IMG/VR virus record: IMGVR_UViG_3300023174_000082
Span: 1 to 64,000 of that record
Direction: 5' to 3' (one strand)
Origin: a virus
Length of the DNA: 64,000 nt
Shown here: positions 1-64,000 of the stretch, piece after piece
How the letters are laid out: each line of letters starts with the position of its first letter
How positions within the stretch are numbered: position 1 is the first letter of the stretch
Made by a program: the position numbers and the translations under genes
Notes under the pieces: model-generated
The model's database searches: none
Told to the model about the DNA's origin: nothing
Seen by the model: the letters and a program-made list of their open reading frames with translations, nothing else

Positions 1-720
1 ACGCACACGGCTGAGATTAGTATTATATCTAGCATAAACACGTGGTCCATCTCCTAGTTCAACAATTCTTTTCATGTAACGCCAATGTTGCTCGTACATC
101 AAGGGCTCGCCACCCACCCAGTAGATTTCTTCTACACGATGTTGTTCAACGGCGGCAGCAAATTCGGCTTCAATTTGACTATCCTGAAATTGGGAGATGC
201 TGTCACGTATATCTGGTTGCATCCAATTGTTTTTTGGATTGCGCCAGTCAACCATGTTGTGAGTCCTTTGCTCAGTTTCCCACGAGCTCGATAACATATC
301 CCCACACATCCTACATTTAAAATTACATAGATTACTAAACCTATAGTCCCATGAGACTGGCTGTAAACTAGTTCGCCCCTCTGCAGTTGTGTTTGATACA
401 ATTTCATCAAATTTATGACCAAAGAGATGCGTGAAATAATCTCTGTATACGCTTGTGTTGAGTAGTTTGTCATTGCATACTTCGCATTCAGGCAGTGTAT
501 GACCAGCCAGCATGCGTCTGCGCACACTTTGCATGTGTTCCGAATTCCAGTGTTCTTCCAAGGTCACGGGAATATAGCGGCCAGTGCCCGACTCAGTGTC
601 TATGTACTGCCGAAAATTCTGTGCAGGCTCGCGACTAGCACAGCACATGCGCCGTTCAGTTTGCGGGCTTAGATAGGTATGCACCCAAGGTGCTAAACAC
701 ATGGTATCGGGTTTATTCAT
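1..720 (-). CDS. Radical SAM protein with N-terminal twitch-like domain (partial, runs off the window start; absent from the ORF track)
   Basis: Manual translation from ATG at 720: MNKPDTMCLAPWVHTYLSPQTERRMCC...ECEVC...WDYRFSNLCNFKCRMCG...WVGGEPL...YNTN. It contains CxxxCxxC and GGEP and showed no stop in the segments translated by hand. Confidence 0.9.
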   Translation of the reverse strand, partial: MNKPDTMCLAPWVHTYLSPQTERRMCCASREPAQNFRQYIDTESGTGRYIPVTLEEHWNSEHMQSVRRRMLAGHTLPECEVCNDKLLNTSVYRDYFTHLFGHKFDEIVSNTTAEGRTSLQPVSWDYRFSNLCNFKCRMCGDMLSSSWETEQRTHNMVDWRNPKNNWMQPDIRDSISQFQDSQIEAEFAAAVEQHRVEEIYWVGGEPLMYEQHWRYMKRIVELGDGPRVYARYNTNLSRVR

Positions 721-1726
721 TTAAAAATTCTAATATGGGATCCAACACCTGTTGCTGGAGCAACTGCTGTGTTACCGCAGAGTCAAAAATCCTGTGCCGA
801 TTGTGCTGGAGTTTTTGTTGCACCGCCGGCTGGTTTAATTGTGCTGTATCAAACTGTTGCACTTGTTGTATAATGAAGTTTAACCGTTGATCAAAGTCAA
901 CAATTGAATCGTAGCTTTCGTCCCATAACTCTGGAAATGTTTCAAATCCAAAACTCTGTATCTCTGCCAGGGTACCTGGAGTTGCTACCACAATAAATGG
1001 ATGTTGCATGGCCATGGGTTTTAGACTCTTTTCACTCACAAACACACCTGACGGGGCAGTGACTGAAATTTCTCCAGGAAATGCGCCAATTGAACTTTCG
1101 CACACCAAGCTCATTGCAGAAAGATGAAACCAGCGTGGGTTAACCTGCCACAAGTGTCCAGCGCCTGTAACATCGTCGGGCATGCTGATTCCCTGGGACA
1201 AATAGCTACGCATTACATCTGCCCCCAAGGGATTCAATGCTCGCCATACTTGGTCTCGCCAGGGTCTTGTGTAGTTGATCATGCACAATGTTTTATACCG
1301 TGCAGTTGGTGTATATGCAATATTGTGATAGTTTAATTTTTCCCAATAATCCCGACAACGCAACCATATCCAGGCAGGCACAGCTTGCACTCGCAAATTG
1401 TCAATTGCGCCAGGTACAGATCCCAAACTAAACAAAAGATGTTGTTGTGGATATTGCTGTAGTAATTCAACCACCCACCACCCTTCAGACGTAAACCAAT
1501 GTTCACTTTTGTTGTCGTAAATTACTCTATAACCAGCTTGAAGGTGACTTTCAAGATACTGTTTGACCCAGTGTTCGCTGAGATAATGATCATACGCAAA
1601 CACTGTGTTATTGGAATATTTTTTAGCAGGGTCAAAAAATTCATAGTCCACAGGAAAATACGCAGACATATTCCTAGGTGCATGTGCGGCATCAAACATC
1701 ATTACCAAATTACTGGTCATAGTCAT
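713..1726 (-). CDS. Putative glycosyltransferase (GT10/GT-B-like C-terminal motif); start uncertain (1720-1732)
   Basis: The motif LVCES..FVSEKSLKPMAMQHPF..GFETF..DESYD resembles the E-x-S/T...TEK motif of GT10-type transferases. Paralog of 5909..7006. Confidence 0.5.
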   Translation of the reverse strand: MTMTSNLVMMFDAAHAPRNMSAYFPVDYEFFDPAKKYSNNTVFAYDHYLSEHWVKQYLESHLQAGYRVIYDNKSEHWFTSEGWWVVELLQQYPQQHLLFSLGSVPGAIDNLRVQAVPAWIWLRCRDYWEKLNYHNIAYTPTARYKTLCMINYTRPWRDQVWRALNPLGADVMRSYLSQGISMPDDVTGAGHLWQVNPRWFHLSAMSLVCESSIGAFPGEISVTAPSGVFVSEKSLKPMAMQHPFIVVATPGTLAEIQSFGFETFPELWDESYDSIVDFDQRLNFIIQQVQQFDTAQLNQPAVQQKLQHNRHRIFDSAVTQQLLQQQVLDPILEFLNE

Positions 1727-2927
1727 AGCCAATTATTTCAGCAAATTCAGGAGCAACTGAACGTAGATTTTGTTTTCTCTTGCGGTCTAAATCGCGTACT
1801 TTCATTCGCAACATAAAGCCGTCTGTTGAAGCGCCGCCATTCATAAAGTCTGTGATTCTATCAAATTCCTCACGATACTGTGTGGGCACATCAGCTGAAC
1901 GTAGATGTTTGGTGATTTCAACTTTGGCAGAGTCTGGCAGTGTGGCAATTGAAAAGTACCAGGCATCATGCATCATGTTCCAGTACACAAAGTCAAACCC
2001 TTGCAGTGCTATCCAATGAGCCAGTTGATCAATGTAACGCACATTAAACACATTCACGGTACTACAGCATTGCAAGCGCAGGTTGGGCAGTTGATCTCGC
2101 AGGTATTGAAAACTTGTAATGGTATCCAGCACCACTGCCCAGTCTGCATTGGTGCGTTGATATTCAAAGCGGGCACCCACATCATCTATTGAGAACGCCA
2201 CTTCTACTGTTTTAAAATGGCGCCAAATGTCCGGACCACGAGCAGGCCATTGTGTGCCGTTTGTGTTGTAGTGTATTTCTACCTGATGTGCAATACCACG
2301 ATCCACAATGCCCTGCAACATGTCAAAGTGTTGATCAATCATGAATGGCTCGCCACCTGTAAATTCAATATAGCGTATGTCATTTAAACAGGCGTCAATT
2401 TCTGTCCAAAATGATTCGTTTTCTCTGGGCCAGGCGCCAGCACGTAGCATTTGATAGGGAAATGTCTTTTTCTTATCGTCATCTGGATGCATGTCATTTA
2501 ATTCTTCTGTGGCAAATTGGCTGCTGCTCCATGATCCGCATATACGACATTTTAAATTGCAGATGTTGCCCAGCTTCAAATCCAAGAACATCAGCGGCTT
2601 GGCCGTGGCAGTCCACTCATCACTTATGCCCATGTGCTTCATTCTGTCCAGGGTGTGCATGCGTTTTGATGTGCGCCCAGCACGTTCTTCATTCCAGCAC
2701 TTGCGACAGGTCTGTGGTTTTTCACCTGCTAGAAACTGTTCACGCAGGCGTGTCATTGCACGTGAGTTTTGTATGTCAGCAAAGTTGGCATTCAACAGTG
2801 AAAACTTAGTGCCTGAATCATCTGTCAGTTCATCATCTGCCAGACAGCATGGGCGTACTGTGCCAATAGGAGAGGCTTCTAACGAAACCCAGGGCAATAC
2901 GCAAAATTGATCGTGTGGTATATTCAT
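1710..2927 (-). CDS. Radical SAM protein with N-terminal twitch-like domain
   Basis: N-terminal FCVLPW..RPCC..CRKC, then CNLKCRIC, FTGGEP, YNTNG and FSID. Confidence 0.92.
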   Translation of the reverse strand: MNIPHDQFCVLPWVSLEASPIGTVRPCCLADDELTDDSGTKFSLLNANFADIQNSRAMTRLREQFLAGEKPQTCRKCWNEERAGRTSKRMHTLDRMKHMGISDEWTATAKPLMFLDLKLGNICNLKCRICGSWSSSQFATEELNDMHPDDDKKKTFPYQMLRAGAWPRENESFWTEIDACLNDIRYIEFTGGEPFMIDQHFDMLQGIVDRGIAHQVEIHYNTNGTQWPARGPDIWRHFKTVEVAFSIDDVGARFEYQRTNADWAVVLDTITSFQYLRDQLPNLRLQCCSTVNVFNVRYIDQLAHWIALQGFDFVYWNMMHDAWYFSIATLPDSAKVEITKHLRSADVPTQYREEFDRITDFMNGGASTDGFMLRMKVRDLDRKRKQNLRSVAPEFAEIIGYDYDQ

Positions 2928-4594
2928 TTTAGTGCCTGTAATTCTGGAATTGTATCCAATATGCTTTCATTTCGTATGGCATCAAGTTCGTTTGTTTTGC
3001 GCCAAAAAGTATCAATTAAATGAGTGTTGTCTGTGCTCATCATGAATTTGATAGCACTTTCAAATCCCACAGTAGCACGTTTTAAATGATCCAATGGACG
3101 CAACCATTCTAGATGTTGTTCAAGTTTGTGTTTGATTTTTTCTTTATACTCTGCTGGAGCAATGTCAATTCTAAAATAAGTAGGATCTTGCAAGATGTTT
3201 ACATTTAGGTCCTGCGCTTTTAACAGGCCTTTTGCAACCCAGTCACGATGAAAGTCTGGCAAGTGCAGCGCATTCATTATACTCAAGGTAGGGCTAATGT
3301 AAAAATCCACTTCGGGGCATGTGGCCAGCATGTCTTTACGATTTTGTTCTACCACAGCCCAGTCTGTGCCCTTGCGTATGTATTCGCCGTAGCGGCCCTG
3401 CCCATCCAAACTGGCACCCACTGCCACTGACTTGAATTGTTTCCAGTAGTCAAATACTGAACGGCCCTTTAGATCAGTATGTGTGAAATTGGTGTTGTAG
3501 ATCAATCGCACATCAAAGCGTTTGCGACGGACCAGTTCGTCTAGAATACGATAGTGTTCTTCCATCAGGAGAGGTTCACCACCCGCAAAGTAGATTTGTT
3601 CCACATGGTCCAGGTGTGGAACAAGTTGTTCCCACATGTCGGTTTCTGTGCGGCCTGCGTAGTTAAGCACAGTGTTGCGAGCTTTCCAGTCTGGACCAGC
3701 CAATTTGGCTTGATCTTGATACCATTGTGAGCTAAAAATATGCCCACATGAACGGCATTTTAAATTGCATAGGTTACTAAAACGAATATCCCAATAGGTC
3801 ATTTCAAATGGATTTTGTTCTAGCTTTTTTATGTGATGTCCGTGATGTTTATTGGCGCTTTGTCGTCCTGAAAAGAATCCTGACTTTTCTTGTTCGTAAC
3901 AACGGCCGCAAGCAGCATTGGGTGTTTCACTCAGCATGTCCTTGCGCAGTCTTTGCATGGGTGCGCCAGTCCATATTTCCTCTAGGGTGTTTGTTCTACA
4001 GTTGCCCACCTGTCCCACACCCATTTCAGCATGGCAACAAGGGTATGCTTCGCCGGTGGGCCAGGCATGCAGATGCACCCAGGGGTACATGCAAAATGTC
4101 TGGCTTTCAGTCAATAAAAATTGCTGTTGTGCGTCAAGTTCATTCAGCTTGATTTTGATAGGATTGGCTGATCCATATTGATAGTGCTCTTGCTTGCTGT
4201 AAGGATATTGATCCAGGCTGATTCTACGAAACTGTCCTGGCTGTTGTTCAAATCTCACTTGTACTGGGTCAGTGCTGAGTGACTTTATGGTTTGCATTTC
4301 TTCAGCAATGTCAGGATTAGTGCTAGAAATAACACAAAAATAATTGCTGATGTCTGTGGCATTCAGCGCCACTTGCACATTCTTTAAAATAATTCCCACT
4401 GAATCAGAATCTTTTACATAGTAATCATGTGTGTGCAAAAACACAATGCGTTGATTTTCTTTGTACACAGTTTGATATAGTTGTCGACACGATTTGTGCA
4501 ACCATTTCACACTTGTTTCATAATCATCAGTCCATTGGGTAAGATCAATTGTTCCAACAACTTCATACTGTGTGCGCAGTTGTTCTGATATCAT
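2924..4594 (-). CDS. Radical SAM protein with twitch-like domain and an extra ~165-aa N-terminal region
   Basis: FCMYPW..YPCC..CGRC, CNLKCRSC, FAGGEP, YNTN and SLDG. Start placed at ATG 4594, which forms an ATGA overlap with the upstream stop. Confidence 0.9.
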   Translation of the reverse strand: MISEQLRTQYEVVGTIDLTQWTDDYETSVKWLHKSCRQLYQTVYKENQRIVFLHTHDYYVKDSDSVGIILKNVQVALNATDISNYFCVISSTNPDIAEEMQTIKSLSTDPVQVRFEQQPGQFRRISLDQYPYSKQEHYQYGSANPIKIKLNELDAQQQFLLTESQTFCMYPWVHLHAWPTGEAYPCCHAEMGVGQVGNCRTNTLEEIWTGAPMQRLRKDMLSETPNAACGRCYEQEKSGFFSGRQSANKHHGHHIKKLEQNPFEMTYWDIRFSNLCNLKCRSCGHIFSSQWYQDQAKLAGPDWKARNTVLNYAGRTETDMWEQLVPHLDHVEQIYFAGGEPLLMEEHYRILDELVRRKRFDVRLIYNTNFTHTDLKGRSVFDYWKQFKSVAVGASLDGQGRYGEYIRKGTDWAVVEQNRKDMLATCPEVDFYISPTLSIMNALHLPDFHRDWVAKGLLKAQDLNVNILQDPTYFRIDIAPAEYKEKIKHKLEQHLEWLRPLDHLKRATVGFESAIKFMMSTDNTHLIDTFWRKTNELDAIRNESILDTIPELQALK

Positions 4595-5922
4595 AAGCTG
4601 TTGTACCATTCTTTTAATTGAGGAAATGCTGTGTGAAAATCTTTTGACCTACGTTGATCGTATTGTGTGTAGAATTGACGGAAATCATTCAGTAATTTAG
4701 GACGATCAAATGCATCAGAATGCGGGGTCTTTACCACATCCAAATAGTCTACTAATCGTTGTAAATGATTCCATTCATGCTCGTGCAAGTAAGAATAACC
4801 TTTGTGTCGCACCATGAAGTCAGCCAGCTGATCGCGATACTTTGTACGTATATCATCAGGCAAGACCAAGGGTGATTGAAATGACGGAAAACGCAGAATA
4901 TTTAATGTGAAACTTATGGCATCACGCCCATACTCCAGCTTCCATTTCACTATGCACTCTAGCAATTGATCCAATGAATCCAAGCACAATGCGTTAATAG
5001 TACACATCACATGTATGCTACGGAACTGCTTGGAACTTAACAAGCGGTTGACATTGTGCATCCAGTCCGCCCAGACGAGCCCGTCACGAATGTATTCGGC
5101 TTGCAGTCCAACGGCTTCGTTTGAAGTGTATATGTCAATTGCCATGCCTTTTGTGCTGGCCAGCAAGCGGTCAATGTCTACGTCTGTGCCTAGGTTACTG
5201 TTGATAGCCAGGCGTGTTGAACTCTTGCCTGAATTTGTTCGAAACCAATCAATGAGCTTCCAGGTGTGCCCAGACATGAGGGGCTCACCACCGGTGATAC
5301 GGAGCTCTTGCAAGGTTCGATGTAGATCCGATTCCCACCACTTAAAAAATGCATCAATGTATGGATTGCTTTCTCCATAATCATATAATTGTGCGCTATC
5401 ATGGGTATGAGTAAAATGGTTGCGGCCATCGGATACCAATTGGGTATATGGTCCATTCCGTTTGATATCGCGTACCCAAGTACTGCTAAAAGCTGGATTG
5501 CAATAGCTGCAAGCAAACTGACAAGTGCGATCAAAAGCGATTTCAAGTGTGCGGAGGTTGACGTCTTCAGTATATGGTGTATTTCTAGCTTCATCTAATG
5601 CTTCTATAGGATATATCCGTGATTTATACACACGGTCAGAAATGGCATCGCGGCCCATGTCTTCAATTTTCCAACAATACTCGCAGCCAGGGGGACGCTC
5701 CCCGTTGATCATTTGTTGGCGATCCGCCTTCTTTTGATCAGTATTGTGCAGTAGCCTAGGGTTGATGCTGACTTTATCACTGTCGATCAAATGAGCTGGT
5801 GGGTGATGACAACTTGTGGTCTGTCCACTTCCTAACCAAATGGTTGCGTTATACCATTTTGCCGCACAAAAGCTGGCTGAGAGAGGGTCTAATACTTGCT
5901 GACGGAACTCAAGATCGTTCAT
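4591..5922 (-). CDS. Radical SAM protein with N-terminal twitch-like domain (SCHH subtype)
   Basis: FCAAKW..SCHHP..CEYCW, CQFACSYC and ITGGEP. Confidence 0.9.
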   Translation of the reverse strand: MNDLEFRQQVLDPLSASFCAAKWYNATIWLGSGQTTSCHHPPAHLIDSDKVSINPRLLHNTDQKKADRQQMINGERPPGCEYCWKIEDMGRDAISDRVYKSRIYPIEALDEARNTPYTEDVNLRTLEIAFDRTCQFACSYCNPAFSSTWVRDIKRNGPYTQLVSDGRNHFTHTHDSAQLYDYGESNPYIDAFFKWWESDLHRTLQELRITGGEPLMSGHTWKLIDWFRTNSGKSSTRLAINSNLGTDVDIDRLLASTKGMAIDIYTSNEAVGLQAEYIRDGLVWADWMHNVNRLLSSKQFRSIHVMCTINALCLDSLDQLLECIVKWKLEYGRDAISFTLNILRFPSFQSPLVLPDDIRTKYRDQLADFMVRHKGYSYLHEHEWNHLQRLVDYLDVVKTPHSDAFDRPKLLNDFRQFYTQYDQRRSKDFHTAFPQLKEWYNSL

Positions 5923-7006
5923 CTAAATACTTTTCTAAATTGATGGGGAGTTGGGCACGTTCCAATCTATTGTGCTCCACTAGGTGCTGTTGATTATATT
6001 TACAGATATCCTGCGTTGCTGTCCAGAATTCAGCAGCACCGTTCTGACAGATCTCGCCAATTGTTGCTATTATACTATCTATTCGGGTGCTTGGGCAATC
6101 AATTTGGTCGTACGATTCGTCAATGTAGTTGTGAAACGTTTGGAATCCTGCGTTGCGCAAGTCTCGCAAGTAACCCCTGTTGGCAGCTGCCACAAATGGG
6201 TGTGCCATTAATATGGGCTTCCATATCTTTTCTGTTCTAAACGAGTGCGGATAGTCAAATATGGTTTCTGTTACCACTGAGAACCAAGTGTCTGTGTAGC
6301 AACGTGGATTAACAATGGCATCGCCCCAGGTATTGCCAAACAAATGATGCTTGCAAAAACTGTGTGCATACGCTGATTCCATGTTGGGCAGGGCACGTTC
6401 AATTTCATATTCTGGGGGCAACAGCCTAATAGGCTCAAGCTGATTGGTTTGTAGAACAGAAGTAAATGCCATTTCAACAGAACTGCCCAGGTTGGTCCAT
6501 AATGCATGATCCAACAGTTGTGATTCACGCAGGCCGTCTAAGAGTGCTTTGCGGTGTGGGCGCAAGCGACCATTTAAAAAAAGAAATTCATAAGGACGCT
6601 GTTGTTTATATTCCGCTTGTAGCTGTGCTGATTTATTTTCTGTGTATTCTACTATGTTTGAAAAGTAACAATCTGTTTTGCAGTAATTCCAGCCTGCACC
6701 CAAGTCGCCTGACGTTAACAGTCCTATACGTCCATCACTCACTAGTTCTGCAATGCGCAGTCGTTTGAGTTGTAGCAGTATGGTTTCTGATCCTTCGGCA
6801 GGGTTGGAGAACACAATGCGTCCAGGGTACTGAGTGGCCCAGTTTGTAATGGTTGACCAGTTGTCTTTCAATATCACGCGGCCAACAACATACACATTGG
6901 CAGGATCCAAGCTGGGCAACTGCCAGAAACTACTGTCAGCATAGGGCTTGAGCAAGTCCCAGACTTCAGCCCATTCGTCAACAATGAGTTTATGTGTTCC
7001 TAGCAT
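5909..7006 (-). CDS. Putative glycosyltransferase (GT10/GT-B-like)
   Basis: FLFLNGRLRPHR and VVTET..RTEKIWKPILMAHPF..GFQTF..DESYD. Paralog of 713..1726. Likely start is MLGTHK at 7006. Confidence 0.5.
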   Translation of the reverse strand: MLGTHKLIVDEWAEVWDLLKPYADSSFWQLPSLDPANVYVVGRVILKDNWSTITNWATQYPGRIVFSNPAEGSETILLQLKRLRIAELVSDGRIGLLTSGDLGAGWNYCKTDCYFSNIVEYTENKSAQLQAEYKQQRPYEFLFLNGRLRPHRKALLDGLRESQLLDHALWTNLGSSVEMAFTSVLQTNQLEPIRLLPPEYEIERALPNMESAYAHSFCKHHLFGNTWGDAIVNPRCYTDTWFSVVTETIFDYPHSFRTEKIWKPILMAHPFVAAANRGYLRDLRNAGFQTFHNYIDESYDQIDCPSTRIDSIIATIGEICQNGAAEFWTATQDICKYNQQHLVEHNRLERAQLPINLEKYLDERS

Positions 7007-8915
7007 GGTACTCGCACTCTGCCCACCAGGCACGCATTTCTGGAAAGGTCTTTAAAAAATCAGTGCCTCTACGGCGATCGTGTTCTGAAAAGAAACGATA
7101 AAAGTCTGCTCGAGCTGCGACGTGGTCCGTACCCTGCCCTGCTCGCATCCATGCAATGTCTCTGTCCAGTCTAGCAATTTCGTAGTCTTTAAACCCGTGA
7201 AATGGATCTTCAGCAGTTTCTGTCCAACGTATCATCCACGCCCACAAGTACTCTAGTCGTTCAGCATATGATTCGGGTAGAATTTGCAAACTCTGCCAAG
7301 CAGGTTCACGCAGTACAGGTGTATCAAACCACACACGCTGATAGGTTTTGCTGTAGGTTTTGCGCAAGCCCAGGATGCCAGCAAACAAGTTTTCCAAGCT
7401 GGTCACACTCAAGTTGTTCATGGTAACAATGAACGTTAAGCTGTTGTAGCTGGGAACTTCAGTCAGGAATTGATTTACTCGGTCCCACAGCAGGTCAAAG
7501 TCCAGGCCGTGGCGCATGTATTCTGCTTGAGAACCCCATCCGTCTAGGCTCACATACTGCATGAAGTGTTCTAGATTGCCTTCCTGGCACAGGCGTTTTA
7601 CGTAGTCTAGATAACGTTGCCATGACTTCTCATCTACAGAAAAGTTACTGGTCACATTCAAGTGCAAATTGGGTTTGGGGTGTTCTAATACGTAATCAAA
7701 CACTCTGTATGTGTTTTTGTCTAATAGCGGTTCGCCGCCGGTCATGCGAAAATGTTCCAATTCAGGATAAAGATCAGGCCACCATTCCCAGAACGCTTCT
7801 ACATAAGGGTTATGCTCTCTAGCCGCAAGTACCCTGCGATCTCCACTAAAATGCCCAGGATCATTGTGAACACGAGCAGTAGGGTAGCCGCCCGATCGGT
7901 CCACTTCTTGTTGCCAGCTGCTAGAGAATTGCGGACTGCAATAACTGCACATGAGATTACACACATTATTAAAATTGACCTCAACGTAGCTAGGGATAAT
8001 ATCATCTGAGTACTCCGAACTGATAATTTTTCCAAAATCTTTAGCAGCCCAACGTTCGCCACTGCGAAAATGCCTGTCACTGAGTTTGCCTTCTGCTTCC
8101 ATGTTCCAGCAATAACTGCATTCAGCCGGGCGACCACCGTTGAGCATTTCACGACGTTGTTCTTTTTTCCACGGCGTGTTATGCAATGCTGACGGATTGC
8201 GTTGTATGGCTTCTATTGGGATTCGGTGCAGGGGAGGGTGATAGCATGAATTGTTCAAACCAGTCTGCAGGTGCAGACTGACTTGTTTCCATTTGGCAAG
8301 ACACATGCCTGGACCAATTTGATTCAATTGCATGCGCATCTTTTCTGCGTCGTCTAGAAACTTGCTTTTAAAGCCTTCTACAATTTTATCGCCGGGGATG
8401 TCTCTCAACAGCGCCGGACGAAATTCCTCAGCTGCCTGGTCAAACACATCACTTGTACACAGCGCCAATTCATCACGCATCATTGCGGCAAACTCTGTGC
8501 TGTCAGTGTCAATGTTTACCACAACATCAGCACCTGTAACATCCACAGGATACTGTTGATAATACCTGTCATGAAACCCAATGGTGCTTAGAGCATTTTC
8601 TTTGGGGTCAGGCATGTTGTTTTCTCTATGTTGTCCGGCCAGTACCCATTCTCTGCGCAGTCCTGCTAGACGATCACACAGAATAACATGCACCTGGTGC
8701 GTGGGCCATAGTGACTTTAGCAATGGTACATTCATGCAGTGTGTTAAGATCACCGGCATGTCTTTGAGCGTGGAATTGTTTTCAGGATATCTGTATGCAG
8801 AATTTTGAGTTTTTAACAAATGATCATAGGTAGTTGCTGGAGCAAAATCACTGACTCCTTGAAGCATTTGGTAGTACCGATTTCCACCGGCACCTAAATA
8901 AAAAGCAATAATCAT
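6990..8915 (-). CDS. Fusion of a degenerate sulfotransferase/P-loop-like N-terminal domain with a twitch-radical SAM domain
   Basis: N-terminal IIAFYLGAGGN, then MCLAKW..SCYHP..CSYCW, CNLMCSYC, MTGGEP and SLDG. Start at ATG 8915, just after a TATAAT box. The radical SAM part is firm; the N-terminal call is tentative. Confidence 0.85.
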   Translation of the reverse strand: MIIAFYLGAGGNRYYQMLQGVSDFAPATTYDHLLKTQNSAYRYPENNSTLKDMPVILTHCMNVPLLKSLWPTHQVHVILCDRLAGLRREWVLAGQHRENNMPDPKENALSTIGFHDRYYQQYPVDVTGADVVVNIDTDSTEFAAMMRDELALCTSDVFDQAAEEFRPALLRDIPGDKIVEGFKSKFLDDAEKMRMQLNQIGPGMCLAKWKQVSLHLQTGLNNSCYHPPLHRIPIEAIQRNPSALHNTPWKKEQRREMLNGGRPAECSYCWNMEAEGKLSDRHFRSGERWAAKDFGKIISSEYSDDIIPSYVEVNFNNVCNLMCSYCSPQFSSSWQQEVDRSGGYPTARVHNDPGHFSGDRRVLAAREHNPYVEAFWEWWPDLYPELEHFRMTGGEPLLDKNTYRVFDYVLEHPKPNLHLNVTSNFSVDEKSWQRYLDYVKRLCQEGNLEHFMQYVSLDGWGSQAEYMRHGLDFDLLWDRVNQFLTEVPSYNSLTFIVTMNNLSVTSLENLFAGILGLRKTYSKTYQRVWFDTPVLREPAWQSLQILPESYAERLEYLWAWMIRWTETAEDPFHGFKDYEIARLDRDIAWMRAGQGTDHVAARADFYRFFSEHDRRRGTDFLKTFPEMRAWWAECEYHARNT

Positions 8916-8921
8916 ATTGGT

Positions 8922-8950
8922 ATTATAACACAAACTCAATCAAACTTCAA
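8922..8950 (-). promoter_or_regulatory. Sigma70-type promoter, probably giving a leaderless mRNA
   Basis: TTGAAG (8950-8945), 17-nt spacer, TATAAT (8927-8922) with a TG extension. The ATG follows after a 6-nt gap. Confidence 0.65.
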
Positions 8951-10021
8951 GTCTGACATCATAAGTTTAGGTTGAGAGATAGTGGCCGAAAGCGATGGCA
9001 TAGAATTTCCGCGCCAGACTTGATATTCTAACTGGGCAGCATGCTCCATGTTTTGTGGGGTGTATGTTAACCCCTGCTGAGGTTGATTGTGATTGACCCA
9101 ATGATTGTAATGCAACAAACACTGATCAATGTTTTGAATCAAACTGGCCTTTTCGCCCAAGGTATGCAGTTTGATAGGAATACCCGACACCAGTATGCCT
9201 TGGTCTTGCAGATCCTGCAAATGAATTCTAGCAGCACCGTATAAATCAATATGCGTGGTCATGAAGTCATTTTCTTCTGCGCTGAATTGATAATCAAAAC
9301 TCACAAGACTCAGCAAGTAATGCATGCGATTCCAGTCAGCCCAGGAAATGTCAAAACGATCATGCCACTTTAGAGGATTGTTGAATTTTCTAAAGCATCC
9401 AAGGTTTACAATAAAATTTTCAATGTTAGGCAAGTCACGTTCGTATTCAAAATAAGCATTTACTGTGAAGTGTGCATCCACCCAGGCCAAGTAATCTTGG
9501 TAGGCTGTGAGATATCTGTCCATTACATCAGGCTGTATGTTTATGCCTTGTTTTTGCAATTCAGCAAACGTTTGATGTTTTTCTTCAAAACTGTAAACGT
9601 TGAGTTTTTTACTTTCAGCGGATATACACCAACTCATTGCGTGTTCGAACAAGTTTTCTCTGCGGGCAGCAATAATATAAAAGTTTTCATTGAGCCACTG
9701 ATAAAAACTCAATTGATCAGACAAACTGTCTCTTCGTTTTTTTATGTGATAGTGCGCCAATCTACTGACCACATCATGCCCACGCGACGAAAGCATTTGA
9801 GTGATAGTGCTTAAACTTTGATGGTATCCCCAAGCATCAGGCTTTTTGCCCAACATGTTTGTTTTGTAATACTCATTGGGATACTCAACCAACCCATTGG
9901 TCAGCTCGTGTAGATTTACTGTGAGTGGGGTTTGGTTTTCGTTTATATTAGCATACACTGTTATCAAGCGTTGCAATAATGTACTGCCCACACGGTCAGG
10001 TGTAAGTATAAGAACGTTCAT
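8936..10021 (-). CDS. Sulfotransferase-like (P-loop) protein
   Basis: N-terminal NVLILTPDRVGSTLLQ resembles the 5'-PSB loop. Later IIAARRENLFEHAMS and FEYE match sulfotransferase-fold landmarks. Confidence 0.55.
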   Translation of the reverse strand: MNVLILTPDRVGSTLLQRLITVYANINENQTPLTVNLHELTNGLVEYPNEYYKTNMLGKKPDAWGYHQSLSTITQMLSSRGHDVVSRLAHYHIKKRRDSLSDQLSFYQWLNENFYIIAARRENLFEHAMSWCISAESKKLNVYSFEEKHQTFAELQKQGINIQPDVMDRYLTAYQDYLAWVDAHFTVNAYFEYERDLPNIENFIVNLGCFRKFNNPLKWHDRFDISWADWNRMHYLLSLVSFDYQFSAEENDFMTTHIDLYGAARIHLQDLQDQGILVSGIPIKLHTLGEKASLIQNIDQCLLHYNHWVNHNQPQQGLTYTPQNMEHAAQLEYQVWRGNSMPSLSATISQPKLMMSDLKFD

Positions 10022-10028
10022 TGGCAAA

Positions 10029-10036
10029 TATTTATA
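10029..10036 (-). promoter_or_regulatory. T4-type late promoter TATAAATA
   Basis: Exact TATAAATA on the minus strand, 7 nt before ATG 10021. Confidence 0.7.
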
Positions 10037-10044
10037 GATACACC

Positions 10045-10728
10045 ATGCATAAGATTATAATTCCCAGATACGCAAATTTGTCGTGTTCACAATTAGGGCA
10101 CGACAGCCCAACACATGCTGGTCAAAAGTTTTTCATGCATGAGCCAGTACAATATCAATTCAATGCCAACGGTTTTAGAACACACGATTTTTCCCAGCTT
10201 GATTCCAACTGTGTGTTGATTGTTGGCGACAGTTATACACTGGGCATGGGCGAAAATATTAACTGTTGCTACACTACCATAATAGAACAGCAACTGGGTT
10301 GGCCAGTGTTCAATATCAGTTTGAATGGTGCCAGCAATGATTGGATTGCTAGGCGCACAAAAGACATGCTAGACATAGTACAACCACGTGCAATTGTAAT
10401 ACATTACACATTTAGTCATCGTCGTGAATTCCACAACACAGCCTGGCACGATGACGAACGCACCTTGTGCGAACCTGTGCATACATCAGCTGAAAATTTT
10501 GATAACTGGCAACAAAATTTTAATAAAATTATTGCATCAGCTGGATCAACACCGTTGATTCACAGCTTTATCCCAAATTGGCACGATGCACCAGTTGATT
10601 ATGCTGTCATGCCAGGCATGATACTGCCACCCATTGAGTCAGTGGACTGTGCTCGTGATGGGTTTCATTACGGACCACGCACACATCAACTGTTGGCCAA
10701 TCAAATTACCAACCTTCTTGCTGCCTAA
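10045..10728 (+). CDS. SGNH/GDSL hydrolase-like protein (esterase or acyltransferase)
   Basis: Block I IVGDSYTLG, block II NISLNGASND, block V RDGFHYG. Likely start is ATG 10045. Confidence 0.75.
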   Translation: MHKIIIPRYANLSCSQLGHDSPTHAGQKFFMHEPVQYQFNANGFRTHDFSQLDSNCVLIVGDSYTLGMGENINCCYTTIIEQQLGWPVFNISLNGASNDWIARRTKDMLDIVQPRAIVIHYTFSHRREFHNTAWHDDERTLCEPVHTSAENFDNWQQNFNKIIASAGSTPLIHSFIPNWHDAPVDYAVMPGMILPPIESVDCARDGFHYGPRTHQLLANQITNLLAA

Positions 10729-11629
10729 TAACATCTATTTCACGTGTCATAACACCACGATTGCGCCAGTCAGAACGATAGTGATATTTGAAGAACGCTG
10801 ATTGTTCTGCTTCCAATATGGCCATCGGAAGATCCAATTGTGTGCCCAGTTCAGGACCCAGTTGATTGCTGAGTATGCGAGGGTTTGAATCTTTCACAGT
10901 ATCCCACAGCGCCTCTAGTGCAGCAAAATCTTGTACTTGACGATGATCCCAGTTTGTGAGCATGGTCATGTATGTGCCTTGGCGGCTGCCAGCAATAGCC
11001 CATTCTCCGTGATCAACGTCTGTGCCAATGTTGTGCCAGATAGTCAAGTTGTCAAGATTGCGTAGCACTTGATTTTTAAATTCTTCCACAGTGGGTCGGC
11101 GCCCGCGTTGCAGACACATCTTAACACCTTCACGGAATCCTGCACGCCAGGCATGAAATGGCGATCCATTGGGATAGGTATTTGAGTAGCAGTCGTGCAT
11201 GGGCCAGTATAAAGGATCAAAGCAAAACTCTACTTCAGTTTCTGCACGACCATCCGTGGCTTCGTGAGTTTGCATGTTCTGCACAAAGTCTCGGGTCCAA
11301 CTACTCAGGCCACCGTTGCCATACATCAGTCCGTTGATATGGTTACGTGCCCGCCACCGGAACACAGCACTCTCATATTCTTCATTAGGAAAAACAAGTG
11401 TCTGATTAAAAAACGCCGGGTCGGGGAGATTGTCGCCATCGATGAGAATGAATCTATCCGTACTACTCGCTTGGGCTGCCGCTTTGTGAGCTGCATCGCT
11501 CCCTTTAACGCCATCCACCCGTTGTGCCCAAGGAACCATATTCCTAATCTTGACCCAAAATTCTTCTCGTTGTGGTTCGTCATAACTCAAGTATATGCAA
11601 TCTAAGTCTGCAACGTCAATCTGTTTCAT
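10706..11629 (-). CDS. GT-A-like (DxD) glycosyltransferase-like protein
   Basis: IYLSYDEP..RVDGVKGSDAAHKAAA..FILIDGDN, with a DxD motif after a hydrophobic strand. Confidence 0.55.
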   Translation of the reverse strand: MKQIDVADLDCIYLSYDEPQREEFWVKIRNMVPWAQRVDGVKGSDAAHKAAAQASSTDRFILIDGDNLPDPAFFNQTLVFPNEEYESAVFRWRARNHINGLMYGNGGLSSWTRDFVQNMQTHEATDGRAETEVEFCFDPLYWPMHDCYSNTYPNGSPFHAWRAGFREGVKMCLQRGRRPTVEEFKNQVLRNLDNLTIWHNIGTDVDHGEWAIAGSRQGTYMTMLTNWDHRQVQDFAALEALWDTVKDSNPRILSNQLGPELGTQLDLPMAILEAEQSAFFKYHYRSDWRNRGVMTREIDVIRQQEGW

Positions 11630-11945
11630 AAGTTTGTTTGCTCCAATATGTGCCGTGTTCTTTTACCACAATGGTTACATCATCAGGATGACACATTGTG
11701 CCTGAATTTTGTGGTACAAGTTTTTGTGTGGTTTTCCAAGTTGTTTCTACAAGTTTACCATCTCGCACACGCACACGAGTGGAATTTTTAGCAAATGTTT
11801 CTTGATCAATTTCTATGTATGTACCAGGCAGATCTTCCATGCTGTAAAATAAAGGACAGCCCTGGTCATCATGATACAATCTGTACGTTACAGGATCAGG
11901 CCTGGGCATGTGTTCTAGTGCGCCAAAAAATTCCTCAGGTGTCAT
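11616..11945 (-). CDS. Hypothetical protein
   Basis: ORF within the operon. Start MTPEEFF at 11945 forms an ATGA overlap with the upstream stop. Confidence 0.7.
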   Translation of the reverse strand: MTPEEFFGALEHMPRPDPVTYRLYHDDQGCPLFYSMEDLPGTYIEIDQETFAKNSTRVRVRDGKLVETTWKTTQKLVPQNSGTMCHPDDVTIVVKEHGTYWSKQTYETD

Positions 11946-12712
11946 TTCCAGCCTCGTCCATAGTGAAACGCACCCCACTGTGCCACTGTGTTGATACGCA
12001 AGCGCCAGTCTGAATATTCCCATACCAGTTCACGACCCCAGTATTCAGTTTCAGTTCCAGCGTGGTGCCGTTTCATGTGTACAATTTTTGGATACGAAGC
12101 AAATGGCAAGGTCACACGTTCTGGACCCATGATTTCAGCTGCCATGGCATACACTAGATCAGTGTCTGCTGTTTCGGGTGCAAACTTCAACAGTTGCCTG
12201 AATTGCGGCCAGTTGGCAAATATATCACGCACTAACATAAAGAACTCTTGAGCTGTGAGGCTCAATCGCCAGTAAGTTACGGCATTGTACACATCTGGTA
12301 AGTTGTTCACATCAAACACTGATCTGTAGTTTCTAGCTGGGCTAACTTGGTCTTGCCAGTTTCTGCAACCAGTTGATACCACAACATCACGATGCCTAAA
12401 CAAAGTCCACCAGTGCGATATGTCACTCACAATCAGCATGTCTGCTTCTAGCTTTATGGTTTCCCTAAACGGTGAGTTCTTGAACACCTGCCAGTCATTG
12501 GCCCAAGGGTTTTCACGGTCCACATTGTCAATCACTTGATAGTGATCGTATATGGGATCGTTGCTTTGCTTGGCATCTGTAATCAAACAAACTTTTGCAC
12601 CCGGATCCCAACGTTTGATTGTTTTGGTCAATGTTCTAGCACAATCCAAGTAGTCAACTTTGTCAGAGTTAATGGCCAGTATCACATAACCTTGTTCATC
12701 AATGGGACGCAA
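11942..12712 (-). CDS. GT-A fold glycosyltransferase-like protein (GT8-like)
   Basis: GYVILA..Y..CA..L..TIK, SPFRETIKLEADML (DxD variant) and a C-terminal HMK. Paralog of the next gene. Confidence 0.6.
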   Translation of the reverse strand: MRPIDEQGYVILAINSDKVDYLDCARTLTKTIKRWDPGAKVCLITDAKQSNDPIYDHYQVIDNVDRENPWANDWQVFKNSPFRETIKLEADMLIVSDISHWWTLFRHRDVVVSTGCRNWQDQVSPARNYRSVFDVNNLPDVYNAVTYWRLSLTAQEFFMLVRDIFANWPQFRQLLKFAPETADTDLVYAMAAEIMGPERVTLPFASYPKIVHMKRHHAGTETEYWGRELVWEYSDWRLRINTVAQWGAFHYGRGWK

Positions 12713-13496
12713 TTATCATCTCCAAATGACGTTTGCCCATGGCGTGAAAATCCATGCCTGACCAACCTAGTGTTTTGCGCTTTTGATCACTGTCCATGTA
12801 ATTTATTGTGTAGTAGTCTGGGCCATTACTGGTCAACGCAGTGTCGGGCATGGCGGTCATCAAGGGCCAAGGAATTTGGTCTACTAAGCCAGTGTGCCCG
12901 CTCACTATGCCAATAGCAATGGTCAACGCAAAGTCGTTTCTATAAGTTTTTTTATCAATCCCGTACAAGTCTCGGTAGTGTTGCCAGTTGTCACGAATCA
13001 TATTCATGCAATCAAAAATGTACTGTGCAGTGTTTGATTGACGAAACATCATCACAGTGGCCCAATACATGGGAATGTTGTAGCGTCCAAATACATTGAG
13101 TCCTGTTAAGGGATAGCCGCCAGCAAGATTTACAGCAGTTTTGTGACACATGAAATCTGTGTTACATTCCAAAACAGTTTTGAGGTCTGAGCTGGCCACA
13201 ACATAATCTGCATCTAGCACCAGGGTCTGTTCCCACGGGCTCAGTGTATATGCATCTACCCTACCGGCATTGTGCCAGGTCACAGTTTGATTGTAATCTT
13301 CAAAATATCTGGTACCACCACTTTGTGCTCGGGAGTTTATGACATAATCAAAGTCGCCTAGCGGGTTTTCATAATCAGTTACCACAGCCACAGGGATTCC
13401 AAGATGCCGGTGTATGTTTTTGGCAGACCATGCTGCCATAGAAATATAATCAGTTTGCTCGTTATCAAAAGCAAATATCAGTGCGCCAGTGGTCAT
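12699..13496 (-). CDS. GT-A fold glycosyltransferase-like protein (GT8-like)
   Basis: GALIFAF..YISMA, SPWEQTLVLDADYVV (DxD), RNDFA and HAMGK. Start at 13496 (ATGA overlap). Confidence 0.65.
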   Translation of the reverse strand: MTTGALIFAFDNEQTDYISMAAWSAKNIHRHLGIPVAVVTDYENPLGDFDYVINSRAQSGGTRYFEDYNQTVTWHNAGRVDAYTLSPWEQTLVLDADYVVASSDLKTVLECNTDFMCHKTAVNLAGGYPLTGLNVFGRYNIPMYWATVMMFRQSNTAQYIFDCMNMIRDNWQHYRDLYGIDKKTYRNDFALTIAIGIVSGHTGLVDQIPWPLMTAMPDTALTSNGPDYYTINYMDSDQKRKTLGWSGMDFHAMGKRHLEMIIASH

Positions 13497-13798
13497 CGCT
13501 GTTTGCTGAGTTCGTTGTGTACTGCAAGCCAAGCATTCATTTGCTCTTGCCAACGTTGCATGGCCAAGCTGCGCAGTTCTTCAGGACGTACTTGTACAGG
13601 ATTTTCATACAAGTCCAATAGCACTGCATTGCCCGGAGGCACAGCAGCCAAGATGTTTATGAGTTCAGGTCCAGCACGCCACATGCCGCCGGCATGTGCA
13701 AATATCATTCGTGCTTCGTACTTTTCTCGAATAACACGTTTAGCGGTGGCGTGGTCAAATCTTGCTCGTGCATGAGCAATTAAGTTTTCAGTATCCAT
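13493..13798 (-). CDS. Hypothetical protein (first gene of the glycosyltransferase operon)
   Basis: 101-aa ORF directly behind a promoter and coupled to the next gene. Confidence 0.75.
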   Translation of the reverse strand: MDTENLIAHARARFDHATAKRVIREKYEARMIFAHAGGMWRAGPELINILAAVPPGNAVLLDLYENPVQVRPEELRSLAMQRWQEQMNAWLAVHNELSKQR

Positions 13799-13803
13799 GT
13801 TGA

Positions 13804-13832
13804 ATTATAACAGAAAGTGCAAGGGCTGTAAA
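13804..13832 (-). promoter_or_regulatory. Sigma70-type promoter, probably giving a leaderless mRNA
   Basis: TTTACA (13832-13827), 17-nt spacer, TATAAT (13809-13804) with a TG extension. ATG 13798 follows after 5 nt. The -35 box lies in a hairpin AAGGGT-ttaca-GCCCTT. Confidence 0.65.
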
Positions 13833-13841
13833 CCCTTTTGG

Positions 13842-14792
13842 TTAAGCTGTTGTTGCGGCAACTGAAGGGGTTCCCCAGCTCGCGCTTAGATATGTTGTGC
13901 TGGGTGGATAGTAAGTCACAATGGTACAAGGTGCTGTACCAGGTGTTGCACCTGCGGCAGCCGTACCACCTGAAATTGGGTCGCCGTCTGATGCTGACCA
14001 TAAAGTGGTAATGGTCAGTGCAGTTGATCCTGCATTTTTAGCAAGCGAGTGCTGAATGAAGTTTGCAGTGTAAGGTGCGGTGTCAGCAAATTGTTTGTAA
14101 ACTATCACAGCAGCGCCGCCGGCAACTAGGGCATCCCATCCGTTACCTGTGGTCAATGTATTTGGTGTACCAGTTCCGCCAATTTTGGTTACACCTGTAT
14201 ATGAGGTGCCAGCAATGGTGTGAGCTGATGCCAGTCCAGAAATCCAAATGTCGCCGCACAGGGTTGAGGCCAGGTCATTCCATTCCGGATCGCCTGTTTG
14301 GCCTGTTGCTGATTTGGCGACGTCAATTTTAACCAAACCACCTGCATTGAAAAAATATTGAGCAGCAGCAGATGATGCAAAGGTAACGGTATTAGTAAAA
14401 GTAATGGTCCAGGTGGCACCTGTGGTTGCAGCAGTTTTGGAGTTTGTACCACTCCAACCAGTAAACTGTGAGCCAACAGCCACAGCTTGATATCGATTAT
14501 TATAGGTATTGGTAAGATCAGTGTTTACCGCTGCCAACACACTCACAAGAGTTCCTGTGGTCGGCGCACTTCTAGCGGTAATTGTAGTACCTTGATGGCT
14601 GGCCTGCGAGCTGATGGTGTTTACCAAGCTGGCCCACTGAGTAGCTGTTACTGTTCCTGCGGTACTTACTGTGCTTAGAGCTGTTTGTCCGTATGATGTG
14701 TCCCAGGTGGCGTTAACGTTGGCGCCAGCAGTGGTGCTAACAAAACCGTTGTAATCTGTGGCCTGAATTAAGCCGCCTGCTGAATATGTCAT
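13842..14792 (-). CDS. Virion structural protein (tail or tail-fibre associated)
   Basis: T/A/S/G-rich 316-aa protein beginning MTYSAGGLIQATDYN with an AQYFFNAGG motif, located after the fibre gene. Confidence 0.6.
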   Translation of the reverse strand: MTYSAGGLIQATDYNGFVSTTAGANVNATWDTSYGQTALSTVSTAGTVTATQWASLVNTISSQASHQGTTITARSAPTTGTLVSVLAAVNTDLTNTYNNRYQAVAVGSQFTGWSGTNSKTAATTGATWTITFTNTVTFASSAAAQYFFNAGGLVKIDVAKSATGQTGDPEWNDLASTLCGDIWISGLASAHTIAGTSYTGVTKIGGTGTPNTLTTGNGWDALVAGGAAVIVYKQFADTAPYTANFIQHSLAKNAGSTALTITTLWSASDGDPISGGTAAAGATPGTAPCTIVTYYPPSTTYLSASWGTPSVAATTA

Positions 14793-14804
14793 TCTAGTAT
14801 CCTG

Positions 14805-16586
14805 TTATTTTATTGTCACAATAGCTTCAATTGTACCCAATCCAGCGTCTAGTTTGCTACCTAGTGCTCGTCCAATTACATTGAAGGCTGTGGCTTCACC
14901 AGCTTGTGCAGCACGAGCAACACCGTCACCTGCGCTGACCAATCTATCACCTTTGCGTATTACACCGATTACTTGAACTGGTACACGCCCAGTCATTGCA
15001 ACTGGAGGGTGTGTATCGTCTTCACCTGCGCCACCGTTCATGGTGTAAGCTGGTCTAGTACTTATCACACCAAACACATTTTCGCTTAGATCTTGGCGTG
15101 CCCGAGTAATTTCTTTAACTCCACCTAGCTCAACCACAGTACCTGGTTCTAGCAATTCGTCAGCTTCAAAACGTTCTGCAACGTCAGCATACAGAGCTGT
15201 GGTAGCTGTAGCAAACACACGGTTAAAGTAGTTTGAACTTGAGCCAATGTTGCCCACAGCGTTTGTGCCAGACTTGTCAATGCTAGGCACAGTTAAGCCT
15301 GTAAGAATTGCACCAGAAGTTGTGAACACTGCCACGTTGGATGTAGCACCAACTGTGATGTTGGCATTACCACCTGGTGCGCCAATGTTGGCTTCGGTGG
15401 ATCCGTTAACAATCTTGGTCACGCTAACCGCTGCGCTCAAGCCTGTGAGCTGGCTGCCGTTACCAAGGAAGAAAGTACCAGCAATATTACCAGCTGAATC
15501 AATGTTGCCAGTGGCTGACACCAGGCCAGTAGTACGCAAGTTGCCAGCTTGTACGTTTCCGCTGGCACTGACTGTTACACCTTGCACCAAGGTGGTTGCA
15601 ATTACGTTACCGCCTGTTACGTTGCCTGTGGCGCTGACCAAGCCGCCTGTTAATACGTTACCGCCTGTTACGTTACCAGTAACACCAAGTGTGGTGCCAA
15701 CTGTGGCAGCATTGGCCACTGCAAATGTTCCATTGCCTCCTAATGCTCTAGCAACGTTGTAGATAGTTCCGCCTACGTTGGCTTGAATAATCAAATTGCC
15801 GCCTGAAATGTCTCCGCGGATTTGTGCATCATTTGAACTTTGTGTTACGCTGAATGCGTTGGTTGCACCCACAAACAATCCTGAATTGTTTAACACACGC
15901 AAAATACCAGTGGTAGAAGTATTGGTATCACTGCGCATGAATTGTGAACTGGTCAAGCTGTTGAGATAGCTGGCATTGTTTGCAGTACCAGCAAAAATTG
16001 GGCTGTTGGTAGCTGTTAATGTAATACCTGGATAAACTGTGGGGAATGTTGCTTGCAAGCTGGCTTGAGGAACAAAACTTGATGTATCATACACAATACC
16101 CACACGGTTGTTGTTTACATACAAACTGGTAATGTATTTTGTACCACCTACAGAGTCTGTAATGGTTTCAGGAATTGCACCTGATGTTCCCTGGCTGGCG
16201 CTGTATGCCGGGCCAACCACAATAAAAGCAGCGCCAGTCCAAACTTTCAACTGCTGGTTAGTGGTATCATACCACAAGTCGCCAGTGACGTTTGATGCAG
16301 GAGCACTAGAACTGGCAGTGGCAGCACTAATAGTTTTGAATGTAGAACCGTTGTAAACTTTTAGCAAGTTGTTGGTTTTGTCCCACCACAACTGTCCGGT
16401 CAACGGAGCAGCGGGCGCCGAAGTGTTAGATCCATTTTCCAACAATCGAACAAAGTTATTGTCCAAAAATTGACCGTATCCAGCGTAGTTTTTGCCCACT
16501 AATGTCATTGCGCTTGCGGTGTTTGTTGCACCATCAGCAATAGTTGCAAAAACTGTGCCGTCTGTTAGTGTAATTGTATATGCCAT
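14805..16586 (-). CDS. Tail fibre-like protein with a C-terminal intramolecular-chaperone-like domain
   Basis: GQLWWD/GDLWYD repeats, GNVTGGN shaft repeats and a C-terminal ADVAERF..PGTVV..GVIST..GRVPV..KGDRLVS. Confidence 0.7.
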   Translation of the reverse strand: MAYTITLTDGTVFATIADGATNTASAMTLVGKNYAGYGQFLDNNFVRLLENGSNTSAPAAPLTGQLWWDKTNNLLKVYNGSTFKTISAATASSSAPASNVTGDLWYDTTNQQLKVWTGAAFIVVGPAYSASQGTSGAIPETITDSVGGTKYITSLYVNNNRVGIVYDTSSFVPQASLQATFPTVYPGITLTATNSPIFAGTANNASYLNSLTSSQFMRSDTNTSTTGILRVLNNSGLFVGATNAFSVTQSSNDAQIRGDISGGNLIIQANVGGTIYNVARALGGNGTFAVANAATVGTTLGVTGNVTGGNVLTGGLVSATGNVTGGNVIATTLVQGVTVSASGNVQAGNLRTTGLVSATGNIDSAGNIAGTFFLGNGSQLTGLSAAVSVTKIVNGSTEANIGAPGGNANITVGATSNVAVFTTSGAILTGLTVPSIDKSGTNAVGNIGSSSNYFNRVFATATTALYADVAERFEADELLEPGTVVELGGVKEITRARQDLSENVFGVISTRPAYTMNGGAGEDDTHPPVAMTGRVPVQVIGVIRKGDRLVSAGDGVARAAQAGEATAFNVIGRALGSKLDAGLGTIEAIVTIK

Positions 16587-16611
16587 GTCAGTTACCTGTT
16601 CCTAGTTCGAA

Positions 16612-16619
16612 TATTTATA
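16612..16619 (-). promoter_or_regulatory. T4-type late promoter TATAAATA
   Basis: Exact match upstream of the fibre gene start at 16586. Confidence 0.7.
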
Positions 16620-17220
16620 CAGCGTTTATGTTGCTCAGCGTCTGTATCCGCAGTGTGTAGTCAATCTGAATTTGACGGTTCAAACTCTTTTGCACAGGGT
16701 GAAAAATCACATGTGTAATCAGTCTTAAATCGTCAGCAGATCCATTCCAGGATTTGAGTCCCAGTTCGTCAAAAACAAATTCACCATTGTAATTGGTAGA
16801 ATTATCAAAAGCCTGTTGTTCTGGTGGTTCGCCGTAGTCCAGCAAACAAGTTACCAAGATATCTGTGTACACGGTGCCCGATGTGTGTAGCACTGTCATT
16901 TTATTATTGGTTGGGTCAGTGTCTGCTGCATCATTATCGTCCACAACTTTGGCGTATGTTTCGTTATAAAGATCGGCGTTTTGCCCTGTGGTATTTGGGG
17001 GCAAGTAAGTGATCACGCCTGTGGGATCCACCGAGCTACCGCCGTTGCCAAATGCCATTTCGTATATTCTACCCAGTCCTCTGTTGCTCAGTGTTTGGGC
17101 CATAGCAATGGATATATTCTCGTAGTGAATTGCGTTCTTTTTATCTAGTAAAATTTCACCCGAAACTGGGTCATGTATTTTTACAAATCCTTCAATTTTG
17201 CACAGTCCTGGTACTATCAT
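16615..17220 (-). CDS. Baseplate or virion structural protein
   Basis: 201 aa with KKNAI..MAFGNGG..FDELGL..THVIFHPVQKS, located between the giant baseplate gene and the fibre gene. Confidence 0.6.
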   Translation of the reverse strand: MIVPGLCKIEGFVKIHDPVSGEILLDKKNAIHYENISIAMAQTLSNRGLGRIYEMAFGNGGSSVDPTGVITYLPPNTTGQNADLYNETYAKVVDDNDAADTDPTNNKMTVLHTSGTVYTDILVTCLLDYGEPPEQQAFDNSTNYNGEFVFDELGLKSWNGSADDLRLITHVIFHPVQKSLNRQIQIDYTLRIQTLSNINAV

Positions 17221-17366
17221 GCTCTTCCCTCCACATAAGTTTTTTGGGTTTTTGGATCAAAAATCCTCATGTGAGCCTGCACAGAAATAGTGCCCTGCTC
17301 ATTTGGGCGGCGCTGGGCATCAGCGGGTTTGGGACTCTGAGGTTTATTAACTTCGGTATTTGACAT
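17217..17366 (-). CDS. Small 49-aa protein (absent from the ORF track)
   Basis: MSNTEVNKPQSPKPADAQRRPNEQGTISVQAHMRIFDPKTQKTYVEGRA*. It is preceded by GATAAATA and has an ATGA overlap with the downstream gene. Confidence 0.7.
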   Translation of the reverse strand: MSNTEVNKPQSPKPADAQRRPNEQGTISVQAHMRIFDPKTQKTYVEGRA

Positions 17367-17373
17367 GGTCTAT

Positions 17374-17381
17374 TATTTATC
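17374..17381 (-). promoter_or_regulatory. Late promoter-like GATAAATA
   Basis: 7 nt before ATG 17366. Confidence 0.55.
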
Positions 17382-20300
17382 CTCCGTTCCGCCCGGTCAA
17401 GAACCTTGCCTGCGGTGTGTCAGTTTCTTGCAGTGCCAAGCCATCATTAACTTTGATTCCAGTTCCGTACCAGCCCAAGCCACGGCGTTGTAGTATGGTT
17501 ATTTCCACGCCTGGTGGGGGTGCTAACATAGGATCAATTGGGTTTGAGTCAGTAATAAACTCAATTGCCAACGGCTCAAAATCAGTTACAATCCAACGAT
17601 ATTGTCCTGGCTCAATTGGTACAGAACTGTCGCTGTAGTTATACTGACGAACACCACCAACATATACTTCTATAGTTTCTGTATAGATGCTGCTGGAATC
17701 ACCAAAGTCACTGATATCAATGCTTGGGGCATAGAATATTGTTGTTGAACCATCACCAACACTGGTATCACTTACCACATAGTTTTGATACTGTTCAGCT
17801 AATAAATTGCCTCGACTCATGTCGTACACGTATGCGCCAGTTTCGTGATCAGCTGCGCCAGTTCCTGCTGTGCCACGACGCAGACCTGTCAAGGTATTTG
17901 TGCCTACATTGCGTTCTCTGTACATGATTCGCTCACCATCGATGGTAATCACGCCAAATATACCTTCTGGCAAATTGGGTTCAGCACATGCGTTTGCATC
18001 GGCCACATGAATTGTGTCACCAGCAGCCAACAAAGGTTGTGTTAGAGTTGTGGTGGTTGCTGATGTAATTCTGTAAGTTCCTTGAACTCCGCGCATGTCT
18101 TGGAATATGCGGAACGCACATGCTTCAGGTACTAGACTTTCAGTAAATTCCGTAACAGCTAAAATTTGAGATGTCCCAATTGCACCACTGGCCAAAATTA
18201 TGTAGTCGTCTACCACAGTATAGTCTTGACCTTCAAACAAACGGTACCCATCTAGTGTTACCCATATTCTGCCTGCTTCAATGCCTGGACGAGCTAGGTA
18301 AAATTCATTTTTACTGATAGCGGTACCTGCACTGTAGTCAAACGAGCCAGGAGACCCACTAACTGACCCAGCATCAAAGTCGGTGCTGTCGTAAGGTTCT
18401 GCAATAGTAATACCTTCAACAATTGGTCCCACAAACACCAGTGTGGCAATGCTTTGCTGAGTGGTATCATTAAATGTGGTCACTGATATAATATTATCCA
18501 AAGGTGGTATTGAATTGAGTTGCAATAGTGATCCTGCTAGACTGTAATCAGCTAGGGTACTGACTGAAATCAAAATTGTATCACCAGCAGCCGGCGCAGT
18601 GTTAAACACCACTTGTCGTCCTGGCGTATTAGACCCATCCCAGTTGGTCACAGAATAATCGCCAACAGTTGCACCAAAACTTTGTACTTGTAACTCACTG
18701 TTTTTCCATACTTGTATGTCTGTTATGGCGTTAATTGTTGATTGTAAAAAGCTAGATCCCAATCTTTGTGGCAGTCCAAAACTGGTTGAGCTGTCATCTC
18801 CTTGCCACTCAATGCCAGCTGGGGGAGTCAAGCGCAGTCCATTCACTGTTACAATCATGTTGGCAGGATTTGTTCCTTCGACAGAATTCTCTAATGTAAA
18901 TCCACCAGTGCTGATCACTGTTGCATCAACCACTTGATATTGAACTTGTGGAGTAGACCATGAGTATTGTGTTGGTGTTTGAATTCCAAATGCCACCAAT
19001 GCAATTCCGTCGGCATCGCCAGGTGTGCTGGCCAAAGTAACTTTGGTCAACAATGTAGGAACATACACTTCCCAATAAGTTGTGTCAGTTATATCAGTAC
19101 CTTCTGGTACTGCTTGTATTGACCGATAATAAACATTAGAATCAATGACCACTATGTTGATTGGATAACTTTGCAAAATGTTCCAGGCATCTGCATCGTA
19201 GTATGGTTCCCAAGTTGGAACAGCAGACGATTCGCCGTTGACAAATATAACCACAGTGTAGATTTCTGTATCGTCAACTGGAATTATTACTGAATTTCCA
19301 ATTTCTGCACCAGTATAGTTGTCTCGATACAACTGGTTGCCGCCACCTAATTCATATACTGAAATGTTCACAACATCGCTGGTGTCAAACCCCATACTAG
19401 GAACAATTTCTACAGTTTCATTACCCCAATTGATGTAGTAATCTACGTCCAATGTCATGGTACGTCCCGACGTTTGATTGCTAACTAAAACTTGTACTGG
19501 ATGGTCTACCACCCCACTCCAACTCAAAATGTAAGATGATACTGGATTGTACACATAGTTAATAACACCAATTTGGAATCCGTGGCCGTCCATCTGCCAG
19601 TCAGATCCTGGACGAGTGTAAACTCTTATGTCTAGCGTATCAAACTCTGAACCGTTGACCAGTTCTTCTGGCGCATGTCCTTCGTAGGGTCCAATAAATT
19701 CGCCGCCGTCTACATTGACGTCTGTGTTGCGTAGGCCCAATTCAGTGTCTGTAAATTCACTTTCGTACTGAGCATCAACAATCTCTGTGCCCAAGAAGTA
19801 ATCACCCCACACTTGAACTCCTGGGTAATCAACACCATCAATTAACAAAGGCAATTCAAGTCCTGGAGAATTAACGCCAGACACATAGTAGCCCATGGTA
19901 CGATCTACACCACTTAGTACGCCTGGATCAACTTCTACCCAATCTTCAAGATTAAATGTGGGCCCAACCACAGCTGAACTTCCGTCGCTACTGTCAGCAC
20001 TCCATACACGATCATCATAACGTACTAAAGTTCCATTGAGATAAGTCCCGGTAGAACTCCATGTTTGTACAGACGTTTGATATTGATAGCGGTCGTACTT
20101 GATTACTGTTTTAAATGCTCTCACAGTGGTAAGAGGTATGTTGCTGCTGGTATCAATTTCCCATTGATCAAAATTCACCGCAGGATTAACGTTGTATACT
20201 TGTGCATCAAAGTCAGCTGGATTTCTATTGATCATGTTGGCATAGGCCTGAGCGCCAGAGCCGTTACCACCCGAAAACACTATGGTGGGAGTTGCCTGAT

Positions 20301-23300
20301 ATCCGCTGCCAGGATTGGTTACATTGATTGCTACCACTTGTCCTGCTGAATTAATCAAAGCAGTGGCTTCTGCAGGAGTTGTGGCATCTCCTACAATAGA
20401 AACTTGCGGTGCAGTTGTGTATCCAGTTCCGTTGAATGTAACAACAATTGTTTCCACACTCAACAAATAATTTTCATACCATTGACTGTATGGCCACTCT
20501 GTCCAAATTTGATCAGTCGACTCAGTGTCACTTAACGTATTGCTGATTTGTGCGGCGCTGTGTGCATACGGCAACAAGATAGGACTGGTATATTGAGGTA
20601 CTGGCAATGTAGTGTTGTAAAACGCTGGTACGTCAAAGTCTGTTAAATCTCCTTCGTACAAGTCATTACCAAAGTATGTGAGATTGAACTCACGCACTTG
20701 CACGTGATAGGGTTTTACTTCCTGCAGGTAATCAATTACAAATTCTTGATTGTCACGACTATAATTTTGGAATGGCAGCAATTCTCGAATTCTGTGATCA
20801 ACATCAATCAATGATGTTTTGACTAACCATTCAGGAGCAGAAAACTCGCTGAGTATAAAGTCAAACATCAAAGTCAAGCTGCGATTTCGTTCAATTGCCA
20901 AATCATCCACAAACAATTCTTCATTGATAGCTTGGATAATTTTTCTTGTTTCAATCACAGGTTCTTGGTCAAAGTATTGTGCATCAAACACTTCAACGTC
21001 AAAACCAAATCTTCCAAGAGCATAGTCATATATCTCTGCAGAAATTGCAATGGTTCCGTCTTCAAGTCCCACACGCTCAAATCCAAGATCAGTTTTTAAA
21101 TAAATTTCAAATTTGCCTTGTGCGTTTGCAGTTACTTTTACGCTGGCTCCTGTGGTTACAGATATTGTTGCCAAGCTAGAATAAGTTGGAACTTCTGCCA
21201 CAGGTTTGATGCTAGAATTGTATCCTGGACGATACCAGTCAATGTAACTCCAGTAGTCTGTTGTGCGATAATTTTGAACGCGAGTCAATACCAATTCTGG
21301 ATCGCCAGTGCTTGCATTTTCTTCTACAGTGTAAATTGTCCAAAGGCCTCGATTGTTACTGTCACTGACCACAAGATATTTGTACCCAATAGCATCGCCA
21401 CCAGGTGCTTCAAAATTGTAAGTTAAAATTTCTAAATTAGGTATGCGTTTGTTCCAGTTGATTACTGTTGCTCCATCAATTATCTGTGTAGATGGCAGTT
21501 CAGGCTCGGCGCTGTTTAACAAAGTAAAGCTACGGCTTTCACTTATTGGAAACTGTTTTAACACAGTATTGGCTCGAACAATGTAATTTTTTAGTGCTGC
21601 AAATCTGTCAACAAACATTGACTGACGAGGACGGAATTGTACTCCATAGCGTTCAGCTGGTCCCAAGTTGATGTCTGGCACTTTGTTGCCAGCAGTATCA
21701 ACACCGCAGAATGAATCTTGTAGTTTTCTGTAGAGATTGTCACTCAAAAAGCCATCAGCACGACCTTGAGCTATTAGTTCATACTCTACGTGAACATTAG
21801 CAGTGGTTAGTTCTCTATCAAATTCAACGTTGAGTATAGTATCTTCAGCGTCAATCAATGTTTCACAATTGTACAGTGCAACTGTGCTGGAATTAATTGG
21901 TGCTAGATATGCAATGCCAGTTGAGCGAGGATTTTCAATATACTGAGAAATAGTTGCTGCACTGAGAGTTTTATTTTTCTGTGTGGCCACATCAGTAATA
22001 CCGCGTACCCAGAAAAAGTATTGAGTGGTAAAGTTGCCATCTCGACTTAACACAGTGTTTATAGTATAACTTGATATGCTGTAAGGTGTTCCTGGGCCAG
22101 CATAGTTAGCAGGTGGAACAGAACTCACAATCCATTGATACACATCAATTGAGCTGCCTGGGAACACTTGTCCCCAACGTCGGCTGGCGTAAACAATATC
22201 GTCTTGGTTGGGATCAATAAATCTTACTGTACTGATGTCCCACCAAATTTCCCCCACATGATCTGCACCCCATGTAGTGCCTCGCACACCAACTGGTCCT
22301 ACATTATAACTGCCAGGATCAACTGCGCCAATATAATCAATGTTTTGACGAGCAGCACCCAGTATCTTGCCTTGTAATGGATTAAAGAAGTCTAAAAATT
22401 CTGTTGTGGCCGATGATATTCTGTCATACAAGAATACACTGTTTAACAGCTGCACATCAACAACTGGTTGTTCAACTCTAATTGGAACCCATGCTGGTGA
22501 TCGTGTGGCATTTTGCCACACATGAGCCTGACCGTAATTGCTACTGCTACTGTCTCCAAAGTCTGTGCCCGGAGCGCCCATCCAAAGCGCACCAGATGTG
22601 TAGTCAACCGACACACCTAGTTGATCCAAATAATCAATTGAAGTTATGGCAATTTGATTGCCAAAGATAAACTTGCTTGGATTGGTTATGCTACTGTTAG
22701 CACTGTTCAACAAGTCATATGTGTAAACAGCACCGCTTTGATCTATGTTGGTAAAGAATATTGTTGCACCTGCATCAAACAATTCCAAGTAATCATCAAA
22801 TATTGTGATTAAGTACATGGTGCCACGTGGAGCACCCACTACCAAAGTGGTTGCTATGTCATCAATGCTAATACTGGTTCCAAAACCAGCAAATTGTACT
22901 GGGTATGGGCTTTCGATTGTTTGTGTCCACTCAAAGGTGTTGAATCCAATACTATCAAATGCATTTCCTATACTGCCTGGTGCTACTTGCAGTTTGTCTC
23001 CAACAGGCGCAGCATCAAAATTTGTCACGCTGAGTGTGAGCAGACCGTTAGTCACTGTGGCTGTTACGTTAGGCACAGCAGCGTTGATAGCTGCGGCCAG
23101 ACCAGACACAGTGTTGTTAGATGCCGCAGGTACTGCCACATCTATATTGTTCACACGCAAAGTATTGCCGGCTGTGAGAGTAGGATTAGCATTGAGAGCT
23201 GTAATCACTCCAAATACTCTGCTTTGATTCAAACTGCGTTCAACTACGCCGCCTTTGTAAATTTGAATACTGCTTTGTGGTTCGCCAACATAGAGACTGC

Positions 23301-26300
23301 AATTGTATCTGCAAAGATCAACGCTTTGTCCAAAGTTGCTAAAATCAGCCACAGTATCTTGTGTTACAGTTTGCAAAAGATCAAACTGATTGGTTTCAAT
23401 TTCAACAACGTCACCTGGTTGCAAATTGTTTAAAAGATTCACAGTCACAGTAGATCCGCTGACTGTGAATGTGTTGGCTGCGTCTTTTGTGGTGCAGTTT
23501 TGATTGATCAAAAACTGATTGTTTACAATCACACTCACTGGCGCAACTGGTGTACCTAACACAGTAAAACTTGACGAGCTTGGATCGTTGTTCCAGATAA
23601 ATCTCTGTACATTGCGATCAAACACATACACTATACCTGCTTCGGCTTTTGTGCTAACTGTGGAATATGGTGCGCCAATCATGACTTGACGTCCGTCGGT
23701 GCTACAACTCACGCTATAACCAAATTGCGCACCAGCTTCAAGTCCAGTCACAGTTAATGTATCCACATACAACCAATATCCTTTGGCTCTGGCCAAGATG
23801 CTGGTGCCGCTGCCTGGCGAATTTAAGAATGTGATATCTTTGGTTGACGTATTGAATGTGTAGTCAATGTTTGGTCGTTGCAACACTCCATCAACTTCAA
23901 TTTGAAAACTGTATATGGTGCTGTCTGTCAGCGCAACTTGATAAAAATACTCATTTAATGAAAATACAGTTGCTAATGCCGGAGGTGTATATGATGGTGT
24001 GCTGATGGTAATAATTTCACCACTTATCACACTGCCCACTGTAAATGTAATATTGTTAGCTGGCACTGTGCCGCCACCAAAACTGGTAGCAGGAATGGTC
24101 AATGTATTGCCTACAGTATAACCTGTACCACCGTCTTGAACGCCAACTGTAACAGTTCCTCGGCGTCTAGAAACAGTAAACAACGCTCCTGATCCTGAAC
24201 CGCCGGTGGCTACCACGCTAAAGTAATCATTGCCATCCAGTTGTTGCAATGCAATACGACGGATGATAACATCTGATCCGCTTGCAGGTGCAGATGCAAA
24301 TGTCACTGTGTTCAATGCTGCATTTACTGTGTAATCTGTGTTCAACGTCTGAATTTCACCATCAACTGTGACACGCAATTGTGTGGACGCACTCACAGTG
24401 ATATAATCATTGATCAAATATGCTGTTGTAGTTCCGTTGCCTACAGTTCTAAAGTACTGATCTTCCCAGTCAACTCGACCATAAGCATAAACTTTGTTTA
24501 CATCGGGTGCGCCGACATACATCCAACGTTCGTCTAGGCTCACAGCTACAGAATAGCCAAATTTTCCTTGATCTACGCTGACACTGGTAGGTGATGTCAA
24601 TAACTGCCAGTTAAAATATGGATTGGTGTCGGGCAGATAAGATGCTGTGTCTCGATAAATCACACAGGCATAACCGTTGTTGGTTTGACTGGCAGATCCC
24701 AAACTTAAAGGTGCACCTGCAACCGCCCAATCTTTGTTACCAAATGCAACAGAAGTTCCGTAGGCTCTTGCACCAGTTACATCCAAAGTCAATACTGCGT
24801 CGCCGCTTGATACAGGGCTGGCAGGTTGATAAACATCGCTTGTGCTTCTTACATAAGTGTAAACGCCGCCTTTTGGATTTGCGGACGTTGGGAACCCGTA
24901 TCTTGGACTACCAACTAGAGCTGCAAATCGATTGGTAGCTTGGGCCACGCTTGATCCATATGCTTCTGTAGCATCTAGATACTCTGGAGCAATTGAAGTA
25001 ACTGCGCTGAATATGTCTTGCTTTTCAACCACTTGCCACAAGCCATCACCATTGTCATCAACCCAAACTCTTGCACCAGACAACAAACTGTTGGCATACG
25101 GAAGGGTATCTACATTGCTGGCTTGACTTACTCTCATGGTTTTTAAAGTAAATGCTAGGCCTGTGCCGTTGACCACTGTTCGGTTGCTTAAAAATCTAAA
25201 AGCAATGTTTATTGTGTTTAGATTAACAACAGACAACACATCATACACACCATCAACTTCTGTATCAAAGAATCTGATAATAATTCTGTTGCCAGCAACA
25301 AGTCCATGGTCAGCAGTAAAAATCACACGGCTAGTGTTGTTTAAGTTATCGCATACGTGACTGATTGTGCCAGGCACTGCTTCAGCTCGGTAAATGTTCC
25401 AATCATAGTCATTGACTTTGGCTACCCAAATACTTGTGCCTACGTTAATATTATTAATGTTGGCTTCAAGGCTAGCAGGATCATCAATGTCAAATACTGT
25501 AATGTCAGCATCATCAAGATTTACATAACCAGCTGATGGAAGAGCTGTGTCTGTAGGCAGCTCAGTGGTTGTGGGCAAAATATTTGGAGAAGTAAGTTTA
25601 AAACTTTCTTTCCATACATCTTGTAACAAAATAGCTTGATCGGCTTTACTAGATTCTAACGGCAACACCACTTGAACCAAACTTGGGCTGGCATCTAGTA
25701 GCGCACGATTCAATCGCAGTTCAAAATAACTGCGATTGGCATTGGCTCCGTATACTGCACGTTGTACTGCCCAGTTTTCATAAATGTTATAGTCGCCTGT
25801 TTCTTTTCCTAATGTGGCCTGGCTAAACAATTCTGCGCTGAGAATAGTACCTTTAGAGTCCAAAAACTGTCGATAGATGTTTACTTGACTCACATCATCT
25901 AAATTCAATGCTGCCATGTACTGTCGAGGTCTAAAGCCAATAAGGCCATAGCTCAGTAGATCATTGTCACTTTCTAAGTTGGCAGCATTAATGTCATAAC
26001 TGTTGGCCAACTGATTGGCTTTGTTTGCAAGATTGGGCAACAGTCCCAAGTCAATATGAGTATAATCACTTTGTACCCAATCGTTGTAGTCAAATGTCTC
26101 GCTAGGCTGAACAATTGTTGTGGCGCTCCAATACGTGCCTTTGTATTTGACAATAGTGCCTTTGCTGTAAATTTTATAATTTTGCCATTCTTCTACGTTA
26201 TTTTGGTTGAGGATAAATCCTTGTGCGTCCACGGCACCATTCCACTCAGTAGAGGTAGCAGCTACCAAGTTTAACCGATTTTGTCTTGCGCCAGTCACTG

Positions 26301-29300
26301 GATCGTATATCAAGTCTCCAAACACACTTGCATTGTCCAACACAATCATATGTTCGTAAGATGTATATTTGATGTCAATAAAACTTAGAGTCTCGTCAGC
26401 CAATGGCTCAACACTAAATGTGTTGTCAATACGAACAATGTTTAATTGTCGTGTGGGCAACTCTTTACGATTCTGATCTAGCAGAATGTTTTCGCTAGTT
26501 TGTGCTTGAATTGAGTCAACAACTGCTTGCTCTTTGGTCACATTAAGTCGGAATGCCAATGGGTTCAATGCAATTAGTGCATCATCACTCCAGCCTTGTG
26601 CTGCCCAATACAAAAATTCATTGGCCATTTGATTCCAGTCAAGCACATAACCATTAGCTCTGTTTGTGAAGGTTAGGCCTTGAGTTTCTAAATATTGACC
26701 CAGGCTTAACAAAAATTCAACCACTGCTGTTTTGGTATCAAATATGAATCCATACGGAACTTGTACCACAGTATTGGTGTAAGATGTTGGCACTTGAATT
26801 TTTGTGTCAAGCACAGTTATGGTGCGCAATTGACCTGAGTTTTGACTTTGCAATATGTTAAAATAAGGCTGAGTGGTACTGTAGCCAAATACTGCATAGC
26901 CGCCGGGCACTGTTTGAACCAATACTGAACTGTAGCTGGCTCGATCAAACGGTTGATTTTTGTACAGTAGTAAATTGTAACTTTCGTCAGGAATCAAAAA
27001 GCTAGTGTTGGTACTGGCTGGACTGCTTTTTTCAGTGTAAAGTTTAATGTATTTTTTGTCTGAGAAACTGGCCATGCGATAGCACAATCGCACATCAAGG
27101 TTGGCCAGGTCAGCTGTTAAATCTTCAGTTGAATCTATCCCAGATTGTCTGTTGTAGTCCACAATCCAATCAATGTAGCTGGCTTTGCTCACACCATTAC
27201 CGTATATTTCAATACCATTGGCATCTAATCTATATCGGCCATCATATAGATATTGTCCAAATTTTTCTTGGTAGCGATACAAATCACGATCAGCAAACAA
27301 TGCAAAAAATTTGGCTGGTTGTGTCAAGGCCAACAAGCGCATGACTGCAAACGGATATGAACTTGAATTCCACCACGAAGCTTCAACTGGGCCGCCGTCG
27401 CCAATGCTCCAGCTCTTTTGGAATTGCCCTGCGTCCCAAATTCCTACCACTGAATTAAATGGACTTAGCAATGCTCCTTCGCCGCCTGTGGGAATAACCG
27501 ATGTCAGTCCTGGTCTTGCATATTTTGGAAGATAGTAAGGGGCAACTGGGTCTCTAACATATCCAGCTTCCATGTCGTCCCATAGCACCAAGTTACCTTC
27601 GGTGTAAGGTGCAGGTCCGTAGGTGTCATCCCACCAATCTGGTTTGACACTGAGTCCTAACATTTCCCAAGGTGTATATTCTGGCTGTTGAGTGTCGTAG
27701 AAGTAACGATAGATACCGCGCCAGGCGCCCAGCAAATATTCATTGTTGAGTTTGTTCTGAGCTTCACTGTAGTTCCATGTGAACTCATTGGTGGCACGAT
27801 AGTCTTGTGTTTTGTAGTCAAGTTTGTTCCAGGCCACCCAGCTGAGAAAATCTTGTGCCAAAATGTTATTGACTTCACTATAGGTAAAACCAGTGTCTCT
27901 AAACTGTCCTGGGATAACATCAGCGGCCACCATAGGAACAGGGTTTCCGTCTAATTTTAGATTGTTGAAAATTCTTGTTTCAAATTCCAGTAATACATCA
28001 TCTCTAATGTCATCAAATGTTTTTGTAACTGATCCATCATGTCCAATCAGTACTGTTTGTTCGCCAGTACTGGTTTGTTGAACTGCAATTCTTGGTCTGA
28101 AAGCAGGATACAAACCAAGTTTGGTAGGAGTGTTTGGCACAAAGTTACCATAAGTGGTAGTGTATTCTCTGATGGCAATTTGATCGCCTACTGACAATGT
28201 AACCAAGATAGTTACCCGTGGTCCATCTGTGGCCACAGTATATTCTAAATCACGAGTAAGCAAACGATTATTAAGGTATACATTCAATCCCAGATAATTT
28301 GCAGATGTGTAATTGTATACCTGAACAGTATCAAATACATTGGACGTAATAAAACTTACAGTGTATGTGTTTTCAGTGTACACAGCACCCGATGGCAACA
28401 TGTCTGACCAGTAGAATGGTTGAGTTTCTACTTTGCCGGCATTGATTTCTTCGATGGCAGTGTCTAGAATCTGAGAAGTAGTTTGAAAATTAATTTCTTG
28501 CTGAGTCACATTGTCCAGCATGATATTTTTAAACTTAATATATTCTCTACTGTTGTAGGTCAATGAATTGAAAATGTTGTATTGCTCGCTGCGCAAGAAA
28601 TACCCAGCCAAAGTCAATGGAGCACTTTGTTGTAGGATGGTCAAGCCGTAAGGAATAATATTGCCAAGATCTCTAGTGTTGTTAGCACCAGCAATCGCGC
28701 CTTGAATACCTGGTAAATTTTCGCAAATACTTTCGTAGTTCTGACGAATAGTACCCAATGTAAAGCTGGTGCTGTTGGCATTGAGTGGATTGTTCTGCAA
28801 GTTAGATGGCACTTGATAAAAAGCCGCGGCACTAATTTGATCGCTTAAAACTAAAACTTCAATAATGTCTCCCAACACATAGGTGTTGAGTAACGTGATG
28901 GTAGTATTGTTACCATTTACAGCGTAGGTATATTTGGTAGGATCCTGGAATACACTGCCAACATAAACTTTGACTACTGGTACAGAACTGCTTGTTTGAC
29001 TAATAACTGGAACGTTTAATTTCAATGATCCAGTGTTGTAAGTAAACTTAAATTGTTGATACATCTGAGTGGTAGTGATTGCATTCTGCCACCCAATTAA
29101 TCGTGTGTATATTGTTCTGTCAACATATTCTCTAGCACTACCCGAACTGATAGAAACAGTTACTGATACGTTATCTCTAGTGTATACAAATGTATCTTTG
29201 TAGAGATTGTTATCAAACACAATATCTCCCACATTAGAAATGCTGAGATACTGCAATGGAATTTTTAAAATTTTGTCAAGTATTCCTGTGTCGCCAATTG

Positions 29301-32079
29301 CATAACTGAATAGTTTGCTACCAATAAAGTCTGAACTAGGATACTTTGCCTGATTGCCAAAACTAACTTGGTCAGCATCATATACATCAAACAACGGTGC
29401 TTGTTGAACTCCAGTTTTTTGTTGTGCTTCAATCCAAGCATCACCATCATACCAGAAAGTCAATCCTTGTAAAGTGTCTCCAGACAAGCACAGCACAGAC
29501 TGATCAGTTAATACTTCACCATCAGACGCCAGGGTGAGGTTGATAATAGGTTGTGCAATTAGTGGCGGCACTGTGTCAGGCACAATGAACTCTACTACAT
29601 AAATCTTGTTTCTTACGTCTGGATCTTCGTCAGCTGCAAAAATAACTCTGGAACCATTGACAAAAGTATATCCGTCTACTGCGTAACCAGTTGATCCTTG
29701 AATGTTAGAAAATGCATCTGTTTCTGACTGATCAATTATGTCTACAGGTTGTTTGCCCTGAGTGCCCATGTTGAACAATCTAATGTCTGGTCGGAATTGA
29801 ATAATTGGGCGTTTGCCGCGATAGTTATTGTCCAGCGTAGCTACAGTATTATTATAGGCAGCAGTAGCATTGATTACATCAATATGAAACCAACGATTTG
29901 AACGTGACCAAGGGTTAAGGTCTTGACTGGCGCGGTCAATAGTAAGATAATCTAAATCTTCAGGTATTGGCAAGCTGGAATCATTCTCGTTGATTACGTA
30001 TGTTTCTGGAGTGACAAAATTTGTAACAGGCAACAGTTCAATAGCAGTACCCACACCATCTACATAATACTCACGATAGTTGATAGCAGTAGCATTCATG
30101 TCAGCTGCGGCTGTAGTCAATGTCACAGCACTGCCGCCAACCACACTTGATACAGTAAATTGAAATGAGTTTACAATACTCTGAACGTAATACGATTGTC
30201 CTTCAACTAGTCCCCCAATCACTGTACCAGTAAACACTACACGTTGGCCAACATACAAGTCTTCTGTGGTTGCTGTGCTGATTGTGTTGAATCCAGCAGT
30301 GGTAGATGTGCAAACAAAAGATATAGTTCCGCTACTGTAGCTTGCTGGAATAACATCACCGCGAAACACCACTTTCAATCCGTTGGTGAACGATACACCA
30401 TTAGGACTGGTGTAATTTTTTTGTCCTAAAATGTCATTGATGAATAGCGTAGAACTTTCTGTTTCGTCCAACAGTTTGATTGTACCAAATATTTCTGGAT
30501 CTGTGCCATCTTGATAGTACAAGGTGTTCAGCAAAGCTGTCAACAAAGGAATCTGTCTGAATGTACCTGCGGCATCTTTGTACCAGTTGGTACTGCTGTA
30601 CACAGTACCGTATCTAATAGTCCATTTGTTTAAATTGTCAATGGTAGCTATTCTAGACAATCTAAGATAGGTAATTCCATCACTAACCGCATAACTGATT
30701 TGCCAAAGTTGATATCTATCTTCTGGGGCAATTTCTGCTGTGTAAGAGAATGGCACAGTATCAAAACTGCCAAGCAAGCCATTGTTGGCAGACCCTGCTT
30801 CCAATGGGTCAAAGAAACTGGTCTGAATCCAGCCACCTGCTTCAGCATCAGGATTTGAATTTGTAAAAATCAAAGTTCTGTTGTTAAGGCTGGTTATTCC
30901 ATCAATGCCGCCGTAGGTCTCAATGAACGTGTCCAGCGGTTGATTGTTGATTTGATCAAAACGTAGCTCTGTAAGCAAATCAACATTTTGACTGAACACT
31001 GGCAAATTGTAGTAAAAGCTCTGAGCTGTTTTTGTAGGCACATTAAAAATTACTGTGCCAAGGTCTTCGCCATTGTTGGTCACACCAAACACATCACGTG
31101 AGCTGATGTTAGGTGTAGTAGGAATTTTACCAGACACGCCTGGATCGGTTTGTATCCAAAATCCCGGCCCAGTGCCAGGTGTTCCATCCACAATGTTCAA
31201 CGTACCGCGCATGTTGGTTTGTGTGCTGCTTACATAGTACAATGTATTTGGCGCATTGCGTGGTACAGTAAATGTTACCAAGCCAAAGTTTGATCCATTG
31301 CGACTAACACCATCATTGTAAGGGTTAGCTGATCCTAATGTTTGTTCAGTTTTGATCCAGAAAGGAAAGTCGCCTCTCAAATTCAAATTGAACACATAGG
31401 TGTTTCCACGAGCCAGGGTCAACGTAGGATTGTTTAGGAAGTCAATGGTGTATGCAGAAATACCAGAATTTCCAACACGGTAATTTACAGTTTCTGTGGC
31501 ATTCTGTGCCACCTGGAATGTATAGCTGCCACCACGCACCACTTCAATGGTTGGGTTCTCACCTGGTACTCCAGAAAATGTGTAAACACCATTGGCTCGT
31601 GTGACTTCAAAGTCATCTGTTACTGGCACACCTGTGGCAGCAACTTCCACTGCGTCTGGTCCATTAGGCAACCAGAAATACTGAGAGAAGTTTACAAATG
31701 TATCAAAATTAATAAACGGATCCCAAGTATAGTAATCACTTGAAAACAATCTGTCTGGTCGTTGTGTTGGCGATCCTTGGAACTCTAGCGCATCGAGCAT
31801 ACCTGGATAGGTAATGGTATTTTTAATTGTTGTGGTATCAGCAGGATCTAGGCTAACAACTCCTGGTTCCAGTTGATAATCACTACGTGTTTTTGTTGGC
31901 TCTACCACATACTTGTCATTGGGATTTACACCTGGACCAACTGTACGGCCAATGAAGCCTTGTGTTTTTTTAAATTTAGGTTCTTGAATCAGTTGATCAA
32001 GTGTGGCCGCCAAAAACTGTTTGTTAGTTTCAGTTTGAAAGATTTGCGGAAGAAAGTCTACTGAGCGTACTCGTGCCAT
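17377..32079 (-). CDS. Giant (4900 aa) baseplate wedge or virion structural protein
   Basis: Uninterrupted ORF after the gp6-like gene. It has the N-terminus SVDFLPQIFQT, FG-GAP-like repeats (FGYSV..VGAP), beta-rich modules and a YLQEVKPYH motif. Confidence 0.75.
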   Translation of the reverse strand: MARVRSVDFLPQIFQTETNKQFLAATLDQLIQEPKFKKTQGFIGRTVGPGVNPNDKYVVEPTKTRSDYQLEPGVVSLDPADTTTIKNTITYPGMLDALEFQGSPTQRPDRLFSSDYYTWDPFINFDTFVNFSQYFWLPNGPDAVEVAATGVPVTDDFEVTRANGVYTFSGVPGENPTIEVVRGGSYTFQVAQNATETVNYRVGNSGISAYTIDFLNNPTLTLARGNTYVFNLNLRGDFPFWIKTEQTLGSANPYNDGVSRNGSNFGLVTFTVPRNAPNTLYYVSSTQTNMRGTLNIVDGTPGTGPGFWIQTDPGVSGKIPTTPNISSRDVFGVTNNGEDLGTVIFNVPTKTAQSFYYNLPVFSQNVDLLTELRFDQINNQPLDTFIETYGGIDGITSLNNRTLIFTNSNPDAEAGGWIQTSFFDPLEAGSANNGLLGSFDTVPFSYTAEIAPEDRYQLWQISYAVSDGITYLRLSRIATIDNLNKWTIRYGTVYSSTNWYKDAAGTFRQIPLLTALLNTLYYQDGTDPEIFGTIKLLDETESSTLFINDILGQKNYTSPNGVSFTNGLKVVFRGDVIPASYSSGTISFVCTSTTAGFNTISTATTEDLYVGQRVVFTGTVIGGLVEGQSYYVQSIVNSFQFTVSSVVGGSAVTLTTAAADMNATAINYREYYVDGVGTAIELLPVTNFVTPETYVINENDSSLPIPEDLDYLTIDRASQDLNPWSRSNRWFHIDVINATAAYNNTVATLDNNYRGKRPIIQFRPDIRLFNMGTQGKQPVDIIDQSETDAFSNIQGSTGYAVDGYTFVNGSRVIFAADEDPDVRNKIYVVEFIVPDTVPPLIAQPIINLTLASDGEVLTDQSVLCLSGDTLQGLTFWYDGDAWIEAQQKTGVQQAPLFDVYDADQVSFGNQAKYPSSDFIGSKLFSYAIGDTGILDKILKIPLQYLSISNVGDIVFDNNLYKDTFVYTRDNVSVTVSISSGSAREYVDRTIYTRLIGWQNAITTTQMYQQFKFTYNTGSLKLNVPVISQTSSSVPVVKVYVGSVFQDPTKYTYAVNGNNTTITLLNTYVLGDIIEVLVLSDQISAAAFYQVPSNLQNNPLNANSTSFTLGTIRQNYESICENLPGIQGAIAGANNTRDLGNIIPYGLTILQQSAPLTLAGYFLRSEQYNIFNSLTYNSREYIKFKNIMLDNVTQQEINFQTTSQILDTAIEEINAGKVETQPFYWSDMLPSGAVYTENTYTVSFITSNVFDTVQVYNYTSANYLGLNVYLNNRLLTRDLEYTVATDGPRVTILVTLSVGDQIAIREYTTTYGNFVPNTPTKLGLYPAFRPRIAVQQTSTGEQTVLIGHDGSVTKTFDDIRDDVLLEFETRIFNNLKLDGNPVPMVAADVIPGQFRDTGFTYSEVNNILAQDFLSWVAWNKLDYKTQDYRATNEFTWNYSEAQNKLNNEYLLGAWRGIYRYFYDTQQPEYTPWEMLGLSVKPDWWDDTYGPAPYTEGNLVLWDDMEAGYVRDPVAPYYLPKYARPGLTSVIPTGGEGALLSPFNSVVGIWDAGQFQKSWSIGDGGPVEASWWNSSSYPFAVMRLLALTQPAKFFALFADRDLYRYQEKFGQYLYDGRYRLDANGIEIYGNGVSKASYIDWIVDYNRQSGIDSTEDLTADLANLDVRLCYRMASFSDKKYIKLYTEKSSPASTNTSFLIPDESYNLLLYKNQPFDRASYSSVLVQTVPGGYAVFGYSTTQPYFNILQSQNSGQLRTITVLDTKIQVPTSYTNTVVQVPYGFIFDTKTAVVEFLLSLGQYLETQGLTFTNRANGYVLDWNQMANEFLYWAAQGWSDDALIALNPLAFRLNVTKEQAVVDSIQAQTSENILLDQNRKELPTRQLNIVRIDNTFSVEPLADETLSFIDIKYTSYEHMIVLDNASVFGDLIYDPVTGARQNRLNLVAATSTEWNGAVDAQGFILNQNNVEEWQNYKIYSKGTIVKYKGTYWSATTIVQPSETFDYNDWVQSDYTHIDLGLLPNLANKANQLANSYDINAANLESDNDLLSYGLIGFRPRQYMAALNLDDVSQVNIYRQFLDSKGTILSAELFSQATLGKETGDYNIYENWAVQRAVYGANANRSYFELRLNRALLDASPSLVQVVLPLESSKADQAILLQDVWKESFKLTSPNILPTTTELPTDTALPSAGYVNLDDADITVFDIDDPASLEANINNINVGTSIWVAKVNDYDWNIYRAEAVPGTISHVCDNLNNTSRVIFTADHGLVAGNRIIIRFFDTEVDGVYDVLSVVNLNTINIAFRFLSNRTVVNGTGLAFTLKTMRVSQASNVDTLPYANSLLSGARVWVDDNGDGLWQVVEKQDIFSAVTSIAPEYLDATEAYGSSVAQATNRFAALVGSPRYGFPTSANPKGGVYTYVRSTSDVYQPASPVSSGDAVLTLDVTGARAYGTSVAFGNKDWAVAGAPLSLGSASQTNNGYACVIYRDTASYLPDTNPYFNWQLLTSPTSVSVDQGKFGYSVAVSLDERWMYVGAPDVNKVYAYGRVDWEDQYFRTVGNGTTTAYLINDYITVSASTQLRVTVDGEIQTLNTDYTVNAALNTVTFASAPASGSDVIIRRIALQQLDGNDYFSVVATGGSGSGALFTVSRRRGTVTVGVQDGGTGYTVGNTLTIPATSFGGGTVPANNITFTVGSVISGEIITISTPSYTPPALATVFSLNEYFYQVALTDSTIYSFQIEVDGVLQRPNIDYTFNTSTKDITFLNSPGSGTSILARAKGYWLYVDTLTVTGLEAGAQFGYSVSCSTDGRQVMIGAPYSTVSTKAEAGIVYVFDRNVQRFIWNNDPSSSSFTVLGTPVAPVSVIVNNQFLINQNCTTKDAANTFTVSGSTVTVNLLNNLQPGDVVEIETNQFDLLQTVTQDTVADFSNFGQSVDLCRYNCSLYVGEPQSSIQIYKGGVVERSLNQSRVFGVITALNANPTLTAGNTLRVNNIDVAVPAASNNTVSGLAAAINAAVPNVTATVTNGLLTLSVTNFDAAPVGDKLQVAPGSIGNAFDSIGFNTFEWTQTIESPYPVQFAGFGTSISIDDIATTLVVGAPRGTMYLITIFDDYLELFDAGATIFFTNIDQSGAVYTYDLLNSANSSITNPSKFIFGNQIAITSIDYLDQLGVSVDYTSGALWMGAPGTDFGDSSSSNYGQAHVWQNATRSPAWVPIRVEQPVVDVQLLNSVFLYDRISSATTEFLDFFNPLQGKILGAARQNIDYIGAVDPGSYNVGPVGVRGTTWGADHVGEIWWDISTVRFIDPNQDDIVYASRRWGQVFPGSSIDVYQWIVSSVPPANYAGPGTPYSISSYTINTVLSRDGNFTTQYFFWVRGITDVATQKNKTLSAATISQYIENPRSTGIAYLAPINSSTVALYNCETLIDAEDTILNVEFDRELTTANVHVEYELIAQGRADGFLSDNLYRKLQDSFCGVDTAGNKVPDINLGPAERYGVQFRPRQSMFVDRFAALKNYIVRANTVLKQFPISESRSFTLLNSAEPELPSTQIIDGATVINWNKRIPNLEILTYNFEAPGGDAIGYKYLVVSDSNNRGLWTIYTVEENASTGDPELVLTRVQNYRTTDYWSYIDWYRPGYNSSIKPVAEVPTYSSLATISVTTGASVKVTANAQGKFEIYLKTDLGFERVGLEDGTIAISAEIYDYALGRFGFDVEVFDAQYFDQEPVIETRKIIQAINEELFVDDLAIERNRSLTLMFDFILSEFSAPEWLVKTSLIDVDHRIRELLPFQNYSRDNQEFVIDYLQEVKPYHVQVREFNLTYFGNDLYEGDLTDFDVPAFYNTTLPVPQYTSPILLPYAHSAAQISNTLSDTESTDQIWTEWPYSQWYENYLLSVETIVVTFNGTGYTTAPQVSIVGDATTPAEATALINSAGQVVAINVTNPGSGYQATPTIVFSGGNGSGAQAYANMINRNPADFDAQVYNVNPAVNFDQWEIDTSSNIPLTTVRAFKTVIKYDRYQYQTSVQTWSSTGTYLNGTLVRYDDRVWSADSSDGSSAVVGPTFNLEDWVEVDPGVLSGVDRTMGYYVSGVNSPGLELPLLIDGVDYPGVQVWGDYFLGTEIVDAQYESEFTDTELGLRNTDVNVDGGEFIGPYEGHAPEELVNGSEFDTLDIRVYTRPGSDWQMDGHGFQIGVINYVYNPVSSYILSWSGVVDHPVQVLVSNQTSGRTMTLDVDYYINWGNETVEIVPSMGFDTSDVVNISVYELGGGNQLYRDNYTGAEIGNSVIIPVDDTEIYTVVIFVNGESSAVPTWEPYYDADAWNILQSYPINIVVIDSNVYYRSIQAVPEGTDITDTTYWEVYVPTLLTKVTLASTPGDADGIALVAFGIQTPTQYSWSTPQVQYQVVDATVISTGGFTLENSVEGTNPANMIVTVNGLRLTPPAGIEWQGDDSSTSFGLPQRLGSSFLQSTINAITDIQVWKNSELQVQSFGATVGDYSVTNWDGSNTPGRQVVFNTAPAAGDTILISVSTLADYSLAGSLLQLNSIPPLDNIISVTTFNDTTQQSIATLVFVGPIVEGITIAEPYDSTDFDAGSVSGSPGSFDYSAGTAISKNEFYLARPGIEAGRIWVTLDGYRLFEGQDYTVVDDYIILASGAIGTSQILAVTEFTESLVPEACAFRIFQDMRGVQGTYRITSATTTTLTQPLLAAGDTIHVADANACAEPNLPEGIFGVITIDGERIMYRERNVGTNTLTGLRRGTAGTGAADHETGAYVYDMSRGNLLAEQYQNYVVSDTSVGDGSTTIFYAPSIDISDFGDSSSIYTETIEVYVGGVRQYNYSDSSVPIEPGQYRWIVTDFEPLAIEFITDSNPIDPMLAPPPGVEITILQRRGLGWYGTGIKVNDGLALQETDTPQARFLTGRNGG

Positions 32080-35000
32080 TAAATTACTCCGCTGCCTGGC
32101 GCTGTGCGCAGGTTAGTACTGGTCAATGCTTCAATCACATCAATGTTATCAATGGTTGCGGCATTGGCAAAAATCTCATTGGGTTGAGACCGAATTTCAT
32201 ACAAATCACCAAAGCTCTTTTGTGGATCCAAAGGAACTAGAACTACAGAACTGATGATTGTACCAAGTTGTCTGTGTAGGTAAGCAGCAAGTTCTGAAAA
32301 ATAGAATGTGTCACCAAAGTTCCATTTGTCAATTGAAAAATAACTGTTCATTTCTGCTAGTACTGAGCTTTTGATTTCAGATGTTGATGCTGTTGAATTT
32401 TGTGCTCTTATCACTTTGATAGTGGCACGCAATGTAGCCGCTGCTTTGTATCCAAACAGTGGTTTAAAAGTTACTGAGTTGACCACAATGTTGTCAGACA
32501 CCATTTTGTAATCTTGTAGTCGTTGATATTCTGTACTTAGATCATCGATAGTTGGCTGTTCAGGTTCAGTGACTGTGCCAGTAGTGTCTTTCAACCAGTT
32601 CTGATAGGCATTATAATAGCTCAAAGTAACCACATACAAATCAATGATGTTGGTGGTACCTGGGTCAATTCTACTGGTTAGTGGACTGTTGTGTCTGTAC
32701 TGATAGTACAAACTTTGTCTGCCTGCTCTTGCAATCCATCCTGTAACTGCATTGAGTTCCAGCACTCCAGTCACTGTCAAACTCAGTTGATAAAATGCAT
32801 CTTCACTGTATGCATAGAATACCTGTCCCGGTGACCACTCAGATTTTATCAATTCAATTTCGTCAAGAGTACCGTAGCTGTAAATTACCACACCTTCATC
32901 TACCAACAGATAACGTTGCAAATTATCAAAGTCCACAGTTTGTTGTAAAAACACATAAGGTCCTGTGGTGCCAACTGGCCCAACAATTTCACTAAAGAAG
33001 TCTGGATTGTCTGGCACACCATCGTTGTCTGAGTCTCTGTATCCTACCAGCACCTGAAAGTCATCCACATAACCGTCGCTCTCCACTGGCTGACCAGTAA
33101 TGGTCATATAAATGTCACCTTCTAGCGGTTCACTAGAATTTGGTTGAGTGTTGACTGCCAGCACATTGATAAAATCTTTGATCACTGTGCCAGTGCGGCT
33201 GTCATAGATTTGCGCACCGTCATAGAAGAAGAATCTTGTTTGCAATACTGATCCAAAGTTATATGCAAGTCCACGGAATGTAATTGTGTAGTTTTGATTT
33301 TGAACCACAAATTGAATCAACCACGAAGAGTCTAAGTTGGCACCGCTAGTATTGCCAGCGTACTGCTGACTCCAGGCTGCGTCTTGATCTAAATTGGTAG
33401 ACTGGATCAAGTACCAAGAATATGGCGTGCCTGTGATTGACCCATCATTGTCATATCCTAGACCAAAATTACGGAATAGTACAATCTGCTCACTCATTGC
33501 TGACTCAATCGACAATGGCAAATCTGTAACAAACAACGGAATAATTGTGTCTACAATAGCACCAGTAGGAATAAAGTTATTGAGTATAACTGGGCCTGAC
33601 CCATTAGTTAGATTACCTAGACCAGAGTTCATACCATCGCCAGTTACTCGTATGGGGCTGGCCCAAATTTCCACACGTTCATCTGCCTTGGTTGGAGTAC
33701 CCAATTGTAGTTTGTTGTTTTTATCAAAAAAGTAACCGGTTGGTGGAACAAACCGCACTAGACTACCAACAATAGCATACAAGAAATTGGTAGTAGATTC
33801 ATCGCCCACTGCAATAGGTGTGCCTGAGCTGTTTTTAAAGTAACCAGTAGTTTCGTTGGCCAAAGTAGTGCTTTGATTCCAGGTGCTTCCGCCTGTACTC
33901 AAAGTGGTAACTGCACTCATTGAGCCTGAAGCCGAGCTTAATGTAACTGCTGATCCAGTAGCTGTAGTGCTTACAGTAAATGTACTATTGACTGAATTTA
34001 TGCTGACCACATAATATGGCAGGTCAGCAGTAATGCCACCAAACACTGTGCCTGAGAATGTGATTGGCATGCCAAGATAGGCATAGTCAAAAAACGCAGA
34101 GGTAGAACAAGTAATTGCATTGGTTGTAATTGTTGTAGCCGTGCAAGTGATATCTAAAGTGTTGATTAACTTTCTTGGAAAATTTCCATAGTAAAACTGC
34201 CGCATGGTAGTTTCAGTCAACTGTGGTTGCACCTGATTGGTAATTACATCAGCAATTTCATTGCGGTTGGTCCAACTAAACAGAATAGTTGGTAAAATAT
34301 TTTGTTCCCATAATCCGCCGTCGCTACCAAAGCTGTTGGTTGATGAGTATTTGCCAGTGTTGTCAACCAAGTCAAGATATCGACTGGTTCCAATTGACGC
34401 ACGATTCAATGCTTTAGATTTGATGATTGAATTGTACTGTGTGTAAGGAAACAAGTTATAGTCTTCGCCATTGACCATTCGATTTTGTGTGTAGTATCTA
34501 GCAGGCGCACGTTGTTTGATTTCTTCAATTGGCTCGCGTGCTTGGGCATTGCTTACTGGCCGAGTAATACCACAAGTAAATGTGATAGTTTGCAAATTGC
34601 CGTTGCGGTCAGTATAGCTAATAGGCAAAACTACATTTTGCATTTCTTCAGGATTGATAATGTACTGCAATCCATTAGAACTGCGCACATAAGCACGGAA
34701 AATTCCTACTGGAATTTCTGAAAATACGCCGTCACCAAACACCATAGTGATTTGATCGTTAGATCTCGAAGTTACAGAGTAAATGGGACGTAGTCCAGTC
34801 AACTGTTCAGTGGCGCCAACATAGATATTTTCTGTGTATTGCCATTCACGACTGATACTTCCCACGTTGTCAAGTTGAAACAACCAACGGTCTTCGTTGT
34901 TCACACCTTCAATGTTGATGTTTACTGTGCGGTTGGCAATACGTTCAGCTAAGTTAAAGTCTTGATTTTGTAATGTACCTTGTTTGAATGCAAAAAAGTA

Positions 35001-35759
35001 TCCAGTGTTAGCAGATTGATATCCCAGTTGGTCATTGCGATACAACACATTGAAACTGGTGTTTGGTTGTGGAGGCGGCTCGTAAATATAGTCGCGGCCA
35101 ACACTAGTTGAAGTTATTGCTTCAAACGGCATTGAAATTCCGTCCACAGTGGCGTTATAAGGAATAACTGGTAAGAATCCTGGCACAAGGTTAACAGCAT
35201 ACTCATCTGTTCGCACGCCTAATATGGTTTGTCTATTGCCTGGTCGACCAATGCGTTGACTATCTACTAGAGCAGCATTAATGATAGCAGTAAATTGTTC
35301 TTGCCAGTCTGGATTTGTTGGATCTGCCCAGTTCACAGTAACGTTGCTCAAGTTAACACCGTTATAGTCAATCACATTTTCAGTTGTGGTGACATTGAAT
35401 ACTTTGAGATACCCTTGAGCCGCAGTATTGCGTTTAGCAGTATAGCTGACCAAATTGGCCAAGCGCACAACTGAATCTCTGCGTTCTGCTGTGTCTAAAT
35501 AGTTTTCTCTGGTGTTTAGGTCCGTGCGAAAGGCCAGGGCTTGCCCCATAAATGCAATTACATCTAGTAAAGCAATGAATTCTGAGCTTTCGATGTAGTC
35601 GTTGAAAGTTTCTGGGTAGTAAAGACGTATGTAATCAATGAAACTTTTGCGTAGAGTTTCAAAGTCATAACTCTGAAAATCAGCTTCACGATAGGTTTGA
35701 TAGATCTGTTTCCAGTCTTCAACACCAAAAATTGCTGTTTGTCTTGTGGTCTTTGCCAT
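32079..35759 (-). CDS. Baseplate wedge subunit, T4 gp6-like
   Basis: DFETLRKS..FNDYIESSEFIALLD..ENYLDTAERRDSV, FGDG, and IEEIKQRAPARYYTQNRMVNGEDY. Confidence 0.85.
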   Translation of the reverse strand: MAKTTRQTAIFGVEDWKQIYQTYREADFQSYDFETLRKSFIDYIRLYYPETFNDYIESSEFIALLDVIAFMGQALAFRTDLNTRENYLDTAERRDSVVRLANLVSYTAKRNTAAQGYLKVFNVTTTENVIDYNGVNLSNVTVNWADPTNPDWQEQFTAIINAALVDSQRIGRPGNRQTILGVRTDEYAVNLVPGFLPVIPYNATVDGISMPFEAITSTSVGRDYIYEPPPQPNTSFNVLYRNDQLGYQSANTGYFFAFKQGTLQNQDFNLAERIANRTVNINIEGVNNEDRWLFQLDNVGSISREWQYTENIYVGATEQLTGLRPIYSVTSRSNDQITMVFGDGVFSEIPVGIFRAYVRSSNGLQYIINPEEMQNVVLPISYTDRNGNLQTITFTCGITRPVSNAQAREPIEEIKQRAPARYYTQNRMVNGEDYNLFPYTQYNSIIKSKALNRASIGTSRYLDLVDNTGKYSSTNSFGSDGGLWEQNILPTILFSWTNRNEIADVITNQVQPQLTETTMRQFYYGNFPRKLINTLDITCTATTITTNAITCSTSAFFDYAYLGMPITFSGTVFGGITADLPYYVVSINSVNSTFTVSTTATGSAVTLSSASGSMSAVTTLSTGGSTWNQSTTLANETTGYFKNSSGTPIAVGDESTTNFLYAIVGSLVRFVPPTGYFFDKNNKLQLGTPTKADERVEIWASPIRVTGDGMNSGLGNLTNGSGPVILNNFIPTGAIVDTIIPLFVTDLPLSIESAMSEQIVLFRNFGLGYDNDGSITGTPYSWYLIQSTNLDQDAAWSQQYAGNTSGANLDSSWLIQFVVQNQNYTITFRGLAYNFGSVLQTRFFFYDGAQIYDSRTGTVIKDFINVLAVNTQPNSSEPLEGDIYMTITGQPVESDGYVDDFQVLVGYRDSDNDGVPDNPDFFSEIVGPVGTTGPYVFLQQTVDFDNLQRYLLVDEGVVIYSYGTLDEIELIKSEWSPGQVFYAYSEDAFYQLSLTVTGVLELNAVTGWIARAGRQSLYYQYRHNSPLTSRIDPGTTNIIDLYVVTLSYYNAYQNWLKDTTGTVTEPEQPTIDDLSTEYQRLQDYKMVSDNIVVNSVTFKPLFGYKAAATLRATIKVIRAQNSTASTSEIKSSVLAEMNSYFSIDKWNFGDTFYFSELAAYLHRQLGTIISSVVLVPLDPQKSFGDLYEIRSQPNEIFANAATIDNIDVIEALTSTNLRTAPGSGVI

Positions 35760-35781
35760 GCCTCTTTGCCTTTAGATCTTG

Positions 35782-35789
35782 TATTTATT
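35782..35789 (-). promoter_or_regulatory. Late promoter-like AATAAATA
   Basis: Intergenic, upstream of the gp6-like start. Confidence 0.55.
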
Positions 35790-35808
35790 ACTAGAAAAAA
35801 CGGCTCAG

Positions 35809-36183
35809 TTATACGTAGCTGGCTCTACGTTGTTGCAAATCAAAGAAAACACTTAAAAATTCAGCATCCGTTCCTGGTAACACTGCTATTTCTAACTGTA
35901 TCAGAAACCCGTTGTCTTGAGGAAACACTGCCATTTGTGTAACTTGTATTCTTGGATCGCCACCGCATACACGTTGAACTTCTGTTTCAATATTGCGTTG
36001 CAATTCAGTGATTTGATTTTCAAACACATAGTCCCACATCACAGTGCCGTACTGTGGTCGGCCTGGCAACTCTCCCTGACGTATGTTAAAGGCATTCAGC
36101 AGATCTCGTTTGATTAACTCAAAATCAACCAAAGTAAATTTTTTATATTGATTTATGGTATTGAAACCGATGAATGTGGTCAT
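35809..36183 (-). CDS. Baseplate wedge subunit, gp25/GPW-like
   Basis: LIKRDLLNAFNIRQGELPGRPQYGT..DPRI. Start MTTFIGF at 36183. Confidence 0.85.
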   Translation of the reverse strand: MTTFIGFNTINQYKKFTLVDFELIKRDLLNAFNIRQGELPGRPQYGTVMWDYVFENQITELQRNIETEVQRVCGGDPRIQVTQMAVFPQDNGFLIQLEIAVLPGTDAEFLSVFFDLQQRRASYV

Positions 36184-36188
36184 GACAA

Positions 36189-36196
36189 TATTTATC
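36189..36196 (-). promoter_or_regulatory. Late promoter-like GATAAATA
   Basis: 5 nt before ATG 36183. Confidence 0.55.
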
Positions 36197-36199
36197 GGC

Positions 36200-37705
36200 T
36201 CAAACAAGGTACTGTCTAAGCACTTCAATTGCGCTTTCAGTCACTTTGATTGATTCTGCAATTCTACGTTGTTCTTTTTCAATTTTGGCCACAAGGGCTG
36301 AATCATTTGCTAGTTTGGCCTGGCGAAGGAGTCCTTGCAATCTTCCATCAACAGCGTTATAGTCATTGATGTAGCTTTCAAGGTCTGCAATGTCTTTTCC
36401 GTAACTGTTTAACCTAGCTCGTTTTGCATCACTCTTGCTGAGAGTAATGACTGCTTGATCAAGAATTGCATTGGTCTGCTCAACAGCAATACCAAACTCA
36501 ATTCCTAGCTCGGATGTTGTAACTTTTGGCGGTGTGTTATTGTAGTCTACCGGGGGTATCTTTGGGTTACCAGTTACTCTAACTGCGGCAGCATTTAGTG
36601 TAACTCTGTTCACTGTGTCAAACACTGGCTCTCCTGGAGCCAACTGTTTCATTGCATCGTCAACTTTGGTTGCTGAAAAATCCACAGCAAAACTTGCATT
36701 TCGTGCTGTTTCATTCAGTGCTGTTTTAACATCAGTAGGCAGTGCTTTTCCTTGAGCCCAGTCCATGGTGTTGGTTATACTTTTGGCTGCATTCAATGCT
36801 GTGCCTGCTAGAGCACCGGCGCTGAGTTTGTCTGTAGGAATGCCTAATGCTTTTACTCCAGTCAGCCCATTGCTCATTAATTCTTGCTGTATGGTTTCTT
36901 GTTTTGGCAATGATCCTAACAAATCTTTTAGACTGGTAATGCCAGCCTTGCCTGTAAACACTGTGGGACTTTTTAAAACACTAGTCAATGTGTTGGTGCC
37001 ACTGGATAAAAATTGTGATACTGTGCCTGGTTTAAGAACTCCAGCAGCTTCCAGTTGAGACCCGTCAAACCCAAACTTTCCAACGCCTATAGAATTGCTA
37101 ACTTGACTGGCCACTTGTCCTATTGATCGAGATGCAGATGCCAAACTAGCAGTTACTTGACTTACTGATAAATTGCTAATGCCTGCCAACGCTGGCACTT
37201 GCTTGGCAAAATCTGGTATACCAATAGCAGCCGTTGGAGCTAATGCGCCAGCTGCGGCACTTTGTATGCCGCCAAGTGTTTGTTTGGCTACACTTATTCC
37301 TGAGTTTACTGCGCCAGCAATGCTGCTTGGTAATGCCGAAGCTGCTTGTAGTATTCCTGGTGCGCCAAGACCACCAGTGAGTCTGTTAGCAATACCCGAA
37401 GCAGCGCCATCAATACCACCAGGAATATTTTTTAATGCACCTTGCAATGCTCCTGACACTGTGCCACCAATGCCACTGGCAGCTTGTGACAAACTGGCTG
37501 CTGCCGATGACAATCCTTGTGCTGCCTGTGTGGCTGAACTCAAAGCATCGCCAACTTTTAGACCTGTTAGACTTCCTGTGCTTGCTTGTTTGTCAAAGAT
37601 AGCTTTGGCCTGATCAAACGTCATGCCTGGAGGAGCCTTAACTGTAAACACTTCTCCTATAGTTTTAGAAGAAAGTGCATCTAGGGAAAATTTAAATTCA
37701 CTCAT
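36200..37705 (-). CDS. Hypothetical baseplate-associated protein
   Basis: 501 aa with an A/G/S-rich N-terminal half and a coiled C-terminus, coupled to the gp5-like gene. Confidence 0.6.
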   Translation of the reverse strand: MSEFKFSLDALSSKTIGEVFTVKAPPGMTFDQAKAIFDKQASTGSLTGLKVGDALSSATQAAQGLSSAAASLSQAASGIGGTVSGALQGALKNIPGGIDGAASGIANRLTGGLGAPGILQAASALPSSIAGAVNSGISVAKQTLGGIQSAAAGALAPTAAIGIPDFAKQVPALAGISNLSVSQVTASLASASRSIGQVASQVSNSIGVGKFGFDGSQLEAAGVLKPGTVSQFLSSGTNTLTSVLKSPTVFTGKAGITSLKDLLGSLPKQETIQQELMSNGLTGVKALGIPTDKLSAGALAGTALNAAKSITNTMDWAQGKALPTDVKTALNETARNASFAVDFSATKVDDAMKQLAPGEPVFDTVNRVTLNAAAVRVTGNPKIPPVDYNNTPPKVTTSELGIEFGIAVEQTNAILDQAVITLSKSDAKRARLNSYGKDIADLESYINDYNAVDGRLQGLLRQAKLANDSALVAKIEKEQRRIAESIKVTESAIEVLRQYLV

Positions 37706-39210
37706 GCTGTTTTCACAATCTCTACTCCAGCTGGTACCGGTTCGGCGCCTGGTGGAGGATCAGGCTGGCCTTCTTCAAAATCTAATTTAGTTTCAACTCC
37801 GGCATTGTGATAAGGCCAAGGTTCATGTGTGGGTGCTCTGGGCACAATAGTTTCTAACTTGTCTGTTTCAACTTCCCATCCTTTAGAAGTGCTAAATGTA
37901 GTTGAATCTAACAGTATTTTTTCTAATGCTTTTGGTGCATCAACTGCTGGGGCGGCAGGACCGTTGAAGTCAATGCCGCCAGCTGACACAACAAAACTTC
38001 CGCCAGCTGCCCAACTTCCGCCAGCACTTTCTAAGGCTAATGTTCCGTCAGCTTTCACACCAATTGTAGCTTTGCTGTACAACTTTAAATCAGCTTGTGC
38101 AGTAATTGATGCATTTACATCTGCTTCAACTGTGAAGTTGTTTTTGGCTTTGATATTAAAATTTCTCCCAGCGTACATGTTGATGTCTTGATCAGCATGA
38201 ATGTTAACATCGCCTTGACTGCGCACGTTTACTGAGTTTGTGCTGTAGACATCAATTGTACCTTCTTGACCTAGCTCAATCCAAGTTTGTCCGTTGGCAT
38301 GAATAAGATAGATAAAGTTGTTAGAGTCATTCATCATGAACTGATGACCTTTGGCGCTGCGCAGTCGAAACAGTTGATTTCTTCCGTTAATGTCGCCGTC
38401 GTCCATGACAAATGTGTGTCCGCCCATGCGGCCAATCACTTCTAACTCTGCTGGTTTTACTTCACCAGAGTTGAGTTTTTGTCGTATGTCAGCAGGCTTC
38501 AATCCACCTTGGTAAATTGCTGTTCCTGGTGTGGAAATACCAAAAACTGCTGACGGGCTTTCACGTTGACTTGAACTGCGGATAGGACCGCGTTCAGTGT
38601 CCTTGGCTAGTCCTTGTTGGAACAATGCCGCTGCCACTACGCTTTGCACTGGTTTGGCTTGATCAAAAAATCTTCCAGCGTTGTCTAGTTTGTTGTTGTT
38701 GGTGTTGAGTTCTGTTACTGGCAACAGTGGTGATTCGGCAAAATATGATTCTTGATTTGCATTGGTTGTTACATAGTTTGCTTCAGCACCAATAGCTGGT
38801 ATCATGTGTGTGAGTCCATTTTCTGGCAGCACACCAATATAGTAACCTTGTGAACGATCGCCATTGATAAAAACACACATGACTTGCAGGCCAAGATCAG
38901 GGGGAGTGAACCACATGCCATAGCTGTTGGGGTTGCCTGGATAGGTACCTGAATCGTTATCAGCTGTTTTGCCTGGAGGTGTTACTCCGTAAAAAGGTGG
39001 CATATAGCTTACTGTGGTCCATTTGCTTTGATCTTGGTCATCGCTTCCAGCATTGAATGCTTCAATAAACACTTGCAGTCTACCAAGTCGTGCAGGATCA
39101 ATGTTGTTCATTACTCGACCAACATAAGGACCGTACTCAGCAGGAACTCCGCCACGATCTTGTTTGTAGTTTGACGGTCTTCCCCTACTGCGTTCAATTT
39201 CTTCTGCCAT
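37702..39210 (-). CDS. Baseplate central spike, gp5/VgrG-like
   Basis: OB-fold motif VGRVMNNIDPARLGRLQV..YGMWFTPPD, beta-helix repeats and a C-terminal APTHEPWPYH. Confidence 0.8.
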   Translation of the reverse strand: MAEEIERSRGRPSNYKQDRGGVPAEYGPYVGRVMNNIDPARLGRLQVFIEAFNAGSDDQDQSKWTTVSYMPPFYGVTPPGKTADNDSGTYPGNPNSYGMWFTPPDLGLQVMCVFINGDRSQGYYIGVLPENGLTHMIPAIGAEANYVTTNANQESYFAESPLLPVTELNTNNNKLDNAGRFFDQAKPVQSVVAAALFQQGLAKDTERGPIRSSSQRESPSAVFGISTPGTAIYQGGLKPADIRQKLNSGEVKPAELEVIGRMGGHTFVMDDGDINGRNQLFRLRSAKGHQFMMNDSNNFIYLIHANGQTWIELGQEGTIDVYSTNSVNVRSQGDVNIHADQDINMYAGRNFNIKAKNNFTVEADVNASITAQADLKLYSKATIGVKADGTLALESAGGSWAAGGSFVVSAGGIDFNGPAAPAVDAPKALEKILLDSTTFSTSKGWEVETDKLETIVPRAPTHEPWPYHNAGVETKLDFEEGQPDPPPGAEPVPAGVEIVKTA

Positions 39211-39218
39211 GTTTCACC

Positions 39219-42035
39219 TTAAGTTTCTCTTGCGCCTCTTTGTGTGCCACGAGGATTGGCATTTCTAAAAACTATAGCCGCACCTTGATTTGTATTAACA
39301 CCAACCACCTGCCCATTGCTAACAATTGGTTCTGCTGGATTCCAAGGGGTAGGTGTGTAGTTACTAAATCTAGCCAGCTCGGCTTGCGCAAATGAATCAC
39401 CTGCCGCAGATGGACCAGCTCTTGAAAATGGAGCATTTCTTGGTCCAGTAGCCGTGGCTTTTTTCACTGTGGCGGCGGCAGTTTTTGCTGCACTAGACCC
39501 GCCAGGGCCAGAACGAGTCAATGCCTGATTGATTGCATCTTGTTCAGCAGTTGACGCACCACCGTAACTTTCATCTCCAGCTGCTGGTGTAGATGCAGTT
39601 GTAGCGGTGTTTGTTTTTTGTGGAATTGGTACAGAATAAATTACAGCGTCAATATCTTGTTCAAATCTTCCTTGATTAAAACTACTTACAATTTCTTTTG
39701 CTCGGTATACAATACTTTGAATGGGCTGTCGATCACCGTAGATTTTTTCAGTACGACTATATGGATCGGCAAGACCTGTGGTTAAGTTGTAGTCTTCTGG
39801 ACGTTGCCACACCAACTCAAACAGCACGTCACGGATATCAAAATTTATTGTGCCATCTCGTGCAAATGGTGAGTATGAAATTTTACTTGCATCCAATGCT
39901 CCAGCAACAGATCCTTGTTGTATCCATGCAGGATCTCCCAAAATTTTTATCTTGGCGCTGGCGTTATCCGATGGGTTGTACAAGTACTCAGCCGCGCTGG
40001 CTCCCAGCTCGTTGGCTTTGCCGCCGGCTCCTTGAGAAGATTCTGTACTGCGACTTTGATAAGAAATAAAAGGAATTTCTCTCATGCTAGTGGCCTGTGT
40101 TTTTCTAATAGTGGCTAAGGCTGAATTTTCTGGGCTGGATCCAGTTAGTGTTTGAATGTACAGTTTATTGAAAGTGGCAGTGTAATTTAACACTGCTGTA
40201 TTTTCACCAGTAAACCACCAAGGGTAACGTTTAACTAAACCAGGAAACTTTACTCCAGGAAAGTAACTGCTTTTCATTTCAGCTGGTGAGTAAGGCACTA
40301 TAATAAATTTTACTCGATAGGCAAAATCGTTGCGTTTTTCATCATACTCCAAAGGAGTGGCCGACATCAATATGTTAAACCATTTGAAGTCTTGTGTTTC
40401 TGATCCTGGTTTAACTTCTGGATCACCACTCTCCTCATTGAGAATCAAGTTTGCTTGATCAGTAATATAGCTAGAATTTCTCACAATCAATTCAATTGCT
40501 TGCAGTACCTGCATGCCGGCTGTGATGCCAAAACTTCTTGTTTTAGTATCCATAGCACCTTTGTCTGGACTGGCTGCAGAAGGATCGCTTGACACTGGGG
40601 CACTTACTGCGGTAGCAGATTTGTTTACAGGCGTTCCAGGTTTTTGTACAGTGGCATCTTGTATTAATTCAGCGCCATTGGCAAATTCCAATTCATATAC
40701 ATCTGCCACGGTGTAAGTTCCAATTGATACCAAACGTTGCTGTTCGCTATTCATAGCTTCAATCAATCCACGCTGTATGGTTTTTTTGTTGTTAGGTGCA
40801 GCAGTTGCTTTGGGTGGGACTCGTGGATCGCTGGCAGCAGATCGGCGTCCGCGACCATCTGTCTGAGTTCGATCTGCTGTGGTTGTTGCGCCAGGGGTAG
40901 CGGCAGCAGGGGGTGCGCCGTATACTGCTTGGCCTTTAAGCATGTCAGACACACTGGCACCAGTGAGTTCAATGTCACCAGGGATAGTACCTCTCTTGGT
41001 ACCTCCAGCAATCAGCTGTCCAATTGGAGCACATTCAAAATCATAGCTGACCAGTTTGCCGGCCACAGACCAATTGATATTTTTGATTCTAAACGGAATG
41101 TATTTTTCTATCAAGGCACTAGGGTCTGACAATCCAGTTACTGGATCTGCCACACCTACTGTTTGTAAATTTCCATTTGCATCGTAGCCAAAAAATCTAA
41201 TTACCATGAGATATATTGCTGCTGCATAATTTACGGCACCTGCGGCACCTTTGGGTGCTACGTCTTGTACTGCTTTGTAAATGTTGTCTATCAAGGTAAT
41301 GTTGGCTGGCTCAATCACTGTGAACTTTAGGTCAGTTACTGAGTGCGCAGCCATGGTATTTTTGCCAAGCAGTTTGTTAGTGACTTTTATTGAATCTATG
41401 TAGTAGTCGTAAGGAAAAAACGGATTGCGTCCAGCTTCAAACGAAGGTGACTGAGGGGCTGCAGGTGTAGAACTACTAGTACCATCGTTTTCAAAAAATG
41501 TTTGTAATGAAGGTGCTGCTGGACCTTGAGGGCCACCAATGTTGTTGGGTGCGCCGCCAGTTTGAAACAGCAAATTATAACCGTTGATTGTTTTTTTCTC
41601 AGACAGTTGATATGCCGAATACTGTGCATTAGACATCAAATATACTGATGCTTGATAGGTATAGCTTGAAAACTTATCTAATACGTTTGGCTGCGGTTTG
41701 ATTGTTTCATTGGCAGGGCTTGCGGCATTTACTGCGGCCTGTGCGTTAACTGTGCTTGGTGCGGGATTGTTGTCATTGGCGCCAACCCCTGGTTCAGTTT
41801 TTAACTCAACACCACCTGCAATTCCTGACGCATCATAACGTTCACCAGTTTCGGGGTTTATTCGTAAGTTTGATAACGCACCGTCTTCTGCTCGAATATT
41901 GAAACCTATTGCTTGACCATCCTGATTTACACCATTAGTAGCTTGTGTCTGAGTTAGTGTTTTTACTGGAGGATCGGTATTTTGATCTCCTCCACCAGCA
42001 TTAGAAACAACTGGAACGTCTGCGGTTGTGGCCAT
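39219..42035 (-). CDS. Baseplate hub-like protein (gp27-like position)
   Basis: PNVLDKFSSYTY, LKFTVIEP and IKILGDPAWI, located between the gp53-like and gp5-like genes. Confidence 0.55.
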   Translation of the reverse strand: MATTADVPVVSNAGGGDQNTDPPVKTLTQTQATNGVNQDGQAIGFNIRAEDGALSNLRINPETGERYDASGIAGGVELKTEPGVGANDNNPAPSTVNAQAAVNAASPANETIKPQPNVLDKFSSYTYQASVYLMSNAQYSAYQLSEKKTINGYNLLFQTGGAPNNIGGPQGPAAPSLQTFFENDGTSSSTPAAPQSPSFEAGRNPFFPYDYYIDSIKVTNKLLGKNTMAAHSVTDLKFTVIEPANITLIDNIYKAVQDVAPKGAAGAVNYAAAIYLMVIRFFGYDANGNLQTVGVADPVTGLSDPSALIEKYIPFRIKNINWSVAGKLVSYDFECAPIGQLIAGGTKRGTIPGDIELTGASVSDMLKGQAVYGAPPAAATPGATTTADRTQTDGRGRRSAASDPRVPPKATAAPNNKKTIQRGLIEAMNSEQQRLVSIGTYTVADVYELEFANGAELIQDATVQKPGTPVNKSATAVSAPVSSDPSAASPDKGAMDTKTRSFGITAGMQVLQAIELIVRNSSYITDQANLILNEESGDPEVKPGSETQDFKWFNILMSATPLEYDEKRNDFAYRVKFIIVPYSPAEMKSSYFPGVKFPGLVKRYPWWFTGENTAVLNYTATFNKLYIQTLTGSSPENSALATIRKTQATSMREIPFISYQSRSTESSQGAGGKANELGASAAEYLYNPSDNASAKIKILGDPAWIQQGSVAGALDASKISYSPFARDGTINFDIRDVLFELVWQRPEDYNLTTGLADPYSRTEKIYGDRQPIQSIVYRAKEIVSSFNQGRFEQDIDAVIYSVPIPQKTNTATTASTPAAGDESYGGASTAEQDAINQALTRSGPGGSSAAKTAAATVKKATATGPRNAPFSRAGPSAAGDSFAQAELARFSNYTPTPWNPAEPIVSNGQVVGVNTNQGAAIVFRNANPRGTQRGARET

Positions 42036-42038
42036 ATG

Positions 42039-42341
42039 TTAATACCCCAATGTAGATTTTAGTGTTGATTCTTTGGGAAGATAAATTTGTGTTCCTACAG
42101 AAAAATCCAGTGGAGGTTTGATTAATGTGTTTGGATTGCGTTGATAGAACACCCACCAAAGACCTGGCACGCCATACAAGTCATAGGCCAACATGTCAGG
42201 TCTATACTGATAGGTTAAATTTATAGTAAACAAAATATCATCAGTTTCTTTGGGAATAGGTCTGTTGACCATGACATCCAAGAAAAATTGTGAGTACCCA
42301 GTTTGATAGTAAGGACTGGTAGAGTCGTAGTTTGTGGCCAT
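42039..42341 (-). CDS. Baseplate wedge subunit, gp53/LysM-like
   Basis: YQYRPDMLAYDLYG..LWWVF..N..GTQIYLP. Confidence 0.8.
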   Translation of the reverse strand: MATNYDSTSPYYQTGYSQFFLDVMVNRPIPKETDDILFTINLTYQYRPDMLAYDLYGVPGLWWVFYQRNPNTLIKPPLDFSVGTQIYLPKESTLKSTLGY

Positions 42342-43828
42342 TACCAGAATCCTCCTTTGAGCAAGTTACCTTTGGCAAAGTTTTCTAGACTAAATCCCTG
42401 GCTGACTTGTTGTCGAGTTTGTAGTGGGTGCAACACAATTGATATTTCTATCTTGGTAGGAACATAAGTTGTTTGACCCAATCCATTTACTGTATTGCGT
42501 ACCACACCTAAGTCTACTGGTGTTCCTTGAGCACCTTTTGGCAGTAGAGAAGTTTGTAGTCGTCGCAAAACACTTTCAATAGTTGATGCTGGCGAACTTG
42601 AAACCTTAGATGTTCTGTCAGACATGTTTAACCCTTGATTGTTAGGCTTGACTTGTATGTAATCAACGTTATTGGGCAAAGTATAATTGAAACTAGCAAC
42701 CAAACAAGGATGGTTGTTGAATTGATATTCGCCAAATCCAGACAGCTCAACCAATGGTGGTGGCGATCCACGTTGCGGATCCTTGCCATAAAACATTTTT
42801 GTAACTGAACGGAAAAAGTGTATCACTGCCAGCAAATATTCAGCTTCGGCAGTGTCTTGTGCTGTGAATGTTCCAGTAACAGTTATATCGCCAACTTGAC
42901 TGCTTTGATAAAAGTATCCACGATAGTTTGAGTGTGTGAGATTGTAACTGTCGTACTTGGCTGAGTACTGAGTTTGTATCGTTGGTGTGTAGGGAAAAAT
43001 TATTCCATCTGTGGGAACCAATGGGCGCAAAATACCAGGATCTTCTGCTTTGTAAAGATATTTTGCACCCGGAGCCAATCTCAGTCTAACACGCCAATCA
43101 CCTTGTGAGGATGTGTTAAATCGCTGTTGCAGTGTGAATTGATCACGCAGTTGTGATTGTGCGGCTGCCCCGGCTGCCGCAGCAAAATCATAAGGATCAA
43201 GATTGGCAGCCCGCGCAGCTTCTGCATCTACTGCTGCTGCATCATCACGTTCGGACAGCACTGGTGCTGGACCAAAAACTGCAACGCCTTCTTCTGCACG
43301 TATTCTTGCCAGTTCGGCTTCGTTGGCTGCATCTGTTGCTGCTGCATCATCACGTTCGGACTGAGCTGGTGATGGTCCAAAAACTGCAACACCTTCTTCT
43401 GCACGTATTCGTGCTAGTTCAGCTTCGTTGGCTGCATCTATTGCTTCATCGCCCGACGCTGACGCTGGCGCAGGTGCAAAAACTGCAACACCTTCTTCTG
43501 CACGTATTCTTGCCAGTTCAGCTTCATTGGCTGCATCTATTGCTTCATCACCAACTGGTGAAATGGTTCGTGCGGGTGGTATAGCTGCTAATGCTTCATC
43601 ACCATTGGCAGGGACCGGGGTTGGAACTTCGACTTGTGTTGCTGTAGTTGTAAATGATACTGTGTATGTGTTATCAGGATTAATCTTATCAGATGCACTA
43701 GTACGATCAAAACTGATATTTTGTCCTAATGTGGCAAATGCTTCGCTTCGTGCTTGTGCAGTAGCCAAAGACAAAGCTGTATCATAATCGTTAGCAGTTG
43801 CGTCGGCAGAAAATGTTGCTGAAGACAT
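42341..43828 (-). CDS. Tail tube initiator or baseplate-tube junction-like protein with N-terminal repeats
   Basis: C-terminal GIIFPYTP..THSNY..GSPPP..LSGFG..SFNYTLP, typical of tube-fold baseplate proteins. Confidence 0.6.
   Translation of the reverse strand: MSSATFSADATANDYDTALSLATAQARSEAFATLGQNISFDRTSASDKINPDNTYTVSFTTTATQVEVPTPVPANGDEALAAIPPARTISPVGDEAIDAANEAELARIRAEEGVAVFAPAPASASGDEAIDAANEAELARIRAEEGVAVFGPSPAQSERDDAAATDAANEAELARIRAEEGVAVFGPAPVLSERDDAAAVDAEAARAANLDPYDFAAAAGAAAQSQLRDQFTLQQRFNTSSQGDWRVRLRLAPGAKYLYKAEDPGILRPLVPTDGIIFPYTPTIQTQYSAKYDSYNLTHSNYRGYFYQSSQVGDITVTGTFTAQDTAEAEYLLAVIHFFRSVTKMFYGKDPQRGSPPPLVELSGFGEYQFNNHPCLVASFNYTLPNNVDYIQVKPNNQGLNMSDRTSKVSSSPASTIESVLRRLQTSLLPKGAQGTPVDLGVVRNTVNGLGQTTYVPTKIEISIVLHPLQTRQQVSQGFSLENFAKGNLLKGGFW
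43225..43552 (-). repeat. Imperfect in-frame tandem repeat (3 copies of DAANEAELARIRAEEGVAVF; periods 105 and 99 nt)
   Basis: AAAAACTGCAAC..TTCTTCTGCACGTATTC starts at 43274, 43379 and 43478. Confidence 0.9.
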
Positions 43829-43845
43829 ATTTTTTTCCTATACCT

Positions 43846-43853
43846 TATTTATT
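43846..43853 (-). promoter_or_regulatory. Late promoter-like AATAAATA heading the baseplate operon
   Basis: Intergenic, followed by AGGA and the ATG at 43828. Confidence 0.55.
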
Positions 43854-43884
43854 GCTGATAAAAACAGCATAGTTTAACAAGAGG

Positions 43885-43912
43885 TTGACAATTGTTGTAA
43901 ATATGCTACAAT
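43885..43912 (+). promoter_or_regulatory. Sigma70-type promoter for the late sigma gene
   Basis: TTGACA (43885-43890), 16-nt spacer ending in TGC (extended -10), TACAAT (43907-43912). SD AAGGAG lies downstream. Confidence 0.7.
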
Positions 43913-43937
43913 CCTAATAAGGAGACCTTGTCATACT

Positions 43938-44834
43938 ATGACTCTATTACCAAAAGCGGCACCTCGTGTCAATTATCTAAACAACCGTGACATTTTGAAA
44001 GAAATACATTTCAGCAAGAACACCTACTGTTGTTACCGTGATCCAGCAACCGATCATCAATACGACATAATTTTGCCCAGTCTAGACAAAATAAATCAGC
44101 GTACCATTGTTGAAGCTCGAAGAAATCGAGCAGATCGTATCAAACGCGAAACTGGTGAAGTAATTGACCAAAAGAAGATCCCCAACACAGACCTTGTGTT
44201 TAGAATCACCTGCTGGGAACACATACCCATGGCACCCAAAAAAGTTACCAAAGCTGCTGCCAAGAAAAAGAAACTGGAAGATATACTTGATTTGGATGAT
44301 GTGTCAGAGGATCCGTTGGCAGACTTGATAGATGAACCTGTGCTGGACCCCACACATGTGCGTGTGAACTTTCCCCCGTTTTTTCACTACAGACTCGACG
44401 AACAAAAAATACCGTTTTTGGTGGGTAAGAGTCACTGGCGTGGCGATTTGACCACAGGAGAGTTTTCAAAGGATCACGGCACAATGACCAAGAAGCTGGC
44501 CATGATGTTTATGAAACTGTGTGAACGCTATGCCACACGTTCCAACTGGCGCGGCTATACCTACAACGAGGAAATGCGTGGACAAGCTCTACTTCAACTT
44601 AGTCAAATTGGTCTTCAATTTGACGAATCAAAATCGCAAAACCCCTTTGCTTACTATACCGCTGCGATCACTAATAGTTTTACACGGATTCTTAACATCG
44701 AGAAAAAGAACCAGAACATTCGAGATGACATACTTGAAATGAACGGCCTGAACCCGTCATGGACTAGACAGAACTCTGGCAAAGCTGGCATGGCGGCCAT
44801 GAGTGGTCCAGTGACCACTACATATGAAGAATGA
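43938..44834 (+). CDS. gp55: Late-transcription sigma factor, T4 gp55-like
   Basis: NYLNNRD, NWRGYTYNEEM and FDESKSQNPFAYYT..F, located next to gp47/gp46. Confidence 0.85.
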   Translation: MTLLPKAAPRVNYLNNRDILKEIHFSKNTYCCYRDPATDHQYDIILPSLDKINQRTIVEARRNRADRIKRETGEVIDQKKIPNTDLVFRITCWEHIPMAPKKVTKAAAKKKKLEDILDLDDVSEDPLADLIDEPVLDPTHVRVNFPPFFHYRLDEQKIPFLVGKSHWRGDLTTGEFSKDHGTMTKKLAMMFMKLCERYATRSNWRGYTYNEEMRGQALLQLSQIGLQFDESKSQNPFAYYTAAITNSFTRILNIEKKNQNIRDDILEMNGLNPSWTRQNSGKAGMAAMSGPVTTTYEE

Positions 44835-45688
44835 CTGTTGCCATAGCTTACAGTTCAGGATGCTATGGAACTTATGTTGAGTGGTGCCTAACATCACTCA
44901 CATCCACAGCACCTGTTGTTAGTCCGTTCACTCAGATAGGAAGCAGTCATCGATTTATTGGGCGTCACTTGTATAACCTTGACGGATGGCGTTTATTACT
45001 TGCCCTAAACGACCAGCCGTCTTTTGTTAGATTACACCCAAAACAACATCCAACCATCAGTCTCAGTAAAAATTTAGACTATCTTTGCGAAACCGCCAAG
45101 TCTGTAGTTTATCTTTACCCCGATCGTGAATATCTGTTGTTAGTGTTGAACAACTGGATTACAAAAACTACATTTCATTCTTTTAAAGTATTGTTACATT
45201 CATTAGGGTTGGCTGCAAAAGATACTGAAATTTCAGGTAGTTCACCGCAATGGTTGCAACGCAAATTTCTAAGTGTTCATTTCATATCATGGGTTTTTGA
45301 AATTTTAGAATGGTATCATTTAGATCATTGGTCGCACCCTAATGCTTGTGTGGTAACTGTCAAAGAGTTGTTGTTTGATTTTGAAAATTGCCTTAATAAG
45401 ATACAACAACACTGCAACTTAAAATTTCTTAGATCACCAAATGAGTTGCAATCTTATCATGATCAAAATTTGCAACTACAACAATATCTGCATCAAGACC
45501 AATTGTGCAACAACATTGTTGAATCTGTACTGACTGGTGATAGTTTTTCTTGGCCTGGTTTGCCCTTGATGAGCGAAGCTTGGTTACAATGGCAATTGAG
45601 AAACCTGGGATTCGAAATACAGGGTGATGGGCTTGACAACTTGCCTACAAATAGTTTACAATTGAGAGAACTACTGTATACCGTATGA
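44831..45688 (+). CDS. Hypothetical protein, degenerate sulfotransferase-like
   Basis: N-terminal VAIAYSSGCYGTYVEWCL. The C-terminus is similar to that of 51237..52289. Confidence 0.6.
   Translation: MTVAIAYSSGCYGTYVEWCLTSLTSTAPVVSPFTQIGSSHRFIGRHLYNLDGWRLLLALNDQPSFVRLHPKQHPTISLSKNLDYLCETAKSVVYLYPDREYLLLVLNNWITKTTFHSFKVLLHSLGLAAKDTEISGSSPQWLQRKFLSVHFISWVFEILEWYHLDHWSHPNACVVTVKELLFDFENCLNKIQQHCNLKFLRSPNELQSYHDQNLQLQQYLHQDQLCNNIVESVLTGDSFSWPGLPLMSEAWLQWQLRNLGFEIQGDGLDNLPTNSLQLRELLYTV
45633..45662 (+). promoter_or_regulatory. Sigma70-type promoter for gp47/gp46, inside the end of the upstream ORF
   Basis: TTGACA (45633-45638), 18-nt spacer, TACAAT (45657-45662). Confidence 0.5.
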
Positions 45689-46698
45689 ACCTATTTAAAA
45701 AAGCTGCCATTTTTACTGACATACATTTTGGACTCAAAAGCAATTCAACCCTGCACAATGAAGACTGTTTGGCCTTTGTAAAATGGGCCACTGCCAAAGC
45801 CAAAGAAGAAGGCTGTGAAACTGCCATGTTCTTGGGCGATTGGCACAACAATCGAGCCAGCCTCAACATTGTTACACTCAACTACAGCCTTCGATCACTG
45901 GAGCACCTGAATGCTAATTTCGACCGTGTGTATTTTATTCCTGGCAATCACGACCTTTATTATCGTGACAAGCGCGATATACAGTCAGTGGAGTGGGCGC
46001 GACACCTCCCAAATGTTGAAATATGCAATGATTGGTTTTCTAGTGGCAACGTTGTTATCGCCCCTTGGTTGTGCGGAGATGATCATAAGAGGATCTCTAA
46101 ACTGACCGGCAAGTATATGTTTGGGCACTTTGAACTGCCAGGCTACTTGATGAATGCCATGGTAGAAATGCCAGACCATGGCGAAGTGCGTAGAGAAGAC
46201 TTTGAGAATTTCGAACATGTATTCACCGGACACTTTCATAAACGACAGACCAAAAAGAATATTACCTACATCGGTAATGCGTTCCCTCACAATTATGCGG
46301 ATGCTGGTGACGACGAACGAGGACTTACTATACTGGAGTGGGGAGGAACGCCTGCGTTTCATGCTTGGCCTGCTCAACCAACCTATAGGGTTTACGGACT
46401 CGCCAACCTTATTGACAACGCTCCGGCTCTTCTTAAGCCCAAAATGCATGTGCGTGTTGGACTAGACATTGAGATCTCATACGAAGAAGCCAACTTCATC
46501 AAAGAAACTTTTGTGAAAGACTATGACTTACGTGAGATGAGCTTGATTCCAAACAAGAACTCAGATGTGGACACAGACATGGCACCTGGTGAGATTAAAT
46601 TTGAGAGTGTGGATCAAATTGTCACAGACCAACTCACTAACATTGAATCAGAATTCTACGACAACAAACTACTGTTGAAGATTTATCAAAACTTATGA
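45685..46698 (+). CDS. gp47: Recombination nuclease, gp47 (Mre11/SbcD-like)
   Basis: Phosphoesterase motifs DIHFG, GDW, GNHD, GHFE and GHFH. Confidence 0.92.
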   Translation: MNLFKKAAIFTDIHFGLKSNSTLHNEDCLAFVKWATAKAKEEGCETAMFLGDWHNNRASLNIVTLNYSLRSLEHLNANFDRVYFIPGNHDLYYRDKRDIQSVEWARHLPNVEICNDWFSSGNVVIAPWLCGDDHKRISKLTGKYMFGHFELPGYLMNAMVEMPDHGEVRREDFENFEHVFTGHFHKRQTKKNITYIGNAFPHNYADAGDDERGLTILEWGGTPAFHAWPAQPTYRVYGLANLIDNAPALLKPKMHVRVGLDIEISYEEANFIKETFVKDYDLREMSLIPNKNSDVDTDMAPGEIKFESVDQIVTDQLTNIESEFYDNKLLLKIYQNL

Positions 46699-48458
46699 TC
46701 CAAATACGAAATCTCACTGTTAAAAACTTCATGAGTGTGGGTGCCGCCACACAGGCCATTGACTTTGACCGCAATGACCTTACACTGGTGCTGGGCGAAA
46801 ACTTGGACTTGGGTGGCGATGGATCACGCAATGGCACAGGCAAGACCACAATCATCAATGCGCTAAGTTATGCCTTGTACGGTCAAGCACTATCAAACAT
46901 ACGCAAAGACAATTTAGTGAACAAGACCAATGCCAAACACATGTTGGTCAGCCTAGACTTTCACATCAATGGCACAGACTACCGGATCGAACGTGGGCGC
47001 AAACCCAACGTGCTCAAGTTCTATGTGAACAACGAACACAAAGCCGCAGAGGACGAAGCACAAGGAGATTCAAGAGAAACACAAGACGCCATAGAGCGTA
47101 TTATTGGCATGAGCCACGACATGTTCAAACATGTGCTGGCGCTGAACACATATACAGAACCGTTTCTAAGTTTGAAGGCCAATGACCAACGCACTATCAT
47201 TGAGCAGTTGTTGGGCATTACCTTGTTGAGTGAACGTGCTGACCGTATCAAAGAACTCAACCGGCAGACCAAAGATGCCATTCAGTCCGAAGAGTTTAGA
47301 ATTCGTGCTGTGCAAGAAGCCAACAAGCGCATTGAAGAACAAATTACCAGTTTAGAAAAGCGTCGAACCATGTGGTTCAAAAAGCAACAGGAAGATTGTG
47401 CAGGATTTGAAACGGCCATTGGCGACCTTGAACACATTGACATTGATGCCGAAGTACAAGCACACAGAGACTTGGAAGCGTTTCACACTAAGAAAAAAGC
47501 CATTGATGAGGCTAATCGATACATTCGACAAATTGCCGCAGATGATGTCAAGCAACAAAAACTGTTGGACAAACTCCGAACAGAGATTGCAGCCTTGGAC
47601 GATCACAAGTGTCACTCATGTGGACAGGACTTGCATGACAACAAACAAGACGAACTCAAGAAGGCCAAAGAAGAACTGTTAAAAGAAACTGCACTGCAAT
47701 TACTCGCCAACAACACCCAAGAACAAGAACATCGAGCCACGCTGACCAGGCTAGGAGAATTAGGTGTTGCACCCACTGTGTTTTATGACACGCTGGAAGA
47801 TGCACTAAATCATCGCAACACTCTCAGCACATTGCGAACCAGTTTAGACACAAGAAAAACAGAGTCAGATCCATATACGGAACAAATCACAGACATGCAA
47901 GGACAAGCCCTGCAGGTTGTGAGTTACGATCACTTGAACGAACTTACCAGAGTGCAAGACCATCAGGACTTCTTGCTCAAACTGCTAACCTCAAAAGATT
48001 CGTTTGTGCGCAAGAAGATCATTGATCAGAACTTGAGTTATCTCAACAGTCGTCTCACACACTATTTGGACAGAATTGGACTGCCACACACCGTGAAGTT
48101 CATGAACGACTTGAGTGTAAGCATTGAAGAACTGGGTCGCGAATTGGACTTTGACAATCTAAGTCGCGGTGAACGCAATCGATTAATACTCAGCATGAGT
48201 TGGGCATTCCGTGATGTGTGGGAAAGTTTGTACTCGCCTATCAACTTGCTGTTTATTGACGAGATGATTGACAACGGCTTGGACACACAAGGTGTAGAGA
48301 ATGCACTAGGCTTACTGAAGAAGATGAGTCGCGAACGCCACAAATCAATCTGGCTAGTGAGCCATAGAGATGAACTTACCAGCAGGGTAGAAAACATTCT
48401 CAAGGTTATCAAAGAAAACGGCTTTACCAGCTATAACACGGATGTAGAAATTGCGTAA
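46695..48458 (+). CDS. gp46: Recombination ATPase, gp46 (Rad50/SbcC-like)
   Basis: Walker A NGTGKT, zinc hook CHSC, signature LSRGE, Walker B LFIDE and VSH. Confidence 0.93.
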   Translation: MIQIRNLTVKNFMSVGAATQAIDFDRNDLTLVLGENLDLGGDGSRNGTGKTTIINALSYALYGQALSNIRKDNLVNKTNAKHMLVSLDFHINGTDYRIERGRKPNVLKFYVNNEHKAAEDEAQGDSRETQDAIERIIGMSHDMFKHVLALNTYTEPFLSLKANDQRTIIEQLLGITLLSERADRIKELNRQTKDAIQSEEFRIRAVQEANKRIEEQITSLEKRRTMWFKKQQEDCAGFETAIGDLEHIDIDAEVQAHRDLEAFHTKKKAIDEANRYIRQIAADDVKQQKLLDKLRTEIAALDDHKCHSCGQDLHDNKQDELKKAKEELLKETALQLLANNTQEQEHRATLTRLGELGVAPTVFYDTLEDALNHRNTLSTLRTSLDTRKTESDPYTEQITDMQGQALQVVSYDHLNELTRVQDHQDFLLKLLTSKDSFVRKKIIDQNLSYLNSRLTHYLDRIGLPHTVKFMNDLSVSIEELGRELDFDNLSRGERNRLILSMSWAFRDVWESLYSPINLLFIDEMIDNGLDTQGVENALGLLKKMSRERHKSIWLVSHRDELTSRVENILKVIKENGFTSYNTDVEIA

Positions 48459-49302
48459 GATCAAAGTATTACACCTTGAACCCACCGATGTGTGCCAAGC
48501 CGCATGCCCAGCATGTGCTAGAGAGACTGACTCAAAGTTTCGCAAGGATCAAAAACATCATTTATCCATTGGGCACATACAACGACATTTTTCTGATCGC
48601 AGGATCAAGAGCCTAGACAAGGTTTTCATGTGCGGTAACTACGGTGATCCAGCCGCTGGTGCATATACTGGTGACATGTACAAATGGTTTAGACAGCTAA
48701 ACCCCACAATCACACTTGGTATGAATACCAACGGTGCCATACAAAACACTTTCTGGTGGCATGAAATTGGACGCTTGTTCAATCAGCCCCGGGACTATGT
48801 GGTATTCAGCATTGATGGATTGGAAGATACCAATGGCGTGTATAGAAAAGGTGTGAACTGGACCAAGCTCATGCAAAATGCACAAGCATTTATCGAAGCA
48901 GGTGGTTCGGCACACTGGGATATGTTGATTTATCAACACAACGAACATCAAGTAGATGAGTGCGAGCAGCTGGCTCGCGACATGGGTTTTAAGTGGTTCC
49001 GTGCCAAAGTCAGCAAACGACCACTGATTGGTAGACTGGAATGGCCACGCAACTATCAAGCACAAACATTTGAAGGCGCTATAAAGTGTCATGCACAGCA
49101 AGAAAAAAGTGCATACATAGATGCTCGTGGCAATCTTAGTCCTTGCTGCTGGATTGGTGCCACACAAACAGATTTTGTTCGCACTGACTCTGTGGTGGAC
49201 TTTTATCCAAAGAAACACGCAACTTGTGTTGCAACTTGTTCAACAGATCAAGCCAAAACAGCATTTTCAAATCAGTGGCGCAAAGAAATTCAGTTATGTT
49301 AG
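48451..49302 (+). CDS. Radical SAM protein with C-terminal twitch-like domain
   Basis: CQAACPAC, CGNYGDP, NTNG, FSIDG and C-terminal C..YIDARG..PCCW. TTG start. Confidence 0.88.
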   Translation: MRKIKVLHLEPTDVCQAACPACARETDSKFRKDQKHHLSIGHIQRHFSDRRIKSLDKVFMCGNYGDPAAGAYTGDMYKWFRQLNPTITLGMNTNGAIQNTFWWHEIGRLFNQPRDYVVFSIDGLEDTNGVYRKGVNWTKLMQNAQAFIEAGGSAHWDMLIYQHNEHQVDECEQLARDMGFKWFRAKVSKRPLIGRLEWPRNYQAQTFEGAIKCHAQQEKSAYIDARGNLSPCCWIGATQTDFVRTDSVVDFYPKKHATCVATCSTDQAKTAFSNQWRKEIQLC

Positions 49303-50306
49303 CAACTTGGCATTTTCACATTGAGATCTCTAGCAAGTGTACCTTGCAGTGTCCTCGATGTGCCCGCCAAGAAGTGCCCAATGGCCTTGTGAACACAGAA
49401 CTAGATTTAGAATTTTTCAAACGTAACTTTACTCCTGAGTTTGTGAAAGCCAATCTAGAGAAAATTACATTCTGTGGCGATGACGGCGATCCTATCTATG
49501 CACATGATTTGATACCTGTAATTAGCTATCTTAAAAGTATAAAACCTGTTGAAATTGTCATTGTTACCAATGGATCACATAAAAAATTAACTTGGTGGAC
49601 TCAATTGGGTACTTTGTTGGATTCGAAAGATAGTGTTCATTTTAGTATAGATGGTTACGATAACGCCAGCAATAACTTGTATCGAGTAAACAGCGATTAT
49701 AACAGCATCATCGACGGTTTACAAACATTGCGTAGCATAAGTGATTGCCAAATTGTGTGGGCTGCTATTGCGTTCAAGTTCAACGAACATCATATAGACA
49801 CAATGAAAAAAGTTGCCCGACAAATTGGCGTAGACAGATTTCAATTGACCAAGAGCACAAAGTTTGGCAGTGTATATCCATCGTATGGCGTTGACGATCC
49901 ACTTGAACCCAGCGTAAAATTTGTTAGCAGTAGCCACAGATTTGAACGCGAAGTGACTGCTTTTTCAGAAGCAGGCAAATGGACCGCAATTCCACTCACA
50001 AACAACCGACTATTCAATCAAACTCAAAGTCGCAACGGTGTAACGCCGTTATGCGAGATAGGCAACAAAGGTTTATACATTGATGCCCGCGGCAGATTAT
50101 TTCCCTGCTGTTGGGTAGCAAACAGATACAATCACAATTCAGACTGGCAGCAACTCTCAAACCGCTTTGATTTAAACACAAGAACTCTAACAGAAGTATT
50201 GGCAGATAAATTTTGGGCTAACGAGTTCCAAACTTTCCAGTGGCAAGAGTGTCAAACCAAATGCTCTAGTGCATTAGTTGACGAAAAATACGCTACTTCT
50301 TGGTAA
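49296..50306 (+). CDS. Radical SAM protein with C-terminal twitch/SPASM-like domain
   Basis: CTLQCPRC, CGDDGDP, VTNG, FSIDG and C..YIDARG..PCCW..CQTKC. Likely start is ATG 49296. Tandem paralog of the previous gene. Confidence 0.88.
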   Translation: MLATWHFHIEISSKCTLQCPRCARQEVPNGLVNTELDLEFFKRNFTPEFVKANLEKITFCGDDGDPIYAHDLIPVISYLKSIKPVEIVIVTNGSHKKLTWWTQLGTLLDSKDSVHFSIDGYDNASNNLYRVNSDYNSIIDGLQTLRSISDCQIVWAAIAFKFNEHHIDTMKKVARQIGVDRFQLTKSTKFGSVYPSYGVDDPLEPSVKFVSSSHRFEREVTAFSEAGKWTAIPLTNNRLFNQTQSRNGVTPLCEIGNKGLYIDARGRLFPCCWVANRYNHNSDWQQLSNRFDLNTRTLTEVLADKFWANEFQTFQWQECQTKCSSALVDEKYATSW

Positions 50307-50340
50307 AAGGACTAACTATAGCACATAATCAAAATCACAC

Positions 50341-50769
50341 ATGACATGGCTTTATCAAGATACCCCAATTGAGACACTGCCCGAAGAATGTGTAGGTTTT
50401 GTTTATCTAATCACAAATAATCTATCTGGACGCAAGTACATAGGCAAAAAATTAGCAAAGTTTAGCAAAACAACATACAAAACAGTCAAACAAAAGAACG
50501 GCACAAAGAAGCGGAAGAAGATACGATCAAAGGTCGACTCAGACTGGAGAGAGTACTATGGGTCAAGCCCAGAATTAACCGCAGATGTAATCAAATTAGG
50601 CACCGAAAACTTTACCAGAGAAATACTTTACTATTGTAAATCAAAATCAGAATGTTCGTACATTGAAGCAAGAGAACAGTTCACAAGAAAAGTATTGGAA
50701 TCAACAGATTATTATAACGGCCATATTCAAGTTCGTGTGCATGGCTCACACATCATAAACAAAATTTAA
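50341..50769 (+). CDS. Short GIY-YIG family nuclease
   Basis: GFVYLITN..RKYIGKK, YYGSS, catalytic-type SYIE and YYN. At 142 aa it has no long C-terminal DNA-binding domain. Confidence 0.8.
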   Translation: MTWLYQDTPIETLPEECVGFVYLITNNLSGRKYIGKKLAKFSKTTYKTVKQKNGTKKRKKIRSKVDSDWREYYGSSPELTADVIKLGTENFTREILYYCKSKSECSYIEAREQFTRKVLESTDYYNGHIQVRVHGSHIINKI

Positions 50770-50774
50770 AATCA

Positions 50775-51165
50775 ACTAACACCTAAGGTTGGCGGGCCAG
50801 TTTGTAATACCGCTGTGGAAAAACCGGGGAATAACCGGACACGTGACATATTGAGGCACTCCCCTGGGTAAATCCCAGTATCCTGAAAAATGGAAGTGAG
50901 TCTGAGGCTAGAACAATAGGGCCGACGCATTGATATAGTATGAATGTTAGCATACGAGAAACCGTGCTATAAAAACTTAGATACTAGGAACGAGGTCTAA
51001 GACGCTTAACAAGCGAGTCGATGTAGGTTGGGAAAGATCAGAGCCCATTAGCATCACGGTAAAAACACCTACTTCCAATGTCTAGGCTGTGACCACTCAC
51101 ATGAAGACAACAGCGGAACCGAGCAAAACGGTTCCGTCTGACTGAAACAATCTACATGAATACTT
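50775..51165 (+). ncRNA. Candidate large structured non-coding RNA (family unassigned; boundaries and strand approximate)
   Basis: No ORF of 60 aa or more in the track. More than 10 local and long-range complementary segments, e.g. CTGGG/CCCAG, GTGAGT/ACTCAC, TGGAAG/CTTCCA, GTAGGT/ACCTAC and CGGAACCG/CGGTTCCG. Confidence 0.65.
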
Positions 51166-51218
51166 AATCGCTTCGCTCTTGAAAATCAATCACATTAACG
51201 AGCGATAGCGAAGTTAAT

Positions 51219-51237
51219 AGACTTGCGTAGCAAGTCT
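51219..51237. terminator. Perfect 8-bp hairpin between convergent units (possible terminator)
   Basis: AGACTTGC-GTA-GCAAGTCT, with only a weak U tract. Confidence 0.45.
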
Positions 51238-52289
51238 TAAATGTTGTAAATGTTTTCAACTGAATGAATGTTTGGTTCTAACAACTTGTGTAGATCTTGT
51301 GTGTTGTTAGGAAACTTTTCAAGTTGCCAAGTTTTTAAATTGAGACCATGTTGATATATCAAACAGTGTTGTATGATTATTTCTTGATCAAATGTGAGAT
51401 CAATTTCGTAATACAAGTTGTTCACGATGGCGTCAACAATATGTGGTTGATTGTAACAGAAGTCTAAGAGATCTAACTGTTTCTTTTGCCAGGCTTTACA
51501 GATAGGTAACCAAGCATCAAATCTATGTTTGTTAATCTCCAAATCAAGATACACCATTACTTTCCCAATCACAGTTTCAGTTCGAGTCCACAAGTCCAAA
51601 CAGTTGATCCAATAATGCGGATGTTGATAATCAAATTTAAAATCAAAGTGATCAAAGTCAAATGGCCGAATGTTTAACGCAAGCCGTTCGCGTCTGTCCC
51701 AAGTGTTGGTCAACTGCAATTCTTGAAATGTTGTTTGACTTGATTTGTTAAACAAGTTATCTATAAAATTGAATAGATCTTCTTCTGATTCTGGCGGACC
51801 ATTTTTGAAACCCAAATACGTTGATAAGTTTCTTGTGTTTCTAGAATAAAGCACAGATCTAGGTTCATTGGCTACGTAGATAATGTCAGTCTGTGTGTCT
51901 TTGCAAATGTCAAAAATTTTAGCATAATCGTCTGACATGTGTTGTTTTAGTTGATGGTACACATCAGTAGATTCAAGGCTACTGGTGTCAAGATTTAATC
52001 TTTTGGCAATTGTTCCTGGCATCAAGTTGATTGGGTACGTAGAATATATTGCATCCAACGGAAGTGAATCAAATTTTTCTATTTCACGTTTGAACTCGTC
52101 TGCTCCTACTGGGTGATTTTTTAAATGTCCGTGAGCATTTAATTTTGTAATAGGATCGTGAGTCAAGTCAATCCATTGGTCAAGACTTACATTGTAGTAT
52201 TTTGACTGCCCAGATAAAAAATGAATGCTCCAGTCAACAAATGTACAACCTAAAGAATGCTTGCTGGTAACACATATTTTTTTGTTCAT
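51237..52289 (-). CDS. Hypothetical protein, degenerate sulfotransferase-like
   Basis: N-terminal ICVTSKHSLGCTFVDWSI. The C-terminal E..IQ..L...G....LEKFPNNTQDL is shared with 44831..45688. Confidence 0.6.
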   Translation of the reverse strand: MNKKICVTSKHSLGCTFVDWSIHFLSGQSKYYNVSLDQWIDLTHDPITKLNAHGHLKNHPVGADEFKREIEKFDSLPLDAIYSTYPINLMPGTIAKRLNLDTSSLESTDVYHQLKQHMSDDYAKIFDICKDTQTDIIYVANEPRSVLYSRNTRNLSTYLGFKNGPPESEEDLFNFIDNLFNKSSQTTFQELQLTNTWDRRERLALNIRPFDFDHFDFKFDYQHPHYWINCLDLWTRTETVIGKVMVYLDLEINKHRFDAWLPICKAWQKKQLDLLDFCYNQPHIVDAIVNNLYYEIDLTFDQEIIIQHCLIYQHGLNLKTWQLEKFPNNTQDLHKLLEPNIHSVENIYNI

Positions 52290-52825
52290 AGATTCAAATC
52301 TTTAAGTTTGTTGATGTAGTAAAGTTGTCCTTGTGCTACTTGCTGTTTCCAATCATTGTGTGCATGTTGATTGGCTTGATCGCTGATGTATTTCCAACAC
52401 ACAAACTCAACACCATGTTTTTCACATGCTTTGGCAATGGCATAGGCTTCCATGTCTACAACGTCTGCTGGTATTTCTAGTACTGGATTCATCACAAAGT
52501 TATCACCAGTACTGCAAGTTAAGCCAGTAGAGTTGCCAATGTGTGTGCTAGTTTCAAATGGTGTTTGTCCTGGCACACATCCCAATGCCTCACAGGTCAT
52601 GTCTCTTTGCACAAACTGAGTGCATTGATAGAATCCTGGTGCGACTGTTATACCACCGGCGGTGCCAAAGTTAATAATACGTCGGGGACGATACTTTGTG
52701 ATGACTTCACTAGCAGTTATGGCAGCATTTACTTTGCCCACCCCAGTATAAAACAAGTTCATCATGTGGCTGAGATCGGGTGCTTCGTCCTGGATGGCAA
52801 TCAACACAATGTCGTTCATGCTCAT
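52286..52825 (-). CDS. mtnN: 5'-methylthioadenosine/S-adenosylhomocysteine nucleosidase-like (PNP_UDP fold)
   Basis: TGVGKVNAA, INFGTAGG, TGDNFV, VVDMEAYA and KYISD. Confidence 0.85.
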   Translation of the reverse strand: MSMNDIVLIAIQDEAPDLSHMMNLFYTGVGKVNAAITASEVITKYRPRRIINFGTAGGITVAPGFYQCTQFVQRDMTCEALGCVPGQTPFETSTHIGNSTGLTCSTGDNFVMNPVLEIPADVVDMEAYAIAKACEKHGVEFVCWKYISDQANQHAHNDWKQQVAQGQLYYINKLKDLNL

Positions 52826-53157
52826 ACAAATGTATCTGGCCAGTCTCTAAATAAAGCATGTTGAATATTGCCTGACACAAATTGATTGAATGACTTGTGC
52901 TTGACTTCAAGTTCGCCTTCGAGTGGCGCCACTCTTTTGAACGCCGAGTCCATTTGGCCCATGTCTCGAAACTCCATGATGATCATCCATTCAGGCATGT
53001 CTGCAATTGAACGAAATCCCATCTTGCATCGTGTGATACGATAGTCTACCATCTTGTCTTCAGAGATCAAATGATCAAAAAAACTTTTCATTCCGTTGAC
53101 CCAGTCAAGGTCTGAGATGTCGCCTTCTTTGTCTGCCCAAATTGTGTATAAATCCAT
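52822..53157 (-). CDS. Small hypothetical protein (DUF6614-like or dimeric alpha-beta barrel, tentative)
   Basis: YRITRCKMGF..EWMIIMEFRDMGQMDSAF pattern. Confidence 0.5.
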   Translation of the reverse strand: MDLYTIWADKEGDISDLDWVNGMKSFFDHLISEDKMVDYRITRCKMGFRSIADMPEWMIIMEFRDMGQMDSAFKRVAPLEGELEVKHKSFNQFVSGNIQHALFRDWPDTFV

Positions 53158-53159
53158 AG

Positions 53160-53594
53160 TTACTCCAGTGGTCCTAGTATTTCAAATCCCGCCATGCTGG
53201 ATTTGTATAAGTGTGCTTGCTCAAGATACAGGTATTGGAACCCTCGAGCCTTGTAGATAGCACACTCTGCTTTCATTGTTTCAATTCCTAATCTCAACTT
53301 AGGATTGTTGTAGTTCCATGCAAATTGATCGCACAGTGCGTTATGATCATCATAGCGTTTGATTAACGAGAATGCAACCAATCGGTCATGGTCGTAGTAC
53401 CCAATCACATCAGTCATTGGATCTGTATATCTGCTGTCAAATATGGGCATTACACTTGCAAAATGTTTGTATTTGCAATAGTCTCTATAGATAGAGTTTA
53501 GCTGTTTGATATCAGGGTTAAACAAGTACTCCCACTTTACACTTGGTGTATAGTTGGTTTGGCTAAGATCAATTCGTGCAAACTGATAGCTCAT
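53160..53594 (-). CDS. GNAT-fold protein resembling the C-terminal domain of arginyl-tRNA:protein transferase (ATE1/Bpt)
   Basis: IGYYDHDRLVAFS..WNYNNPKLRLG..E...YKARGFQYLYL. Confidence 0.55.
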   Translation of the reverse strand: MSYQFARIDLSQTNYTPSVKWEYLFNPDIKQLNSIYRDYCKYKHFASVMPIFDSRYTDPMTDVIGYYDHDRLVAFSLIKRYDDHNALCDQFAWNYNNPKLRLGIETMKAECAIYKARGFQYLYLEQAHLYKSSMAGFEILGPLE

Positions 53595-54091
53595 CGTGGA
53601 TCCCGGCGATGTTGGAACAATCCAGTAAGATATTCTTCTGGCCAGTTGTGATAGAATCCCTTCTCAGCCATTGTTCGGGCCTTGGCATCAAGATCGCTGA
53701 GACTCTGCACCAACGCCAGTGCATATGTTCCTTGGTTCATACACACGCCGTTGATCATTTCTACATCTGAGGGATGGTCTTCTAGTGCAAGAAGATCCTT
53801 GCGTAGTAAAAATTCTTTGTTGGCAATCTTCAAACTGTCACTGAACAATTCATATGGCCATTCTACTGGATTGTATGCATAGATTACAACTTCCCATTTG
53901 CCCATACCCCAGTGTGCTTGATTTTTTAAATCAAAATAAGGATGCACACCCACTCGCACATCGTAGCTTTTTTTCATTCTTGCTGAGCGTGCGTATGGGC
54001 AAGGAGCCCAGCCTCCTAAAGCAGGATGTGGAACTTCCACAAAGTTCACAATCCAGTTTTCAATATCTTGAGTAACTGTTTCTATATCCAT
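53591..54091 (-). CDS. DUF1415-like hypothetical protein
   Basis: NWIVNFV..PCPYAR and a later EDHP motif. Confidence 0.5.
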   Translation of the reverse strand: MDIETVTQDIENWIVNFVEVPHPALGGWAPCPYARSARMKKSYDVRVGVHPYFDLKNQAHWGMGKWEVVIYAYNPVEWPYELFSDSLKIANKEFLLRKDLLALEDHPSDVEMINGVCMNQGTYALALVQSLSDLDAKARTMAEKGFYHNWPEEYLTGLFQHRRDPR

Positions 54092-54321
54092 TAGAAATAC
54101 GGCAATTTTGTTTTGTTGGTCGTTTCCATGTTTTCTTCAGCAATCTTGCTAATCATTTTTCTTTCAGTGAAACTTAGTGCCAGCACCTGATCGTAGGTGA
54201 GTCCGCCGCGCATCAACCAAGCCAATCTTAAACTGTTTGATCTAATTGCGTTGGCCTCCTGATCAAGGCTGTCAATGTACTCGCCAATTTCCTCTACTGG
54301 GAGGATCAGGAGGCGGCTTCG
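54091..54321 (-). CDS. gp51-like hub/tail assembly chaperone segment, likely reached by -1 frameshift from the upstream ORF
   Basis: Open 76-codon frame RSRLLILPVEEIGEYID..LAWLMRGGLTYDQVLALSFTERKMI..KTKLPYF*. Its TAA overlaps the next ATG (TAATG). Confidence 0.75.
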   Translation of the reverse strand, partial: RSRLLILPVEEIGEYIDSLDQEANAIRSNSLRLAWLMRGGLTYDQVLALSFTERKMISKIAEENMETTNKTKLPYF

Positions 54322-54327
54322 AAAAAA
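54254..54327 (-). promoter_or_regulatory. Programmed -1 ribosomal frameshift signal
   Basis: Slippery T TTT TTC (54327-54321), 6-nt spacer, then a perfect 11-bp stem GCCTCCTGATC (54314-54304) / GATCAGGAGGC (54264-54254). Confidence 0.75.
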
Positions 54328-55151
54328 TTTGTAAGATCCAGATTCAGTGCTTGATCATGTTCGTGATTGCATTCACTGCAGGTGAGATGCACAGGTTTGA
54401 GTTCTGTACGATTGCGCAATTCAACTGCGTGATCTCTAACAGCAACAAAAATTTGACGATCGCAGTTTTGCAAAAATTCATCAATGTGCTCGGACTCTGA
54501 CACAACAGACTGTGGTGTACGAATTGCTGAAATTGAGTACTTGAGAGCTCGCATGGTCAGCTGAGTCAACGTTTTCATCACTTCGGCTAGTTTTTGTAAC
54601 TTGTCGTCTTCACTGAGTTCAGTATCCATGCTAATGTTGCGCATCATGCGTTGATTTTCAAATTGCTCAAGATTGATTTCGTTTTGTTTTTCATAACTCA
54701 TTGGATGAAAATAAATTTCCAAATCTCCATAAGTCACTGTGGCAGAAAAGTCAGGCATGGTCAACTGATCCAGTGCATTGCGCAAGTCTAACGCAAAACT
54801 CTCAATGTGTTTGCAAGCAGGACAAGTGGTTTCAATTTCAAGCTCGTGACCGTAGCTGGCAATACGAATAGCAACCAGGATAGAGTTTAAATCTGCCACA
54901 GGAGCATGCCAGGCATTTTTAATTGACGGCACACAACTGTGTATCACATTGACCACAGCTTGCCCGCTAAACAGTGCATCTGGCGTGCGATAGGTAATTT
55001 CGTCAATGGCTGTCATGGGATAAACAGGCAGCTCACCGTTTTGAGGCACGTCTAAGCTGCCTTCTGGCCAGTATTTGCCCTCGCTGGGCAACCGCAAGTA
55101 AATTGCTGGTTGTCTAAAAAATTGTCTAAGTGGATTGTGATTTTGGTTCAT
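54306..55151 (-). CDS. Baseplate hub assembly protein, T4 gp26-like
   Basis: NPL..FRQP..LPS.G, PMTAIDEI, IRIASYG, CPAC..CSEC and a terminal NFF. Confidence 0.8.
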   Translation of the reverse strand: MNQNHNPLRQFFRQPAIYLRLPSEGKYWPEGSLDVPQNGELPVYPMTAIDEITYRTPDALFSGQAVVNVIHSCVPSIKNAWHAPVADLNSILVAIRIASYGHELEIETTCPACKHIESFALDLRNALDQLTMPDFSATVTYGDLEIYFHPMSYEKQNEINLEQFENQRMMRNISMDTELSEDDKLQKLAEVMKTLTQLTMRALKYSISAIRTPQSVVSESEHIDEFLQNCDRQIFVAVRDHAVELRNRTELKPVHLTCSECNHEHDQALNLDLTNFFEAAS

Positions 55152-55159
55152 AGTGTACC

Positions 55160-55181
55160 CATAAATATACTTCTACTTATA
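55160..55181. promoter_or_regulatory. Facing late promoter-like boxes serving divergent genes
   Basis: CATAAATA on + (55160-55167) towards the tape measure gene, and TATAAGTA on - (55181-55174) towards the gp26-like gene. Confidence 0.5.
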
Positions 55182-55192
55182 GGTGTTTTTCA

Positions 55193-58100
55193 ATGGCGGA
55201 CGTAAATCAAGCATCACAAGAAATGGCTGAAGTCATAGCACAAGTGTCTGACGACCTTAGACGTTTTGGGCGAGTTACCGAAGATACTCAAGCAGCACTG
55301 GCAGCTGGCAGTTTTCGCCGAGCAAAAGAACTTGACAAAGCCAGTGCGTTAACAGCAGGTGCGTTAGGAAATCTGGCAGGTGCAGGTCTAGCAGCCGGCA
55401 AAGCCATGTATGATGGCCAAAAAGGCGCCGCGGCATTTAACAGTTCACTTGACAGCATGAGCAAAGCAGTTACCGCAGCCGGTGCTGCGTTGACTTTCTT
55501 GGTTCCTGGCGGATTTTTAATCAAAGCTCTAATTGGCCTGGGCACAGCCGCAGTTGGCGCCAGTATTAAGATGACTCAAGCGGCCAACGACATGGCCGAC
55601 AATTTGTTCTCAGCCAATAGCAAAATGGCCAAATCTGGCCTGGCAGCATCAGATGGCATGACTGGCATATTCCGCGACGCCAAGAAGCTTGGCCTGAGCA
55701 TGAAAGAGTTGGGTGTATACACCAATGCAGTAGCAGCCAACAGCGCAGAATTGGCCTTGTTCAAGGGCACAGCATTTGAAGGACGTAAAGCATTTGCTGA
55801 CATTGGTGCGTCAATGAAGCCATTCCGCGCCAGCTTGGAAGGCGCAGGTATCAGTCTTGAAGATCAAATTGCAGGCACTGCTGGCTATTTGAGATTGCAA
55901 ACTCAAATAGGACAAAGTCAAAACAAAAGCACAACAGAACTAGCCAATGGTGCTAGAAAATATCTAGTTGAAATGGATGGACTCAGCAAGCTCACAGGCA
56001 TGCAACGTGAGGAGATGGAAAAACAAATGGAAGCTGCTAGAAGCGAGCAGCGTTTCCGGGCCAAACTAGATGCCATGCGAGCATCTGGAGATGCCCGACA
56101 AATTGCTGCTGCTGATAAGATGGAAAGAGCCAACATTCTTATCAGCAAACAAGCACCAGAGTTAGGACAAGCATTTAGAGATGCCAGTTCAGGTGTGCTC
56201 ACAAGTGATGCAGCAGTTAAAGGGCTGATTGGCACACAAGGCAAGCTGTTACAAGTGACTGATCAATTGGCAAATGGTCAAATTGACGAGTATCAAACGT
56301 TCAAACAGTTGGGTCAGGCTGCTGGACAGTTTGGTAAAGACATGAACTTTACAGCTCAGCTGGGCTTGCTGAATGATTTCAGCATTGATTATGCGCAGGC
56401 AATGAAAATTGGTATTGCCACAACAAAAGACACTTCTGAACTGGCTGCGTTAATTGCAGAAGAACAAAAGAAACAAATGGGCTCGCAGAATGACGCCAAC
56501 ACCAAGGCCATGGCTGATCTCAGAGAAAAACAACGCAATCTCAATGAGATGCTGGAAACTACAATAGCTAACCAGATGGGCACAGCTATATCAATGAGCA
56601 ACGCTCTAGCCAATGCCACAACACCTATTGCCACGGCATTTGACAGACTTGCACCATTGATGGAAAAATTCATAATCCAAATGACAAAACTCACCGACTT
56701 CTTGGCAGAAAAACTGGGATATATTGTTAACAAGAGTATTGATGTAGTAGAAGCCACACAAAAAGACGGCATGGGCGGATTTTACAGATCTGGTGGCAGT
56801 GAATTAGTTGGGTCTGGTGTTGGTGCAGTAGCTGGTGGAGTAAAAGGCGCAGCCATGGGTGCGGCTCTAGGTAGTGTGGTGCCAGTGCTTGGCACAGCTA
56901 TTGGTGCCGCCCTGGGCGGATTGGTTGGTGGTGTGGGTGGTTATTATGGGGGCAAGGTATTGGGTATGGGCGCTGATGCACTAGGTACCGCAGTAACTCC
57001 TCCTGGGCGTGCCGCCGGTGGTCCTGTCAGCAGACGAAATCCCTATATTGTGGGCGAGCGTGGCCCAGAACTCATGGTTCCTGAACAAGCAGGAAAAATT
57101 ATCAACAATGACAAACTAAGCAAGATGTTTGAGTCCATGGCTTCTTCTGTATCTTCAGGACAAGTTAGTGTTGATATGATATCTCAAGTGATGGGCAGCT
57201 CTGTAACTGTTGTAACCACAACCAATAGCGAACTGACTGACAATTTAAAAACTACACAAAACGTTGGCAACACATATCAAGCAATACTGAAATCTGTTGA
57301 CGAGCTAAATGACAAAACCAAAAAAACAACAGAGTCTGCAATTACAGCTCAACGAGAAACTCTAACAGACATACAACGCATTGAACGTTACACTGATCAA
57401 GACATGAAACGCACAAAAGAGTTTGTGGATTTTCATAAAAAATATCTTGACAGTATCACCCAGATATTGGGTGAAAACTTAGAGCTATTGCAAGAACAAT
57501 CAGAACAAAGTGGTTCTGCTGGTGCAGGCGGCGCTCCAGGCATGGGCGGAGGTACAGGACTGAAAATTCCAGCAGCGCCACCAGCCGGAGGCATGGGCGG
57601 AGGTACAGGGGTTAGGGCTGGCGGCGGCCAAGGCGTACAAGTTAAAAATCAAAACGATTTGTTGTCCATGGGTCTTAAATTTGATCCCAAACGTGATGTA
57701 CAAGCAGAAGGTGCGGCAATCAGTCCCAAGTTAATTGAGCTGGCCAAGAACGTTCAAAGTCTCATACCAGGATTTTCAGCATTCACAGGAATGAATGATC
57801 AGTACCACAACGAAAAGCATCCACGAAGCTTGCACGCCAAAGGTCAAGCCATGGACTTTGTGCTAAACAAAAAGCCCACAAAAGAAGAAGGTGAAAGCAT
57901 TGTTAGTTGGCTCAAACAGTCAGGAGCCAGTCTTGCCTTAGATGAATACAACAACGCTAATCAGCACACAACAGGCGGCCACTTCCATGCAGAAATTCCT
58001 GCATTTGGCGACGGAGGCATGGTAGACAAAGCCACACTGGCGTTGATTGGTGAAAAAGGTCCAGAAGCTGTGATTCCCATGGACGGCAAAGAAATTCCAC

Positions 58101-58645
58101 TGAATATATCCAAGCCAATTCCAATCAAGCTGGATCTCAAAGATGTATTTGCCGAAGGAGGCATTGGCCCAACATTTGGCGGCATGAACGAATACACTGG
58201 TTACAACATGGGCCACATGTCAACTGATTTGAGTGCAGTGAAAGAAATTGCTGCCAGCATGGGCGCCTTTGACAAAGCATCACAAACCATCACAGATCCA
58301 GCAACCTGGAAAGAAATTATAAATTCAGGCATTGCTATGAATTACGATCTTGGCATGGCCAAAATTGGTACTCAAATGGGAGACGGTATAGGACAAGAAA
58401 TGGCACAACGTCTGAATGACATTGTGGCTGAAAATGGTGTGAGTCAAAAGGAAGCATTTGATATCATGCGAACAGAGTTTGTAGAAGCCATGAAAACAAT
58501 CACAACAGAAATGTTCCAGAAAATGGCCAAAGAATCAGCCACACCAGAAACAGATGCGCTGATTGCTGGCATTGATGCGCTAATTGCCAAGCAGAGTGAA
58601 GCCAACGACATCAGCAAGAAGATACTCCAGGTGAGTGCAAACTAA
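55193..58645 (+). CDS. Tape measure-like protein with an embedded Zn-peptidase (M15/LAS-like) domain
   Basis: Long A/G-rich helical sequence with RAAGGPV..VGERGPEL and GDGG..GEKGPEAVIP motifs, plus SLHAKGQAMDF..GHFH. Confidence 0.75.
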   Translation: MADVNQASQEMAEVIAQVSDDLRRFGRVTEDTQAALAAGSFRRAKELDKASALTAGALGNLAGAGLAAGKAMYDGQKGAAAFNSSLDSMSKAVTAAGAALTFLVPGGFLIKALIGLGTAAVGASIKMTQAANDMADNLFSANSKMAKSGLAASDGMTGIFRDAKKLGLSMKELGVYTNAVAANSAELALFKGTAFEGRKAFADIGASMKPFRASLEGAGISLEDQIAGTAGYLRLQTQIGQSQNKSTTELANGARKYLVEMDGLSKLTGMQREEMEKQMEAARSEQRFRAKLDAMRASGDARQIAAADKMERANILISKQAPELGQAFRDASSGVLTSDAAVKGLIGTQGKLLQVTDQLANGQIDEYQTFKQLGQAAGQFGKDMNFTAQLGLLNDFSIDYAQAMKIGIATTKDTSELAALIAEEQKKQMGSQNDANTKAMADLREKQRNLNEMLETTIANQMGTAISMSNALANATTPIATAFDRLAPLMEKFIIQMTKLTDFLAEKLGYIVNKSIDVVEATQKDGMGGFYRSGGSELVGSGVGAVAGGVKGAAMGAALGSVVPVLGTAIGAALGGLVGGVGGYYGGKVLGMGADALGTAVTPPGRAAGGPVSRRNPYIVGERGPELMVPEQAGKIINNDKLSKMFESMASSVSSGQVSVDMISQVMGSSVTVVTTTNSELTDNLKTTQNVGNTYQAILKSVDELNDKTKKTTESAITAQRETLTDIQRIERYTDQDMKRTKEFVDFHKKYLDSITQILGENLELLQEQSEQSGSAGAGGAPGMGGGTGLKIPAAPPAGGMGGGTGVRAGGGQGVQVKNQNDLLSMGLKFDPKRDVQAEGAAISPKLIELAKNVQSLIPGFSAFTGMNDQYHNEKHPRSLHAKGQAMDFVLNKKPTKEEGESIVSWLKQSGASLALDEYNNANQHTTGGHFHAEIPAFGDGGMVDKATLALIGEKGPEAVIPMDGKEIPLNISKPIPIKLDLKDVFAEGGIGPTFGGMNEYTGYNMGHMSTDLSAVKEIAASMGAFDKASQTITDPATWKEIINSGIAMNYDLGMAKIGTQMGDGIGQEMAQRLNDIVAENGVSQKEAFDIMRTEFVEAMKTITTEMFQKMAKESATPETDALIAGIDALIAKQSEANDISKKILQVSAN

Positions 58646-58646
58646 C

Positions 58647-58654
58647 GGTAAATA
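58647..58654 (+). promoter_or_regulatory. Late promoter-like GGTAAATA
   Basis: 7 nt before the portal ATG. Confidence 0.5.
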
Positions 58655-58661
58655 AACAACC

Positions 58662-60431
58662 ATGGCAGAACCCAAACAACAAGGCTGGCGCAAATATTTC
58701 AAAGTTGCAGACACATCTGGAGTGATGAGTCCAATTTCTGGCAAAAATCAGTATGGACTACCCAACTACGGCAAAAACGACGGCACTGACTCGTTGATCA
58801 ACGATTTTACCTTTAGAAATTATGCCAGTAGACTGCCTGAAGTGTATTCAGGTCACCCCAACAGAGTAGAGCGTTACAACCAGTATGAGAACATGGACAT
58901 GGACTCAGAAATCAACGCCTGCTTGGACATTATTGCTGAGTTCTCCACACAAATTAATCAATCAAACGCCACCCCGTTTGACATTCAATACAACGAAACA
59001 CCCACAGACCACGAAGTTGACATCATTAAAAAACAACTGCAACAGTGGGTCAAGTTGAACAAGTTGGATCAGCGTATATTCAAACTGTTTCGCAACACCA
59101 TCAAGTATGGCGATCAAGTGTTTGTGCGTGACCCAGAAACGTTTGAAATGTACTGGGTTGACATGACCAAAGTTGCTAGAGTTATTGTGAACGAGTCAGA
59201 AGGCAAACGCCCTGAACAGTATGTTATCCGTGACATCAATCCCAACTTCCAGAACATGACTGTGGCAGCAAAAACTACCACAGACTACATGACCAATCCT
59301 GTGACAGGCTCAATATCTGGCGCAGCCAACTACACCATGCCCAATGGTGGCTCTGGTGGCGGTGTAGGCAACAGTCGCTTTATGACTGCCATGAATGAAA
59401 CATGTTTGGATGCCAAACATGTGGTACACATGAGTCTGAACGAAGGTTTAGACGTATTTTGGCCATTTGGGCGCAGTATACTAGAGCAAATTTACAAAGT
59501 ATTCAAGCAGAAAGAACTGCTAGAAGATTCAATTTTAATTTATCGTGTGAGCCGTGCTCCGGAGCGTAGAATCTTTAAAATTGACGTGGGCAACATGCCC
59601 AGCCACTTGGCCATGGCGTTTGTGGAACGTGTTAAAAACGAAATGCATCAACGACGAATCCCTACCATAACAGGTGGCGGAGCCAACATGATGGATTCGT
59701 CTTACAATCCACTTTCGATCAACGAAGACTACTTTTTCCCCCAGGGCCAAGACGGTCGTGGCTCATCAGTTGAGACATTGCCCGGCGGACAAAATCTAGG
59801 CGAAATTGACGATTTAAAGTATTTTAACAACAAAATGGCCCGTGGTTTGCGTGTGCCATCAAGCTATTTGCCCACTGGTCCAGACGACTCAGACCGTGCT
59901 TTTTCAGACGGAAAAGTAGGCACAGCCCTTATACAAGAGTACAGATTCAATCAATATTGCGAGCGTTTGCAAGGGCATATTTCACAAAAACTAGACGATG
60001 AATTCAAGATGTTCCTCAAATGGCGCGGGTTTAACATAGACTCTGGCCTGTTTAGTTTGAAGTTTTCTCCACCTCAAAACTTTGCAAGTTACCGTCAAAG
60101 TGAGTTGGACAACACAAGAATACAAGCATTTACACAGTTAGAACAACTGCCTTACATGAGCAAGCGTTTTATGTTGGAACGTTTCTTGGGATTGACTGAA
60201 GACGAAATCAAAGAAAACGAAGAGCTGTGGCGTGAAGAACGTGATCAGCCCGAAATGCAAAGTTCAGGTGGCGCCGACTTACGTTCTGTGGGTATTACTC
60301 CGGGCGGCATGGAAACTGATATCAACACAGGCGAAGAAATTGGACAAATGCAACAACCTGGCGCAGGTGAAATGGTTGGCCCGGGTGCTGCTCCGGGTGC
60401 TGCCCCAGGCGGAACTCCAGGCGGAGTATAA
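58662..60431 (+). CDS. gp20: Portal protein, T4 gp20-like
   Basis: LLEDSILIYRVSRAPERRIFKIDVGNMP, EDYFFP..GRGSSVETLPGGQNLGEIDD and LRVPSS. Confidence 0.95.
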   Translation: MAEPKQQGWRKYFKVADTSGVMSPISGKNQYGLPNYGKNDGTDSLINDFTFRNYASRLPEVYSGHPNRVERYNQYENMDMDSEINACLDIIAEFSTQINQSNATPFDIQYNETPTDHEVDIIKKQLQQWVKLNKLDQRIFKLFRNTIKYGDQVFVRDPETFEMYWVDMTKVARVIVNESEGKRPEQYVIRDINPNFQNMTVAAKTTTDYMTNPVTGSISGAANYTMPNGGSGGGVGNSRFMTAMNETCLDAKHVVHMSLNEGLDVFWPFGRSILEQIYKVFKQKELLEDSILIYRVSRAPERRIFKIDVGNMPSHLAMAFVERVKNEMHQRRIPTITGGGANMMDSSYNPLSINEDYFFPQGQDGRGSSVETLPGGQNLGEIDDLKYFNNKMARGLRVPSSYLPTGPDDSDRAFSDGKVGTALIQEYRFNQYCERLQGHISQKLDDEFKMFLKWRGFNIDSGLFSLKFSPPQNFASYRQSELDNTRIQAFTQLEQLPYMSKRFMLERFLGLTEDEIKENEELWREERDQPEMQSSGGADLRSVGITPGGMETDINTGEEIGQMQQPGAGEMVGPGAAPGAAPGGTPGGV

Positions 60432-60434
60432 ATA
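60427..60434 (+). promoter_or_regulatory. T4-type late promoter TATAAATA
   Basis: Exact match overlapping the portal stop, 5 nt before ATG 60440. Confidence 0.7.
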
Positions 60435-60439
60435 TAAAC

Positions 60440-60658
60440 ATGCTCCTACAAGAATTTTGGAAAAAAGATCCTGAAGCCTATCAAGATCTATCGCAAGACA
60501 ACAGTCAACCGCAACTGGGTGATCTGCGCAAAACTCGCTTGACATTAAGACAGCTTAACAAGTTGAGAAAAATGAATGACGTCCGTGCATTCGAATACAA
60601 AGAAAAACTCAAACTAGTGCGACAACAGTACGCACCGCCTCCAGCCCCTGTGGCTTAA
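60440..60658 (+). CDS. Small head-module protein
   Basis: 72 aa with RKTRLTLRQLNKLRKM, located between the portal and prohead core genes. Confidence 0.75.
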   Translation: MLLQEFWKKDPEAYQDLSQDNSQPQLGDLRKTRLTLRQLNKLRKMNDVRAFEYKEKLKLVRQQYAPPPAPVA

Positions 60659-60710
60659 TTGGCATTTATCGCCATTTTGACTCCTTAAACAGCAGAGTTT
60701 TTGGTTGTTA

Positions 60711-60718
60711 TGTAAATA
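60711..60718 (+). promoter_or_regulatory. Late promoter-like TGTAAATA
   Basis: Upstream of SD AGGAG and ATG 60751. Confidence 0.5.
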
Positions 60719-60750
60719 ACAGCACACTTTACCTATAGGAGTTTTCCCTT

Positions 60751-61608
60751 ATGAACAAATTTGAACAGTTGATCGAATACGTGATCAACGACGAAGACCA
60801 AAAAGCTCGCGAGCTTTTCCATGACATCGTAGTGGCCAAAAGCCGCGAAATCTACGAAAATCTAATGCAAGAAGAGGCTGATGAAGACATCGACGAAGCA
60901 GCAGAAAAAGAAACTGATGACGAAGATCTTGACGAATCAGAAGAAATGGATGAAAGCGCCATGGGCGGCGACGCCAGCGACGACTTGATTGATGAAATTG
61001 AAGCCGACGAAGAACAAGACATGAGCATGGAAGGCGAAGAGTCTGACTCTGAGTTTGACGACGAAGCTGAAGAAGCTGGTGACGATCTTACTCACGACAT
61101 TGAAGACATGCACGACGAAGGCGGCAGCGATGAGCCTGCAACCAAAGATGACGTTATGAATCTAGAAGACAAACTAGATGAGTTGATGGCTGAATTTGAA
61201 GGCTTGATGGGCGGCGACGACATGGGCGACGGCGATGATTTTGGTGGAGACGAAGGCGGTGATGCCATTGAAATGGACGACACTGAAGAAATGATGCCTA
61301 TGGCCGAAGCATTGACATTGAAGGCAGCACCAAAGCCAGTTACCACTGAACAAGGTGACGGCAAAGCAGGTCCTGTAGCATTTAACTCAGGCGCAACTGG
61401 AATGGCCAGCAAGCCAGTACACACTGGTACCAGCATGGGTGGTGTGCATGACAGTTCCGCATATCGCAACACAGTAAAAGAACTTGGCGTAACTCCTACA
61501 CAAGATGCTGGAAAAAAAGCATTTAAATCAGCTGCTCCTGCTCCTGTAAAGAGCCAGGCCAGCGGTGTAAACACCAAGAGCCCACTTCCAAGTGGTCGTA
61601 AAGGTTAA
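60751..61608 (+). CDS. Highly acidic prohead core or scaffold-like protein
   Basis: D/E-rich, in the gp67/gp68 position between portal and protease. Confidence 0.65.
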   Translation: MNKFEQLIEYVINDEDQKARELFHDIVVAKSREIYENLMQEEADEDIDEAAEKETDDEDLDESEEMDESAMGGDASDDLIDEIEADEEQDMSMEGEESDSEFDDEAEEAGDDLTHDIEDMHDEGGSDEPATKDDVMNLEDKLDELMAEFEGLMGGDDMGDGDDFGGDEGGDAIEMDDTEEMMPMAEALTLKAAPKPVTTEQGDGKAGPVAFNSGATGMASKPVHTGTSMGGVHDSSAYRNTVKELGVTPTQDAGKKAFKSAAPAPVKSQASGVNTKSPLPSGRKG

Positions 61609-61612
61609 TTAG

Positions 61613-62251
61613 ATGTCATCTAGATACCTAAGAGAAGATCTTACTTTTAGCCAAGCCAACATCCAAGTTTTGGAAGAAGCTGATGTTGGTGGCAAAAAGC
61701 ACCTCTATCTCAAAGGCATTTGTATTGAAGGCGACAAGCGCAATGCAAATGAGCGTATCTATCCTCGACACGAAATTATCAAAGCAGTAGAAACCATCAA
61801 CGAGCAGATCCGTAACGGTAACTCCGTTTTAGGTGAAGTGGACCATCCAGACGATCTCAAGATTAACTTGGATCGTGTGTGCCACACAGTTGAAGGCATG
61901 TGGATGGACGGGCATGCTGGTTGCGGCAAATTGAAAATTCTACCAACCCCTATGGGTGAATTGATAAAGACTCTGTTGACATCTGGCGTGAAGCTGGGTG
62001 TTAGCAGTCGTGGTTCAGGAAATGTTGATGACAGAACAGGACATGTAAGTGACTTTGAAATTGTCACTATAGATGTGGTTGCCCAACCCAGTGCTCCTAA
62101 TGCGTATCCTACAGCAATCTATGAAGGTCTCATGAATATGAGAAACGGTCATAAGATCTTAGAGATAGCAAGAGAGTCTGGTCAGGACGACAAAGTGAAG
62201 AAGTATCTCGCAGGTGAGGTTAAACGCCTTATCCGAGAACTCAAAATCTAA
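61613..62251 (+). CDS. gp21: Prohead protease, T4 gp21-like
   Basis: NANERIYP, GEVDHP, GVSSRGSG and DVVAQPSAPNA. Confidence 0.95.
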   Translation: MSSRYLREDLTFSQANIQVLEEADVGGKKHLYLKGICIEGDKRNANERIYPRHEIIKAVETINEQIRNGNSVLGEVDHPDDLKINLDRVCHTVEGMWMDGHAGCGKLKILPTPMGELIKTLLTSGVKLGVSSRGSGNVDDRTGHVSDFEIVTIDVVAQPSAPNAYPTAIYEGLMNMRNGHKILEIARESGQDDKVKKYLAGEVKRLIRELKI

Positions 62252-62263
62252 GGAGAACCAGGC

Positions 62264-63358
62264 ATGTTTGATGCTATTAAACCATTGCTTGACAGCGGCT
62301 TGATCAACGAAGATGTTAGTAAAGAACTCAACGAAGCTTGGGAATCTAAACTGACAGAAGCTCGTGAACTTGTACGTGCAGAACTTCGCGAGGAGTTTGC
62401 ACAACGCTATGAGCATGACAAAACAGTGATGGTAGAAGCCCTAGATAAAATGGTAACAGAAGGTCTTGCAGGAGAATTGGCCAATATTGCTGCTGAAAAG
62501 CAAGCATTGGCTGAAGACCGTGTGAAGTTTCAACACAAGATGAAAGAGTCAGCCACTAAGTTTAACAGCTTCTTGGTTACTAAACTTGCTGAAGAAATTT
62601 CTGAACTGCGTAAAGACCGTAAGATGCACACAGAAGGAGTTGCAAAACTTGAAAACTTCGTGGTGCATGCATTGGCAAAAGAAATTCAAGAATTTGCTGC
62701 TGACAAGCGTGATTTGGTTGAAACCAAAGTTCGCTTGGTAAGTGAAGCACGTAACAAACTTGAAACTTTGAAAGCACGATTTGTTAAAGAAAGTGCCAAC
62801 AAAATGAGCCAAGCTGTTAGCAAACATCTTAAGGCTGAATTGAATCAGTTACAAGAAGACATCAAAGTTGCTCGCGAGAACAATTTTGGTCGTCGTATCT
62901 TTGAAGCATATGCTACCGAATTTGGTGCTACTCACTTGAATGAGAAAGCTGAAGTTCGTAAGTTGCATAACACAATTGCGCACAAAGACAAGAAATTGTC
63001 TGAGGCAATTAAACTCACCATGAAAGCAAAAGTCCTGGTTGAGAATAAAGAGCGCGAACTGCGTATGATTAAAGAATCCAATGAGCGTGACAGCACAATG
63101 GATGAATTGCTACGTCCCTTGAACAAGGAAAAGCAAGAAGTCATGCGTAATTTGCTCGAAAGCGTCCAAACTAACCGTTTGAAAAACGCCTTCGAAAAGT
63201 ATCTACCAGCAGTGTTGGAAGACCGCTCCGTGAAAGCCCACAAAGTGATCACAGAAAACGTCACCGCAGTTACTGGTGATAAAACTGTTCCGAACCAGCA
63301 GTCCGCCCAAGAAGATCACAGCAATGTGATTGCACTCAAGCGCCTGGCAGGGCTTTAA
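62264..63358 (+). CDS. gp22: Prohead scaffolding protein, T4 gp22-like
   Basis: Coiled-coil, E/K-rich, located between protease and capsid genes, with FGRRIFEA. Confidence 0.8.
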   Translation: MFDAIKPLLDSGLINEDVSKELNEAWESKLTEARELVRAELREEFAQRYEHDKTVMVEALDKMVTEGLAGELANIAAEKQALAEDRVKFQHKMKESATKFNSFLVTKLAEEISELRKDRKMHTEGVAKLENFVVHALAKEIQEFAADKRDLVETKVRLVSEARNKLETLKARFVKESANKMSQAVSKHLKAELNQLQEDIKVARENNFGRRIFEAYATEFGATHLNEKAEVRKLHNTIAHKDKKLSEAIKLTMKAKVLVENKERELRMIKESNERDSTMDELLRPLNKEKQEVMRNLLESVQTNRLKNAFEKYLPAVLEDRSVKAHKVITENVTAVTGDKTVPNQQSAQEDHSNVIALKRLAGL

Positions 63359-63377
63359 AATTTTTTAGGAGACTTAA

Positions 63378-64000
63378 ATGTCACAAGAACTATTAGAAAG
63401 TCGTTGGGATGAGACCAAAGAGGCCCTGTTAGAAGGCCTCCAAGGCACCAAACGCAATAGCATGAAAGTTATTCTTGAGAATACTCGTCGCTATTTGAAA
63501 GAGAATGCTTCTTCTGGAAGTACTGTTTCTGGCAACATTGCCACACTTAACCGTGTGATTCTGCCAGTTATCCGTCGTGTGATGCCAACTGTTATTGCTA
63601 ACGAGTTGGTTGGTGTTCAGCCAATGACTGGCCCTGTTGGTCAAATCCACACCTTGCGTGTGCGATATGCTCAGAGCTTGACTGACAATTCTGCTGCTGC
63701 AACTTCTGTTACAGCCGGCCAAGAAGCATTGAGCCCATTCACAATTGCTACAGCTTACTCTACTGTTCCACAAGGAACATCAACAGCTACAGCCTACACC
63801 GGCGGCTCAACAGCCAGCATGGAAGGTACTGGCGGTAAGCAAATCAGCGTTCAAATCTTGAAACAAGCTGTTGAAGCCAAGACCCGCAAGCTGCAAGCTC
63901 GTTGGACATTTGAATCTGCACAAGACGCACAAGCCATGCATGGTATTGACGTTGAAGCAGAAATCATGGCTGCTCTAGCTCAAGAGATTACCGCTGAAAT
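63378..64000 (+). CDS. gp23: Major capsid protein, T4 gp23-like (partial; absent from the ORF track)
   Basis: SD AGGAG and ATG 63378: MSQELLESRW..ILEN..LPVIRRVMP..VGVQPMTGPVGQI..VEAKTRKLQARWTFESAQD. Confidence 0.95.
   Translation, partial: MSQELLESRWDETKEALLEGLQGTKRNSMKVILENTRRYLKENASSGSTVSGNIATLNRVILPVIRRVMPTVIANELVGVQPMTGPVGQIHTLRVRYAQSLTDNSAAATSVTAGQEALSPFTIATAYSTVPQGTSTATAYTGGSTASMEGTGGKQISVQILKQAVEAKTRKLQARWTFESAQDAQAMHGIDVEAEIMAALAQEITAE

Follow-up and report, generated by a model that had tools for sequence, protein, structure and literature searches.

What does the operon that lies directly behind the tail-fibre gene of an uncultured giant T4-like phage make, and to what is the product attached? 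The original prediction described a tightly coupled cluster of at least 14 genes that follows a Ser/Thr-rich fibre gene and builds and tailors an unusual glycan. In the window (the whole 64,000-nucleotide stretch that was analysed), positions 1 to 13798 are indeed occupied by 14 tightly packed open reading frames, 13 of them on the minus strand and g09 on the plus strand, with neighbours that overlap at their start and stop codons (for example at 713-720, 2924-2927, and 8936-8939) or sit almost end to end, and the adjacent gene g15 is rich in Ser and Thr as described (Table 1). Because g01 is cut by the contig end the cluster is incomplete here, and in relatives it runs on for a further 3 to 4 kb.

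Conservation and layout of the operon

We compared the operon with 56 related loci from phages of ~330 to 365 kb, 35 of which are full-length. The proposed check of co-occurrence across related phages gave a clear answer: every one of the five radical SAM genes has an orthologue in each of the 35 full-length loci, and g12 (35/35), g10, and g13 (34/35 each) are nearly or fully as constant. Gene order is identical in all nine loci whose layouts were compared, as is the position behind the fibre gene. This constancy of content and order indicates that the cluster is real and does not arise by chance. RsoM2USA, a cultured phage of Ralstonia, also has the core module beside its virion genes; the order there is g13, g12, g10, radical SAM, with 32.5% identity between g13 and ORF353, 38% between g10 and ORF350, and 35% between ORF349 and g07, which is the radical SAM copy kept in that phage. 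In the portion of the RsoM2USA report concerned, ORF356, ORF359, and ORF361 are virion proteins (PMC8504454). None of the 14 cluster proteins has a membrane segment, with no 19-residue hydrophobic window reaching 1.6. We read the operon as a self-contained set of soluble cytoplasmic enzymes.

Table 1. Features of the operon and its junction with the fibre gene
Feature	Coordinates	Strand	Assignment	Basis
g01	1..720	-	N-twitch radical SAM, C-terminal part missing at contig end	NF033640 207.8 bits on 240 aa; CxxxCxxC in translation
g02	713..1732	-	g06 paralog, GT-B glycosyltransferase-like	BLASTP to g06; alignment A1 columns
g03	1710..2927	-	N-twitch radical SAM, 405 aa, stand-alone form	NF033640 331.7 bits
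g04	2924..4609	-	N-twitch radical SAM with ~170-aa extra N-terminal region	NF033640 400.6 bits, residues 169-559
g05	4591..5922	-	N-twitch radical SAM, 'KW...SCHHPP' subtype	NF033640 296.1 bits; alignment A4
g06	5909..7033	-	Soluble GT-B fold glycosyltransferase-like protein	AlphaFold2 model, Foldseek, VIA Z
g07	6990..8939	-	N-twitch radical SAM with ~210-aa N-terminal extension	NF033640 317.9 bits, residues 211-638
g08	8936..10027	-	Accessory, possibly Stf0-type sulfotransferase	ESM Atlas language-model similarity
g09	10021..10728	+	Accessory, SGNH/GDSL-hydrolase-like (weak)	Sub-threshold Pfam; motifs by eye
g10	10706..11629	-	Best conserved non-radical-SAM cluster protein, invariant DGDN motif	Alignment A2
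g11	11616..12023	-	Small conserved protein, ~110-135 aa, start uncertain	30/35 full-length loci by gene calls
g12	11942..12712	-	GT8-like (GT-A) glycosyltransferase candidate	PHROG 1903, E 3.7e-14; profile A6
g13	12699..13553	-	g12 paralog, GT8-like candidate, D-A-D motif	BLASTP to g12; profile as g12
g14	13493..13798	-	Operon's first gene, small helical protein	30/35 full-length loci
Junction	13799..13841	-	Terminator-like hairpin after fibre gene, then sigma-70-like promoter	Promoter scan; hairpin alignment
g15	13842..14792	-	Ser/Thr-rich fibre-like structural protein	28.8% Ser+Thr; candidate acceptor

Five radical SAM paralogs

All five proteins with a CxxxCxxC motif, predicted to be radical SAM enzymes, score above the curated cut-off of the NCBIfam model NF033640 (N_Twi_rSAM; 208 to 401 bits against a cut-off of 170). 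Their alignment has four conserved N-terminal Cys residues in addition to the CxxxCxxC motif, and in g03 the Pfam domains are SPASM (residues 9-78) and Radical_SAM (119-270). Full-length orthologues of g01 are 425 to 451 aa. The N-terminal region that distinguishes g04 has no Pfam match, and among its orthologues in nine loci compared all but one are 419 to 429 aa without the extension, the exception being that of locus L043 (565 aa); an extension of the g07 type is encoded as a separate reading frame in locus L019. The paralogs share only 17 to 28% identity with g03 (leaving aside a g03 orthologue in the alignment), whereas orthologues of each copy are mostly 66 to 96% identical among loci covering the gene, a pattern that points to five distinct jobs. 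N_Twi_rSAM is a family already catalogued yet unstudied: we found no reaction for any member in the published literature, and no PDB relative by sequence.

The genomic surroundings of the family offer some guidance. Among 13 bacterial N_Twi_rSAM loci, five have glycosyltransferase, SDR, or deoxysugar neighbours, two are suggestive, and six are without glycan context. In the phage itself, a Pfs-like MTA/SAH nucleosidase gene (52286-52825) counts as support for heavy radical SAM use, although such a gene was found in only two of five complete relatives.

Candidate sugar-transfer and tailoring genes

The paralogy of g02 and g06 was correctly predicted (BLASTP, 31% over 137 aa, E 4e-13), and g02 shares the columns that are invariant in alignment A1 of the family (R, E-K, G, and F). 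Their assignment to GT10 is not supported: no member of this family (0/38) matches a Pfam glycosyltransferase family, g02 has no Pfam match, and structural scores are tied among many GT-B families. The AlphaFold2 model of g06 (pLDDT 89.6) nonetheless shows a GT-B glycosyltransferase fold; its Foldseek matches in the PDB are GT-B enzymes, headed by SenB (E 1.4e-4), the VIA Z scores for T4 beta-glucosyltransferase (12.6), TarM (12.6), and Helicobacter pylori FucT (12.3) are all tied, and BFVD matches include giant-virus glycosyltransferases.

Three further proteins had been called GT-A-like, and for two of them the call stands in a weaker form. The paralogs g12 and g13 (BLASTP, 26% over 206 aa, E 4e-9) yield a profile (A6) that matches 19 PDB entries; every one of these is a glycogenin (best E 0.0075), and the DxD motif is aligned. 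In g12, residues D91 and H250 are invariant; a sub-threshold match to PF03407 was seen in just 1 of 65 relatives. These similarities weakly suggest GT8-like enzymes. The third, g10, has 81% mean column identity in alignment A2, but its model is poor (pLDDT 62.4), the best VIA Z (5.5) falls on a Rossmann-like N-terminus, and a Foldseek search with this low-quality model returned no match. An ESM Atlas neighbour of g10 is auto-named GT2-like. The protein is possibly of the GT-A type.

The remaining genes are small or accessory. No family match was obtained for g11 or g14 in the searches made. The pair g08 and g09 forms an accessory cassette, which only 1 of the 35 full-length loci carries. The sulfotransferase label given to g08 goes back to language-model similarity (nearest named ESM Atlas clusters Stf0/Sulfotransfer_3, 0.94 to 0.95), with no Pfam, NCBIfam, or PDB sequence match, and the SGNH label given to g09 to Pfam matches below cut-off (DUF6473, E 0.0042; Lipase_GDSL, E 0.019; Lipase_GDSL_2, E 0.079), alongside motifs of the GDS, GxND, and DxxH types that inspection of the translation by eye picked out; both labels are tentative. 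Across the 56 related loci, the variable slots contain genes for carbamoyltransferase (27 loci), SDR dehydratase/epimerase (9), FkbM methyltransferase (7), GDSL hydrolase (6), PfkB kinase (4), DegT aminotransferase (2), and hexapeptide acetyltransferase (2). A Fcl/GalE-like SDR gene is present elsewhere on the same contig, and complete relatives have two to four SDR genes each; none of five complete relatives encodes a sugar nucleotidyltransferase, which implies use of host NDP-sugars. Together with the GT-B pair, the GT8-like candidates, and the five bacterial loci, these sugar genes support the core idea of a glycan-building and tailoring pathway.

Product and acceptor

We favour, with moderate confidence, a reading in which the operon assembles a glycan and edits it chemically, the acceptor most likely being soluble and phage-made, with virion proteins as the best guess. 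A soluble acceptor is preferred because the cluster proteins lack membrane segments. The fibre-like protein g15 has a conserved C-terminal tail averaging 38% Ser+Thr among 40 distinct orthologues. The operon's constant place beside structural genes, in the nine loci compared and in RsoM2USA, counts in favour of this reading. However, the operon looks like a transcription unit separate from the fibre gene, judging by its junction sequence. An alignment of 25 sequences shows the hairpin to be conserved, with three of six pairs staying paired despite changes on both sides, and the promoter (TTTACA, 17 nt, TATAAT with TG; 11/12 matches in the promoter scan) ends 5 to 6 nt ahead of the g14 ATG, with an exact TATAAT in 38 of 54 related loci. 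A ATAAAATA-type late-promoter-like motif lies upstream of g15, and structural genes are preceded by a (C/T)ATAAATA motif, where the operon instead has its sigma-70-like promoter. Promoters of the operon's kind also precede gp55-like and gp47-like genes, which, going by their T4 counterparts, we regard as early or middle. The separation by the hairpin and the promoter type suggest that the operon may be expressed early, so that a DNA or host target fits as well as the virion, and the argument for virion proteins is weakened.

Early or middle expression would suit DNA hypermodification, in which sugars are put on phage bases against host nucleases in the manner of T4 glucosyltransferases and the radical SAM enzymes tailor the sugars or the nucleotide. 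The enzymes are all soluble, a further N_Twi_rSAM copy lies beside a dNMP kinase gene (contig 93.3-95.1 kb), and the tied top scores of the g06 model include those for T4 beta-glucosyltransferase and a phage HY126 glycosyltransferase (Z 12.3). That tie, however, takes in many non-DNA GT-B enzymes, the cluster keeps its place behind fibre genes rather than amid replication genes, and a thymidylate-synthase-family hydroxymethylase is absent from all five relatives that are 95 to 100% complete; a Tet/JBP dioxygenase was not found in four complete relatives or the source contig, which weighs little as control genomes were silent too. We consider DNA modification unlikely.

Remodelling of the host surface, with O-antigen or capsule altered during infection against superinfection, appears distinctly unlikely. 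Similar cassettes are already mentioned in passing in pelagimyophage work, where the relevant text describes a hypervariable island adjoining the tail fibres with glycosyltransferases (GT8 commonest) and radical SAM cassettes, and its authors read the glycosyltransferases of the host recognition cluster as altering the host surface against superinfection (PMC7029224). Some bacterial N_Twi_rSAM genes belong to polysaccharide clusters that also contain ABC transporter genes, and gene content differs among close relatives as in O-antigen loci. Against this, none of the 14 proteins contains a membrane segment, the Pfam-assignable accessory genes include no flippase, polymerase, or polyprenyl-phosphate transferase, and the core is strictly kept across phages only 40 to 80% identical and in the Ralstonia phage, which would be unusual if the function depended on a single host's serotype.

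The SPASM matches at the N-termini, and weak partial NCBIfam matches to sactipeptide and ranthipeptide maturases, would fit a RiPP-like pathway in which SPASM/twitch enzymes cross-link or epimerise a peptide or virion protein that the transferases then glycosylate. A near-invariant 33-residue basic peptide is encoded just past g01 in 41 of 56 related loci (64 to 100% identical). Yet the maturase models score far under their cut-offs, no PqqD/RRE-type domain appears among Pfam matches with E up to 0.01, and the peptide adjoins a carbamoyltransferase gene, not the radical SAM genes, and is missing from the source contig. The peptide is invariant end to end and, read by eye, has no Cys and almost no Ser/Thr, features that fit a partner subunit more readily than a precursor, whose core would vary. 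We regard this pathway as improbable.

Small-molecule glycoside pathways typically have tailoring sets made up of carbamoyl-, sulfo-, methyl-, and acetyl-transfer genes plus aminotransferase genes, and such genes are seen in the cluster (g08, as a sulfotransferase candidate) or its relatives. A diffusible decorated oligosaccharide, similar to an aminoglycoside, a nucleoside, or a Nod factor, that is produced in the infected cell and stays free of the virion is nevertheless very improbable: the enzymes are soluble and BtrN, a characterised twitch enzyme, works in aminoglycoside biosynthesis (PMC9012708), but no scaffold-forming enzyme such as inosose synthase is among the Pfam matches, the cluster has no exporter gene, and its fixed place beside structural genes would have no obvious reason.

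Under glycan assembly on a soluble acceptor, host nucleotide sugars would be the starting material, transferred by the GT-B proteins g02 and g06, the GT8-like g12 and g13, and possibly g10. Each of the five N-twitch radical SAM enzymes, which diverged from one another long ago, would then remove a hydrogen atom from a carbon of the sugar, and a fully Cys-ligated auxiliary cluster may take the electron, as in BtrN, leading to oxidation, epimerisation, deoxygenation, or C-C chemistry. Further decoration of the glycan would fall to strain-specific cassettes, perhaps through a sulfotransferase and an SGNH-like esterase in the source phage and through carbamoyl, methyl, amino/acetyl, or phosphate chemistry in its relatives, and the finished glycan may be carried by the adjacent Ser/Thr-rich fibre or by other proteins of the virion.

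Phage identity and organization of the enzyme operon

The window takes in the opening 64 kb of a linear viral contig (116,950 bp; CheckV completeness 34%), and the contig's marker genes, which include those for a baseplate wedge, a gp55-like late sigma factor, gp46/47-like nucleases, portal, prohead protease, and major head protein, point to a distant T4-like myovirus. The portal is closest to those of jumbo phages (58% identity to Sinorhizobium phage Phosso, 48.5% to Agrobacterium phage Atu_ph07, and 48% to the Pseudomonas PA5oct group), and complete relatives in IMG/VR are about 331 to 364 kb long; a megablast search of positions 1 to 14000 against cultured phages gave no match. Between the fiber-side genes and the baseplate wedge gene lies a single 4900-aa ORF (see the table), whose large counterpart in Ralstonia phage RsoM2USA, ORF361, was found in virions (PMC8504454).

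The ORF listing gives 14 genes in the cluster, numbered g01 to g14 in coordinate order, with 13 on the minus strand and g09 alone on the plus strand, and with overlaps of 4 to 44 nt between most neighbors. The cluster is truncated because g01 runs past the contig start. Relatives have a g01 of about 430 aa and, beyond it, genes for a conserved protein (about 355 aa), a 33-residue peptide, in some cases a GDSL protein, and a carbamoyltransferase. Scanning IMG/VR with g06, a transferase-like protein of the cluster, returned 56 related loci, and gene presence was counted in the 35 that have full flanks. In the nine loci printed, the order is fiber, g14, g13, g12, g11, g10, a variable slot, g07, g06, g05, g04, g03, a family X gene (the family of g02 and g06), and g01. 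The suggested test of co-occurrence across related phages came out positive, with orthologs of the five radical SAM genes (g01, g03, g04, g05, and g07) in all 35 full-flank loci; g12 is likewise in 35/35, g10 and g13 are each in 34/35, and g11 and g14, which encode small proteins, are each in 30/35 by crude gene calls. The accessory genes g08 and g09 are present in 1/35. Genes of the N-twitch radical SAM family number five in 27 of these loci, six in five, and seven in three.

The 43-nt gap between the fiber gene and g14, the first gene of the operon, contains a hairpin followed by a T-run, and across 25 aligned sequences three of the six hairpin pairs show two-sided changes that preserve base pairing. 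After the hairpin come TTTACA, 17 nt, and TATAAT with an upstream TG, ending 5 to 6 nt ahead of the g14 ATG; of 54 related loci, 38 have exact TATAAT at this place, and most of the rest are one base off. The leaderless sigma-70-like layout is common to two nonstructural genes at 89.4 and 91.7 kb. Structural genes (g16, wedge, sheath, portal, and tube) have a (C/T)ATAAATA-like motif 20 to 30 nt upstream, then a ribosome-binding site, and the gp55-like and gp47-like genes have TTGACA, 17 to 18 nt, and TACAAT upstream; these motifs suggest that the phage has two promoter classes, one late and T4-like and the other early and sigma-70-like. We infer that the enzyme genes form a separate transcription unit, which would be read by a host-type polymerase beside possible late read-through. 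A T4-type late promoter for the operon was considered and dropped, because the window shows no enrichment of the motif TATAAATA (3 matches versus 1.58 expected, with at least 3 in 21 of 100 shuffles); the operon motif is sigma-70-like instead. One match lies 7 nt ahead of the likely g08 ATG in the short divergent g08/g09 region, where it may allow transcription to restart after the inserted cassette.

Coordinates of the operon and other features discussed in the text
Feature	Position	Strand	Remark
Enzyme operon, g01 to g14	window 1-13798		
TATAAATA motif	window 10029-10036	-	g08/g09 region
Fiber-like gene g15	window 13842-14792		
(C/T)ATAAATA-like motif sites, including	window 16612-16619, 35760-35800, 43829-43870, 55150-55192		structural genes
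4900-aa ORF	window 17377-32079	-	
Two radical SAM genes	window 48451-50306	+	outside N-twitch family
SegE-type GIY-YIG endonuclease gene	window 50341-50769		
MTA/SAH-nucleosidase-like gene	window 52286-52825	-	179 aa
N_Twi_rSAM gene	contig 93317-95068 (L149:9317-11068)		upstream of dNMP kinase gene
Second small module	contig 106643-112779 (L150:2643-8779)		ahead of large terminase gene
Fcl/GalE-like SDR gene	contig 111823-112779		
33-residue peptide gene, example from a relative	L044:18096-18197		

The radical SAM paralogs

Five CxxxCxxC proteins had been recognized in the cluster, and NCBIfam places all five in the family NF033640 (N_Twi_rSAM), with scores of 207.8 (g01, truncated), 331.7 (g03), 400.6 (g04), 296.1 (g05), and 317.9 bits (g07), the curated whole-protein cut-off being 170 bits. 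Pfam gave Radical_SAM matches below threshold only, plus a SPASM match at residues 8-83, 9-78, or 173-238, N-terminal to the core. In an alignment of 14 paralogs and orthologs, C123, C127, and C130 of the CxxxCxxC motif and G191, G192, and E193 of a GGEP-type SAM-binding motif are invariant, and four N-terminal cysteines (C9, C28, C74, and C77) are conserved, a pattern that fits one fully ligated auxiliary cluster ahead of the core. In two of the copies the N-terminus is extended, by about 170 aa in one and about 210 aa in the other. The paralogs are 17 to 28% identical to g03 (leaving out the g03 ortholog in the alignment), whereas orthologs of each copy are mostly 66 to 96% identical across the loci covering the gene; the duplication is therefore old, and the five copies are probably not redundant.

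NF033640 is a catalog entry only, with which the cluster enzymes share the N-terminal four-Cys twitch followed by a CxxxCxxC core, and it is represented here by five to seven copies per phage operon. Literature searches on the N_Twi_rSAM name or an N-terminal twitch returned nothing specific; for none of its members did we find a reaction, a structure, or a paper. The butirosin dehydrogenase BtrN similarly combines a radical SAM core with one four-Cys auxiliary cluster and acts on a carbohydrate-like substrate, but BtrN and other SPASM/twitch enzymes have the auxiliary domain as an extension of the C-terminus (PMC9012708, in the part available); the cluster enzymes carry theirs N-terminally and have no detectable sequence match to the radical SAM enzymes of the PDB, as searched with g03. 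By analogy, the sugar-gene neighborhood suggests a substrate class like that of BtrN.

Three further NF033640 members, all above the curated cut-off, are located elsewhere on the contig at 93.3, 106.6, and 108.3 kb, and complete relative genomes (330 to 365 kb) encode 6 to 13 N_Twi_rSAM genes each. The N_Twi_rSAM gene directly upstream of a T4 gp1-like dNMP kinase gene may point to chemistry at the nucleotide level. The second small module consists of two N_Twi_rSAM genes, three unknown genes, and an Fcl/GalE-like SDR gene. Another pair of radical SAM genes sits between the gp46/47-like nuclease genes and the SegE-type endonuclease gene. We also note a gene for an MTA/SAH-nucleosidase-like protein (PF01048; NF004168 at 104 bits versus a cut-off of 129), found in two of five complete relatives, which could clear away the 5'-deoxyadenosine that the many radical SAM enzymes produce. 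Two contigs of 183 and 148 kb (L065 and L066) assigned to a Haliscomenobacter MAG (Bacteroidota) encode a g03 ortholog with 71% identity; they are probably phage contigs of the same clade, in which case the assignment is either a binning artifact or a hint at the host.

Transferase-like proteins and accessory genes

The paralogs g02 and g06 (E 4e-13) had been described as GT10-like, a label of which the fold is supported and the family is a candidate one. The AlphaFold2 model of g06 (pLDDT 89.6, from the 38-sequence family X alignment) matches GT-B glycosyltransferases in the PDB by Foldseek, including SenB (E 1.4e-4), PglA, and EXT1/2, with the H. pylori fucosyltransferase at rank 37. By the structural-similarity score of VIA, T4 beta-glucosyltransferase and TarM (Z 12.6) are tied with the phage HY126 glycosyltransferase and H. 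pylori FucT (Z 12.3); 304 of 982 chains have Z of at least 8, and the best 50 listed are all GT-B enzymes. The best BFVD matches are uncharacterized phage proteins (E 1.6e-35), and lower ones include giant-virus glycosyltransferases, such as a Solivirus alpha-1,3-fucosyltransferase (E 1.4e-4), a mimivirus GT10 protein (E 1.1e-3), and mimivirus L138. A GT-B fold for family X thus holds in the predicted structure; with E as lenient as 1, none of the 38 members matches any glycosyltransferase family of Pfam, PF00852 included. R161, E268, and K269 are invariant in the 38 sequences, as read from the alignment. A donor-binding Arg and a Glu-Lys motif in the C-terminal domain are GT10 features described for H. 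pylori FucT.

The GT-A-like label for the paralogs g12 and g13 (E 4e-9) is upheld in part: the family profile shows a DxD and a downstream His, and Pfam (PF01501) gives no match. A 116-sequence family profile recovered 19 distinct PDB sequences, all of them glycogenins (GT8; best E 0.0075), and its segment 'lllDaDylv' aligns with the glycogenin DxD, g12 itself having E-A-D; D91 and H250 are invariant in the 116 sequences. The family is large (1940 clusters at 50% identity in an exhaustive representative search with E up to 0.001). Neither g12 nor g13 matches any Pfam family, and among their relatives (65 of 150 listed representatives scanned) one weakly matches PF03407 (E 0.0018); the profile retrieved only close orthologs, lacking Pfam labels, from a set of 5.8 billion proteins. 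These comparisons lend moderate support to a GT8-like assignment of g12 and g13. PDB sequence searches with profiles A1 (family X), A2 (g10), and A3 gave nothing useful.

The best conserved cluster protein outside the radical SAM enzymes is g10, with 81% mean column identity and an invariant DGDN. Its AlphaFold2 model is too poor for a fold call (pLDDT 62.4): Foldseek found no match, and the best VIA score with this model is Z 5.5, with GT-A chains at Z 4.0 to 4.5 tied with periplasmic binding proteins. In Pfam, Glyco_tranf_2_3 is found at E 0.13 around the DGD motif. The sulfotransferase label for g08 was not upheld, as the protein has no match to PF09037, PF13469, or any solved sulfotransferase, and none in Pfam, NCBIfam, or the PDB as a whole, the last searched with both the single sequence and a 30-sequence profile (A7); the sole lead to Stf0-type sulfotransferases comes from ESM Atlas clusters at 0.94 to 0.95, and its 1661 homologs in the 5.8-billion-protein set are close orthologs only, without Pfam labels. 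In the g09 translation, SGNH blocks I, III, and V can be read as GDS, G-x-S-N-D (GxND), and D-G-F-H (DxxH); g09 scores 15.5 bits against Pfam Lipase_GDSL, under the cut-off of 23.6, and a single-sequence PDB search gave nothing useful. No family could be assigned to g11 or g14.

The genes filling the variable positions were sampled by grouping 212 unassigned cluster ORFs into 80 representatives, of which the 66 largest were compared with Pfam. The families identified, with the number of loci among all 56, are carbamoyltransferase (27 loci), SDR dehydratase/epimerase (9), AMP-binding enzyme (9), FkbM methyltransferase (7), GDSL hydrolase (6), class I methyltransferase (4), PfkB kinase (4), DegT aminotransferase (2), hexapeptide acetyltransferase (2), and B12-radical SAM (1); 40 of the 66 representatives have no Pfam match. 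These genes make up a repertoire belonging to the synthesis and tailoring of nucleotide sugars. An Fcl/GalE-like SDR is encoded on the same contig, and complete relatives have two to four such genes each; a sugar nucleotidyltransferase was found in none of five complete relatives. Glycan-related neighbors recur in bacteria: of 80 loci fetched with a 6-sequence radical SAM alignment, 13 were read, of which five (L073, L085, L087, L110, and L126) have clear glycan or deoxysugar neighbors and two are suggestive (L074, with a carbamoyltransferase, and L082, with dioxygenases, a methyltransferase, and an ABC ATPase); glycan-type neighbors are absent from the other six.

The gene for a near-invariant basic peptide of 33 residues lies downstream of g01 in 41 of the 56 related loci (64 to 100% identical), usually just ahead of the carbamoyltransferase gene. 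Read by eye, the peptides lack Cys and are almost without Ser/Thr; the peptide is possibly a partner or substrate of the enzymes. It is not on the present contig, which ends inside g01. Peptide modification by a RiPP-like radical SAM/SPASM maturase system is nonetheless very unlikely, since Pfam matches include no PqqD/RRE domain, peptide maturase models score far under their cut-offs, and the peptide of the relatives adjoins a carbamoyltransferase gene.

Candidate targets, related systems, and significance

A more far-reaching reading, rather less likely than not, is that N_Twi_rSAM is a large, uncharacterized carbohydrate-editing class; this jumbo-phage clade would then use at least five members one after another, giving a radically edited glycan that coats its own fiber or other virion proteins. 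The edited sugars would be C-epimerized, oxidized, deoxygenated, or C-C-linked, and strain-specific cassettes (sulfo, acyl, carbamoyl, methyl, and amino) would diversify the coat as bacteria do their O-antigens. The evidence for a virion target is circumstantial: the operon keeps a fixed place behind structural genes across very distant phages, and the C-terminal tail of the adjacent fiber (g15) is conserved and Ser/Thr-rich, with 38% Ser+Thr on average.

The original prediction also named DNA and the host surface as potential recipients. Hypermodification of DNA by T4-style glycosylation is improbable, and it stays under consideration because the g06 GT-B model ties with DNA glucosyltransferases; a thymidylate-synthase-family gene is found in none of five complete relatives, and no Tet/JBP gene was found, control genomes being likewise silent. 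Remodeling of the host surface has been proposed for another phage group, the pelagimyophages, whose host recognition cluster is a hypervariable island by the tail fibers with glycosyltransferases, GT8 being the commonest, and radical SAM cassettes, and whose authors suggest modification of the host O-chain (Zaragoza-Solas et al. 2020, PMC7029224, in the part available, where the radical SAM genes receive a passing mention). For the present operon we regard this as quite unlikely: no cluster protein has a hydrophobic 19-residue window of at least 1.6, all of the enzymes appear to be soluble, and a lipid-carrier or export gene is absent from the Pfam-assignable accessory genes. The two systems are alike in being hypervariable structural-region islands beside tail fibers in aquatic T4-like myophages, with glycosyltransferases and radical SAM genes in both, but, going by the same text, the pelagiphages are much smaller and belong to another clade, and the present clade strictly keeps its five-paralog N-twitch core.

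Returning to glycosylation of the virion, a related core module is present in the cultured Ralstonia phage RsoM2USA (MG752970), where ORF348-354, all annotated as hypothetical, include homologs of g13 (32.5% identity), g12 (32%), g10 (38%), and a g07-type radical SAM enzyme (35%), as well as a second g10-like gene; their order is conserved, and they adjoin virion genes. It differs in having one radical SAM copy and, in the stretch examined, no family X GT-B gene. ORF356, ORF359, and ORF361 are among 10 identified virion bands of this phage, and the ORF348-354 homologs are not, as far as the available text goes (PMC8504454). A literature search combining jumbo phage, radical SAM, and glycosyltransferase returned no paper.

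To our knowledge, mycobacteriophage virion glycosylation involves no radical SAM enzymes. It is the working model for the operon, as mycobacteriophages encode glycosyltransferases and carry glycans on virion proteins (Freeman et al. 2023, as cited in the available part of PMC12619734), with the differences that their hosts are Actinobacteria and that attachment to virions in the present phage is putative. The 'moraphage' phages of PMC12619734 were set aside as a different lineage outside the T4 group. In Megavirinae, clade-specific fibril glycosylation clusters supply rare bacterial-like sugars for the virion surface layer (PMC10117803, in part); the g06 model matches giant-virus glycosyltransferases such as mimivirus L138 and GT10-annotated proteins, but these are viruses of eukaryotes, and the term 'radical SAM' does not occur in the text available from a 2022 review of giant-virus glycans (PMC9614988). 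By analogy, giant-virus fibril and mycobacteriophage glycosylation may be regarded as functional analogs of the pathway.

From its gene content, the operon appears to be a kind of virus-encoded glycan island, with putative chemistry. Giant viruses and a few phages are known to encode glycan pathways, and we know of none with radical SAM chemistry; if the proposed reading is true, a glycan built by radical chemistry would be a first among viruses. N_Twi_rSAM enzymes, which have no assigned reaction, are common in aquatic bacteria and phages, and the number of such genes per relative genome represents a heavy investment by these phages. Because the core module is present in a cultured relative, bench testing is possible. 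Working out the operon would give a function to a catalogued family, possibly with new sugar chemistry, and would put to the test the idea that the virions of large phages bear variable glycan coats.

What the first reader, a model, noticed from the sequence alone, without database searches (positions are those of the whole stretch)
50341..51237. Minimal GIY-YIG nuclease followed directly by a ~400-470-nt highly structured non-coding element: candidate nuclease + large ncRNA system
Seen in sequence: this is by far the longest intergenic stretch in a window where genes usually overlap, and it begins right at the GIY-YIG stop. Local hairpins are GGCGG 50791-95/CCGCT 50810-14; CCGG 50824-27/50835-38; CTGGG 50864-68/CCCAG 50874-78; TAGCATACG 50948-56/CGTGCTA 50963-69; CTTAGAT 50976-82/GTCTAAG 50995-51001; CGCTT 51003-07/AAGCG 51011-15; TGGG 51029-32/CCCA 51044-47; and CGGAACCG 51114-21/CGGTTCCG 51129-36. 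Nested long-range helices are GTGAGT 50896-901/ACTCAC 51095-100; CTAGA 50908-12/TCTAG 51081-85; CGAC 50923-26/GTCG 51017-20; and GTAGGT 51023-28/ACCTAC 51067-72. A crossing pairing TGGAA(GT) 50891-97/(AC)TTCCA 51071-77 would form a pseudoknot or an alternative fold. A-rich linkers and G-U pairs on the + strand fit an RNA. Established: GIY-YIG homing endonucleases such as I-TevI rely on a separate C-terminal DNA-binding domain, which this 142-aa protein lacks, and nuclease-plus-adjacent-RNA modules (HEARO/OMEGA) exist. Inference: the RNA may supply specificity or scaffolding to the nuclease, or it may be a ribozyme. I cannot match it to a known family.
Basis: partly seen in the sequence, partly recalled or inferred. 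Interest (0 to 1): 0.88.

Follow-up and report, generated by a model that had tools for sequence, protein, structure and literature searches.

The report
Twin-box phage RNA beside a nuclease
The gene-free stretch after a small nuclease gene of this uncultured T4-like lake phage holds a real, large, knotted non-coding RNA that no RNA catalogue lists; it seems to work without the nuclease, and its job is still unknown.

Summary
Positions 50770-51236 are the longest ORF-free stretch of the window. On the + strand they encode a multi-pseudoknotted RNA of about 390 nt (50776-51161) plus a two-hairpin tail reaching 51237. On 58 non-redundant relatives, 97.5% of pair cells are standard pairs and 40 of 80 pairs show compensatory changes.

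Rfam has no match for the window's RNA. In sister loci, however, the same slot holds an RNA whose first third is the orphan motif Polynucleobacter-1 (RF01718), and all forms share a 3' module with the window. That module shows one 7-nt word twice; the two copies differ between phages but stay identical within each RNA.

The nuclease-plus-guide-RNA reading is not supported:
- gp46, the GIY-YIG gene and the RNA form a conserved backbone order.
- The RNA's 5' body swaps at least 16 times on the nuclease tree.
- The RNA persists where the nuclease is missing (5 of 86 loci).
- The nuclease family occurs in 458 cultured phage records; the three I inspected lack the RNA.

The RNA's function is not shown. 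This scan had already noted the same RNA family on other genomes (76 notes). My verdict is a new variant of a known orphan kind, of moderate interest.

The parts
50341..50769 (+). 142-aa GIY-YIG nuclease gene, a syntenic neighbour that is probably co-transcribed with the RNA
   Evidence: Pfam PF19835 SegE_GIY-YIG, E 4e-33, profile 1-123/123. PHROG 447, E 8e-38, profile 9-143/148. At least 597 relatives in IMG/VR. 458 cultured phage records at under 60% identity. An RNA-library contig spans 50680-50957.
50776..51161 (+). Core of the twin-box RNA, window form 'type A', about 386 nt
   Evidence: Conservation begins at 50776 in 58 relatives. 80 pairs, 97.5% paired, 40 pairs with compensatory changes. 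322 G-U against 10 A-C cells. No Rfam match.
50791..50814 (+). Hairpin H2 (50791-95 with 50810-14) with a conserved 14-nt loop
   Evidence: 3 of 5 pairs have changes on both sides; 100% paired.
50815..50819 (+). 5' strand of the outer helix P1; it pairs with 51151-51155, inside box 2
   Evidence: 98.3% paired, but only one-sided (wobble) changes, so it is compatible and not proven.
50824..50838 (+). Hairpin H3
   Evidence: 4 of 4 pairs compensatory.
50848..50936 (+). Multi-branch domain. H4 (50848-57 with 50927-36) encloses H5 (50858-61 with 50898-901), H6 (50864-78), H7 (50881-94) and H8 (50906-23).
   Evidence: Pairs with compensatory changes: H4 3 of 9, H5 1 of 4, H6 4 of 5, H7 2 of 3, H8 3 of 4.
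50938..50955 (+). Hairpin H9 in an invariant 21-nt stretch
   Evidence: Never varies, so it is uninformative. Part of this invariance comes from my sampling, because the 21-mer was my search pattern.
50961..50969 (+). 5' strands of two pseudoknot helices: 50961-65 pairs with 51056-60, and 50966-69 pairs with 51049-52
   Evidence: Column pair 231/334 reads A-U 52, G-C 5, C-G 1. The first helix changes register between subclasses (73.7% paired in one register).
50976..51001 (+). Hairpin H10 with a near-invariant 12-nt loop
   Evidence: 6 of 7 pairs compensatory.
51003..51015 (+). Variable hairpin H11
   Evidence: A hairpin of at least 4 bp forms in 54 of 58 sequences, which include 47 distinct sequences.
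51020..51072 (+). Knotted domain. Pseudoknot 51020-22 with 51037-39 (in the loop of H13), H12 (51023-27 with 51068-72) and H13 (51029-32 with 51044-47).
   Evidence: Pseudoknot 3 of 3, H12 3 of 5 and H13 2 of 4 pairs compensatory; these are top MI pairs.
51094..51106 (+). Box 1; the 7-nt word is 51099-51105
   Evidence: Word positions co-vary perfectly with box 2: MI equals the full column entropy at two positions. The two words are identical in 117 of 118 loci found with 3 word positions left free.
51113..51137 (+). Hairpin H16 between the boxes, followed by a conserved TGAC (51139-42)
   Evidence: 98.3% paired. Types B and C have a different stem sequence at the same place. On the minus strand it scans as terminator-like.
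51149..51161 (+). Box 2; the 7-nt word is 51154-51160; it overlaps the P1 3' strand 51151-55
51162..51237 (+). 3' tail with two hairpins, 51194-51218 (conserved 13-nt loop) and 51219-51237; probably the transcript end for both converging directions
   Evidence: In 45 distinct tails of all three RNA types, 5 of 6 and at least 4 of 6 stem pairs show compensatory changes. The last base overlaps the stop codon of the minus-strand gene.
51237..52289 (-). Converging 350-aa ORF with no family match; the first gene of the variable region to the right of the RNA
   Evidence: No Pfam or PHROG match. Present in only part of the relatives.

Best explanation
The gap is an autonomous gene for a large structured non-coding RNA: a core of about 390 nt plus a hairpin tail of about 75 nt, on the + strand.

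**Family.** It belongs to an uncatalogued 'twin-box' RNA superfamily of uncultured T4-like, mostly freshwater, often 330-350 kb phages. The superfamily comes in at least three interchangeable 5' bodies:
- type A, as in this window;
- type B;
- type C, whose first 141 nt are the orphan Rfam motif Polynucleobacter-1.

All types share a 3' module: box 1, a hairpin, TGAC, then box 2.

**Place in the genome.** The RNA gene sits at a fixed backbone position, gp46, then the GIY-YIG gene, then the RNA, at the border of a variable region. It is probably transcribed together with the nuclease gene. It is neither a guide nor a scaffold of the nuclease.

**How it works (inferred, not shown).** The RNA folds into a compact, multiply knotted body. 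Its conserved working end is the twin-box module. Two identical 7-nt words are displayed just 3' of two short helix strands, on either side of a hairpin. I read them as two equivalent sites for one trans-acting reader: two copies or a dimer of a protein, or one endonuclease cutting twice. The exchangeable 5' body would serve as scaffold.

For: **Structure and strand.**: 97.5% of cells paired, 40 of 80 pairs compensatory, 322 G-U against 10 A-C.

**Family.**
- The gaps behind the GIY-YIG gene fall into three sequence clusters that share about 150 nt at the 3' end (nhmmer E 1e-20 to 5e-4).
- RF01718 scores 75-118 bits in 11 of 20 sister loci, starting 8-50 nt after the nuclease stop.
- All 69 of 69 GIY-YIG-sampled loci with at least 600 nt downstream carry an RNA: A 9, B 35, C 23, other 2.

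**Twin words.**: identical in 117 of 118 loci, with 10 different word pairs.

**Independence from the nuclease.**
- At least 16 type changes on the nuclease tree; the minimum possible is 2, and well-supported branches alone force at least 5, 9 and 7 changes for A, B and C.
- gp46 lies upstream in 56 of 56 assessable loci.
- The nuclease is absent in 5 of 86 assessable loci of the same backbone, and absent from the rest of those five records, which are 2-55% complete.
- In a sample drawn with a 21-mer of the RNA (118 loci), the nuclease is adjacent upstream in 35, upstream behind a small ORF in 44, downstream in 9 (2 of them about 2 kb away at 43% identity), absent with both sides assessable in 14, absent upstream with the downstream side not assessable in 6, and not assessable in 10.
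- 458 cultured phage records carry the nuclease family; the 3 of 3 I inspected lack the RNA.

**Copy number.** One copy of the module in each of three 95-100% complete genomes of 332-347 kb, one genome for each RNA type.

**Expression hint.** Contigs of three metatranscriptome studies cover both the ORF and the RNA. One contig runs from the ORF into the RNA (50680-50957), and contigs run unbroken through 51067-51184.
Against: - No function is shown.
- The RNA-library evidence is contigs only, so it gives no strand, ends or level. DNA carry-over is not excluded, and the depth over the RNA is not above that over the ORF.
- The linkage with the nuclease is strong: the gene lies upstream on the same strand in 80 of 86 assessable loci found by the twin-box pattern alone, with protein identities of 36-94%. 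Some functional tie therefore cannot be ruled out.
- The outer helix P1 and any pairing of box 1 have no compensatory change, so even the RNA-level role of the boxes is inferred.
- No reader of the words was found. There is no complementary partner in the RNA and no enrichment of the word in the window (6 matches against 12.5 expected).
- All samples are metagenomic contigs with overlapping origins, so the counts are not independent lineages.
Confidence: 0.6

Rival explanations
1. Nuclease-RNA system: the RNA guides, targets or scaffolds the minimal GIY-YIG nuclease.
For: The RNA starts 7 nt after the nuclease stop on the same strand. The nuclease lies upstream in 80 of 86 assessable twin-box loci down to 36% identity. 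In a second lineage the two are again neighbours, in the opposite order (9 loci, 2 of them about 2 kb apart at 43% identity). An RNA-library contig bridges the ORF and the RNA.
Against: There are at least 16 swaps of RNA type on the nuclease tree, and sister nuclease genes sit next to different types and different words. gp46 is linked just as tightly (56 of 56). The RNA occurs without the nuclease (5 of 86, and 14 of 118 in the other sample). ORFs are inserted between the two in many loci. The nuclease family is widespread in cultured phages, and the 3 of 3 I inspected have no such RNA. No variable unpaired guide segment is present.
Confidence: 0.07
2. The GIY-YIG gene is, or was, a free-standing homing endonuclease that sits beside a conserved RNA gene it uses as its target. 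Breaks near the RNA drive the frequent replacement of RNA alleles. This explains the linkage, not the RNA's own job, so it can hold together with the best explanation.
For: The Pfam family is SegE-type. The gene is present or absent in the same backbone and occurs on either side of the RNA. RNA alleles are swapped exactly at the nuclease gene's 3' border.
Against: The gene is nearly fixed (80 of 86; 69 of 69 in close relatives) and lies at one backbone site next to gp46. Relatives are present in about 400 cyanophage records. That pattern fits a domesticated core gene better than a sporadic selfish one. The 142-aa protein has no recognisable DNA-binding domain. No cleavage site is known.
Confidence: 0.15
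3. Self-processing RNA: the two identical words are two sites of one cleavage (and perhaps ligation) reaction, by the RNA itself or by one endonuclease. The reaction would release or rearrange the roughly 55-nt hairpin segment between them.
For: Identical words flank a conserved hairpin in all types. The body is large, knotted and highly conserved, as in ribozymes. The four letters before each word differ and could pair with two different internal strands.
Against: No Rfam ribozyme family matches. RNA-library contigs run straight through box 1, the hairpin and box 2, and the only joint reported lies elsewhere, at a divergent stretch; contigs hide rare forms, however. No RtcB or T4 Rnl1 in the 117-kb record, which is 34% complete (the Rnl1 search also found nothing in any control genome, so it says nothing).
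Confidence: 0.1
4. A cis-acting 3' end element: a bulky structure that ends and protects the gp46/GIY-YIG transcript and the converging transcript, with no trans function.
For: It lies at the convergence of two transcription directions and has two covarying terminal hairpins. H16 scans as terminator-like on the minus strand.
Against: In the second lineage the same RNA lies inside co-directional gene arrays. About 390 nt with three pseudoknots and long invariant loops is far more than end protection needs. The tail, not the core, is what differs between lineages.
Confidence: 0.1
5. A DNA-level element such as a replication origin, primer RNA gene or recombination site. The twin words would be protein-binding iterons or crossover cores. 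Two earlier notes of this scan guessed replication priming.
For: Direct repeats that evolve in concert beside a hairpin resemble iteron-plus-hairpin origins (my own knowledge). The element sits next to the recombination genes gp46/47 and at a hotspot of allele exchange.
Against: The G-U against A-C asymmetry (322 to 10) and the compensatory changes show selection on a + strand RNA fold. The four letters before the words stay different, against simple conversion or crossover. There is only one copy per complete genome and no reverse transcriptase.
Confidence: 0.07

Closest known systems
Polynucleobacter-1 RNA motif (Rfam RF01718; Weinberg et al. 2010, PMC2864571; I saw only its table row, through a text search)
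   Same: It occupies the same genomic slot in sister phages: 11 of 20 loci score 75-118 bits, directly after the same nuclease gene. Those RNAs continue into the same twin-box 3' module as the window's RNA. A local motif, a small hairpin preceded by a conserved pentamer, recurs in the window's 5' body (by eye). It is an orphan with no known function; the paper lists it as an RNA, possibly cis-regulatory, from Burkholderiales and fresh water or estuary.
   Different: The window's RNA does not match the model even at E up to 10. The catalogued motif is 141 nt, only the first third of a type C RNA. The window's 5' body has a different helix topology. The twin boxes, the pseudoknots and types A and B are not catalogued.
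Large orphan 'ornate' bacterial and phage RNAs (GOLLD, ROOL, OLE, raiA; Kretsch et al. 2025, PMC12286853; abstract seen in a search listing)
   Same: It is large, highly structured and pseudoknotted, is found by comparative genomics mostly in uncultured or phage DNA, and has no known function.
   Different: There is no sequence or model match. It is smaller (about 390 nt). The twin co-varying words and the three exchangeable 5' bodies have no counterpart that I know of. Oligomer formation was not tested.
   Same: A nuclease gene with a long structured RNA encoded directly beside it on the same strand.
   Different: The nuclease fold is different (GIY-YIG, not RuvC/HNH). There is no variable guide segment, no co-evolution and no obligate co-occurrence. 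No HEARO or other Rfam match.
Free-standing Seg-type GIY-YIG homing endonucleases of T4, such as SegB in the tRNA gene cluster
   Same: A GIY-YIG gene of the SegE Pfam family lies beside a conserved RNA gene, with presence/absence polymorphism and local allele replacement.
   Different: The protein has only 142 aa, without the C-terminal DNA-binding part. The gene is nearly fixed at one backbone site and is widely conserved in T4-like cyanophages.

Membership tests
Polynucleobacter-1 RNA (RF01718) | Match to the Rfam covariance model at or above 37 bits | tested here: not met
   No hit in the window at gathering score or at E up to 10 on 50600-51400. Sister loci score 75-118 bits.
Polynucleobacter-1 RNA (RF01718) | Homology to RNAs that contain the motif (same slot, shared sequence) | tested here: met
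   The shared 3' module is detected by a profile of window-type RNAs in type C loci (E down to 1e-20). Same position after the same gene.
Twin-box RNA superfamily (uncatalogued; the name comes from earlier notes of this scan) | Box 1, a hairpin, TGAC and box 2, with the two 7-nt words identical | tested here: met
   The window's words at 51099-105 and 51154-160 are identical. The pattern is found in at least 120 viral contigs, with words identical in 117 of 118.
Twin-box RNA superfamily (uncatalogued; the name comes from earlier notes of this scan) | Covariation-supported, pseudoknotted 5' body | tested here: met
   40 of 80 pairs compensatory; pseudoknot 3 of 3.
RNA-guided nuclease systems (OMEGA/HEARO-like) | Obligate co-occurrence and co-evolution of protein and RNA | tested here: not met
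RNA-guided nuclease systems (OMEGA/HEARO-like) | A variable, unpaired guide segment next to a constant scaffold | tested here: not met
   The variable stretches in A2 are hairpins that keep pairing. The constant part is the 3' module and the variable part is a whole structured body.
RNA-guided nuclease systems (OMEGA/HEARO-like) | RNA-dependent target cleavage | not testable with these tools
   Needs biochemistry.
Seg-type free-standing GIY-YIG homing endonuclease | GIY-YIG catalytic domain | tested here: met
   PF19835, E 4e-33. The GIY and YIG motifs, Arg, Glu and Asn are visible in the translation (by eye).
Seg-type free-standing GIY-YIG homing endonuclease | A separate DNA-binding domain | tested here: not met
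   The protein has 142 aa and the domain profile covers residues 3-129. No other Pfam hit.
Seg-type free-standing GIY-YIG homing endonuclease | Sporadic distribution among close relatives | tested here: inconclusive
   Absent in 5 of 86 loci of the same backbone, but present in 69 of 69 close loci (these were sampled by the gene itself) and in 458 cultured phage records.
Group I / group II introns and small self-cleaving ribozymes | Match to the Rfam models; an interrupted host gene | tested here: not met
   No match at E up to 10. The element lies between a stop codon and a converging gene, with no exon continuity.
tRNA / tmRNA | ARAGORN detection | tested here: not met
   0 genes in the 64-kb window.

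The most novel reading that the evidence does not exclude
The twin-box RNA is a catalytic or switch-like machine whose two identical words are its sites of action. One possibility is a self-processing RNA that cuts, or cuts and rejoins, at both words to release the hairpin segment. Another is an RNA that toggles between two competing pairings: GAGT with upstream ACTC or with box 1, and GCTA with the upstream or the downstream TAGC. Its three exchangeable 5' bodies would then be alleles kept by phage-host or phage-phage conflict. That would make it a new class of large functional phage RNA, not an accessory of the nuclease.
Probability: 0.1. Interest if true: 0.85.

Novelty: new variant of a known kind. 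Interest (0 to 1): 0.55.

Why it matters
Large, multiply knotted non-coding RNAs are rare. Each class found so far (RNase P, group I/II introns, OLE, GOLLD, ROOL, HEARO/omega RNA) turned out to be catalytic, a guide, or an unexpected architecture.

This one is carried by hundreds of uncultured T4-like lake phages, including jumbo phages of 330-350 kb. It shows that the orphan Polynucleobacter-1 motif of 2010 is only the head of a three-times larger RNA. It also has two features without an obvious precedent:
- a 7-nt word kept identical twice within each RNA while it drifts between phages, with no pairing partner;
- three deeply different 5' bodies that are swapped between near-identical genomes.

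The small nuclease next door is a conserved backbone gene, not evidence of a new RNA-guided nuclease.

Tried and rejected
**Known RNA families.** Rfam over the whole window at gathering scores, and over 50600-51400 at E up to 10, gave only a 12-bit chance hit to a mammalian lncRNA exon. ARAGORN found 0 genes.

**Cultured phages.**
- blastn ('distant' mode) of the window RNA (twice), a type C RNA and a type B RNA against 50,697 phage records: no match.
I guessed GAP32, 121Q and Atu_ph07.
  - A loose twin-box pattern gave only chance-level hits with unequal words.
  - RF01718 gave nothing at E up to 1.
  - My sequence-only model R1 gave nothing in these three, nor in Melnitz-3 and ACP17. No known positive was included in that search.
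  - So the lead is not reproduced; it is not disproved.

**A model of the 3' module with its hairpin.** RNAalifold found no consensus pair on A3, because the hairpin is aligned one column out of register between types. R1 therefore has no base pairs.

**A partner for the twin words.**
- The MI scan of A2 found none.
- The word is not enriched in the window: 6 matches against 12.5 expected.
- A candidate helix in type B (box 2 with an upstream hexamer) fails; C-A mismatches are frequent (by eye).
- C/D-box or K-turn readings, an ORF reading (a 14-codon frame in the window only; the spacer length is not a multiple of three in relatives), a start-codon mimic and a promoter reading were considered and dropped as inconsistent across variants.

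**Reverse-transcription or template-jump idea.** No RVT_1 in the window's record (34% complete) or in five related records, three of them 95-100% complete.

**RNA repair genes.** No RtcB in the window's record. The T4 Rnl1 search also found nothing in any control genome, so it says nothing.

**Bacterial hosts.**
- The one scan of genome contigs gave 9 hits, all on contigs of metagenome-assembled genomes of unrelated phyla. Six are clear members (L201, L203, L204, L205, L207, L208), L206 is a possible further member, and L200 and L202 look like chance hits.
- I read the members as phage contigs binned into those assemblies.
- No Polynucleobacter genome could be reached, so I could not check whether the bacterial copies of RF01718 carry the twin-box module.

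**Partner proteins.** A zinc-finger-like ORF family lies upstream of the RNA in 14 loci of a second lineage, and an 88-aa CxxC ORF lies between nuclease and RNA in other loci. They have no Pfam match (zinc-finger family; the 88-aa ORF was not searched), no clear mutual homology and no copy in the window's record, so I dropped them as universal partners.

**Synteny of nuclease-plus against nuclease-free loci in the second lineage by tblastx.** The output was too fragmentary; it gave only offsets suggesting an indel.

**Expression.** Parts of the stretch without cover in some runs are not evidence. Depth cannot rank the ORF against the RNA because all four runs are contigs.

**Literature.**
- Searches: 'Polynucleobacter-1' gave 1 paper. 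Two wider searches gave nothing on this RNA.
- PMC10690425 (passages read) reports 8,495 viral RNA motifs of 29-151 nt from IMG/VR. Pieces of this RNA may be among them, but the lists are in supplements that I could not see.
- The Polynucleobacter-1 description in Weinberg 2010 is also in supplements I could not see.


Full report
**What is there.** The window is the first 64 kb of a 116,950-bp IMG/VR virus record that is 34% complete. The ORF at 50341-50769 encodes a 142-aa protein. It matches Pfam SegE_GIY-YIG over the whole profile (E 4e-33) and PHROG 447 end to end. From its stop codon to the stop of a converging 350-aa ORF (51237) there is no ATG-started ORF of 70 aa or more. With 467 nt this is the longest such gap in the window; the next is 259 nt. 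The stretch folds better than shuffled copies on both strands (z = -3.49 and -2.92). No Rfam family, tRNA or tmRNA matches.

**Is the structure real?** I collected relatives in two ways.
- With the nuclease protein: at least 597 hits in IMG/VR, of which the best 80 were kept.
- With a 21-nt invariant stretch of the gap itself: at least 119 stretches.

From the second set I kept 58 sequences that are under 97% identical to each other and 66-90% identical to the window.
- RNAalifold predicts 72 pairs, 33 of them with compensatory changes.
- I added the pairs that a mutual-information scan revealed. The resulting 80-pair model, in 17 helices and with pseudoknots, has 97.5% of 4,621 cells paired (shuffles 88.7%; partners slid by 1-3 columns 31-38%).
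- It has 40 pairs with changes on both sides (shuffles 22.6; slid 6-9) and a covariation score of 0.284 against 0.122; 0 of 500 shuffles reach these values.
- Paired cells hold 322 G-U but only 10 A-C, so selection acts on the + strand RNA.
- One caution: the 21-mer I searched with is invariant by construction, and the sequences are related, so the shuffle counts are not probabilities. The slid controls and the many pair types per column do not depend on that.

Conservation begins at 50776. The core ends with box 2 at 51161. A tail of two further hairpins, with compensatory changes in 45 distinct tails, reaches 51237.

Eight of 13 are supported, two are rejected, and three are only sequence-compatible while the covariation points to another partner. 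Two of the compatible-only cases amount to pairs of mutually exclusive helices that every sequence could form:
- GAGT with upstream ACTC or with box 1;
- GCTA with an upstream or a downstream TAGC.

This may be chance or a sign of alternative folds. I could not test it.

**What family is it?**
- The gaps behind the nuclease gene fall into three sequence clusters: A (the window's), B and C.
- The clusters cannot be aligned in their first 300 nt or so but share the last 150 nt or so (nhmmer).
- In 11 of 20 sister loci Rfam finds Polynucleobacter-1 (RF01718) at 75-118 bits, starting 8-50 nt after the nuclease stop. These are type C or relatives of it.
- Polynucleobacter-1 is an orphan motif of 141 nt. 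The 2010 paper lists it as an RNA, possibly cis-regulatory, from Burkholderiales and fresh or estuarine water (table row only, the description is in supplements I could not see).
- So the catalogued motif is the head of an RNA of about 370-400 nt, and the window carries a sibling that the model does not recognise.
- All 69 nuclease-sampled loci with at least 600 nt of downstream sequence have such an RNA: A 9, B 35, C 23, other 2.

**The twin words.** The shared 3' module reads box 1, a spacer of variable length, a hairpin, TGAC, a short spacer, then box 2.
- Each box is four fixed letters, which differ between box 1 and box 2, followed by a 7-nt word.
- In the window the word sits at 51099-51105 and again at 51154-51160.
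- Across type A, the two copies change together; mutual information equals the full column entropy at two positions. The same holds in types B and C.
In the 118 loci analysed the two words are identical in 117, with ten different word pairs.
- These are direct repeats, not complements.
- I found no third, complementary partner in the RNA and no enrichment of the word elsewhere in the window.
- The word does not follow the nuclease tree.
- There is no reverse transcriptase in three 95-100% complete genomes, each of which has exactly one copy of the module.
- Because the four letters in front of the words stay different in every type, plain gene conversion is an unlikely cause.
- The outer helix P1 joins 50815-19 to the four-letter part of box 2. 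It is 98% paired but shows only wobble changes, so it is not proven.

The twin words remain unexplained. My working reading is two equivalent sites for one trans-acting reader.

**Is it tied to the nuclease?**

For a tie:
- In the pattern-defined sample, which depends neither on the nuclease nor on the 5' body, 86 loci have at least 1 kb upstream. 74 have the nuclease gene ending no more than 700 nt before box 1, 6 have it further upstream with an ORF between, 1 has it on the other strand, and 5 have none. Protein identities run from 36% to 94%.

Against a functional tie:
- gp46, a core recombination gene, is upstream in 56 of 56 assessable loci at every level of nuclease divergence, whereas the right flank is variable. 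So gp46, nuclease and RNA form a conserved backbone order.
- A maximum-likelihood tree of 68 nuclease genes needs at least 16 changes of RNA type (minimum possible 2; shuffled mean 27.5). Well-supported branches alone force 5, 9 and 7 changes for A, B and C. Several sister pairs carry different types. The window's nearest neighbours are two type A and three type B loci.
- In five loci the same backbone has other ORFs in place of the nuclease and keeps the RNA. The five records, 2-55% complete, have no copy elsewhere.
- In the sample drawn with the 21-mer (118 loci) the nuclease is adjacent upstream in 35, upstream behind a small ORF in 44, downstream of the RNA in 9 (2 of them about 2 kb away at 43% identity), absent with both sides assessable in 14, absent upstream with the downstream side not assessable in 6, and not assessable in 10. 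The nuclease-free loci belong to a second lineage in which a zinc-finger-like ORF precedes the RNA.
- The nuclease family is found by tblastn in 458 cultured phage records at 38-50% identity, about 400 of them T4-like cyanophages. The three I opened have no long gap and no twin-box module beside it.

I conclude that the nuclease is a conserved neighbour, possibly once a homing endonuclease, and not a partner that needs this RNA.

**Expression.** Six metatranscriptome runs hold 19-37% of the sampled words of 50300-51300. I laid four, all kept as contigs. Three of them, from three studies, cover both the ORF and the RNA. One contig runs from 50680 to 50957, and others run unbroken over 51067-51184, that is, through both boxes. 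The single joint reported (50996 to 51067) falls on a divergent stretch of a relative. This fits co-transcription and an unprocessed module. But contigs give no strand, ends or levels, they hide rare forms, and DNA carry-over is possible.

**Where else?**
- The one scan of bacterial and archaeal genome contigs gave nine hits, all on contigs of metagenome-assembled genomes from unrelated phyla, two of them marine. Six are clear members and five of the nine have the nuclease beside the module. I read these as binned phage contigs.
- No cultured phage matched by blastn.

**Relation to earlier notes of this scan.** I found the covariation, the Polynucleobacter-1 link and the twin words before I looked the notes up. 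The scan already holds 76 notes on this family from at least 73 genomes. Several follow-ups reach the same verdict, and I reuse their name 'twin-box'. As far as the listed lines show, my additions are:
- the tree test for swapping of RNA types;
- the gp46 comparison;
- the nuclease-free loci in the same backbone;
- the cultured-phage check of the nuclease family;
- the single-copy and no-reverse-transcriptase result in complete genomes.

**Verdict.** The 'nuclease plus RNA system' reading is not supported. The thing itself is a new, uncatalogued variant of an orphan RNA kind, with an unexplained twin-word feature. Its function is unknown. My committed reading is an autonomous RNA whose twin-box end binds or is processed by one reader at two sites, and that part rests on inference only.

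Noticed in passing
window 48451-50306: Two tandem radical SAM / SPASM-like genes (283 and 360 aa, weak Pfam hits, PHROG 21308) lie between gp46 and the nuclease gene. Many relatives lack them, so they are an optional insert in the backbone.
   Followed up: partly
window 51164-51237: The RNA's tail has two covarying hairpins. The first has a conserved 13-nt loop that can also pair with a conserved stretch at 51168-78, a possible further pseudoknot. That stretch is missing in some type B loci.
   Followed up: partly
window 50341-50769 and GenBank records: Many cultured-phage homologues of this GIY-YIG protein, and PHROG 447 itself, are annotated 'NAD synthetase'. This looks like a propagated mis-annotation.
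   Followed up: no
L006:1492-1758, L010:3426-3692 and similar loci: An 88-aa ORF with a CxxC motif is inserted between the nuclease gene and the RNA. In the 21-mer sample 44 of 118 loci have a 200-400-nt spacing of this kind.
   Followed up: partly
L085, L093, L150, L184 and ten more loci: A family of 110-210-aa proteins with two CxxC pairs and an HWR motif lies just upstream of the type A RNA in a second phage lineage. It has no Pfam match and no copy in the window's record.
   Followed up: partly
window 51114-51136, minus strand: The hairpin between the two boxes, read on the minus strand, scans as an intrinsic-terminator-like site. It could also end the converging transcript.
   Followed up: no
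window 12440-12698 and 54092-54305: These are the next-longest ORF-free stretches (259 and 214 nt). I did not examine them.
   Followed up: no
window 52286-53157, minus strand: A PNP_UDP_1 phosphorylase-like gene (179 aa) and a DUF6614 gene (111 aa) lie in the variable region to the right of the RNA. DUF6614 is kept only in close relatives.
   Followed up: partly
L206 (contig of a Roseicyclus metagenome-assembled genome): A twin-box-like module with a different hairpin, whose two words differ at one position. It may be a further RNA type from a marine setting.
   Followed up: no
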